A DNA stretch of 32,000 bases from contig JBHLRO010000006.1 in assembly GCA_048882505.1 (NCBI GenBank), positions 90,001 through 122,000 on the forward strand, given 5' to 3'. This DNA comes from Candidatus Thorarchaeota archaeon (GTDB lineage Archaea; Asgardarchaeota; Heimdallarchaeia; Hodarchaeales; Hodarchaeaceae). Shown in pieces: positions 1 through 32,000 of the stretch. The notes below the pieces were generated by a model, which saw only the letters and a program-made list of their open reading frames with translations, searched no databases and was not told the DNA's origin. The first letter of the stretch is position 1. The number at the start of each line of letters is the position of its first letter. The position numbers were made by a program, and so were the translations under genes.

Positions 1-2
1 TA

Positions 3-1058
3 TCGCGAGAAGAATACCTGAAGCTTCCTCTTGAAGAACGTTACATTAAGTTGGATGCGTCTGAGAAGGAAAGAGCTGAGGAGCTCTTTGAAAAATCCAC
101 CACAGTGGATTTACACACCCACATCTTTGGAAGTGTATTTTTTGAATATGAATATGAGCAGGTACGCCAAATGGGAGTTGATGGACTGTTTGAGGCGGTA
201 CCTTGTTTATCAGAGGACTTTTTGGAATCTATGAAAATCCTGGGAAGGTACAAAAGTATCACAATGAAGGAACCAGGACTTATTCCAGCCTATACTGCTG
301 CTGATGTCGAAAAAGCGAAAAAAGAAGGAAAACAGGCCGTTTTATACCAGTTGGAACCCCATACATTCAAGAGAAATCCAGATCTTGTAGAAGTAGCCTA
401 TGGACTGGGCATTAGAATGGCCCTGCTTACATTTAACTCAAGGAACTATCAAGGAGACGGATGTTCAGAGAGAACCGATTCCGGGTTGAGCTATCTAGGC
501 ATGGAGCTGATAGAGAGAATGAACAAAATAGGAATGATGGTAGATCTTTCTCATGTGGGGATAAAAACAACCTTGGATGCAATAGAGCATTCCAAAGATC
601 CGGTTCTTCTAAACCATACAGGTGCCCGGGTTTTAAATCCACCAGTCCTTAGATTAAAACCTGATGAGCCCCTGAAAGCGGTTGCGGAAAAAGGGGGGCT
701 TATAGGCATCTCTGCCATCCCTAATCAGCTTTCCAGTCAGAAAAAGCAGGGCATTGATGATTTACTTAACCACCTAGACTACTGCATCAAATTGGTTGGA
801 ATCGATCATGTGGTGATAGGTCTTGATAATGTCTTTAGAGACCAAGTGGCTGGACACAAGAAGCAAGAAGCGAAAAACATGGTAAACTTCGCTCGATCAG
901 GAATAGTCCTTGCAGCGGACTATATGTGGGGGATCGAATCTCCAGGTGAGTGGCCCAATATCGTTCGTGGATTGGTAAAGAGAGGCTACTCAGACTCAGA
1001 AATCAAGAAAATCATCGGTGAAAACGCGCTCAGGGTTATGAGAAAAATCATAGGGTAA
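3..1058 (+). CDS. Membrane dipeptidase (peptidase M19, amidohydrolase fold), paralogue 1; 5'-truncated by window edge
   Basis: Frame is open from base 3 (SREEYLKLPLEERYIKLDASE...), matching the N-termini of the other paralogues, so the true start lies a few nt upstream of the window. Motifs DLHTH, QLEP, DLSH, NH, GLDN, and C-terminal IVRGLVKRGYSDSEIKKIIGENALRV. Confidence 0.9.
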   Translation, partial: SREEYLKLPLEERYIKLDASEKERAEELFEKSTTVDLHTHIFGSVFFEYEYEQVRQMGVDGLFEAVPCLSEDFLESMKILGRYKSITMKEPGLIPAYTAADVEKAKKEGKQAVLYQLEPHTFKRNPDLVEVAYGLGIRMALLTFNSRNYQGDGCSERTDSGLSYLGMELIERMNKIGMMVDLSHVGIKTTLDAIEHSKDPVLLNHTGARVLNPPVLRLKPDEPLKAVAEKGGLIGISAIPNQLSSQKKQGIDDLLNHLDYCIKLVGIDHVVIGLDNVFRDQVAGHKKQEAKNMVNFARSGIVLAADYMWGIESPGEWPNIVRGLVKRGYSDSEIKKIIGENALRVMRKIIG

Positions 1059-1101
1059 CGAAAGATAGCAAGAAAATTTGGGCACGTTAGGAGGCGTTGA
1101 G

Positions 1102-2154
1102 ATGATTCCGCTCCAAGAATATCTGGATCTTCCTCTGAAAGAGCGTTTTATCAAACTGGATAAGGCTGAGGAAGAACGTGCGGATGAGCTTTATGAAAAG
1201 TTTATTGCAATAGAACTTCACAGTCACATACTTCTTGATGAGGATTTTATTGTTCCCCGTATTAAAAACTCCGGGATCAATGGTTTTTTCGAAGCTGTTG
1301 CTGCTATAAACGAGAATTTTCACGATTCAATGGATACCCTTGGATATCTGCTCAATCGAACCATCAAACATCCAGATTTTGTGCCTGCATTCAGGGCAAG
1401 AGACTTTAGAAAAGCAAAGGATGAGGGGAAACAGGCTATAATGTTCCAACTGGAACCTCAAACCTTCGGAAACGATCTGGATCGCGTAAACATCGCCTAT
1501 GGTCTGGGAATAAGGATGGCCCTTCTTTCATTCAACACCCGTACCTACGCGGGCGATGGTTGCGGAGAAAGAACCAACCAAGGTCTGAGTTATTTTGGAT
1601 TAGATCTAGTGGAGCGAATGAACAAGGTTGGCATGATGATAGATCTATCTCACGTGGGGATACAAACCACCTTGGACGTTATTGAAGCATCAAAACATCC
1701 TGTTTTGGCTAATCACGTGGGAGCACGTGAATTATATAAACAAAGTAAGCGATTGAAGACCGATGAGGAACTTAAAGCAATTGCAGAGAAAGGGGGTCTG
1801 ATAGGAGTTTCTGCCATCCCGAATCAGCTAAGTGGAGAAGAAAAACAAAGTATCGATGACCTACTGAATCATGTAGAATACATTGTCGACTTAATCGGAG
1901 TAGAGCATGTAGGAATCGGACTCGACAATGTATTTGAAGATCAAGTGGAATATCACCGCCAGGCAGCAAAATCCATTTTCAAATTGGAACACACGGGGCA
2001 GGAACTTAATGCTCCCTATATGTGGGGGATCGAAAGCCCTGAGGAATGGCCTAATATTGTTCGTGGACTTGTACAAAGAGGTTATTCAGATCAAGAGATT
2101 GAGAAAATAATAGGGATAAACGCTCTAAAGATTATTGAGAGGGTGGTAGGTTAG
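1102..2154 (+). CDS. Membrane dipeptidase (M19), paralogue 2
   Basis: ELHSH, QLEP, DLSH, ANH, GLDN motifs. ATG at 1102 preferred over TTG 1078 because AGGAGG lies at 1089-1094 and MIPLQEYL aligns with the paralogue N-termini. Confidence 0.92.
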   Translation: MIPLQEYLDLPLKERFIKLDKAEEERADELYEKFIAIELHSHILLDEDFIVPRIKNSGINGFFEAVAAINENFHDSMDTLGYLLNRTIKHPDFVPAFRARDFRKAKDEGKQAIMFQLEPQTFGNDLDRVNIAYGLGIRMALLSFNTRTYAGDGCGERTNQGLSYFGLDLVERMNKVGMMIDLSHVGIQTTLDVIEASKHPVLANHVGARELYKQSKRLKTDEELKAIAEKGGLIGVSAIPNQLSGEEKQSIDDLLNHVEYIVDLIGVEHVGIGLDNVFEDQVEYHRQAAKSIFKLEHTGQELNAPYMWGIESPEEWPNIVRGLVQRGYSDQEIEKIIGINALKIIERVVG

Positions 2155-2187
2155 AAGTATATATTATAGGACAGGTTACGGAAGAAA

Positions 2188-3297
2188 ATGATCACCAGAG
2201 ATGAATATCTAAACTTACCATTAAGAGACCGATTTATCAAGATGGATGGAACGGAAGAGGAGCGAGCAAAAGAGCTTCACAGGAAATTGATTAGTATAGA
2301 TCTGCATAGCTTGATCTTTTTTGATGAAACCAACGTGGTTCAAAAAGTTAAAGGTTCTAAAATAGAAGAGCATGTATTTGGCGATGCCTCCCGAGTTCCG
2401 AAGATAAAAAGATCTGGTGTGACAGGATTTTTTCATTCTGTTGAGGCCATTCATGAGAATTTCCACGAATCTATGGATCTATTAGGCCTTCTACTCTATT
2501 TAACGCACAAACATCCTGATTTTTTTCCTGCATTTAGAGCTGAAGACTTTAAAAGAGCCAAAAAAGAGAATAAACAGGCCGTTATGTTTCAATTAGAACC
2601 TCAGACCTTTGGAAGAAATTTAGACAATGTTGATATTGCCTATGGTTTGGGGATCCGAATGGCGCTACTCACTTTCAACACCCGTACTTATGCAGGAGAC
2701 GGCTGTGGGGAAAGGACTGATAAGGGGTTGAGTTATTTTGGTATGGATTTAGTGGAAAAGCTCAATACTGTAGGAATGTTGGTTGAATTATCCCACGTAG
2801 GGATTCAAACAACCTTAGATACTATTGAAGTGTCTAAAGACCCATGTATATTTAACCACGTTGGAGCCAGATCACTTTTTCCTCAGAGTAAACGATTAAA
2901 AACAGATGATGAGCTTAAGGCACTGGCTGAAAACGGAGGATTGGCAGGGGTTTCTGCAATACCTAATCAGCTAAGTAACAAAAAGCAACAAGGTATAGAG
3001 GACGTGATGAATCACCTCGATTATATAGTCAACCTGATTGGAGTAAACCATGTGGGAATTGGGCCAGATAATATCTTTGGTGACCATGTGGGCCTTCTGC
3101 GGCAGGCTACAAAAGATGCTTTCAGTTTAACTGATATTGGGATGGAATTGAATTCTCCATTCATGTATGGGATTGAGAGTCCAGAAGATTGGCCCAATAT
3201 TACTCGTGGACTGGTCTCTAGAGGGTATTCTGATCAGGAGATTGAGAAAATATTAGGACTTAACGCACTAAAACTAATCCAAAAGGTTATTGGCTAA
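2188..3297 (+). CDS. Membrane dipeptidase (M19), paralogue 3 (atypical HSL metal motif, N-terminal insertion)
   Basis: Same fold motifs (QLEP, ELSH, FNH, GPDN), but DLHSL replaces HxH and there is an extra segment of about 19 aa after it. Confidence 0.9.
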   Translation: MITRDEYLNLPLRDRFIKMDGTEEERAKELHRKLISIDLHSLIFFDETNVVQKVKGSKIEEHVFGDASRVPKIKRSGVTGFFHSVEAIHENFHESMDLLGLLLYLTHKHPDFFPAFRAEDFKRAKKENKQAVMFQLEPQTFGRNLDNVDIAYGLGIRMALLTFNTRTYAGDGCGERTDKGLSYFGMDLVEKLNTVGMLVELSHVGIQTTLDTIEVSKDPCIFNHVGARSLFPQSKRLKTDDELKALAENGGLAGVSAIPNQLSNKKQQGIEDVMNHLDYIVNLIGVNHVGIGPDNIFGDHVGLLRQATKDAFSLTDIGMELNSPFMYGIESPEDWPNITRGLVSRGYSDQEIEKILGLNALKLIQKVIG

Positions 3298-3394
3298 TAA
3301 GAAGAATTATCTTGAATAGCAGGCAATCTTATCATGAGGAATCGAAATTTAAAATTTGAAAGGACTGTAACTGATAAATTAGGAGGTATAAAGT

Positions 3395-4465
3395 ATGTTA
3401 TCCTATGAAGAATATCTGAAGCTTCCTCTTGAAGAACGTTACATCAAGTTGGATGCGTCTGAGAAGGAAAGAGCTGAGGAGCTCTTTGAAAAATCCATAA
3501 CAGTAGATTTACACACCCATATTTTTGGTAGTGTTCACTTCGAGTGGGATAGCCACATATACGAACGGGTTCGCAATTCAGGCATCAATGTTTGCTTCGA
3601 AGCAGTACCTTGTCTATCAGAGCGATTTTCAGAATCTGTGGAGCAGTTGGGCAGGTATCTTGCAATTACTGTAAAAGAACCAGGTCTAGCTCCAGCATAC
3701 AATTTGGATGAAGTGAAAAAAGCAAAAAAGGAAGGAAAACAGGCAGTAATGTTCCAAATGGAACCACAATCATTTAGGAGGGACTTGGATCTGGTAGATG
3801 TCGCATACGGTCTGGGATTCAGGATGGCCCTCTTGACGTTTAATACACGAAATTATATTGGAGATGGATGTTCTGAAAGAACAAATTCCGGGTTGAGCTA
3901 TATGGGGTTGGAACTCGTTGAAAGGCTTAACAAGGCGGGAATGATGATAACTCTATCCCACTGCGGTACTCAGACTGCTCTGGATGCAATTGAACATTCA
4001 AAAGATCCTTGTCTCTTCAACCATACAGGAGCGCGAGCATTAAATCCAAAAGTCGGCCGCTTGCGTACAGATGAGGAGTTAAAAGCTATTGCAGAAAAGG
4101 AGGGAGTTGTTGGTATATCTGCAATTCCAAACCAGCTTTCATTGGAGAAGAAACAGGGCATCGAAGATCATTTGAACCATATAGACTATATTGTAAACCT
4201 TATCGGGATAAACCATGTTGGAATTGGATTGGATAATACATTCCACGATCAGGTTGGATTTCATCGGAAGTTAGCTGCCAGTAAAGAAATCAATCTTGAA
4301 CGGACTGGAATTGTACTCGCCGCTGATTATATGTGGGGATTGGAAAGTCCTGAAGAATGGCCAAATATTGTTCGTGGTTTGGTCAAGAGAGGTTACTCTG
4401 ATAACGAGATTGAAAAGATAATCGGTGGAAATGCCCTTAGGATCATTGAGAAAGTCATTGGATAG
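3395..4465 (+). CDS. Membrane dipeptidase (M19), paralogue 4
   Basis: DLHTH, QMEP, TLSH, FNH, GLDN motifs; AGGAGG RBS upstream; closest to paralogue 1. Confidence 0.92.
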   Translation: MLSYEEYLKLPLEERYIKLDASEKERAEELFEKSITVDLHTHIFGSVHFEWDSHIYERVRNSGINVCFEAVPCLSERFSESVEQLGRYLAITVKEPGLAPAYNLDEVKKAKKEGKQAVMFQMEPQSFRRDLDLVDVAYGLGFRMALLTFNTRNYIGDGCSERTNSGLSYMGLELVERLNKAGMMITLSHCGTQTALDAIEHSKDPCLFNHTGARALNPKVGRLRTDEELKAIAEKEGVVGISAIPNQLSLEKKQGIEDHLNHIDYIVNLIGINHVGIGLDNTFHDQVGFHRKLAASKEINLERTGIVLAADYMWGLESPEEWPNIVRGLVKRGYSDNEIEKIIGGNALRIIEKVIG

Positions 4466-4500
4466 AAAAACGAGAAATTCGTCTATATGGAGAATTCAGG

Positions 4501-5553
4501 TTGATTACGCGTGATGAATACCTAAAAATCCCCTTGGAAGAACGATTTATAAAATTGGATAAGGTCCAAGAGGAAAGAGTCGAACAAATCTACGAGAAAT
4601 ATATATTTATTGAACTGCATTCACATATTCTCAATGATGAATACTTCATTGTCCCTCGAATAAAGAACTCCCGTATAAATGGTTTTGTCGAAGCAGTTGC
4701 TGGGATACACGAGGAATTCAACACGTCAATGGATAGACTCGGTTATTTTCTTAACCGGGTTCTTCATCATCCTGAATTTATGCCTGCATTTCAGGTAAAC
4801 GATTTTGAAAAGGCCAAAAAAGAAAATAAACAAGCGGTAATGTTTCAACTGGAACCTCAAACTTTCGGCAAAGATTTGGACAACGTTGACATTGCTTTCG
4901 GGCAGGGGATCAGGATGGCACTTCTCACATTTAATACTAGAACATATGCCGGAGACGGTTGTGGGGAAAGAACTAATGCCGGCTTGAGTTATTTCGGCCT
5001 TGACCTCGTAACCCGAATGAACAAGGTTGGCATGCTAATTGATCTCTCTCATGTCGGCATTCAAACGACCTTAGACACTATTGAACATTCTAAGGATCCA
5101 GTTTTGTGTAATCATGTAGGCGCACGCGCCTTATATCAGCAATGTAAGCGACTAAAGACAGATGAAGAATTAGAGGCCTTGGCTGAAAAAGGAGGCCTTG
5201 CGGGTGTTTCAGCAATTCCTAATCAGCTTAGCGGAGAATCCGAACAGGGTATTGAGACTCTATTGGATCATTTAGAATACATGGTTGATCTGATTGGGAT
5301 AAACCATGTGGGTATAGGTTTGGATAACACATTTGGAGACCAAGTTGCAGGACATAAGAAATTCGATAAAACTCTGTTTAAACTTGACTATGTGGGCCAG
5401 GAGCTCAATGCTCCGTTTATGTATGGCATTGAAAGCCCAGAGGAATGGCCCAATATAACGCGGGGACTAGTATTCAGAGAATATTCGGATCAAGAGATAG
5501 AGAAGATAGTTGGAAAAAACGCTGTCAACCTCATGGAAAGAGTAATTGGATAG
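4501..5553 (+). CDS. Membrane dipeptidase (M19), paralogue 5
   Basis: TTG start after GGAG; ELHSH, QLEP, DLSH, CNH, GLDN motifs; closest to paralogue 2. Confidence 0.92.
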   Translation: MITRDEYLKIPLEERFIKLDKVQEERVEQIYEKYIFIELHSHILNDEYFIVPRIKNSRINGFVEAVAGIHEEFNTSMDRLGYFLNRVLHHPEFMPAFQVNDFEKAKKENKQAVMFQLEPQTFGKDLDNVDIAFGQGIRMALLTFNTRTYAGDGCGERTNAGLSYFGLDLVTRMNKVGMLIDLSHVGIQTTLDTIEHSKDPVLCNHVGARALYQQCKRLKTDEELEALAEKGGLAGVSAIPNQLSGESEQGIETLLDHLEYMVDLIGINHVGIGLDNTFGDQVAGHKKFDKTLFKLDYVGQELNAPFMYGIESPEEWPNITRGLVFREYSDQEIEKIVGKNAVNLMERVIG

Positions 5554-5605
5554 CAAATATAGCACGGAAATATCCATACTTGGCTATTCTGAGGAAAAAA
5601 ATACA

Positions 5606-6838
5606 ATGGAACGTGATCTTGTTCTCATTCTGGTTGCGGGCCTTGCTTACAGTACCATGCTTGGGCTCCTAAATCCAACAGTCCCCTTGTCCGCAAGCGC
5701 ATTGGGTGCGTCAACAACTTTATTGGGAATCCTCTTAAGTTCCAGAGCAATCGTTCAAACCGGGTTACGTGTCCCACTGGGGCAAGGTGCTGATAGATAC
5801 GGTTGGAGACGTATTTTTTTGGTGGCATTCATTCTTGGTGTCGCTTCAGGAGGTACATTCTTCTTTGGTATTGTGAAAGCAGACGTTTTTCTGTTTTTTC
5901 CAGCTTTAATGTTATGGGGGATGACGAATGCTGCGTTCAGGACCACTGAACAAGGTTACGTATCAGGTATTGGAGGATCGGGGGTAAATCGGACACAGCT
6001 GATTGGTCGATATCTTGCCATTACTGGAGTCGGTCAACTGGCGGGTCCTCCGCTTGCAGGTTATCTGATAGAGGTTTGGGATTTTGGAGTAGTTTATCTG
6101 ATGTTCACCCTATTGGCCCTTATTGGCCTTTTATCGATGTTTTTTCTTTCTGAGAGAGATTTAATAGCAGATGAGAACTCAGAAGAGCCGGAAAAAGTAA
6201 ATGATGATTTAGAACTCTTCAAGAGCTATTCGCGTGCCCTTCAATTAATCCGATCTAATAGAATCCTTGCAATCGCCACTTTTTGCGGTTTTCTTATGAC
6301 CTTAAGCTTCGGTGTGGGGCTTTCTTTCCATCCCGTCTTTCTACGGGATTTGGGACTTGCATCTTTCGAGATTGGGCTACTTCTGGCCGCTAGAGATATC
6401 AGTTCAATTATCAGCCGCCTATTTGCAGGTAACATCTCATTAAGGTTAGGCAATCTAGTTACGGTTTTTTTAGGGATTTTTTGTGTTGGAATCGGAGTAG
6501 CGATAACTCCGTCGTTAAAAGATCCCTTACTGGCAATAATTCCTTTATGTGCAACAGGATTTGGATTTGGAATCTTTTGGCCAGCTATTGTCTCTCTGAT
6601 AGCTGCAAAAACCGACCATGATAAACGGGGATTGGCCATTGGCGTCTTAGGTACAGGATTTACAACAGGTTTTTCAGTGGGGTCAATAATCTTTGGAATT
6701 GTTGCTGATATTTTTTCAAATCTAGATTATGCATTTCTATATTCCGGAATATGTACGTTAATAGGATTTACACTAGTTGTAGTTTATTTTTATTTCAAAA
6801 AAGATCTATATACCCAAATTGATCTTTATAGTCAATAA
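5606..6838 (+). CDS. MFS transporter
   Basis: About 12 hydrophobic segments in two halves; motif-A-like GQGADRYGWRR; co-oriented with the dipeptidase array. ATG 5606 (GAGGA at 5591-5595) preferred over TTG 5546. Confidence 0.9.
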   Translation: MERDLVLILVAGLAYSTMLGLLNPTVPLSASALGASTTLLGILLSSRAIVQTGLRVPLGQGADRYGWRRIFLVAFILGVASGGTFFFGIVKADVFLFFPALMLWGMTNAAFRTTEQGYVSGIGGSGVNRTQLIGRYLAITGVGQLAGPPLAGYLIEVWDFGVVYLMFTLLALIGLLSMFFLSERDLIADENSEEPEKVNDDLELFKSYSRALQLIRSNRILAIATFCGFLMTLSFGVGLSFHPVFLRDLGLASFEIGLLLAARDISSIISRLFAGNISLRLGNLVTVFLGIFCVGIGVAITPSLKDPLLAIIPLCATGFGFGIFWPAIVSLIAAKTDHDKRGLAIGVLGTGFTTGFSVGSIIFGIVADIFSNLDYAFLYSGICTLIGFTLVVVYFYFKKDLYTQIDLYSQ

Positions 6839-6852
6839 TTTCATTTGATCGT
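6793..6852. repeat. Direct repeat, copy 1 (att-like), overlapping MFS 3' end
   Basis: TTTCAAAAAAGATCTATATACCCAAATTGATCTTTA (6793-6828) is identical to 8827-8862; 54/60 identity over the extended match, offset 2034 bp. Confidence 0.92.
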
Positions 6853-7181
6853 TGCCCTTAAGTAATGTTAAAGAAGCGCTCAGGTATCTTGGCGCGATTA
6901 TACCCGAGGAAAGCTGGTGATAAAGATTGAGTAATCCGTCCAACTTGACTGCAGTACGGCATATTCCTGTCGGAATTAAAGACGAAAGGAGATTAACTGA
7001 ATTAACAACTAGGGCCTAATCGGATCATTTCGATGATTCTTGGCAAGGATTCAGCGTGGTTATTTTCATCCGAAAAACTTTGAAAGGTCGATGGAAACAT
7101 AAATTAGAGCAGAAGATTAAAACTTTAGGAAATGTAATCCAAAAAAACGGTCAGAAGACGGAGGATTCGGAAGAACTCCAC

Positions 7182-8624
7182 ATGGGGCCCAGATATCGAA
7201 TCAAAACCTCGGAAACCTGGCTGATCTACCTTCTTCTGCTCTTACCGCTGTTCCCTTGGCTCCTATTCACTAGGTATTTCCTGGTTATTTCTTCAATTCA
7301 TTCGATGCCAGATAATCATGGATCAACAGAACAAATTATCGTGCGAAAAGCAGAGTATTCGGGACAAGTTAAAAAATCCTACCTAGTTCATCCACCAATC
7401 TATATCGATGGAAACCTGGATTTCTTTTCCCATGTTATGGCAGAAAATTGGCCGGGAAACGGAACACTTGCTTCTCCGTATGTTATTGCGGGACTCAACA
7501 TAACAGGCCCTCCCGATGTGGATTTGATAGGTATAAGGAACACCGATGTACTATTCTACATCAATAATTGCCGGTTAGAAGGTGGTAATGGTGGCATTGA
7601 ACTGAATAACGTCACCAATGCGCATGTTTTAGGCAACATTATTTTGAATAATGTAGGCCCTGGTATTAGGGCCAGTTTTGGGAACACCAATACCATTTCA
7701 GGGAATACAATTATGGAAAATGATGGAGCTGGAATCACTCTAAGATTCGTGGAAAATACCACCATTTCCAGTAACTTTATCGATAATAATGCTGGAAAGG
7801 GAATAAACCTTGATTTCTCTCGATTTGCTGCCATTTCAAACAATATCCTCACCAATAATCAGAATGAGGGCCTTCGTTTAGATATCTCGGTTGGGGGTAT
7901 TATTATAGGTAATACCGTCACGCATAATGGAAACAATGGAATTGACATGCATGATTCGAGTGATAGTACTATTACGGGAAATACCTTTAATCACAACGGG
8001 GGGTGGGGGATTGTTATTGGAACATCGAGCGCTAGTACGATTAACAGTAATAAAGTTATTAATAACGAGGTGGCTGGAGTACTTCTATGGTTTGCGGAGA
8101 ATACCAGGATATCAAGTAACACTATCAGCGATAATGGTTGGAGGGGAATTAATTCAGCATTTTCTATCAATACAACTATTTCATACAATGTTATTACCCG
8201 AAACCGCAATCACGGTATACGGTGTGATGATTCGGCACGAAACTTCATTTCAGGCAACAATATCACTTATAATAGCGGTTACGGCGTCTACCTGATTAGT
8301 ACGGAAAGCACTGTTGTAATGGGAAACTTATTTATAAGTAACAATCCCCGAGGATCTTCCCAAGCTTATGATGCTGGTATGGATAATTCGTTCGTTTACA
8401 ATTACTGGAATGAGTGGACTTCATCTGATGGTAATCTGGATGGGGTAGTAGATTTACCTTATTCTATTAATGGGCCAACACATAATCAAGATGGATTTCC
8501 CCGTACTTCTCCCTCGCCTGATTTTGCCAAACAAGTAATGAATCACATCATCACTGTCTTTGCACTATTGGTGATAATTCTAAGCGCTTTGGGAGTCTCA
8601 CTACGGATACAAAGACGTGCTTGA
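7182..8624 (+). CDS. Right-handed parallel beta-helix (NosD/PbH1, pectin-lyase fold) membrane-anchored surface protein
   Basis: N-terminal hydrophobic signal; HPPIYIDGN...WPGNGTLASPYVI cap; many 'N.I..N...GI.L' repeats of about 22 aa; NYWNEW...DGVVDLPY...QDGFP end; C-terminal TM and basic tail. ATG 7182 preferred; GTG 7056 is the longest ORF. Confidence 0.88.
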   Translation: MGPRYRIKTSETWLIYLLLLLPLFPWLLFTRYFLVISSIHSMPDNHGSTEQIIVRKAEYSGQVKKSYLVHPPIYIDGNLDFFSHVMAENWPGNGTLASPYVIAGLNITGPPDVDLIGIRNTDVLFYINNCRLEGGNGGIELNNVTNAHVLGNIILNNVGPGIRASFGNTNTISGNTIMENDGAGITLRFVENTTISSNFIDNNAGKGINLDFSRFAAISNNILTNNQNEGLRLDISVGGIIIGNTVTHNGNNGIDMHDSSDSTITGNTFNHNGGWGIVIGTSSASTINSNKVINNEVAGVLLWFAENTRISSNTISDNGWRGINSAFSINTTISYNVITRNRNHGIRCDDSARNFISGNNITYNSGYGVYLISTESTVVMGNLFISNNPRGSSQAYDAGMDNSFVYNYWNEWTSSDGNLDGVVDLPYSINGPTHNQDGFPRTSPSPDFAKQVMNHIITVFALLVIILSALGVSLRIQRRA

Positions 8625-8826
8625 AGGGCAGGTTTTTCCATAGGGGAAGGATTAGTCCTTATTCGGGATACTGTTAGTAACATACATCGCCCTCAAACGA
8701 GGTTCGTAACCCAGCGATCTTCAGATAATTCCCTAGATCAGGGCTGCATTGAACGTAATTCATCCATCATTATACGCAACAGGATCTTTTTCACTTTAAA
8801 ATGGCCCATTTGAGAATTTGTTCCTG

Positions 8827-8886
8827 TTTCAAAAAAGATCTATATACCCAAATTGATCTTTAGAGCCAATAAGTTTAGGTGATCGT
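8827..8886. repeat. Direct repeat, copy 2 (att-like), containing the RBS of the DJ-1 gene
   Basis: Matches 6793-6852; AGGTGA at 8877-8882 precedes ATG 8887. Confidence 0.92.
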
Positions 8887-9543
8887 ATGTCTAAATTGTC
8901 TTATTCAAATCCCCCCAGCGAGGGGGCTCCCTGGCGTGTTGGAATATTACTTTTTAATGAAGTCGAAGTTTTGGACTTCTGCGGACCATTTGAGGTCTTT
9001 GCTGCAACTAGGTTTTTAGATCCGAATGGTGAAAGAACCGACAAGATTGTCTTCAAGGTTAAATTGATTTCACAAACTGGTAACATGGTAGAATGTCGCG
9101 GAGGGCTTAAAGTTATGCCTGATTTCAGCTTTACTTCATCACCAGATTTTGATATCGTGGTGGTTCCAGGAGGTTGGGGAACCAGGAAGGAGGTTGATAA
9201 TTCAATTTTGGTGAAATGGTTAAAATCACAGTGGGAGAAGGTTCAATTAATGACATCAGTATGTACAGGAAGCTTTCTTCTGGCAAAAACGGGAATATTA
9301 GACGGCTTCGAAGCTACAACGCATTGGGCGAGTCTTAAAAGGTTACAAAGGGCTTTTCCTACGGTAAAAGTTATTACAAATAAGCGATTCGTTATCACAG
9401 GACATGGCAGAATTGTTTCATCTGCTGGAATTTCATCGGGCATTGATATGGCTCTGTACCTGGTCAGCAAGCTGGTGGGACAGGAGATCGCGTTAAATAC
9501 TGCCAATCATATGGAATATCGTGGGGATTTCGTAGATGTATGA
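8887..9543 (+). CDS. DJ-1/PfpI (ThiJ/InhA-like) family protein
   Basis: EVLDFCGPFEVF, DIVVVPGG, nucleophile elbow SVCTG, ATTHW, SSAGISSGIDMAL. Confidence 0.92.
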   Translation: MSKLSYSNPPSEGAPWRVGILLFNEVEVLDFCGPFEVFAATRFLDPNGERTDKIVFKVKLISQTGNMVECRGGLKVMPDFSFTSSPDFDIVVVPGGWGTRKEVDNSILVKWLKSQWEKVQLMTSVCTGSFLLAKTGILDGFEATTHWASLKRLQRAFPTVKVITNKRFVITGHGRIVSSAGISSGIDMALYLVSKLVGQEIALNTANHMEYRGDFVDV

Positions 9544-9723
9544 CCATCATCCCAATTAGACCATCATCTCGACCGGACGTACACCAAATAATGATTTAGA
9601 GCCACCTTTGAAGGCCATATTTGTTACTTAGCGGCCTAGTCCTATTTAATAGTCCTCTTATTAATCCAAATTGAGATTTTTGGTGATAAGAAAGATGTCC
9701 TCGATCGTGTAGGCATTCTGCCA

Positions 9724-10092
9724 TCAATACAAGATATGGCTGATTTTTTGGATGAGTTGATTGAGCTCTAGGAGGAGATTTTCATCCTGATCGCCCTGAG
9801 CTGCGATCTTATCCCATGTTTCTCGAGTTAATCCATAACCTTGGAGGCGATCGTCCAAAATGAGACTCCACCGATAAACTCCTTCTCGGTACGATCCTGC
9901 TCTACTGAGAATAATATGGTATTCTAAAGCTAGCTGAAGATACACTTTTTGCTCTGTTGGCGTAAGGGAGGATTCTTGGATAGAATCGGGGAAGATATGC
10001 TCCAAAGGAAGTTGCGAACTGATCTTCATGGATGAAATCTGTCCCGTTGTAGATTTCTTTAGTGCTTCTAGAAGTTCCTCAAGTTCTTGCAT
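9724..10092 (-). CDS. Hypothetical protein (possibly the 3' fragment of a decayed gene)
   Basis: 122-aa ORF with protein-like composition; no family recognised; upstream minus-strand frames are also partly open. Confidence 0.45.
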   Translation of the reverse strand: MQELEELLEALKKSTTGQISSMKISSQLPLEHIFPDSIQESSLTPTEQKVYLQLALEYHIILSRAGSYREGVYRWSLILDDRLQGYGLTRETWDKIAAQGDQDENLLLELNQLIQKISHILY

Positions 10093-10263
10093 GCTGAATA
10101 CATCTCATTGGGTTTTCGATAATTTCTAATTCTCCGAATTTAATAGTCCCAACCACCAACCTTATAGCTTGACTTACAAAAAATTGGAAGTCCCTTTTTC
10201 ATCTCAAGTTAAACCTCTTCAATTTCTCAATTAATCCTGTTTGTAATACATGATCAAAATTCT

Positions 10264-10470
10264 TCAATCCTCTAGCTTGAAAAGAACCTTCAAGGCAAAG
10301 AATCGATCAACTTCATCATAGTAACGCTGGTTTTGCTCCCTTTCATTTTTGCTACGGGTGAATACGCGAGTACCCAGCTCGACCTCGTCATATATCTGAT
10401 AAAAAATCGAGATTCTCTGCAATAAGGTCTCCACCAGGTCGGGACTAATAATACCTGTAACCATTTGCAT
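10264..10470 (-). pseudogene. Probable gene fragment
   Basis: 68-aa ORF flanked on both sides by open stretches in other minus-strand frames. Confidence 0.3.
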
Positions 10471-10598
10471 AATATTCTAGTAAACGGGTTAAAAAACTAG
10501 ATAGGAACACTTCTCCGCAGAGTTGTGAATCATCACCGATGCATATTCCTTGTTTCTTCCCGATTGGTATAAGTGCGGAACTGATGCTTTATCACTAA

Positions 10599-10841
10599 GT
10601 GGGGCTGAAAGTGGAGCCCCCGGTTGAGATCGTGCATTATCAGGTTGAATTTGAGGAAAAGAAAATCATCTCTGGTCATTCCAAAGGTTGTCTCTTTGTT
10701 CATGGGACTCTGGGCCTTATTGACCCGACTGGAGTTAAAGAATACCCTTCATTGAGGTTTCTGGCTATATTTCGAGATCGGAATGCTCAAACGGTAAAAA
10801 TCAGGAAATCTTTTCGAGGAGATTTGGTTCGAGGGCGATAG
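10599..10841 (+). CDS. Hypothetical protein
   Basis: 80-aa ORF (GTG start); no motif recognised. Confidence 0.3.
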   Translation: MGLKVEPPVEIVHYQVEFEEKKIISGHSKGCLFVHGTLGLIDPTGVKEYPSLRFLAIFRDRNAQTVKIRKSFRGDLVRGR

Positions 10842-10873
10842 AATTGTTCCTAGAGTCGGATTGTTCATTTGGC

Positions 10874-11146
10874 ATGGGACATTTGATAGGCGTTTTTCTC
10901 TTTAGTGTTCCGTTGGGCTTCTTTACTGCTCTAATAATTGGGATAGTTTATTATCGTTTCAAGTGGCTTGATTACGGAGAGGGGGACAGACCTGATATTG
11001 GCGTTTCTGAATCCTTGGCGAATACCCCGATTGGAATCTACATTATATTTGAAAAATTATTACCTAATGGAATATTTTACCTCCTGGGAGGATTTTTTTC
11101 ATTCCTTTGGCTGATTATTCTCTTGTCACCAATGCTATCTCCATGA
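10874..11146 (+). CDS. Small two-TM membrane protein
   Basis: Two hydrophobic segments (LIGVFLFSVPLGFFTALIIGIVYY; GIFYLLGGFFSFLWLIILLS). ATG 10874 preferred over TTG 10844. Confidence 0.55.
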   Translation: MGHLIGVFLFSVPLGFFTALIIGIVYYRFKWLDYGEGDRPDIGVSESLANTPIGIYIIFEKLLPNGIFYLLGGFFSFLWLIILLSPMLSP

Positions 11147-11243
11147 TCTTATCCTTGAGGATTAAATCCGATAATTCAAGGTTGGTTTCAACTTTATAGG
11201 CTCTAAATGCATACTTAATACCATAACTGAGTCTTTCTCCATA

Positions 11244-11441
11244 ATGGGTGAGGATGAAGTTATCCTGAAAATTTGGATCATGGAGAGGCCAACCAAGCGA
11301 TGGAATACATTGTTACGAAGTATTGCAGACACAGTAATGAGAGAAGACTATAGGTCAAAGCATGGCCTTGATATTTCATTTAAAAGGATCAAGAGGGCAG
11401 AAGGGGGGTATTGGATACAAAAGGGAGGGAATGGAAGGTGA
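11244..11441 (+). CDS. Hypothetical small protein
   Basis: 65-aa ATG ORF; no motif recognised. Confidence 0.3.
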   Translation: MGEDEVILKIWIMERPTKRWNTLLRSIADTVMREDYRSKHGLDISFKRIKRAEGGYWIQKGGNGR

Positions 11442-11660
11442 TATAGAAATACATTGTTGATAAACTGGAATTATAGCAAGAGTCGAATAGGTGGGAATCG
11501 GGGAAGGAATGATGGCAGCGGAGCAGCGAAATAGATCTTAATATGAGATTATGTTCAAAGAAAGAAAAACCCAACCAGATCCAGTATGATATGGCTCACC
11601 GTTATTTAACTTTAGTACAGGCCCTTTAAGCGGCTTTTTGGCCTGAAAGGAGAAAATTTA

Positions 11661-12515
11661 TTGGCAACGGAAGTCGAATATCTGAAGAAACTTAATTTCC
11701 TCCAGCCTGAAGATCAAGATACCTCTATCCAGGAAAATCTTCATCATCAAGCAATTTGGGCAGATGTGTTTTGGCGAAGGCGCCATAATCATGCTAAAAG
11801 AGAGGATCCTGAATTAAAATTTATTTTTGATAGACCCGTCCGGCAACTGTTGGAAATCGGTGCGGCTTATGGCCGTATTTTGCGGAAAATTGCCCATGTC
11901 AACCAAAAAAGGCCTGATAAAGCAAGGCTAGTTGGAATAGAGATCTGTTCGCATTTTGACAGATATTTTGATGTTTATCGGGAACAACACCCAGTTTTGA
12001 ACGATGTCGAAATTCTATTTGATAATTTTTTAACAACCACACAATTAAAGACACACTCGTTCGATCTAATTCTTCTACCTAGGAACACGTTTCCAAGTCT
12101 CCCTTTTAAAACATTAAGGACTCTTTTTAGTGTCGTTAAACGAGTATTATGCCGCAAATGTATATGGATTTTTTCCACATACAGAATTTCTTCAAAATCG
12201 GTGCTCTTGGAGTTCATTGATAAGAGAGGCGGGTTTTTCAGTGAACTTCTGGGAGATCTAGGGGAGGAACCGATAGCAGCTGAGTATTATACCATGAAGG
12301 CCCAAAAAACGTCCTATGGGGCTCGAACTATAACATACATGTGCTATAATTCATTTACTCGAGGATATAAGCTAAAAAAACGGGAAATATTCTGAACAGT
12401 TCAAGAATATATACTCCCTGATCGCCTGAAAGAGTTAATTCTCAAAAATGGCTTTTCCATTGCCTTCCAAGATGAGTCGAGCCACTCAGCAATCTACGGA
12501 TTAACCCGAGGTTAA
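11661..12515 (+). pseudogene. Class I SAM-dependent methyltransferase interrupted by an in-frame TGA (12393-12395)
   Basis: AAAGGAG RBS and TTG start; motifs LLEIGAAYG, LVGIE, SFDLILL. The frame continues for 39 sense codons after the TGA (TVQEYILPDRLKELILKNGFSIAFQDESSHSAIYGLTRG*), which resembles a methyltransferase C-terminus. Confidence 0.72.
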
Positions 12516-12686
12516 GATAACATCCGAACCTCGGAAGTTTTAATGCCAATCAAAAACAAAGGATCGGAAATATATAGTGTAAACACAGGTTCCTCAAGGA
12601 CATCACTGGCTGGACATAAACTAATAGAAGTATGTTATGTATCTTCATGGAATAGGAAGCATTTAATCCCAGCAGGATTTCTTGAA

Positions 12687-13100
12687 CTACTTGGGGAGAT
12701 GATTAATCATCTTTTGCGCTGTCTTGAGATATGATTGGGCATCCTGCATCTGAAGGTGAATCAGAGCGTGACGATAGTCTGGATGAAAACGCTCGAGATA
12801 CCTCATTTGAGCTTGAAGTTGTTTTAACGCTTTTTCCGACCTTTTTTTCAGGGATTTAATGCGGGATTTTTCGGCTTCTAGCTTGGCTGACTCGAAGAGT
12901 TCCTTGGCCCTAGTAAGATCGAATTCAGCGCGTTTCAAATATCCCTGGAGAAGTAGAAGTTCAATACGGGCTCTAGATAGAGATTCTTTAAGATTTAGTC
13001 GCTCCAAGTCCCTCATAACGCTCTTAATTTCTCTCTCATAGTATGATATCTTATCAGCAATATTATTGGTGATTTGATATTTAGTTGCCATCTTACTCAC
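12687..13100 (-). CDS. Hypothetical all-helical protein (coiled-coil/TPR-like hairpin)
   Basis: 137 aa, rich in L/K/E/R/A with heptad-like periodicity; TPR-like segment LLQGYLKRAEFDLTRAKELFESA. Confidence 0.65.
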   Translation of the reverse strand: MSKMATKYQITNNIADKISYYEREIKSVMRDLERLNLKESLSRARIELLLLQGYLKRAEFDLTRAKELFESAKLEAEKSRIKSLKKRSEKALKQLQAQMRYLERFHPDYRHALIHLQMQDAQSYLKTAQKMINHLPK

Positions 13101-13286
13101 GTTATGTTCCTATGGATTTCATATATTCCTCAATACATTTACTTCTTTATCACTCAATAATGCTTTGGATTAGTCTCAGTTCAAACATCCTGTGGGACTT
13201 TAGTATCAATCGATCCATGCGCTTGATTTATGTCTCTAAATTTCAACTCTAAGACAATGATTCTTATGTTATCATTATAATTTGTA

Positions 13287-13315
13287 TATTTCAATAACAT
13301 CATATAAAGCTTTCT
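13287..13315 (-). promoter_or_regulatory. Archaeal BRE-TATA-like promoter, copy A
   Basis: Minus strand AGAAAGCTTTATATGATGTTATTGAAATA: purine-rich BRE plus TTTATAT box; 27/29 identical to 13851-13879. Confidence 0.55.
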
Positions 13316-13369
13316 GTTTTGGCTTCCGCTTGAATAGTATTTAGAAAACGTCAGGAAGATAGTATACAG

Positions 13370-13830
13370 CTAGAACGTAGCTGTACGGGCAACATCACCC
13401 TTTTTGGAAGCCGCCCCAGTTCTAATTAAAGACTTTAGAAAAGGGTGGTGTTCTCTTCTAAAAACCTGGACATATAACCGATTTGGGAGAGCCCTCAGAC
13501 CGGTATTACGAATGAAGAACCTAATTTCAATAAAACTACTGGTATCATCCTCGGGACTCCCTCCCCAAACTACCGATGTCTTGAACCCAAGGTAATCGTT
13601 TTTGGGGCCTTGCTTTAATACGGATTCCTCGGGGCGGTACCCTCTTGGTGACTCCACCGCAGCGTTCTTTAGTTAAGCTTAAAGATAGATAGTCTAAGAT
13701 TTTTTGTCCTTCTTGGGTGACGAGGAGAAGGGGATTATCTTCTAACAAACATCCTGGGTCAGTTTGGTGACGACCAAGCCTAGCAGTCAAATTTTGACTC
13801 GCAGGAGTCTCTCTAATACATTAGTTCCAT
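13370..13830 (-). pseudogene. Probable frameshifted gene (ORFs 13545-13790 and 13370-13657)
   Basis: Two overlapping minus-strand ORFs downstream of promoter copy B could be joined by a frameshift near 13670; no family recognised. Confidence 0.3.
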
Positions 13831-13850
13831 TGTTATTTGTATAGTTCGAT

Positions 13851-13879
13851 TATTTTAATAACATCATATAAAGTTTTCT
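13851..13879 (-). promoter_or_regulatory. Archaeal BRE-TATA-like promoter, copy B
   Basis: Minus strand AGAAAACTTTATATGATGTTATTAAAATA; near-identical to copy A, 564 bp away. Confidence 0.55.
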
Positions 13880-14273
13880 ATCCTGAAACAGCACCCTGAT
13901 GCTCTAGTGGCGTAGCTATCCGATATCAAAAGTCCTATTTTAAGACCTAGTAAAACTATTTGTCTTTTCATGCTTTCAAGCCTGCCGAATGGAAGTTTTA
14001 AGATTGCTTTGCAAAGCTGATTAAAAATGATCTAAAAAAACGACCTCAAAATTGGTCATATTAGCTTAGCAATTAAATTTAACCCTAGATCGCTGGAAAA
14101 AGGTTAAGGAACTTTATTCTTTCAGCTAATATACTAATGTTTACTTAAAAATCTGTTAAATGAAGAATGGAAACAAAATGAGCCCAAATCGATTAGCGAA
14201 ATTGGATTTATCTCTTCTAGGGGTGAAAAACCCCGTGATATCGATGTGCGAGTGAGGTGGAATACCGTGACCT

Positions 14274-15398
14274 TTAAGCTGAATACACTGATACAAATGG
14301 GAAAGTTTCGTGAACCATCTGATTTAAGGAATCATATTCTTCCTTTGAAAAGCCCGTTTCTGGTAGTACACCAAATGCTGTTGCAAATCGGCTTGTGAAG
14401 ATATTTAGGGAATTATTCAGTGCTTTTGACGTGTTAGAGGTAACTATTATGCAGGTTATGTTTGTTTGACGGTTTATCAGGAGTACAGAGTTTTCTAAAG
14501 AGAGTTCATGTAGTCCTGAAGAGAGTGCATCAACTACTGCAATCATTCCAGGGTGTAAATCCTCTAGATCGCGATCATTTTGAGAAATCCAACTGTATGA
14601 GACGAGAGGTTTTTTGGTATTAGTGTCGATAATTACCAATTGAGACGTTTTAAATGGTAGAATAAACAGTAATCTAGGGTCAGATATAAACGCAATCATA
14701 ATGAAAAAAGATCCAAGTAAATATGTTATTTCAACAAGTCCGATATCCAGAGGGAGTAACTGTGTTACGATCATTAATTGGGCAACAAGATAGATAAAAG
14801 AGCCAATTAAAAAAATACTGGCTTTATTCTTCAATTCTCCTGTGGAATTCATATAGAGATTTCCGGCATATATTATCACCAAAATCGCCCTAAAACTCCA
14901 AAAGATGATTTGGGTGTAATGAAGATAGGCCGACACAGATTTTGCTGCCGTTCCGGGAAGTGATGCGAATACAACCATCGCAGTGGCAATAATCCCGAAA
15001 ATGAAAAGCTTAATGGGATCATAAGAGGTTCTATGGGCTGAGTCAAAAAAGATGACCAAAAATATGGTAAATCCTGTAACGGTGAAAAACCCAGTAAAAC
15101 CTAAAACATCTGCTAAAGTCATCGAGACCAATTCACCAGTATTGAGAGTTTTCAAGATGGGAATCCCAATATCAGTCATCAGGAAATTTATGGAGAGATT
15201 ATAAGGATCTAAGGCGAGAACCAATAGTTGTAATCCCACTAAAAAGAACCATGCAAATACACCAAGATAATCTAAGGTAAACCAGAGGAATTGGCGGTAT
15301 CGGGTATTTAGCCATCTTCTAAAACTAACAACAAGTAGTATCGCAATTATAAGTGCGTGAAACAAGGTTATCATGGAAATTAAGAACAAATCTGCCAT
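14274..15398 (-). CDS. 7-TM membrane protein with C-terminal cytoplasmic longin/roadblock-like domain
   Basis: Seven hydrophobic helices in residues ~1-245 ending ..DPRLLFILPFK; a soluble alpha/beta tail of about 125 aa (QLVIID..KPLVSYSW..; SVLLINRQTNITCIIVTS..LNNSLNIFTSRF) with longin-like topology. Confidence 0.7.
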   Translation of the reverse strand: MADLFLISMITLFHALIIAILLVVSFRRWLNTRYRQFLWFTLDYLGVFAWFFLVGLQLLVLALDPYNLSINFLMTDIGIPILKTLNTGELVSMTLADVLGFTGFFTVTGFTIFLVIFFDSAHRTSYDPIKLFIFGIIATAMVVFASLPGTAAKSVSAYLHYTQIIFWSFRAILVIIYAGNLYMNSTGELKNKASIFLIGSFIYLVAQLMIVTQLLPLDIGLVEITYLLGSFFIMIAFISDPRLLFILPFKTSQLVIIDTNTKKPLVSYSWISQNDRDLEDLHPGMIAVVDALSSGLHELSLENSVLLINRQTNITCIIVTSNTSKALNNSLNIFTSRFATAFGVLPETGFSKEEYDSLNQMVHETFPFVSVYSA

Positions 15399-15477
15399 AA
15401 TAATCGAATTCCGACCTAAAGAGGGATAGGGCTAGTTTCCTTTGAATTCACTCAATTAAACCGTAAAAACCTTTTAT

Positions 15478-16587
15478 TTATTGCTGCGAGCCTTGAAGGC
15501 TTTCCAAAATGTGCTCTTGAATCATCATGCAGCTGTTTCCATCAAGGGATTCAACATCCTTTAAAGCAGTAGTAGCTGTTTGCAAGGCGATCAGGAATTC
15601 TGCTCTTTTTTTCTCAAATATCTGATGAAGGTCTTGGTCATAAACCAATAAGATTGCTATGGGGATTTTCATCAGATTTTTTATTATGCGAGGATCGATT
15701 GATGATTTATCAACTAACTTTGTCCAATAAACTTCAAAGATCCAATCCTTAAGCTTTTCTTCCTTTCCCAGGATTGGAAATGGACCAAAAAGAGTATCTA
15801 ACTTATCAGGCTGGTACATTCGTGCGCTATACATTAGACTTGAGAGGATTTCGGAATCATCAAGCATGGTGGTCAGGAGCTCGTTCTTCTGTTCGATTCT
15901 AAATCCACGATTTTCATCAAATAAGCCAATTGCTATACCTATTGCAAATCGATCTCTCATTATGCGACTTTTACCTCTCAGGTTGGCTTGTTGTCTCTTT
16001 CTATATAAAACGGGAAGGATGAGAATTAGGATCAGTAGAAAGATAAGAGAAAAAGCGGCGGAAATCCGAAGCAATGGAGGAATAATATGACTAAGTTCAA
16101 AACGAACGATATCCTCACTGATAAGACCCACAGAACAAGTTGAGGTTATACGAATATAGATCAAACCATTGATAATAAAGGGTAAATCCCACGTAAAAGA
16201 GGTTTTATCCTGGACTGTTGCAATAAAATGCCAATCATTACTGAAACGCTGCAAATCAGGAGATGATGAAGGAAATTCCGGCAGGTTGCCGGACCATAGA
16301 TAATGCAAGGTATACGTGATTACATGACCAGCTGAATCGGAGGCTGCAATCCATTCGATGTTTAAACTTTCCAGAAAATAAACGATGGTAGAATTCTCAA
16401 TCGGTGAAATGATTGTTGGGGGAGCTAGAGTGTGATTCGCGGGTATTTGCTTTGAAGAAAAGGGAGAGATTAAATGGGGCATGAAATTTGATTCTTGAGT
16501 GGTTAATGAAGTATTGATACCAGGGCGGATAATTAGCAGAAAGATAACTGAAATTCCGAGACTCCATTGATTTCTACGCATAATCAT
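15478..16587 (-). CDS. Single-pass receptor-like protein: signal peptide, Fn3/Ig-like ectodomain, TM, cytoplasmic alpha/beta domain
   Basis: N-terminal signal; APPTIISP..LNIEW..SDSAGHVITYTLHY..W..IA..SFTWDL..IYIRI pattern; TM LLRISAAFSLIFLLILILILPVLY; cytoplasmic domain paralogous to the next gene. Confidence 0.72.
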   Translation of the reverse strand: MIMRRNQWSLGISVIFLLIIRPGINTSLTTQESNFMPHLISPFSSKQIPANHTLAPPTIISPIENSTIVYFLESLNIEWIAASDSAGHVITYTLHYLWSGNLPEFPSSSPDLQRFSNDWHFIATVQDKTSFTWDLPFIINGLIYIRITSTCSVGLISEDIVRFELSHIIPPLLRISAAFSLIFLLILILILPVLYRKRQQANLRGKSRIMRDRFAIGIAIGLFDENRGFRIEQKNELLTTMLDDSEILSSLMYSARMYQPDKLDTLFGPFPILGKEEKLKDWIFEVYWTKLVDKSSIDPRIIKNLMKIPIAILLVYDQDLHQIFEKKRAEFLIALQTATTALKDVESLDGNSCMMIQEHILESLQGSQQ

Positions 16588-16607
16588 CTCTCGGTGCCAC
16601 TGGTAGG

Positions 16608-17312
16608 CTAGAGTAATGATAATAATAGTATCTCATTTTGTAAGGTTTCAATGTTACCTGCAAGCTTGTTGAAATTTTCAAATCGGATTTTAAGTTTCTC
16701 AAGGTAACTGGTAAAGACTTCTTTTCGGTCAATAATACGGGATTCAACCTCTTTAGGATAAGTTATCAAAAGGATTGCTAAAGGGGACGTGTTTTTGTGA
16801 TTTTCCCGTGTATGGAACTTAAAACCAAAAGAAAAATAGTTGATTGCAGGCAAATCATTTTGAAGAATGTCACCTGTTCGTATCATTAGTTGACTATCTA
16901 CTGGAAAAGGGCCATACAATTGATCAAGTTTCCCTTGCATATACAGAACAGCACTATACTCCAAAAGACTCTTGATGTAATGATCAGGTAAAGAAAATCG
17001 ATCACTTTTTGCAAAGAGCTTCATTGAATCATCGATTAAGACTCCAAATGCAATTCCAAATTCTAACATCCTTTTACGAACTTTAGATGGAACCGTACTT
17101 ATTGTTGGCTTCTCAGGTTTCAAATTCAGTTGGTATAAGATTATTGGGGTAGATATAACAAGAATGATCAGAATTACGGCCGAAATCAAAGTTAATTGTT
17201 CCTCATCAAACAAACTAATTCCATAAAATGTTGCCATGATTAATGTGGCAATTAATATGGAGGAGAAAGCAATAATTCCTATGATCACTACATGTAGAGG
17301 TGGCTTTTCCAT
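16608..17312 (-). CDS. Two-TM membrane protein with the same cytoplasmic alpha/beta domain
   Basis: Two N-terminal TMs. Shares GIAxG, YSAxxY..KLDxLxGPFP and AILL motifs with 15478-16587. ATG 17312 follows GGAG (TTG 17324 is the longest ORF). Confidence 0.72.
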   Translation of the reverse strand: MEKPPLHVVIIGIIAFSSILIATLIMATFYGISLFDEEQLTLISAVILIILVISTPIILYQLNLKPEKPTISTVPSKVRKRMLEFGIAFGVLIDDSMKLFAKSDRFSLPDHYIKSLLEYSAVLYMQGKLDQLYGPFPVDSQLMIRTGDILQNDLPAINYFSFGFKFHTRENHKNTSPLAILLITYPKEVESRIIDRKEVFTSYLEKLKIRFENFNKLAGNIETLQNEILLLSLL

Positions 17313-17439
17313 TACAATCTCCAAAACTAGACGAATTATCCAGTAGAAATAGGCTGACCAGATCTAAGGAACCAAATATAATTAGATCTCTATTTTTCGT
17401 AATAATTATATCCGCTATGAATATATAACTCCTGATAGT

Positions 17440-18576
17440 TTGACTTCAATAGTCATGGACTCCCTCCCGATCGACCTCCAAGATACGGTTCGCTTTGAAC
17501 CTTTGATCCATGACCTCTACGAAGGTAAAATTAACGAACAACACGCTCGTATACTGGCTGTTCTATTTAAACTTGGAGGGTATACTACTCTGAATACCCT
17601 TCCCGGCCTCTTGAAAATGGGCCAACCTACTATTAGTATTCGAGTCGATGAACTAGTAAATATGGGGCTAGTTAGGAAAAATACTGAATTAATGCCGATG
17701 TCAATAGTACTTTTGATTTCACCAGCCACTCTTCATCAGAAAACTCAAGAACGGATTAAGAAGGTTCGATATGCTTCAGAGTTTTTAATAAAAGTTTCCG
17801 ACGTTCCAGATAAGGTCTCCATTAAAGAATTGATAGAACGTGCATTAAATATTCTGTTCCCCAAGGAAAAGAAAACCCCCCAGATCCTTAGTTCCTCGTA
17901 TGTATATCCAGATAAACTTGTTGAATATAACGAATCCCCAGATGAGGTTTCTGATTATATTCATGTCCTTACCCAAAAGGGCAAAAGGCCGCTCCTACGT
18001 TACTCTAGGCCTGCTTTACCCCTGGCTTTGTGTGCTAGAAGCAGGCTTAGCTACCATGAGGCTAAATACGAATATTACACTTCTTTGATAGAAGAATTAA
18101 CGAACTACGTTTCAGAAGAACACGTGTCGATTATTCCCCACCAACTATTGAGATTTCCGTCAGAGATTAGAAGCAGAATTGATACGTGCTTGAAGCACTA
18201 TCAAGAGATCCGAATAATCGACAACAATATCTTCAAATCAAGAGACGGAGAGATGGGCATAGTAGATCTAGTTGCTAACTCAGATAGTTTTAGGAAGGAT
18301 TCCCCTTCGGGAAATAACCATGTGGTTAAGGTTATTTCGCAAGAAAAGCACAAAGGAGGATCGAATTGGGAAAAGGGATTCATTTTTCGGTATGTCCAAT
18401 TAGCTGATGCAATCAATCGTGATTATGTCACACGTGACTTCTTGATTTTTGGACAACACGGTTGTCTGGTAATACCCTCCCGAGAGAACATTGTGGCGTA
18501 TTACAACATTACGCCATCGTTTACTGATAACATATCAGAGATATTTGAAAAATATTGGAGCGCTGCAAATGCTTAG
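17440..18576 (+). CDS. TrmB-like winged-helix transcriptional regulator
   Basis: ARILAVLFKLGGYTTLNTLPGLLKMGQPTISIRVDELVNMGLVRK is a TrmB/wHTH pattern; long C-terminal effector-like region. Alternative start ATG 17455. Confidence 0.68.
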   Translation: MTSIVMDSLPIDLQDTVRFEPLIHDLYEGKINEQHARILAVLFKLGGYTTLNTLPGLLKMGQPTISIRVDELVNMGLVRKNTELMPMSIVLLISPATLHQKTQERIKKVRYASEFLIKVSDVPDKVSIKELIERALNILFPKEKKTPQILSSSYVYPDKLVEYNESPDEVSDYIHVLTQKGKRPLLRYSRPALPLALCARSRLSYHEAKYEYYTSLIEELTNYVSEEHVSIIPHQLLRFPSEIRSRIDTCLKHYQEIRIIDNNIFKSRDGEMGIVDLVANSDSFRKDSPSGNNHVVKVISQEKHKGGSNWEKGFIFRYVQLADAINRDYVTRDFLIFGQHGCLVIPSRENIVAYYNITPSFTDNISEIFEKYWSAANA

Positions 18577-19156
18577 AGACTTTTTACGAATTATAAAAGG
18601 ATTTGTACTCTTTATAGGGCCTACTCAAGCAGGCAAGACATCTATTCTCAGACGATTGGTCACGGGTATCTTCGAAGATCCTGAACCAACGCTTGGATTT
18701 CGGGAGGAAAATATCGCTAAAGTTAGAGTTATAGAGATTGGAGGTCAAACAGAATTCAAGAAACATTGGGCGACAGCCATTGAACAAAAACCAGTTTGGA
18801 TATTCTACGTAGTAGATATTACAAGACAAGATGAACTTGAGGAATACGAGGAATTTGTCACGAAACTTGAACGAGCCAACCCTGGAATTCGTAAAAAGAT
18901 CACTCTGGTATTAAATAAGGTTGATAAACTAGAAGGGGTTCAAAGAACCGTACAAACATCCAATTCAATCATATGCAGTGCAAAAACAGGTGAAGGCATG
19001 ATAGATTTGCTGGAGGAAGTAGCGAGCAATAAGGATGCAATCACATCAGATACAAGCGATCTTGGTACTGATGCTAACGAAGGAGATTCTTCAATTGATC
19101 AAAAAGGGGAAATTGATACTGAGGCGCTAATTGATGAGTATAAAGATAAGTTCTAA
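18569..19156 (+). CDS. Arf/Sar1-like small GTPase (Ras superfamily)
   Basis: G1 GPTQAGKT, G2 PTLGF, G3 variant EIGGQ, G4 NKVD, G5 CSAK; N-terminal amphipathic MLRDFLRIIKG; acidic tail. ATG 18569 overlaps the upstream stop (ATGCTTAG). Confidence 0.88.
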   Translation: MLRDFLRIIKGFVLFIGPTQAGKTSILRRLVTGIFEDPEPTLGFREENIAKVRVIEIGGQTEFKKHWATAIEQKPVWIFYVVDITRQDELEEYEEFVTKLERANPGIRKKITLVLNKVDKLEGVQRTVQTSNSIICSAKTGEGMIDLLEEVASNKDAITSDTSDLGTDANEGDSSIDQKGEIDTEALIDEYKDKF

Positions 19157-19183
19157 TCCCTGGATTGACGAACTTTTCCCGAG

Positions 19184-19597
19184 CTAGGATTTGTACAAGT
19201 ATGCTTGCTTTAACCAATCCAGTAATTGGTCGTCGATTTCCTCTTGATTTTCAATTATAGCGACATGTACGATCGTCCCATTCATCTTTGCCGTTTTTTG
19301 GATTCTCGGATGCGTAATTCGTTCTGCCAATTTGAACTCGACCTTTATTTTATCCTTCTGAATGAAAATCATACCGAATTGGGCACGCGCGCTCATATTG
19401 ATTGCAAAGGAAATAGCATCGAACCGAACGGGAAGTTCTGCCAGCAGCAGGGCCTTTAAACTCTGATATAGCCGTTTGACTTTCTCGGATTTTCCTTTGA
19501 GGTGATCCAGCGGTTTTATCTTAGTACAGGTGTGGGTTTGGTTTTTCCTAGCAAACTGCCTTTCGCATTTATTACATGTCCAAAGGTTTATCGCCAA
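19184..19597 (-). CDS. DUF5655-like protein with N-terminal Zn finger
   Basis: WTCNKCERQF..NQTHTC followed by a DUF5655-type alpha/beta body ending EIDDQLLDWLKQAY. Confidence 0.75.
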   Translation of the reverse strand: MAINLWTCNKCERQFARKNQTHTCTKIKPLDHLKGKSEKVKRLYQSLKALLLAELPVRFDAISFAINMSARAQFGMIFIQKDKIKVEFKLAERITHPRIQKTAKMNGTIVHVAIIENQEEIDDQLLDWLKQAYLYKS

Positions 19598-19647
19598 TTC
19601 CAGTCATCTCGTTATACTTACTACAGATCTACCAAGATATTGTTTCC

Positions 19648-19874
19648 TCAGAACAATCTGTAGTGATCTTTGAATTTATAATGGATCTTATGTAATCGAA
19701 AACCTTCGTAGTCAAACATTATTTCGCCATTCCTGTGAACCATCAGTACGTTCACAGAAACCTCCTTGGCTTTTGTAATCAAATTCGAGATACTCCTAGC
19801 TTTATTATCCCGTATTAGGCGAATGGCTTTTCTATCAAGCTTCCTTTGAAATTAACCAAGGTTTTTTCTTTCAT
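19648..19874 (-). pseudogene. Possible small gene broken by a 1-nt deletion
   Basis: ATG 19874 gives MKEKTLVN; adding one T at AATTT shifts into a frame open for about 65 codons (FQRKLDRKAIRLIRDN...HYRLF*). Confidence 0.25.
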
Positions 19875-19988
19875 AGCGTCACCATTCTGTTTTATTATGA
19901 ATATCTTGATCTCTACTGGAAACTACTCCGTTTTATAAATGGAAAATGAGTGAAAAGGTCTTAGTCTTCTTGAATTGGGTAATCTCGA

Positions 19989-20918
19989 TTAGTGATGAGA
20001 CAATAATAATCTTTTCGTGTTATTTCCAAGAATATCCCATCGATCCTCGTCAGTAATGGCTTTCCGAATCACCAAATCTTCCAATATTCCTTTTTGTCTA
20101 AGAACGACATCGTGACGAAGGGGAAGACGCCCAGAATCAGTGCCAAATAAGATGTGTTGGGGGGTTAGTGCAAGTACGCTCTTCTCAAACACAGTGGTTA
20201 ATGAATCAATAGGGCTCCATTGTATCCAATCATTGGATCCGCTCGTATCAACGTATAATCGATCCTGGTGGGAATAAGCCATTAGGAAGATCTCACGCAA
20301 ATAGCCCGCGCCAAAATGCGCAATAATATATCGTTGTTCTTCTAATTTAGGATTTTGCAACCAAGGACGGAGTTCAATTGGATTGGCGGGCCAACTTGCC
20401 AGATTTCTTGGCCCACCTTTCATTACTCCGAAGTGAATCATTGGTACCAAATCCAAATCGAGACACTTTACTAAATAGGGGAGAACGCGATCATCATTAA
20501 AATTGAAATCATTCCCCCATGCCCCAGGATAGAATTTTATCGAGACAGCCCCTTTGTTCTTGTATTCATCAATCATATTAGGCGGATCATATCGTGGATC
20601 GATAAAAGGGACCAATGCTGGGAATTTATCTGGGAACATTTTATGTGCCTGGTATGTCGTATCAAAATCACCACCAAATGACATGAGAAGGACTTGGTCC
20701 ACGTTGGATTTCTCCATCTCTGCTACAGTTAATCTAGCCCGCTGTTCGGTTGTAGGGAGTGCTTCAATGAACTGTTTTAATTCAGGATTGGTTTCTAAAA
20801 TGTCGTCTGGAAAATTTCGTTTGAACGCTGGAATGCTTGATTTGGTGAAAAAATGATGATGGACGTCGCAGGTGAGTTTTTCATTCTCTTCGCTAGATTT
20901 AGAAAGCTGGTATGACAT
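19989..20918 (-). CDS. Amidohydrolase_2 family metal-dependent hydrolase
   Basis: DVHHH, IKFYP, MIHFG, IIAHFG, YVDTSG, ILFGTD and ILGNN motifs. Confidence 0.9.
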   Translation of the reverse strand: MSYQLSKSSEENEKLTCDVHHHFFTKSSIPAFKRNFPDDILETNPELKQFIEALPTTEQRARLTVAEMEKSNVDQVLLMSFGGDFDTTYQAHKMFPDKFPALVPFIDPRYDPPNMIDEYKNKGAVSIKFYPGAWGNDFNFNDDRVLPYLVKCLDLDLVPMIHFGVMKGGPRNLASWPANPIELRPWLQNPKLEEQRYIIAHFGAGYLREIFLMAYSHQDRLYVDTSGSNDWIQWSPIDSLTTVFEKSVLALTPQHILFGTDSGRLPLRHDVVLRQKGILEDLVIRKAITDEDRWDILGNNTKRLLLSHH

Positions 20919-21363
20919 ATTGTTGCTCCAGATAACTGAATATTTCAGTATGCTGTTTGTTACTTCGCAAGTAGGGCGGCAATTCTCAACCAGGCTGTGA
21001 GGAGCATCACCAGGCTCATTGCTAGATAGATGTGCATTTGGATACTTTGGCCTGATTGGCCACTTAAGGATCTACTTGACCTTGGTAGGTAGATCTTAAA
21101 ATAACAAAAACTTTTTTTTGCCCTTTTTCTCAAATCTCTTTTAGAATTCCAAGGATATGCACTAGTCTCGTGCCTAGTCTGGTTAGGTTCTAATATCAAT
21201 TCGATGATTTTAATCTTCTCATTCCTAACATTCACCTGAACTTAGCGGACTATCTCCCCCATCTCAATATTGGAGAATATCTAAGGTGACGTTTAAGAAA
21301 AGTTTTGTCCTTAAAAGGGTACTTCGCAGATGAGGTATTGAATACACGAAATAGGCCTTTTGG

Positions 21364-21612
21364 GTGATAGAAAAACGTCAAGCGACTGATGTTCATTGGA
21401 TAAAAGGAGAGTCAAAGGATTTGGTAAGCAGCCTGGAACTGGAACTTCCTTTTTTTTGCTACATTGATGAAAAAAACCATCCTGGATCAGAAACAATGTA
21501 CAAGTGTCAAAAATGTGGAATATACATGTGTGGTGCCTGTTATAAAGCTCTTACTATAGTGGTGGGTTCCATTACATGCCTTCAATGCAACAGTAATCTC
21601 ACCCTGGTATAA
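21364..21612 (+). CDS. Small Cys/His-rich Zn-finger protein
   Basis: C..H, CQKC, MCGAC and CLQC ligand pairs (B-box/RING-like spacing); start codon uncertain. Confidence 0.55.
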   Translation: MIEKRQATDVHWIKGESKDLVSSLELELPFFCYIDEKNHPGSETMYKCQKCGIYMCGACYKALTIVVGSITCLQCNSNLTLV

Positions 21613-21675
21613 ATTTTGTTCAATTACGAACAACAACAGCCCAGAAACTTGCCGTAATTTTATAGGGAAGAGTTT

Positions 21676-21984
21676 ATGGGCTATTTAGATCAGGAGATGA
21701 GAATAAGAAACCATATTTTGGATTGCAGAGAAATGAAAGACCAACTTCGAAAATTTAAGGAAAAAACAGCGCAAATTTCGGAGGAAAAAGCAAAAACAAT
21801 CATGCTAAAGGGAACGGGTTTGACATTTGAGGAACTAGAGGAACGGGATGACCTGTTAACATATTCACGCCTCCAAAGGGAGTTTTCAAAAAAAAATATC
21901 CTTCGAATGATGAACAGTTGCAAATGTAACAACGAGGAGAGCATAAAACATACAGGGTCTTTGTCAGAATATGTCGAATGCTAG
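21676..21984 (+). CDS. Hypothetical helical protein
   Basis: 102-aa ATG ORF after GGAAG; charged helical composition. Confidence 0.55.
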   Translation: MGYLDQEMRIRNHILDCREMKDQLRKFKEKTAQISEEKAKTIMLKGTGLTFEELEERDDLLTYSRLQREFSKKNILRMMNSCKCNNEESIKHTGSLSEYVEC

Positions 21985-22007
21985 TACATCGAGAAATCTT
22001 GCGGCTT

Positions 22008-22766
22008 TTAAGTAAAAAACATTCCTGTTATTACAAAAGAGAGCGTACCGATAATTAGGAGTGAGAGGTCACTATTTGAATTAGAAACCTGGATTATAAA
22101 CTCATTTGTGGTTATCGGTTTAACAGAAAAAACGGGTTCGTCGTTATTATCTAGAAAATAAACGTTTGAAACCGGTGTATCTATGGTATTTTTGCGTTTG
22201 ACCTTTAGAGTATATTTATTGAACGCTGTTTCGAGTAACAAGGCATCAATGTCATGGTCCGTATTTGATGATGAAGAAAGATTGGTTCCCCACTTTCCAG
22301 AAAACGATGCTACCACTTCACCAATTGAATTTCGGATACTGCCCGTACTAGTACCTCCACTCTTGGTTCGGACGTATACATTCCCCATTAACTGGTTATC
22401 ATTATCTCGTAACTCTATCATTGGAATCTCTCTCCCTTTGGCACGTAAAGCGGTAATCAACAGTCGAATCATATTAAAGGGATCAAATTTGAAGGTTAAT
22501 TTGCTGTACAATAATCTCGTCTTATTTGGAGAATAAATTTCAAAGGTCCTTTTGTTTTTGCTTCTGACTAAACTGAAGGATTGATAAAAAACGTCATCAG
22601 TTACTCGAACTTTTTCAGGTTTTAATGCGAGTTTAGGACTAGTGGGGAGAGCTTCTTGGTCAAAGGACGTCCCACATGTTGGACACTTCAATTCTTTTTT
22701 AATATCAAAAATCGCACCGCATACGGAACAGGATTCATACTCAGGTTGGGAAAAATTCAATGTCAA
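22008..22766 (-). CDS. Zn-ribbon plus LURP-one/scramblase/tubby-like beta-barrel protein
   Basis: N-terminal CSVCG...CPTCG; repeated beta-hairpins (FEIYSPN, IELRDNDNQLMG, SIRNSIGEVVA, YFLDNNDEPVF); terminal hydrophobic helix LSLLIIGTLSFVI. Confidence 0.6.
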   Translation of the reverse strand: MTLNFSQPEYESCSVCGAIFDIKKELKCPTCGTSFDQEALPTSPKLALKPEKVRVTDDVFYQSFSLVRSKNKRTFEIYSPNKTRLLYSKLTFKFDPFNMIRLLITALRAKGREIPMIELRDNDNQLMGNVYVRTKSGGTSTGSIRNSIGEVVASFSGKWGTNLSSSSNTDHDIDALLLETAFNKYTLKVKRKNTIDTPVSNVYFLDNNDEPVFSVKPITTNEFIIQVSNSNSDLSLLIIGTLSFVITGMFFT

Positions 22767-22953
22767 ACACTCGTTTAAGTAGAAAGTGAATAACTAAGAG
22801 CTCCAGTAACGTTGGTATTGTGGTTTTTTTCTAATCTCAATTTCCGAAGCAATGGGTATTTCTCCAATATACGGGAAATGGATTTTTATATGTCACGATA
22901 AAGTGTCACAAAGAAATCATTTAATCCATATCTATCTGCTGAGTAACGGGAAA

Positions 22954-24471
22954 ATGGGTCATAGAATCAAAGAATTTGGAGATTTTCAAACATCTGATGA
23001 TCTTGCAGATGAAATCCTACAGTACTTGGTGCGTGAAGGAGTAAAACCCCAAACGATTATTGAACCAACGTGCGGCAAAGGATCTTTCATTAGGTCTGCT
23101 CTTAAATACTTCCCGAACACCAAGATTATCGCGAGAGACATTAATCCCAAATATATAGCCAGAATTAAATCTAGTTTGGCTGAGAATTTCGATCTCGATA
23201 TCAAAGTAGCAGACTTTTTTAAGGTTTCTTGGACTAAAATGATACAAAGGGCGGACCCTCCTGTTTTGATTGTGGGAAATCCACCGTGGGTGACAGCGGC
23301 AGATATGGGAGTGATGGGGGGGAATAATATCCCTCAAAGATCGAATTTCGTGGGGTATATTGGACTAGATGCCGTAACAGGAAAAAGCAATTTTGACATA
23401 TCCGAATGGATGAGTATTGAACTTTTGAATGCACTTGGTATTAAATATGGTACGTTCGCCATGATTTGCAAGGCCAGCGTCGCCCGAAGGGTTTTTGAAT
23501 ATCTAGCAAAGAACCCTGTTCCTATTCAATCAGCTTCTTTCTGCATGATTGATACGAAACGACATTTTGGTGTGTCAACGGTAGCAGGCGTTTTTATTTG
23601 TACTATTAAGCCAGGGTTTAGAGCGAACAAGTGTCGGGTGGTGAGGGGATTAGAAAATGGACAATTGATTCAGGAACTAGGCTATATCGACGATCATCTG
23701 GTTGCGGATATCTCGCTTTACCAAAAGTATAGACATTTAAAGGGATCTAGTATACACGGTTGGCGTTCGGGCATTAAACATGACTGTGCATCCGTTATGG
23801 AATTAGAACTTCGCGATGGTCATTTATTCAATGGACTGGAGGAGGAAGTGAAGATAGAGGATAGGTACCTATTCCCCTTGCTTAAAGGCTCGGATATTGC
23901 AAATAAACGGACAGCCTCTACCAGGAAATTCATGCTCGTACCTCAAAGTTTTGTTGGAGAAGACACAAGAAAAATTGCAGATACTGCTCCAATGACATGG
24001 GAGTATTTAATGACACATCAAGAGCTGTTTGATAGACGGAAGAGCAGAATTTATAAAGGGAAACCTCAATTCGCTATATTTGGGGTCGGGAGATATACCT
24101 TTTCTCCTTGGAAGGTGGCGATTTCTGGCATGTATAAACATCTCACGTTCGAATTGATATCCCCGCTTTATTCTAAACCGGTGGTTTTCGATGACACATG
24201 CTATTTTCTCCCAGCACGCTCTCGTGAGGAGGCAACGATTTTACAGCATCTTTATATGCACTTCAAGGTACAGGGTTTCTATCGTTCCCTTATTTTCTGG
24301 GATTCTAAACGTCCAATCAAAAAGGAGGTGCTGCAGCGATTAGATATAAGGAACCTAGTAAAGGAACTAGGATTCAAGAGAACATTAAAAGTGATTAATG
24401 CGAGTTCTCCAACATTGGATCAGGATAAGGCAAGAAAAGCGCTAGCGACTGCTATAAGATATCATAACTAA
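22954..24471 (+). CDS. N6-adenine/N4-cytosine DNA methyltransferase (gamma class, TaqI-like), apparently orphan
   Basis: Motif I IIEPTCGKGSF precedes motif IV IVGNPPW; large C-terminal target-recognition region. ATG 22954 (MGHRIKEFGDFQT) preferred over 22852. Confidence 0.82.
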   Translation: MGHRIKEFGDFQTSDDLADEILQYLVREGVKPQTIIEPTCGKGSFIRSALKYFPNTKIIARDINPKYIARIKSSLAENFDLDIKVADFFKVSWTKMIQRADPPVLIVGNPPWVTAADMGVMGGNNIPQRSNFVGYIGLDAVTGKSNFDISEWMSIELLNALGIKYGTFAMICKASVARRVFEYLAKNPVPIQSASFCMIDTKRHFGVSTVAGVFICTIKPGFRANKCRVVRGLENGQLIQELGYIDDHLVADISLYQKYRHLKGSSIHGWRSGIKHDCASVMELELRDGHLFNGLEEEVKIEDRYLFPLLKGSDIANKRTASTRKFMLVPQSFVGEDTRKIADTAPMTWEYLMTHQELFDRRKSRIYKGKPQFAIFGVGRYTFSPWKVAISGMYKHLTFELISPLYSKPVVFDDTCYFLPARSREEATILQHLYMHFKVQGFYRSLIFWDSKRPIKKEVLQRLDIRNLVKELGFKRTLKVINASSPTLDQDKARKALATAIRYHN

Positions 24472-24502
24472 CTGTGTTGACGAACCTCGTGTTTTAGAAT
24501 CC

Positions 24503-25342
24503 TTACTCCTGATTTACAATCCACTGACGCATGTACTTCCGAGAAGCACGTTGTGCAAGTCTTCCAACGACAGGTAGACCCATAATGACCGTTTGTATAT
24601 GTGTAGCCAGGTTGGGATAGATGAATCCACTTTTTTTCCCTATAATTGCAGCCGCCATGGTTTGAGCGACACGATCTGGTTGAAGGAGGTTCCACTTGAT
24701 GTTCCGGATTAACGGAACAACCTTGCTATCAGGCGCAGTTTGAGCTTTTGAATACAAAGCTGTATCGACTTGACCAGGGCGGATTACAAGGATCTTTACT
24801 CTTGCCGGTAATTCCTGACGCAAGGACCGTAATGTCACCTCTAGCCCAGCCTTGGACCCAGGGTATGATCCAAAATAGGGAACAGGAAATATTGTTGATG
24901 CACTAGAGATAAATGCAAGATAAGCAACTCCTCGCGAGTTATCTAGGATAGTTGGAAATATTTCCCGGATCATTAGAAGGGTCCCAAGGAGATTTACACG
25001 TACCACATGTTCTAGGGCTGCTGAAGGAATTGAAAAAAACGGTCCAAAAGTAATCACTCCTGCACAGTTGATTAGACCTGCAAAATCTGAAATTGTCTCT
25101 ATTGAAGTTTTTAGGATCCTTCTGGAAGCGGGATCGGTAATATCGCAGTCTTGATAATTTATCTGGTCATCATATTCCCGAAGACTTTTCCGTGCGCGGA
25201 TAAATTCAGACGGATCGTGGCTAACTATCACTAAGTAAGCCCCGTGAGATGCTAAGCGTTTACTAAGGGCCAGGCCAATTCCACTTGAGCCCCCAGTTAT
25301 TAGAAAGGTTTTACCGACAAACCAAGCATCAAAGGAACTCAA
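24503..25342 (-). CDS. Short-chain dehydrogenase/reductase (SDR)
   Basis: TGGSSGIG, NCAG, catalytic Ser (FISS), YPGSK (YxxxK), IRPGQVDT. Confidence 0.93.
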   Translation of the reverse strand: MSSFDAWFVGKTFLITGGSSGIGLALSKRLASHGAYLVIVSHDPSEFIRARKSLREYDDQINYQDCDITDPASRRILKTSIETISDFAGLINCAGVITFGPFFSIPSAALEHVVRVNLLGTLLMIREIFPTILDNSRGVAYLAFISSASTIFPVPYFGSYPGSKAGLEVTLRSLRQELPARVKILVIRPGQVDTALYSKAQTAPDSKVVPLIRNIKWNLLQPDRVAQTMAAAIIGKKSGFIYPNLATHIQTVIMGLPVVGRLAQRASRKYMRQWIVNQE

Positions 25343-25447
25343 ACGGAATCCATCCGTAATGTATAGTATTTTTATGGAATTAAATCTGTTTTTTGTGATA
25401 CATTTACAAACCCTTATTATGTAGGTGTCTCTAGAAAGAAAAGGAAG

Positions 25448-25639
25448 ATGCCTTCACTAAAATGTGGAACATGTGGAAATACGATCCCACTCCCACGTTG
25501 TACTAAACATAAACAGGAAGTGATTGTTGGGGAGCTTGGAGGAATCAGAAGTATTTACTGCGCGGTAGAAGGGGAATCGTGCGCTTCTCAGCCCCTTCCG
25601 AATTGCTGTCCAAATCCAGCGTATTCACGATGGATCTAG
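25448..25639 (+). CDS. Small Cys-rich metal-binding protein
   Basis: 63 aa with CGTC, CTKH, C-x6-C and CC; purine-rich upstream sequence. Confidence 0.65.
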   Translation: MPSLKCGTCGNTIPLPRCTKHKQEVIVGELGGIRSIYCAVEGESCASQPLPNCCPNPAYSRWI

Positions 25640-25665
25640 TCTTGCATCCAAGTCTTGTTAACTCG

Positions 25666-26343
25666 TTATACAGTTTCGATTGTGATACTGGGGGGCGTAT
25701 CCAACATCGTTATTGTACGCTCCGCTTGCGCAATCTTGGCCGGGGAGTCATCTGATCTTGTTTTTAAAGGACTGATAGTGGCAATCTGGTATGTAATACC
25801 AGTTTCAAGTATCAAGGAATCAATCTCCTGAAGTAGGTTTAAGATATCTGCGATGGTAGGGATTTGTAACCACTCTATAGCAAAGTCATAATGGCCAACC
25901 AATGCTCCAGTTGTAGCTTTTACGCCAGGAAAGGCATGTATTTGCCCTTCAAGGATTTCTAACGCCTGGGCGAGCCAAGGACCGTGGATCTCAAAAAAGG
26001 TGTACGCGATTCCCGCTGATTTAGAGGCCAATAGATCATCTGCTTCTTCAGAACGCAAGGGAGTATATGTTACCAACGAGTATTTGGCGCGACAGTCAGG
26101 TTGAGAGAGTACTTGGTCAAGACTGTGAGCCAAAAGAAGGATGTCCTCTTTTGTAGCTGTATCTGTCCAAAAAAACTCGTAATCTGCTTTTTCCCCAAGG
26201 TAGGGTCGTCCAAAAGATATCTTTTCACGCAGGGTGGACAAAGCTCTTATTTCACGAGTGAGATCCTCTAATCTTTTTAATGCGGTAGGGATTCCCGGTC
26301 CGAAAAGTTTCACGCGGGTAACACTAGGATTCACGATATCCAC
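25666..26343 (-). CDS. Hypothetical protein with two tandem ferredoxin-like (AsnC/ACT-like) repeats
   Basis: Internal duplication: RVKLFGP..ALKRLE...GEKADYEFFW versus FFEIHGP..ALEILE...VGHYDFAIEW. Confidence 0.65.
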   Translation of the reverse strand: MDIVNPSVTRVKLFGPGIPTALKRLEDLTREIRALSTLREKISFGRPYLGEKADYEFFWTDTATKEDILLLAHSLDQVLSQPDCRAKYSLVTYTPLRSEEADDLLASKSAGIAYTFFEIHGPWLAQALEILEGQIHAFPGVKATTGALVGHYDFAIEWLQIPTIADILNLLQEIDSLILETGITYQIATISPLKTRSDDSPAKIAQAERTITMLDTPPSITIETV

Positions 26344-26453
26344 CTTCTATGTTGCCAGCCTATTATAGATTTTAAGTTATTTCACTTTGCATCAGGTGGT
26401 TGAGTTTGCAGGATTTAGTGGGATATTGAGATTCAATTATTCCTAGATACAGC

Positions 26454-26473
26454 ATATGCCACGGATGGCATAT
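26454..26473. promoter_or_regulatory. 20-bp palindrome (candidate operator) in a divergent intergenic region
   Basis: ATATGCCA-CGGA-TGGCATAT: perfect 8-bp arms, between the divergent starts at 26343 and 26653. Confidence 0.45.
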
Positions 26474-26652
26474 ATTTTACTTGGCAAATTGTAAAATTGA
26501 GATCCTTTAAAAAATCCGAATACATTCACAGTTAGGTTATTCACAGGTTAGAAGGTAATATTCCACTTGTCTTAAATCGTGAAAAATCCGATTTCGTCCA
26601 AAAATTTATCCAATTCTTATTATCTATTTCTACTCATCAGTTGGCATGAACG

Positions 26653-28065
26653 ATGGAAGCATCTCCCGAAGCAATTATGAGAAAATTTGGTTTAGAGTTT
26701 ATTAAAGATAACGCAAAAGATCGAAAGATCGCTATACAGACCCTAGGAGTAACCTTCAAGAATGCAATTCAGACATTAGGCAAATCAAGTGTTATGGCCA
26801 AGGCTAGGGTGGAAGATAGAGAATACATAGTTGATCTTTTTGAAGAACTTCATAACGAAGCGAACCGTACAATTGAAACTCAATTGACCCGCCTCACTGT
26901 TAAAGCGTTTAACTGGATTAAAAACATTTTAGTATCCTCTGAGAAGTTAGCTATTGGTGAGGAACGTTCAAGCGAGGCCCTGGTGGATGAACTTCAAGAA
27001 AAGGTGGGAAACCTAGAACAACAATCGAAAATTCAGTCGGATGAATTATCGCGCATTCGAAACATTCACGAGGCGACTGTGGGTCAGGTAATAGAGAAGG
27101 ACAGCTTAATCCAACGGTTAGAACAGAAACTTACTTCTGTTAAAACGGATTTGCAGCAGCAATTGACCATCGAAAAAACCCGTGGGGAATCACTTTCCAA
27201 GCAGGTAGAAGCTATGGATCAGAAAATTAAAAGACAATCAGTTGAGTTATCTGAGAAGGATTTACAAAACCGCAAATTCCAGGACGAGGTGAATGAACTT
27301 AGCATGCAATTGGTGGTGCACAAAACTGAAATCAATAGACTTCAACAGTCGTTAGAACAGAAAAATAAGACGATTGATCAAATTAACATCTCCACAGATC
27401 GAACAGCCGCAGAAGCTATGGCAGCATGGGCGGATAGTTATCAAAAACAGGAGATCACCTTTCAAAATCAATTGGCCGCCGCCCGCCACGAATATGAGGG
27501 CACGATGCAACAAAAGCTAGAGGAAACAGCCAATCGATTCGAGGCGCAGATTGCCGCCCTGAAAAGACAGGTTCGTCTTGCAGAATCGCAAACCATAGAT
27601 CAAAGTGATGAGTATACAAGTAAAATCTCTGAACTATCTGCTAAACTCCGGCAGATTGAGGAAAGAAACAAAGAGCTGGACAATTCAATCACAGAATTAA
27701 TTGAGAAAAACGGTAGGCTGGAAAAGGACCTAGGGGAACAACGAACTCGCAATGATGAACTTCTAAGGGATATTGAAGCCACTAAGAATGCCGGTCCAGC
27801 CATTTCATTGACTGATATTCAGAAAACAAGCAGTAAATTGAAAAACATGAATGAATATATTGACCAGGTTCTCCAGCTCTCGAATTTTTCAATGATTACG
27901 ATTTTACTCCGCATGAACGGAAAAATGAGCCTCGATCACCTTGCTAAGTCAGTTGGTATGGATCCATTGGTACTGGAAAACCAACTGCAGCCATTACATC
28001 AGCGAAATTTGATTGATATTCAATCAGATGGACAGATCATCGCAAATATTCCCAAAAAGACCTAG
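26653..28065 (+). CDS. Long coiled-coil protein with C-terminal winged helix
   Basis: Helical N-domain of about 100 aa; heptad-rich Q/E/K/L region of about 290 aa; tail ILLRMNGKMSLDHLAKSVGMDPLVLENQLQPLHQRNLIDIQSDGQI is wHTH-like. Confidence 0.8.
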   Translation: MEASPEAIMRKFGLEFIKDNAKDRKIAIQTLGVTFKNAIQTLGKSSVMAKARVEDREYIVDLFEELHNEANRTIETQLTRLTVKAFNWIKNILVSSEKLAIGEERSSEALVDELQEKVGNLEQQSKIQSDELSRIRNIHEATVGQVIEKDSLIQRLEQKLTSVKTDLQQQLTIEKTRGESLSKQVEAMDQKIKRQSVELSEKDLQNRKFQDEVNELSMQLVVHKTEINRLQQSLEQKNKTIDQINISTDRTAAEAMAAWADSYQKQEITFQNQLAAARHEYEGTMQQKLEETANRFEAQIAALKRQVRLAESQTIDQSDEYTSKISELSAKLRQIEERNKELDNSITELIEKNGRLEKDLGEQRTRNDELLRDIEATKNAGPAISLTDIQKTSSKLKNMNEYIDQVLQLSNFSMITILLRMNGKMSLDHLAKSVGMDPLVLENQLQPLHQRNLIDIQSDGQIIANIPKKT

Positions 28066-28472
28066 GTCAACTCGATACGCTATTATGTGTCATCATAATG
28101 GTAAAAATATGATGTTCTTTATGTACGGTTTTTTAATTACAATCGGCAGAATTTACAATAAGCGCGGGTAGGAAAAGAAAAGATTCCTCAACACAGCCGA
28201 CTTATTCCCGTATCAATCACGAGTCAGGCCTGGTACGTATAGTAAACTATAAAAACTAATGATCAGAAGAGGAACACAAGAAATGCGAAGAGAATTCCAG
28301 GAATCTCTTTGTGTTCAATCGGTGTGACACGATGAAACAATTGATCCATTCCCCTCAATGGCGGAAGTATAATTGTCTCATTATAGAGATCACACTGCAC
28401 TCTTTTGCATAAATCGAACGATCTCACCTCTCCTGGAAGGTTTGAGATCAAGAAACGGAGGTTTCAATCGAA

Positions 28473-28592
28473 ATGTTTTGTGAAGTTTGTGGAACAGTCC
28501 TAAATCCAGATAAGGAATGTGTAAACTGCGAAAAAAAAAGAACAGAAGTGAAAGAACAATCCATGGTCGTAAATCCGACAGTACAAGGATGA
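28473..28592 (+). CDS. 39-aa Zn-ribbon sORF (TFS/RpoM N-terminus-like), below the ORF-track cutoff
   Basis: GGAGG at 28457-28461; MFCEVCGTVLNPDKECVNCEKKRTEVKEQSMVVNPTVQG*. Confidence 0.5.
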   Translation: MFCEVCGTVLNPDKECVNCEKKRTEVKEQSMVVNPTVQG

Positions 28593-28825
28593 TCTCGAGT
28601 GTGAGAATTGTGTTATGGGGTAAAAATCTGAAATCCTGTACTAATTTGAGGCAAAATCATATTGGGTTTATTCCACAATCCCAGAATATTACAGGTTTAA
28701 AACAAACAGTCAAAACCATCTTGTGAAAACTGGTTAGCTGGAATCTTTCCGTTTCCTTGAAGGGATCCTCCTCGATACCAGAAAAATAAACTTCAAATAA
28801 CATAACAATTGTTAACTTATATGAA

Positions 28826-29764
28826 GTGATAACGCTAGATAAATCAGATTACCCTTCCGCCAACATTAAAAATCACGGAATCTTGGCCCAAATTGGCAAT
28901 ACACCGTTAATTGAACTGACCCAGTTTTTTTCCTGGAAGAAACAGGTCAAAATCTTTGCCAAGGCTGAATGGTTAAATCCTGGCGGTTCTGTTAAGGATC
29001 GCGCAGCGCTTTTAATGGTAACCCAAGCTATTCAGGATGGAAATCTGACAAAAGGAAAAATCATTCTTGATGCTTCATCTGGCAATACGGGTATCGGATA
29101 TGCGCTGGTTGGGGCGGCGCTCGGGTACGAGGTTATGATTTGTATACCCAGGAATGCCTCGCCTGAACGATTGAGACTATTGAAAGTGTATGGAGCAAAA
29201 TTGGTCTTAACCGACCCACTTGAAGGGATTGATGAAGCAATAATGACCGCTAGGAAGATGAAAGCTGACAATCCCGATTTATATTACTATCCTGACCAGT
29301 ACAGCAATGATGCAAACTGGATGGCACATTATCACACCACGGGCAAAGAGATTTGGGAACAGACGCGGGGGCGGGTAACTCACTTCGTTGCAGGTTTGGG
29401 AACAACTGGAACTTTCACTGGAACCTCTCGGTTTCTGAAGTCAAGGGATCCAGGGATTCAAACCATTGCTCTCCAGCCTGATTCACCATTTCACGGTCTA
29501 GAGGGTTTAAAATACATGGAAACCTCCCTGATTCCTGCAATTTACGATTCTCGCCTTGTTGATGAAATGCTTTTCATCTCCTCCGAATTGAGTCAAGGTT
29601 TAACTCAAGAGTTGGCAAGGAAGGAAGGACTCGTGGTTGGACCTTCCTCTGGAGCGGCTTTGGCAGGGGTTCTTCAAATTGCAGAACGGATCGAGAAAGG
29701 TGTCATCGTAACGGTTTTTCCAGATAGAGGGGAGAGATACCTCTCCGATAGGTTTTGGGAGTGA
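28826..29764 (+). CDS. cysM: PLP-dependent cysteine synthase (CysM/CysK family, probably sulfur-carrier dependent)
   Basis: AEWLNPGGSVKDR (PLP Lys), ASSGNTG, GLGTTGT, GPSSGA, FPDRGERYLS; operon context with mec/cysO/moeZ. Confidence 0.9.
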   Translation: MITLDKSDYPSANIKNHGILAQIGNTPLIELTQFFSWKKQVKIFAKAEWLNPGGSVKDRAALLMVTQAIQDGNLTKGKIILDASSGNTGIGYALVGAALGYEVMICIPRNASPERLRLLKVYGAKLVLTDPLEGIDEAIMTARKMKADNPDLYYYPDQYSNDANWMAHYHTTGKEIWEQTRGRVTHFVAGLGTTGTFTGTSRFLKSRDPGIQTIALQPDSPFHGLEGLKYMETSLIPAIYDSRLVDEMLFISSELSQGLTQELARKEGLVVGPSSGAALAGVLQIAERIEKGVIVTVFPDRGERYLSDRFWE

Positions 29765-29769
29765 CTTAG

Positions 29770-30189
29770 TTGACGATTCACATCAAAAGATCTGAGTTGG
29801 AGAAGATTCAAAGCCACGCCCTCAGCGAGTTTCCATACGAATGCTGTGGAGTACTTATTGGTACATCCACTCCATCGCCTCGTGTTACAGAAGCTCGTAA
29901 AGTTCCGAATACTAATCGTACGTTAAAAACAAGGCGGTACAATATCGATCCATTAAGCTATAGAAAAATCGAAGAAGAAACCGAAGAAAGCGGAATTGAA
30001 ATACTGGGTGTTTATCACTCTCATCCAAACCACCCTGCTACGCCCTCTGAATTTGATTTAACTAATGCATTTCCGAATTTCTCTTACATCATCCAATCAA
30101 TAGACAATGGGAAGGTGGGAGCTATTACTTCGTGGAGATTAGATCCATCACGAGGGAACTTCTACCAAGAATCTGTTAAAATTACATGA
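29770..30189 (+). CDS. mec: JAB/JAMM (Mov34/MPN+) metalloprotease, Mec-like
   Basis: E(PYECCG)...YHSHPNHPATPSEFD matches the JAMM ExnHxHx7Sx2D motif. Confidence 0.9.
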   Translation: MTIHIKRSELEKIQSHALSEFPYECCGVLIGTSTPSPRVTEARKVPNTNRTLKTRRYNIDPLSYRKIEEETEESGIEILGVYHSHPNHPATPSEFDLTNAFPNFSYIIQSIDNGKVGAITSWRLDPSRGNFYQESVKIT

Positions 30190-30206
30190 GTTGAGATGAA
30201 AAAATT

Positions 30207-30488
30207 ATGGAAATTGTTATCTTAATACCTACACCCTTACGACCTTATACGGATGATCAAAAGGCGATAACTCTGACGGGAAATACCGTCGGAGATATTT
30301 TGGAGCAGCTCACCGTTCGTTTTCCGAGATTGGGTAAGCATTTGTACAATGAAGACGGAAACCTTCGTAGTTTTGTTAATGTATACCTAAACGATGAGGA
30401 CATTCGCTATTTGGACAATGAAAAGTCCATTGTCAAAAACGGAGACACAATCTCAATTATCCCTTCAATTGCAGGAGGATTCGCGTAA
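30207..30488 (+). CDS. cysO: Ubiquitin-like sulfur carrier (MoaD/ThiS/CysO family) with GG-FA C-terminal extension
   Basis: IPTPLRPYT, FVNVYLNDEDIRYL, IIPSIAGG-FA*. Confidence 0.88.
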   Translation: MEIVILIPTPLRPYTDDQKAITLTGNTVGDILEQLTVRFPRLGKHLYNEDGNLRSFVNVYLNDEDIRYLDNEKSIVKNGDTISIIPSIAGGFA

Positions 30489-31676
30489 GTGTATCTACCT
30501 ACGCTAGAGGAACAGAAGAGAGCGGCCCATACCGACCTTTCACAAGAAGAGATAATCAGATATAGCCGTCATTTGATCCTTCCAGAAGTTGGAGTGAAAG
30601 GTCAACAAAAGCTAAAGCAGGCACGAGTTCTCCTGGTAGGCGCAGGAGGTTTGGGTTCCCCTCTGGCTCTATATCTTGCAGCGGCGGGCGTTGGAACGAT
30701 TGGGATTGTTGACCATGATAAGGTTGATTTAACGAACTTACAGCGACAAGTGATTCATTCGACGGAAGATCTCGGTAAATCAAAACTAGAGTCCGCCCGT
30801 GCTCGAATTCTCGCGATTAATCCTGAAATAAAGGTAATAACACACGAAAAAGAACTTACCTCTGAAAACGCGCTTGATATCATAAAGAACTACGATATTG
30901 TAGCGGACGGAACAGATAATTTTCCCACGCGGTACTTGATCAACGATGCCTGCGTTCTACTTGGTAAACCAAATGTTTATGCTTCAATATTTCGTTTCGA
31001 AGGTCAGGCATCTGTTTTTTACGCTGAAAAAGGGCCATGTTACCGTTGTCTATATTCAGAACCACCACCTCCTGGACTGGTCCCTTCCTGTGCTGAAGGC
31101 GGGGTTCTTGGAATCTTACCTGGGATAGTTGGCACCATACAGGCAACCGAAGTAATAAAGCTCATCCTTGATCTTGGGAAACCCCTCGTGGGACGTCTTC
31201 TTTTGGTTGACGCCCTAGATATGAACTTCAGGGAATTAATACTACGAAAAAACCCCCAATGTGCGATCTGCGGATCGAATCCTACGATTCACGAGTTAAT
31301 AGATTATGAAGCGTTCTGTGGCGTCGGTACAGATCAGGTTCCGCTATTTGAAAAAGAAGATGAGATTACTCCCCCACAATTGGCATCGCTCCTGGGCAGT
31401 GGTGTTCCACTTCAATTAATCGATGTTCGGGAACCTCACGAACGCAAGATCAGCCAGATTTCCAATTCCCACCTTATGCCTCTTAACAAGGTAACAGAGA
31501 TGGCTAAGGCTCTGGACAGAGACCAATTAACCGTAGTCTATTGCAGATCGGGTGCACGTTCCGCAAAAGCAGTTAACCAACTCAAACGGGAACTCGGATT
31601 CTCTAAAATCCTGAATCTGGTGGGGGGGGTAAATGCATGGGCATCTGAGGTTGACCCCAGTATTCCCACATACTAG
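30489..31676 (+). CDS. moeZ: E1-like adenylyltransferase-rhodanese fusion (MoeB/MoeZ)
   Basis: RYSRHLILPEVG, GAGGLG, SNL-like TNLQRQ, CYRC and CAIC Zn pairs, PSCAEGGVLG; C-terminal rhodanese VVYCRSGARS. Confidence 0.93.
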   Translation: MYLPTLEEQKRAAHTDLSQEEIIRYSRHLILPEVGVKGQQKLKQARVLLVGAGGLGSPLALYLAAAGVGTIGIVDHDKVDLTNLQRQVIHSTEDLGKSKLESARARILAINPEIKVITHEKELTSENALDIIKNYDIVADGTDNFPTRYLINDACVLLGKPNVYASIFRFEGQASVFYAEKGPCYRCLYSEPPPPGLVPSCAEGGVLGILPGIVGTIQATEVIKLILDLGKPLVGRLLLVDALDMNFRELILRKNPQCAICGSNPTIHELIDYEAFCGVGTDQVPLFEKEDEITPPQLASLLGSGVPLQLIDVREPHERKISQISNSHLMPLNKVTEMAKALDRDQLTVVYCRSGARSAKAVNQLKRELGFSKILNLVGGVNAWASEVDPSIPTY

Positions 31677-32000
31677 ATAACTTCTTGTTCTAGTCCAAGG
31701 ATGGGGGAGAGAAAGCCGTTTTTTTGAGCTAGGGAGGATTTCTACTTCCAAAAGCACCGAAATACCCCTTATTTATTTTGGCCCGACAATAAATACCATA
31801 ATAACTCATTTAAGAGATCCTACAAGCAAAAAACGTTAGGAATAGGTCAGTATATGAGATTTTGAAGGCTGTCATGAGTTTTTAATAGGCGAATAAGGCC
31901 ATAATTCCGCGACTGAATTTAGTTTACTCCACCCTACAAGTATTATGTGGACAAAGCTCTGTGCTAGGCTTACTCTTATGAGATCAGAGTAACTAACTAG

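Follow-up and report, generated by a model that had tools for sequence, protein, structure and literature searches.

A single-gene cassette in the tail of an MFS transporter gene of a Hodarchaeales archaeon, with a possible origin by homology-guided insertion

Introduction

Why should the end of an MFS transporter gene occur twice, 2034 bp apart, with a single gene lying between the two copies? The locus that raises this question is part of a 32,000-nt window from a Candidatus Thorarchaeota assembly (GCA_048882505.1, contig JBHLRO010000006.1, forward-strand positions 90,001 to 122,000), to which all coordinates given here without a contig name refer. The original prediction, made from the letters of the window, was of a mobile surface-protein cassette bounded by att-like repeats and moved in trans by a host tyrosine recombinase acting on a 28-bp core. 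Asgard archaea have large and flexible genomes, and the manner in which they gain genes bears on models of the origin of eukaryotes.

Results

The target is a 430-aa MFS transporter gene on the forward strand (5546..6838; Pfam MFS_1, E 3e-47) with orthologues in five relatives. Its 3' end falls within the first of two direct repeats, 6793..6852 (copy 1) and 8827..8886 (copy 2), both on the forward strand, which match at 54/60 positions and lie 2034 bp apart as had been claimed. A wider comparison (6783-6852 with 8817-8886) gives 86% identity over 70 nt, the 36-nt identical block occupies 6793-6828 and 8827-8862, and there is no second such repeat pair within the region. Copy 1 does supply the MFS C-terminus: the ORF ends ...FKKDLYTQIDLYSQ-stop, and the repeat holds the last 11 MFS codons together with a three-codon extension (YSQ-stop). 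Copy 2, read in the MFS register, gives ...FKKDLYTQIDL-stop, again as predicted, and ends one base ahead of the ATG at 8887 of a DJ-1/PfpI family gene (8887..9543, forward strand; Pfam DJ-1_PfpI, 2e-24), the native downstream neighbour of the MFS gene.

Between the repeats are 1974 bp of insert-specific DNA (6853..8826, forward strand), made up of a 329-nt leader, a beta-helix gene and a 202-nt trailer, with only 531 nt of non-coding sequence in all. The G+C content of the insert resembles that of the flanks. Short beta-helix repeat motifs apart, it matches no other DNA of the genome or of the relatives; it lacks terminal inverted repeats, neither of its ends retains homology to the MFS or DJ-1 genes, and no Rfam families were found in 6000-10000. 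The gene (7182..8624, forward strand) encodes a right-handed beta-helix/NosD-like protein of 480 aa, or 522 aa if started at the GTG at 7056 (Pfam Beta_helix 3e-38, NosD 9e-35). Hydropathy peaks fall at residues 11-37 and 448-478, and the product is predicted to be a membrane-anchored protein with an N-terminal signal/anchor and a C-terminal membrane anchor. In a search of 5.8 billion proteins the closest to it is a paralogue of 44% identity, encoded 27 kb upstream in the same genome, and the further matches in that search are Asgard proteins of at most 41%, such that no source above 44% protein identity was found; at 90% clustering, neither the MFS nor the DJ-1 protein is joined by a sequence from another assembly. 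Some flank similarity around the beta-helix paralogue on contig C10 was not confirmed as a repeat.

The beta-helix gene is the sole cargo, and recombinase, transposase and endonuclease are all absent from the unit, which bears out the original prediction on this point; a tblastn search of 6781-8900 with the LAGLIDADG protein of the genome finds no endonuclease remnant. A DNA transposon was rejected on account of the missing terminal inverted repeats, the imperfect 60-nt duplication and the lack of a transposase, and an SSV-type split integrase because no ORF runs across the reconstructed attP junction. An independent k=31 Logan assembly of SRR30758835 contains a 2058-nt contig corresponding to 6799-8856 of the window, the unitig that a 36-nt exact repeat present twice should yield; the k=31 graph is identical for the integrated form and for a circle plus an empty site.

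An empty site in related genomes had been named as the key check, and such sites exist: the MFS gene is followed directly by the DJ-1 gene, within about 40 nt, in G016, G014, G011, G007 and G005, and excision of one unit from the present genome (G000) would give the junction seen in all five relatives that have the locus. The sister genome G016, 88% identical at the DNA level, aligns to 4502-6852 and to 8827-10100 of the window, and the two alignments have in common a 59-nt single repeat copy (G016:C8:38140-38198) that consists of the left flank of copy 1, then the core (3/36 differences), then the right flank of copy 2. A genuine lineage-specific insertion is confirmed, and the insertion, its polarity and the empty sites can be read directly from the genomes.

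The copies differ at six positions, all in the last 24 nt, and copy 1 is derived at every position in this flank that G016 can polarise; its changes have turned the stop TAG into TAT and destroyed the AGGTGA ribosome-binding site. The right flank and ribosome-binding site of copy 2 match the G016 empty site, and in the MFS register copy 2 ends ...IDL-stop and the sister ...INL-stop. Judged by this polarity, copy 2 is the resident original, a displaced and now non-coding MFS tail with the native spacer that holds the DJ-1 ribosome-binding site. Copy 1, in which the MFS protein ends today, is the allele of tail and spacer that the insert brought with it. The 'att-like repeats' would thus be two alleles of one gene end. 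The mismatches are clustered: the 24-nt flank has 6/6, and the 36-nt block, a non-coding stretch in copy 2, is free of them (P = 0.0027). Divergence in the flank is 0.25, compared with 0.31 at 4-fold sites between this genome and G016, and the core stands at 0/36. Copies 1 and 2 are closer to one another than either is to G016, and no import tract is seen, G000-G016 identity having neither dip nor peak around the insertion.

Within the identical block, the imperfect palindrome of the original prediction is real: at 6800..6827, and again at 8834-8861, two 11-nt arms with 9/11 complementary positions surround a 6-nt spacer, no strand being assigned to this feature. An equally good 11-6-11 site occurs in 0.17% of the 36-nt windows of this genome, and an equally good palindrome in about 1.2% when spacers of 4-10 nt are allowed; this unusual feature of the core (0.17-1.2%) we have counted against the homology-guided reading discussed below. 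The inner TAA/TTA that marks dif sites is missing from the arms, as was conceded at the outset. In the empty site of the sister the palindrome is 7/11 only, and G014, G011, G007 and G005 have not kept the second arm. The suggestion that the 28-nt core would flank other cargo found no support, since the 4.3-Mb assembly holds only the two copies at up to three mismatches (pattern search and blastn-short); the sole match in 185,579 GTDB species genomes is the G016 empty site, JGI metagenome contigs contain none, and no other cargo was found at the MFS-tail site. Nor is the arm pattern enriched in the genome (40 matches, compared with 29 for a control). Read as an RNA hairpin or terminator, the core has a 7-bp stem of -5.5 kcal/mol that is unremarkable within its 78-nt context.

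XerA is the single tyrosine recombinase of the assembly, which is 94.6% complete and in which no serine recombinase was detected. It is encoded at C5:210883-212124 and scores 255 bits against NCBIfam XerA_Arch (cut-off 220 bits), its best solved relative being 4A8E; two weak PF00589 matches, on C4 and C27, proved to be a protein without a Pfam family and an FtsX-like permease. An 86-aa insertion separates the two domains of XerA in G000 and in G016, which are also the two genomes that have smc cassette arrays; it is absent in G009. Other genomes of the genus carry 1-7 Phage_integrase genes beyond XerA, and G000 and G016 have XerA alone. No dif of the genus was identified: of 17 palindromes with inner TAA/TTA and 4 intergenic 10/11 palindromes, the single best-looking candidate (C15:77401) was compared with relatives and is conserved in 0/21. 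The insertion target is the MFS 3' end and not dif, and the core resembles no identified dif; an Xer/dif reading of the site is weak.

Similar cassettes recur in this genome. At the smc locus four of them are bounded by five copies of the smc 3' end, of which copies 1-4 all keep a 27-residue peptide; relative to copy 1 the copies have about 23 synonymous and 5 non-synonymous changes, against a random expectation of 23% synonymous. G016 also has an smc array, with the two distal cassettes shared and the proximal ones different. Two further insertions, C2:361639/363543 (1904 bp) and C2:117968/119864 (1896 bp), are specific to G000, and at each of them G016 has an empty site with one copy of the repeat. 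One of the two lies at the 3' end of an ALDH (aldehyde dehydrogenase) gene and has as its sole cargo the gene of a 550-aa LAGLIDADG protein (C2:361747-363525), which is without a paralogue in the genome; the relic peptide at this locus resembles G016 more than the functional end does. Repeat divergence is alike across the cassette loci (85-91%). Ten loci, among them smc, ALDH and a helicase gene, have repeats without a common motif, and the 9/11 palindrome occurs at the MFS gene only. Since the repeats of the other loci are unrelated and palindrome-free, a single sequence-specific enzyme cannot explain them all.

Beta-helix genes are carried by two of the small recombinase-less cassettes, and beta-helix surface proteins are repeatedly among the cargo. 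Elsewhere the cargo is mostly ordinary enzymes and transporters, and a system for swapping surface proteins as such is not what the cassettes describe. Another candidate, C31:22799/27616 (a 50-nt repeat at a gene 5' end), was set aside, the G016 region being too rearranged for an empty site to be called. Contig C71, possibly circular, has no att-like segment in common with the chromosome. In the search for further recombinases, the 23 kb that separate partial tRNA copies of C2 proved to contain housekeeping genes.

Discussion

The idea of a mobile cassette survives in part: the insertion is genuine, the gene end is replaced, no recombinase is carried and similar cassettes recur, whereas the 28-bp core does not stand up as a shared recombinase site. 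The explanation that we favour, and to which we give about an even chance, is that the 2034-bp unit is DNA from a related Heimdall-group archaeon inserted by homology-guided recombination, and not by a site-specific recombinase; we infer both the enzyme-independent, homology-guided route and the related donor. The incoming DNA would have had, in a version of its own, the final 36 nt of the MFS gene and the 24-nt spacer, followed by the beta-helix surface-protein gene, and recombination within the shared 60-nt segment would have placed the insert inside the MFS tail, either through a single crossover of a circularised fragment or through one-ended strand invasion at a break coupled with end joining. 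Incoming copy 1 would then finish the MFS protein, adding three residues, and the resident tail and spacer (copy 2) would be displaced 2 kb downstream, where they could still act as the DJ-1 leader; a crossover between the copies could remove the cassette and restore the ancestral junction.

As no donor sequence was found (the cargo reaching at most 44%), the case for a foreign origin rests on the flank pattern. A donor that had diverged as the flank has would be expected to show 3-4 differences in the 36-nt core, with a probability of about 0.02-0.03 for zero, and the absence of core differences is improbable unless identity itself permitted the crossover. The donor homology would also run through the spacer and stop exactly before the DJ-1 ATG, which implies that the cassette had earlier resided at this junction in some other lineage and moves the initial duplication further back rather than accounting for it. 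The model also presumes that 36-60 nt suffice for homologous recombination in these organisms. Seen alongside the other loci, the MFS cassette does not appear to stand alone, and the genome seems to have received many insertions by this homology-guided route.

Other explanations place an enzyme at the centre. A CIME-like remnant, in which an integrase-bearing element at the MFS 3' end was stripped to one gene or was mobilised by the integrase of an element outside the assembly, seems to us unlikely. It has the classical signature of a regenerated 3' end, direct-repeat attL/attR and an empty site in relatives, other genomes of the genus do carry the extra Phage_integrase genes noted above, and at about 95% completeness an element could be missing from the assembly; but there is no integrase fragment and no ORF over the reconstructed attP junction, merely 531 nt are non-coding, and G000 and G016 have XerA only and yet many cassettes, each of which must then have lost its integrase. 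Similarly unlikely is a dedicated gene-capture machinery in the Hodarchaeales or the Heimdall group, a functional analogue of integrons that may place accessory cassettes with replacement ends at gene ends, with XerA and its 86-residue insertion as one candidate enzyme and the MFS core as one site. The narrower proposal, of a non-autonomous element with the 28-bp 11-6-11 core as its site and XerA integrating and excising it in trans, as for Xer-exploiting elements, we regard as decidedly unlikely. The 9/11 arms and 6-nt spacer do lie inside a perfectly identical block, a configuration found in 0.17% of windows, XerA is the sole site-specific recombinase detectable in the assembly, and its 86-aa interdomain insertion is present in both smc-array genomes and missing from G009. 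The core is nevertheless absent elsewhere in all of the sets searched and its arm pattern unenriched, the site is reduced to 7/11 in G016 and its second arm unconserved in other relatives, the inner TAA/TTA is lacking and the target is a gene end rather than dif, repeat identity reaches well past 28 bp, and the analogous cassettes at smc, ALDH, the helicase gene and elsewhere have unrelated repeats without palindromes.

A break made in the MFS tail by a homing-type endonuclease, and repaired from a donor allele with a replacement end and cargo, would require the endonuclease gene to have been lost or never linked, and we consider it improbable. The ALDH locus speaks for it, having LAGLIDADG as sole cargo in an otherwise identical structure with a native relic tail and an empty G016 site, and fungal mitochondrial mORFs yield exactly such a C-terminal duplication (PMC3630166); against this, the MFS cassette has no endonuclease gene or remnant, the LAGLIDADG gene is without a paralogue in the genome, and homing endonucleases are site-specific, such that one acting on ALDH would not cut the MFS gene. 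Least probable, with very little in its favour, is that the 60-nt repeat arose in place as a target-site duplication followed by decay, or that the assembly threaded a free 2-kb circle into the contig through the shared 36-mer. The two copies are indeed more alike than either is to G016, and the k=31 graph would be the same for integrated and circle-plus-empty-site forms. However, the mismatches are clustered (P = 0.0027), with the non-coding core unchanged beside a flank that is 25% diverged; terminal inverted repeats are lacking, and duplications of 60 nt are not known from any transposon. A 165-kb contig from an assembly with k >36 needs reads across both junctions, and the same architecture is found at several further loci.

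The MFS cassette is a clean and datable example of gene gain, in which the sister keeps the empty site and the incoming gene end lies next to the resident one. Considered with the smc array and the two further verified insertions, it points to small recombinase-less cassettes, anchored on short gene-end homology, as the route of much of the accessory-gene turnover in this clade. If plain homologous recombination is responsible, these archaea readily take up the DNA of their relatives; a dedicated enzyme would instead mean a gene-capture system that is new. A practical consequence is that the functional 3' ends of such genes, being foreign, can mislead phylogenies.

Comparison with known systems

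A close bacterial parallel lies in CIMEs and tandem accretion, in which integrative elements occupy the 3' ends of protein-coding or tRNA genes, such as fda of Streptococcus thermophilus. For its movement a CIME depends on a related ICE or IME, whose integrase recognises it at a defined att core. As in CIMEs, the direct repeats derive from the target 3' end, the proximal copy regenerates the gene, the insert has no integrase, relatives have empty sites, and units stack behind one gene, as in the smc array. Unlike CIMEs, the cassettes lie in a genome without such an integrase, and the repeat differs from locus to locus and consists of diverged alleles rather than a conserved core. The lack of a recombinase of its own and the 28-bp 11-6-11 geometry also recall IMEX and the dif/pdif-flanked modules, although the sites of those elements resemble the host dif and either integrate at dif or recur on many modules, whereas the MFS core is unique and lies in a gene tail.

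Among eukaryotes, the mORFs of fungal mitochondria insert together with a foreign gene C-terminus, as in atp6 of Allomyces macrogynus and atp6, atp9, cox2 and nad3 of Glomus (PMC3630166). There too the gene is interrupted near its end, an in-frame foreign C-terminus is supplied, the native C-terminus is left downstream, and the downstream relic is closer to the sister species than the functional end is. The difference is that mORFs encode the endonuclease that drives them and the MFS cassette encodes a surface protein only; a true counterpart of an mORF in this genome, with its LAGLIDADG gene, is at C2:361747-363525.

The homology-guided route that we favour has its own precedents. In Campbell-type integration, the 'pop-in' of genetic work in archaea and bacteria, a single homologous crossover takes up a circular DNA, and natural transformation offers homology-facilitated illegitimate recombination. 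Such events are familiar chiefly from the laboratory, as a tool or in transformation experiments, and the literature consulted does not describe them as a recurrent natural builder of gene-end cassette arrays in Asgard archaea. The MFS cassette is like the product of Campbell-type integration in having a short homology duplicated on both sides, a hybrid of resident and incoming sequence, no dedicated recombinase, and a structure that a further crossover could reverse.

Results

The cassette at the MFS-DJ-1 junction

The 2034-bp cassette lies between two direct repeat copies (6793-6852 and 8827-8886) that match at 54 of 60 positions and share a 36-nt block without mismatch (6793-6828 and 8827-8862), values that reproduce the original prediction exactly. 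Leftward of the repeat there is weak similarity for 10 nt more, and the homology of the copies ends abruptly on either side. The MFS transporter gene (5546-6838, 430 aa) has its final 11 codons and a YSQ-stop extension inside copy 1, while copy 2, read in the same register, gives ...IDL-stop and abuts the DJ-1/PfpI gene (8887-9543), whose ATG is one base past the end of the copy; both readings hold as proposed. The sole gene between the copies (7182-8624, or 7056-8624 from a GTG) encodes a right-handed beta-helix/NosD-like protein with hydrophobic segments at both ends, and nothing similar to a recombinase, transposase or endonuclease is found there, in agreement with the prediction of a membrane-anchored beta-helix protein as the only cargo and of no recombinase. 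Relatives of the cargo protein carry Heimdall-, Hod- and Odinarchaeota annotation. The insert has neither terminal inverted repeats nor any leftover of a longer duplication, and the reconstructed attP junction is not crossed by any ORF, whereas an SSV-type split integrase would have one there. There are three GATC sites in 6793-6852, against 0.32 expected from the GATC density of the genome, and two in the corresponding site of the sister species.

The window corresponds to C6:90001-122000 of an assembly that comprises 4.3 Mb in 83 contigs and is 94.6% complete. Run SRR30758835, assembled independently by Logan at k=31, also gave window 6799-8856 as a contig of 2058 nt, which is the unitig predicted between two exact 36-nt repeat copies, so that the cassette sequence is not one assembler's invention; in a k=31 graph an integrated copy and a circle are indistinguishable.

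The empty site and the polarity of the repeat copies

The closest genome is that of the sister species G016 (Candidatus Heimdallarchaeota MAG TM2S.58, JBHLSH01; DNA identity ~88%), and there the junction is unoccupied and has a single repeat copy. Its contig C8 aligns at 35848-38198 with window 4502-6852 and at 38140-39411 with window 8827-10100, the two alignments sharing 59 nt, or one repeat copy; the proposal that excision of one unit restores the MFS-DJ-1 junction thus matches the arrangement in this relative. Protein searches of all 21 genus genomes found an MFS orthologue in only five, with DJ-1 adjoining in every case and no different cargo at the site. The four besides G016 (G014, G011, G007 and G005) have the order M19-MFS-DJ-1 with ~40 nt separating MFS from DJ-1, the two proteins being ~50% and ~60% identical, respectively, to those studied here. 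Since all five are cassette-free, the insertion is specific to the lineage of the genome under study. Elsewhere in the window, 13103-19726 and 21001-22852 have no counterpart of at least 80% identity in the otherwise syntenic C8 of G016, where 9.5 kb and 2.7 kb of unlike DNA occupy these places; the window thus includes further variable islands.

The G016 site is composed of the left flank of copy 1, the block with 3/36 differences, and the right flank of copy 2, and its MFS terminus (...INL-stop) ends like copy 2 read in frame. Copies 1 and 2 disagree at six positions in the 24 nt after the block, and copy 1 deviates at every one of these that G016 can polarise, its stop being changed from TAG to TAT and its ribosome-binding site from AGGTGA to ATTTGA. 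Copy 2 is therefore the resident tail and spacer, and copy 1 is either foreign or fast-evolved.

The six mismatches all lie within the flank, leaving none to the block, which does not code for protein in copy 2 (P = 0.0027); divergence between the copies is 25% in the flank and 0/36 in the block (95% upper bound 8%), as compared with 31% at 4-fold sites between the two species. The alternative raised with the original prediction, that of a tandem duplication and decay of the MFS 3' end, fits this clustering poorly, with a flank so diverged and a block unchanged, which indicates that the incoming DNA already bore a diverged copy of the 60-nt segment.

Gene-end cassettes at other loci

A check of the flanks of beta-helix paralogues, followed by whole-genome self-comparison, revealed the same architecture at other loci of this genome. 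The last ~85-105 nt of smc (contig C7, 771-4376) are present five times, at 4275, 5643, 8087, 9551 and 12246, and the array (C7:771-12350, locus L041), which is outside the window, has four recombinase-less cassettes between the five tails, carrying a SAM methyltransferase (A), a YdjM-like membrane protein and an unknown ORF (B), a further beta-helix/NosD protein (C), and an unknown ORF with an aldo/keto reductase (D). Tail copies 1 to 4 still specify one and the same tail of 27 residues with its stop. Their changes relative to the functional copy are ~23 synonymous and 5 non-synonymous, against a random expectation of 23% synonymous; the copies thus diverged as working gene ends rather than through decay of local duplicates. 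In G016 smc is followed by a separate array, likewise of five copies, in which the two distal cassettes are common to both species (91% and 85% identical) and those adjoining smc differ. The smc-tail repeat has four and five matches in the genome under study and G016, respectively, and at most one in each other genus genome.

Two insertions on contig C2 are specific to this genome, the G016 sites being empty and single-copy. At the aldehyde dehydrogenase (ALDH) 3' end, 1904 bp (C2:361639/363543; C2:361639-363646, L053:2639-4647) encode a free-standing 550-aa LAGLIDADG endonuclease with several HTH modules, and the G016 alignments share 125 nt; the relic peptide is closer to the G016 protein than the functional end is, which makes the functional end foreign and leaves the native tail as the relic. 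A Hel308-like helicase gene has the second insertion at its 3' end, 1896 bp (C2:117968/119864; C2:117968-119923, L054:2469-4424) carrying a PMT_2-like membrane protein between 60-nt repeats that are 90% identical, and the G016 alignments share 54 nt. Additional candidate loci from the self-comparison have a TPR protein, an Na+/H+ antiporter, an ArsP permease, a cupin and a CPBP protease as cargo. The repeat copies are alike in divergence at all loci (85-91% identity), and no motif is common to the repeats of ten loci. Given several such loci, a single 36-nt identity run in a coding stretch is unremarkable.

Three further features were observed. On contig C31, a minus-strand gene has its 5' end (MKQRDLKELFEKGK...) duplicated in a 50-nt repeat (22799-22848 and 27616-27665; 98% identical, 4.8 kb apart), with a PIN-domain gene among the cargo; the repeat may be a 5'-end counterpart of the gene-end cassettes, in a region too rearranged in G016 to judge. 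A ~40-nt motif at C31:23624-23662 (L026:4125-4163), 85-100% identical on many contigs of many genus genomes, could represent either a small dispersed repeat or a regulatory element. Contig C71 (4186 nt), whose first 24 nt recur at its end, may be a 4162-bp circle encoding a DMT-type transporter, an alpha/beta hydrolase-like protein and a flavodoxin-like protein; it has no att-like segment in common with the chromosome.

The recombinase complement

A single tyrosine recombinase is encoded in the assembly, a genuine XerA by its NCBIfam XerA_Arch score, which is over the cut-off, and by its best relative of solved structure, P. abyssi XerA (4A8E); serine recombinases are absent. XerA of this genome (C5:210883-212124; L020:850-2091) and of G016 (C16; L067:794-2050) has 86 residues inserted between its core-binding and catalytic domains and is also N-terminally extended; its open frames are 428 aa long, compared with ~290-335 aa in the remaining genus; the G009 protein (293 aa) has neither insertion nor extension.

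Discussion

What is common to these loci is that incoming DNA pairs a short homologue of a resident gene end with genes new to the recipient. The comparisons demonstrate the insertion, its polarity and its recurrence at other loci; as to the enzymology, we infer that homology-guided insertion of such DNA by recombination is the most likely mechanism for the MFS cassette, a view in which our confidence is about even. A donor segment with an MFS tail, spacer and beta-helix gene would pair with the resident tail and cross over inside the identical 36 nt, so that copy 1 would complete an MFS protein three residues longer and copy 2 would remain as the DJ-1 leader; a reverse crossover would yield the junction seen in G016. 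The route could be a single homologous (Campbell-type) crossover of a circularised fragment, or one-ended invasion at a break that was then closed by end joining, with selection keeping only those insertions that have the gene end in the homology and leave the target gene intact. This reading has three weak points: no donor was found among the protein and genome databases searched; the perfect block is somewhat better than expected if the donor had diverged as far as the flank; and the donor-copy homology ends exactly before the DJ-1 ATG, which implies that the cassette was earlier resident at the same junction in another lineage, a property of mobile units.

The original prediction was of a Xer/dif-type cassette moved in trans by a host tyrosine recombinase, and part of it stands: the 11-6-11 geometry at 6800-6827 is confirmed, with 9/11 arm positions complementary, a palindrome matched in only 0.17% of the genome's 36-nt windows (1.2% with any spacer of 4 to 10 nt), and XerA is the one tyrosine recombinase encoded. 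However, the search for the 28-nt core beside other cargo genes was negative, since it recurs neither in the genome (3 mismatches allowed) nor in JGI metagenome contigs, and among 185,579 species, one genome each, is matched only at the empty site of G016. The relaxed arm pattern is unenriched (40 matches versus 29 with a reversed control), the palindrome falls to 7/11 in G016 and loses its second arm wholly in more distant relatives, and the arms lack the inner TAA/TTA typical of dif sites, no dif site of the genus having been identified for comparison. Of the ten loci only the MFS repeat reaches 9/11, the others being at the chance level of 7-8/11; unrelated sites cannot be served by one sequence-specific recombinase, and with XerA alone in the genome such an enzyme is unsuited to explain all loci. 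Action of XerA or another tyrosine recombinase at the palindromic core is thus unlikely.

Extra integrases in other genomes of the genus lend some plausibility to a conventional integrative element that has been stripped, or is mobilised by an integrase outside the assembly, which we consider rather unlikely. Repair of an endonuclease-initiated break, with the endonuclease gene since lost, seems quite improbable here, although by our analysis the LAGLIDADG cargo at ALDH indicates that such repair occurs in this genome, and fungal mitochondrial mORFs produce an equivalent C-terminal duplication of the host gene (PMC3630166). A target duplication made in place, or an artefact of the assembly, is very improbable.

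Published accounts of Asgard mobile elements describe integrase-bearing elements, aloposons and viruses (PMC8813620, PMC11529989), and recombinase-less gene-end cassettes are absent from both. A review of archaeal tyrosine recombinases covers integrase-independent homologous recombination between integrated elements (PMC8371274), and the gene-end pattern is not among its topics. The MFS cassette is like Xer-dependent elements in geometry only, and like fungal mORF elements in structure but without the endonuclease. While the cassettes lack the cognate integrase and conserved att core by which CIMEs and tandemly accreted integrative elements are defined, they resemble these in having att-like repeats derived from a gene 3' end, in regenerating that gene, and in their stacking.

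Follow-up and report, generated by a model that had tools for sequence, protein, structure and literature searches.

A membrane-anchored longin pair predicted to bind, and probably inactivate, a cognate Arf-like GTPase in a Hodarchaeales-type Asgard archaeon

Eukaryotic GAPs built as longin dimers include C9orf72-SMCR8, acting on ARF1, FLCN-FNIP2 (Lst7-Lst4), acting on RagC/Gtr2, and the Nprl2-Nprl3 pair of GATOR1, acting on RagA. The arginine fingers SMCR8 Arg147 and FLCN Arg164 are located in the βL4-βL5 loop of the longin (bioRxiv 10.1101/2020.04.16.045708), and a 'GP' motif in the β1-β2 hairpin marks the eukaryotic GAP longins (PMC12290439). The FLCN/NPRL2-like longin proteins described from Asgard archaea are either soluble or joined to two-component domains (10.1101/2020.10.19.343400; PMC12290439), and the question of which GTPase they serve was left open (PMC12290439). 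For the Asgard ArfR/AArf GTPases, neither native regulators nor gene neighbourhoods were reported (10.1101/2024.02.28.582541; PMC11914678). A small GTPase gene does adjoin a roadblock/longin-superfamily regulator in an Asgard operon for a LAMTOR1-like Roadblock protein, a Rab-like GTPase and a DENN protein (Liu et al., 10.1101/2020.10.19.343400), as well as in bacterial MglA-MglB.

The window analysed here, a 32,000-nucleotide stretch of the genome of a Hodarchaeales-type Asgard archaeon, holds genes for three membrane proteins with a cytoplasmic longin end, kept together with genes for an Arf-like GTPase and a winged-helix protein (Table 1). Using in silico methods throughout, we arrive with moderate confidence at the view that the Arf-like GTPase is bound, and probably inactivated, by a cognate longin dimer anchored in the membrane. 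The locus thereby offers a candidate for the GTPase left open above, and a concrete, testable regulator-GTPase pairing of a kind that is hard to assign in Asgard archaea. It shares gene adjacency with the LAMTOR1-like operon and MglA-MglB, but its GTPase is Arf-like rather than Rab-like or MglA, its regulators are membrane-integral longins rather than roadblock proteins, and it adds a 7TM-longin protein and a winged-helix (wHTH) protein. All five open reading frames of a first-pass annotation proved to be real genes with orthologues clustered in relatives, and the gaps of 79 and 20 nt between membrane genes, like the overlap of the wHTH stop with the GTPase start (8 nt, with GGAG about 10 nt upstream of the GTPase ATG), are as it had described them. 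Judging by this overlap, the wHTH protein and the GTPase appear to be translationally coupled and co-translated.

Table 1. Genes and features of the locus, in window coordinates
Feature	Position (nt)	Strand	Residues	Description
M7	14274-15398	-		374 aa, 7TM protein
M7 membrane bundle			1-243	seven helices
M7 cytoplasmic longin	~14289-14651		~250-370	C-terminal
FN	15478-16587	-		369 aa, type-I membrane protein
FN cytoplasmic longin	15481-15957		211-369
FN transmembrane helix			~171-200
FN Fn3-like β-sandwich	16084-16437		51-168
FN signal/TM segment			6-20
TM2	16608-17312	-		234 aa; 238 aa from alternative TTG start at 17324
TM2 longin	16611-17093		~74-234
Divergent intergenic region	17313-17454	.		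142 bp, AT-rich
Inverted repeat	17376-17384/17403-17411			9 nt
wHTH protein	17455-18576	+		373 aa; alternative TTG start at 17440
Winged helix-turn-helix of wHTH protein			~25-85	N-terminal
wHTH stop TAG	18574-18576
GTPase ATG	18569
Arf-like GTPase	18569-19156	+		195 aa

FN (AF2 model, pLDDT 83.6) carries an ectodomain that VIA matches to the Fn3 domain of CbhA (3pdd_A, Z 10.3, rmsd 1.8), and TM2 is anchored by a two-helix membrane hairpin according to hydropathy and AF2 models. The shared cytoplasmic domain that had been noticed in two of the membrane proteins is confirmed for FN and TM2, which have about 100 aa in common (BLASTP E 1e-8, 31% identity); what the annotation missed is its identity, which the models assign to the FLCN/Lst4 type of longin. 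VIA-wide, the best match of the FN tail (residues 209-368) is a Lokiarchaeal Roadblock-Longin protein (8yqg_B, Z 12.2, rmsd 3.2 over 139 aa), and the eukaryotic longin-dimer GAPs are among the top matches: Lst4 (4zy8_C) and the FLCN complex (6nzd_H), both at Z 11.2, GATOR1 (Z 9.4), SEA (Z 9.2), and FNIP2 and C9orf72-SMCR8 (both Z 8.9). The nearest Atlas cluster consists of Heimdall proteins of 380 aa, 23% of them with Pfam Folliculin, a likeness to the described Asgard longins from which the locus nevertheless departs in that the longin here is the cytoplasmic C-terminus of membrane proteins of Fn3, NosD/β-helix and hairpin type. Unlike the eukaryotic GAPs, FN and TM2 lack a DENN domain, their tails do not match FLCN, Nprl2 or SMCR8 at the level of sequence, and their genes share an operon setting with a wHTH gene; the eukaryotic complexes are recruited to lysosomes by other proteins, whereas here the longins are covalently fused to anchors and ectodomains, the latter possibly sensing ligands. 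An exhaustive phmmer search returned 22 relatives of TM2, and an iterated HMM united 44 tails and matches Heimdallarchaeial longin proteins of about 350 aa across the class. This tail family has T-D-x-G at the β1-β2 hairpin, where the eukaryotic 'GP' motif is absent, and an invariant YGPFP before β3.

The client would likewise be of the kind that C9orf72-SMCR8 serves. The GTPase had been called Arf-like, and Arf is indeed its best Pfam match (E 5e-13; 49.3 bits, cut-off 22.3), ahead of Ras (4e-8), Gtr1_RagA (2e-6) and SRPRB (2.4e-4). An alignment of 16 orthologues shows a conserved amphipathic N-terminus (MLxDFLRxIKG) and the motifs GPxxAGKTS, PTLGF, EIGGQ, NKxD and SAK. Shared with ArfR/AArf are the short amphipathic N-terminal helix without Gly2, the PTxGF switch I and the GGQ of switch II; in contrast to them, it belongs to a divergent lineage, found at E<1e-15 only in one genus, in which an invariant Glu replaces the G3 Asp (IEIGGQ in place of WDxGGQ) and an acidic C-terminal linker ends in a conserved EFxGKF.

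The wHTH protein had been taken for a TrmB-like regulator, a label that could not be confirmed: among its 16 orthologues Pfam finds MarR_2 in 13 (best E 8.5e-6), HTH_24 in 10 and TrmB in a single one (E 0.05), and the profile retrieves from the PDB only an ArsR HTH (E 0.023), so that a MarR/ArsR-type winged helix is all that can be detected. The alignment has 55 invariant columns, and the conserved C-terminal region, some 280 aa long and with motifs RDFxIF..HGCLV.P and PYYNI.P.F, received no fold assignment. We regard this protein as the likeliest output or autoregulator of the system, in which it may act on transcription and exert feedback. The intergenic region, where the promoters of both operons are presumed to lie, is 77% identical to that of the closest relative, which keeps a TATA-like TATAAC near the wHTH start and lacks the inverted repeat.

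Because the orthologues stay clustered in relatives at 25-50% identity, the five-gene arrangement is not a product of chance. The full set recurs in six genomes, where the orders TM2>FN>M7 and wHTH>GTPase are invariant and the two operons are convergent in four and divergent in two; synteny, proposed earlier as a check across Asgard genomes, thus holds throughout the genus, even where one operon is inverted with respect to its neighbour. Genes for the wHTH protein and the GTPase adjoin or overlap at all 17 loci found, in 14 of 21 same-genus genomes, with a tail-bearing membrane protein beside them at 15 loci; at one further locus a contig end cuts the neighbourhood. That this pair is the only invariant unit (17/17), that the membrane genes around it differ in number and type from locus to locus, with none in reach at two, and that a single divergent promoter region serves both units in the window would suit a self-standing GTPase-gated transcription factor pair, with the membrane genes as mere neighbouring targets whose tails never touch the GTPase. 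We consider this quite improbable, since the units remain adjacent in the four genomes where they converge and have no common promoter, the longin tail is always the same although the ectodomains differ, and the complex model described below passes while its controls score zero. Tails scoring at E<1e-40 are confined to genomes with the wHTH-GTPase pair. Other Heimdallarchaeial families have longins of this family at the N-terminus of soluble proteins of about 350 aa, which are directly coupled to bona fide Arf GTPases (Pfam Arf 1e-24) at two of 14 distant loci sampled (L032/L033 and L041) with no wHTH gene, which also argues against a pure regulon; a GTPase lies nearby at two more (L034, L035).

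Modelled together, the FN tail, the TM2 tail and the GTPase reach a median ipSAE of 0.68 (runs of 0.81, 0.68 and 0.55), compared with 0.00 for the controls (best of 3) and 0.00 when the TM2 tail is replaced. In calibration, 58 of 80 solved complexes attained the mark set for a pass, as did 2 of 110 mismatched pairs, although such a pass may reflect the model's memory of solved longin-dimer/GTPase complexes and so speak for likeness rather than for binding by these copies. At least 66% of contacts agree between runs, with partner pLDDT of at least 73, and the confident interface comprises FN 223-230 and 248-260, TM2 92-97 and 111-126, and GTPase 1-10, 19, 38-53 and 60-66. Its geometry matches that of ARF1 on the SMCR8/C9orf72 longins (PMC8213707), with the GTPase switch regions on two α1 helices as in the eukaryotic GAPs. 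Complex modelling, suggested with the first-pass annotation, therefore passes its controls, and the proposal that surface proteins act on the GTPase through their tails gains in silico support from longin folds, synteny and this model. We envisage that a single Arf-like GTPase has its own membrane-anchored longin platform, on which the FN and TM2 longins, held at the cytoplasmic membrane face by a type-I anchor with Fn3 ectodomain and by a hairpin without one, would pair side by side as in FLCN-FNIP, Nprl2-Nprl3 and SMCR8-C9orf72. The two α1 helices and β1-β2 hairpins would seat the GTPase, which would touch them through its N-terminal helix, P-loop, switch I/interswitch and switch II.

Evidence for the direction of the effect comes from FN Arg300, a conserved residue of the longin β4-β5 loop. 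Of 27 FN-type or long proteins, 25 keep the D-x-R of this loop, as do all 14 distant soluble relatives; 9 of 13 TM2-type proteins, TM2 of the locus among them, have lost it. Locus L026 encodes tandem long proteins, one with the loop Arg and one without. By analogy with the eukaryotic GAPs, where one subunit type also carries this arginine and the partner type largely lacks it, Arg300 is most likely an arginine finger, which would make the FN/TM2 pair a membrane-bound GAP with TM2 as its non-catalytic subunit. This division is not clean, because three or four TM2-type proteins retain the arginine.

Arg300 lies outside the confident contacts of the ternary model, which was built without nucleotide, and this, together with the missing GP motif, would fit tails that are GTP-dependent effectors or anchors, neither GAP nor GEF, recruiting the GTPase and any EFxGKF-peptide cargo to particular surface proteins. 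The template for such docking would be the SR-beta/SR-alpha complex, in which SR-beta, a membrane Arf-like GTPase, is bound by SRX, a longin-like domain of SR-alpha; the SRPRB match of the GTPase and a VIA match of the M7 tail to SRX (6frk_y, Z 10.3) point the same way, and PMC3747258 describes many longin domains as platforms, not enzymes. At our locus, unlike there, the membrane-anchored partner is the longin and not the GTPase, and an SRP-receptor NG domain is lacking. We think docking alone unlikely: a passive dock hardly explains a loop arginine maintained family-wide, distant soluble relatives included, and specifically lost in the partner subunit, and the predicted interface of P-loop and both switches is the face that regulators use. 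Also less likely than GAP activity, and in our estimation very improbable, is that the longin dimer opens the nucleotide pocket and activates the GTPase at the membrane, in the manner of Mon1-Ccz1, TRAPP and DENN longins. Most characterised longin regulators are GEFs (PMC12290439), the modelled interface takes in the P-loop and switch I, and the M7 tail resembles TRAPP, Mon1-Ccz1 and Fuzzy-Inturned longins by Foldseek and VIA; yet structurally the FN/TM2 tail comes closest to GAP-type longins, and its conserved arginine occupies the finger position.

In the inactivating platform that we favour, M7 of the same operon, with its second, SNARE/adaptor-type longin, may offer another receptor-like input or place for docking. 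Hydropathy and the AF2 model (pLDDT 78.9) agree on its membrane bundle, and the positive-inside rule puts the N-terminus outside. Its tail, with topology β-β-α-β-β-β-α-α, is assigned on these models to the Sec22/AP-sigma/TRAPP type: Foldseek gives AP2 sigma (6owo_S, E 7e-4, TMt 0.65) and Sec22b (1ifq_B, TMt 0.73), VIA gives Sec22 (3egd_C, Z 12.2, rmsd 3.1, 115 aa) along with AP2 mu and sedlin, and the profile finds the delta-COP longin (5mu7_B, E 0.014). Of the longin/roadblock-like tail first ascribed to the 7TM protein, the longin part stands and the roadblock part falls, there being no roadblock or DENN domain in the locus proteins; both kinds of tail, expected to fold as longin, DENN or roadblock, are longins by AF2, Foldseek and VIA. 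Clusters resembling M7 over its whole length occur in Asgard archaea (Atlas, TM 0.77-0.78), and, as a point against the favoured platform, paralogues of M7, both within this genome and outside it, are positioned away from any GTPase.

Five open reading frames make up the locus: a 7TM protein with a longin tail (M7), a membrane protein with an Fn3 ectodomain (FN), a two-TM membrane protein (TM2), a winged-helix gene (wHTH) and the Arf-like GTPase gene that it overlaps. The first-pass annotation had read these genes as a signalling locus of membrane receptors, GTPase and TrmB regulator; all five were found exactly at the coordinates it gave, and the 79- and 20-nt spacers separating M7, FN and TM2, as well as the overlap of wHTH stop and GTPase start, were the same on re-reading the sequence. 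That overlap, between the GTPase ATG and the wHTH stop TAG, is 8 nt long, with GGAG upstream. The window corresponds to G000:C6:90001-122000 in an assembly of 4.3 Mb that is 94.6% complete, the nearest named relatives of which are 'Candidatus Heimdallarchaeota/Hodarchaeales archaeon' MAGs. A look-up of RNA data sets for the locus gave none.

Open reading frames of the locus, in window coordinates
Feature	Coordinates	Strand	Type
M7	14274-15398	-	ORF
FN	15478-16587	-	ORF
TM2	16608-17312	-	ORF
wHTH protein	17455-18576	+	ORF
GTPase	18569-19156	+	ORF

Among 41 relatives searched, the GTPase turned up (E<1e-15) in 14 genomes, which belong to a single genus and carry it at 17 places; the wHTH gene lies directly upstream of it at all 17. 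Synteny, a check proposed with the initial reading, is borne out across this genus for the pair, and also for the five-gene set, which is kept in six genomes. We fetched 16 of the GTPase loci and called their ORFs. The complete set recurs at 25-50% identity in G016, G009, G014, G017 and G007, and the orders TM2>FN>M7 and wHTH>GTPase are constant across all six five-gene genomes. The two units are convergent in four of them (wHTH> GTPase> <M7 <FN <TM2) and divergent in the window and in G016, so the adjacency has outlived an inversion and is independent of a shared promoter; that the genes keep company as a regulon and nothing more remains a rival to functional coupling of their products. At nine more loci a membrane protein with the tail lies next to the wHTH-GTPase pair: in eight cases there are proteins of 366-926 aa, single or in tandem, and in one a TM2-like protein about 1 kb off; of the remaining loci, one is interrupted by a contig end and one is without a tail-bearing neighbour. 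M7 is the loosest member of the cluster, with paralogues located elsewhere in G000 and G010.

FN and TM2 have about 100 residues in common (E 1e-8), confirming the shared cytoplasmic domain that had been described for two of the membrane proteins; what that description missed is that this domain is itself a longin. The AF2 model of FN (41-row alignment, pLDDT 83.6) shows a signal/TM segment followed by a β-sandwich (51-168), then a TM helix and a tail of β-β-α-β-β-β-α-α topology. VIA-wide comparison of FN 209-368 ranks first the longin of a Lokiarchaeal Roadblock-Longin protein (8yqg_B; Z 12.2, rmsd 3.2, 139 aa), followed by the Lst4 longin and the FLCN complex (both Z 11.2), GATOR1 (9.4), the SEA complex (9.2), and FNIP2 and C9orf72-SMCR8 (both 8.9). 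The tail was visible by VIA-wide only, Foldseek on the FN model being dominated by the Ig/Fn3 ectodomain. Its closest Atlas cluster comprises Heimdall proteins of 380 aa, and 23% of them have a Pfam Folliculin match. These comparisons of predicted structure place the FN/TM2 tail in the longin fold, nearest to the FLCN/NPRL2/SMCR8-type GAP longins. Sequence profiles of the tail gave no matches in the PDB, and Pfam, NCBIfam and PADLOC gave no family or defence-system match for M7, FN or TM2. A C-terminal DENN domain was sought in FN/TM2 proteins and is absent, the chains stopping about 20 residues past the longin.

An exhaustive phmmer search with TM2 (1.8 billion representatives) returned 22 matches in all. 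The tail is C-terminal in every one, in host proteins of 174-1230 aa whose N-terminal parts are NosD/β-helix, WD40, TPR or without assignment, and most have a TM helix immediately before the tail. The tail also ends a 1230-aa WD40 protein (P0022) and a 792-aa TPR protein (P0019); because the latter has no predicted TM helix, soluble scaffold forms of the module exist.

The β1-β2 hairpin of the tail family reads [ST]-F-T-D-x-G, an invariant [YF]GP[FL]P stands ahead of β3, and D-x-R lies in the β4-β5 loop. GAP longins have a 'GP motif' in the β1-β2 hairpin (PMC12290439); at that hairpin of the FN/TM2 tails it is absent, the GP of this family (YGPFP) preceding β3. The Arg of SMCR8 (Arg147, equivalent to FLCN Arg164) is situated in the longin βL4-βL5 loop, and GAP activity there requires the longins of both C9orf72 and SMCR8 (10.1101/2020.04.16.045708). 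FN R300 occupies the loop position of this published Arg finger and is not seen in the active site of our nucleotide-free model. Of 27 FN-type or long proteins 25 keep this Arg, as do all 14 of the distant relatives that were examined; 9 of 13 TM2-type proteins lack it, among them every TM2 of a five-gene locus except that of G007. Such retention in one partner and frequent loss in the other parallels a catalytic/non-catalytic longin pair, and by analogy we infer that FN and TM2 may form one. In the tandem long surface proteins of G001:C76 (757 and 908 aa; L026:9267-14481), both with a C-terminal longin tail, the first has the loop Arg and the second does not, mirroring the FN/TM2 pair.

The GTPase was called Arf-like from the outset, and its Arf score of 49.3 bits exceeds the Pfam gathering cut-off of 22.3 (Arf 5e-13; also Ras 4e-8, Roc, Gtr1_RagA 2e-6 and SRPRB 2.4e-4). 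Its 16 orthologues have GPxxAGKTS, PTLGF, IEIGGQ, NKxD and SAK in common, and score and G motifs together assign the predicted protein to the Arf family. G3 is ExxG, not DxxG, the Glu in place of the usual Asp being invariant in 16 of 16. The WDxGGQ switch II signature is absent from the GTPase, with IEIGGQ invariant in the 16 orthologues. GGH stands for GGQ in two of the 16. The conserved N-terminus, MLxDFLRxIKG, puts L2, F5, L6 and I9 on one face and, from sequence, would form an amphipathic helix; at the C-terminus a variable acidic linker leads in most orthologues to a conserved EFxGKF peptide that may be a docking motif.

Modelling the cytoplasmic domains with the GTPase had been suggested as a further check, and for the FN and TM2 tails it came out in favour. 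With FN tail, TM2 tail and GTPase each supplied as an alignment, in three runs with three controls, the median ipSAE of the ternary model is 0.68 (0.81, 0.68, 0.55) and that of the best control 0.00; of 80 solved complexes 58 attain the ipSAE mark, as do 2 of 110 mismatched pairs, a calibration that is rough here given our own alignments and three chains. The runs share at least 66% of contacts, partner pLDDT is at least 73, and swapping the TM2 tail for an unrelated protein gives 0.00. In the interface, each longin tail contacts the GTPase through its α1 helix and β1-β2 hairpin; the GTPase contributes its N-terminal helix, residue 19 of the P-loop, switch I with the interswitch (38-53) and switch II (60-66). 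ARF1 has been described as sitting on the longins of C9orf72 and SMCR8 in this way (PMC8213707). Because structures of such longin complexes already exist, the model may have passed through likeness to them, which would not be independent evidence. We therefore take the model as supporting, short of demonstrating, the binding of both tails to the GTPase.

The likeliest mechanism is that the FN/TM2 longin heterodimer would bind the switch face of its cognate GTPase and then serve as its GAP. That a membrane-anchored longin heterodimer binds and regulates the cognate Arf-like GTPase we consider, by a modest degree, probable; that it acts as the GAP is a step we hold with less assurance. Arg300 was sought among the confident contacts of the model and is not there, and both a heterodimer that docks on the GTPase and goes no further and one that acts as its GEF stand as rivals to GAP action. 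The transmembrane receptor-GTPase reading that the first-pass annotation had advanced is supported in its main lines by the longin tails, the synteny and the complex model.

The FN ectodomain is an Fn3-type β-sandwich, superposing on the CbhA Fn3 module 3pdd_A with Z 10.3 and rmsd 1.8 over 87 aa; Foldseek on it returned PKD and Fn3 matches, and Pfam fn3 gave no match to FN by sequence. M7, modelled by AF2 from a 15-row alignment (pLDDT 78.9), has seven helices at 2-239 and a longin tail at 251-365, again β-β-α-β-β-β-α-α. Positive loops after TM1, TM3 and TM5 predict the N-terminus outside and the tail inside. The tail matches SNARE, adaptor and TRAPP longins: AP2 sigma (E 7e-4) and Sec22b (TMt 0.73) by Foldseek, Sec22 by structural comparison (Z 12.2, rmsd 3.1, 115 aa), the longins of AP mu, VAMP7, sedlin, Bet5, Fuzzy and Mon1-Ccz1, and, by profile, delta-COP (E 0.014). 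No common sequence was found between M7 and FN/TM2, and the lack of similarity by hhalign between their tails points to two separate longin lineages. The M7 bundle is matched best by Ste2 (Z 12.8, rmsd 4.3) and by a designed GPCR-like fold (also Z 12.8), scores in a range that is uninformative for helical bundles. Whole-length look-alike clusters in the Atlas (TM 0.77-0.78, 70-134 members) occur in Asgard archaea, so the 7TM-longin architecture extends beyond this genus.

Residues ~119-130 of M7 (window 15035-15070), at the cytoplasmic end of TM3, carry a conserved D-S-x-x-R-x-S-x-D-P-x-K, placed like the GPCR DRY motif with no homology implied. In G016, the closest relative (G016:C8; L015:3724-6292), the M7 gene is in tandem duplicate (69% and 62% identity to the window copy) and the cluster is otherwise identical. 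The G000 paralogues, C6:60352-61473 (L001:6347-7531; 61% identity) and C1:271474-272541 (L002:6412-7551; 30%), are both without a neighbouring wHTH-GTPase pair. Near the C6 copy are genes for a PAS histidine kinase/response-regulator hybrid, a NosD/β-helix protein of 956 aa and an unassigned protein of 481 aa; the 481-aa protein was considered as a wHTH relative and rejected, comparison revealing no relation.

Of the 'TrmB-like regulator', the winged helix stands and the TrmB label is unproven. The 16 orthologues share 55 invariant columns; Pfam finds MarR_2 in 13 (best E 8.5e-6) and HTH_24 in 10, profile comparison with the PDB finds an ArsR HTH (E 0.023), and there is a match to Lrs14 (E 1e-3). 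The N-terminal winged helix is the sole recognisable part, followed by a conserved C-terminal ~280 residues. PF01978 (TrmB wHTH) matches 1 of 16 orthologues (E 0.05) and PF11495 (Regulator_TrmB) none, and hhalign to the genome's own true TrmB aligns 37 HTH residues only (E 0.004, probability 8%), which does not support assignment to the TrmB family. Atlas look-alikes are generic archaeal HTH regulators, with weak TrmB/PLD leads (0.86). The divergent intergenic region holds a perfect 9-nt inverted repeat, ATATAATTA/TAATTATAT (17376-17384/17403-17411, 18 nt apart), which we rejected as an operator; it is not conserved in the closest relative and is taken as chance in AT-rich DNA.

Of 301 Asgard genomes, 67 have matches to the tail HMM, almost all of them in the same class, and beyond the genus the domain stands at the N-terminus of soluble proteins of ~350 aa. 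We sampled 14 distant loci. In two of them, L032/L033 and L041, the longin gene comes immediately after that of a bona fide Arf GTPase (Pfam Arf 1e-24), and a GTPase lies near it in L034 and L035; L032, L033, L034 and L041 also encode a soluble protein of ~300 aa and a 7-8 TM protein of ~284 aa. The longin-Arf link is thus seen in two architectures, the membrane-tail loci and the soluble ~350-aa loci. In other Heimdallarchaeial families these four genes (7-8 TM protein, ~300-aa protein, Arf GTPase, ~350-aa longin protein) form a co-oriented cassette (L032:4667-8063, L033:2830-6218, L041:2516-6059, L034:3458-6968), in which the ~350-aa protein retains the loop Arg.

Small GTPases and longin/roadblock proteins number in the dozens in Asgard archaea. 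In MK-D1, GTPase genes are generally outside operons with roadblock, longin and TRAPPC3 genes, which makes it hard to pair regulator with GTPase (Tran et al., PMC10933270), and which GTPase the FLCN-like Asgard longins serve is an open question (PMC12290439). Liu et al. (10.1101/2020.10.19.343400) described an operon that combines LAMTOR1-like, Rab-like and DENN genes, as well as Heimdall proteins that resemble FLCN and NPRL2-like longins joined to two-component domains; no native regulators or neighbourhoods are given in the papers on ArfR and AArf (10.1101/2024.02.28.582541; PMC11914678). In the open-access literature we found no description of longins as parts of membrane proteins of Fn3, β-helix or 7TM type beside an Arf-like GTPase and a wHTH gene; longin-small GTPase modules as such are already known. 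The window locus and its 16 relatives link one Arf-like GTPase to particular longin domains, here fused straight to receptor-like membrane proteins, and offer a regulator-GTPase pair open to testing in the archaea most closely related to eukaryotes. Short soluble constructs and the point mutant FN R300A would directly test whether longin GAP chemistry and receptor coupling are older than eukaryotes. It is conceivable, if in our estimation unlikely, that the locus encodes a full archaeal signalling chain from 'eukaryotic' parts, in which Fn3/β-helix ectodomains and a GPCR-shaped 7TM protein would read external cues that alter the activity of a membrane-fused FLCN-like longin GAP pair on a dedicated Arf-like GTPase, whose nucleotide state would then control a co-translated winged-helix transcription factor, a prokaryotic counterpart of receptor-small GTPase-transcription wiring such as FLCN-Rag-TFEB.

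Directly downstream of the GTPase lies a gene for a DUF5655 protein (19184-19597, minus strand) with an N-terminal zinc-ribbon-like CxxC..HxC; since the closest relative alone keeps it at that place (L015:10022-10450), the gene probably does not belong to the module. Elsewhere in the window, a 522-aa NosD/right-handed β-helix protein (7056-8624, plus strand), itself without a longin tail, is of the domain type that forms the ectodomains of the relatives' long tail-bearing proteins.
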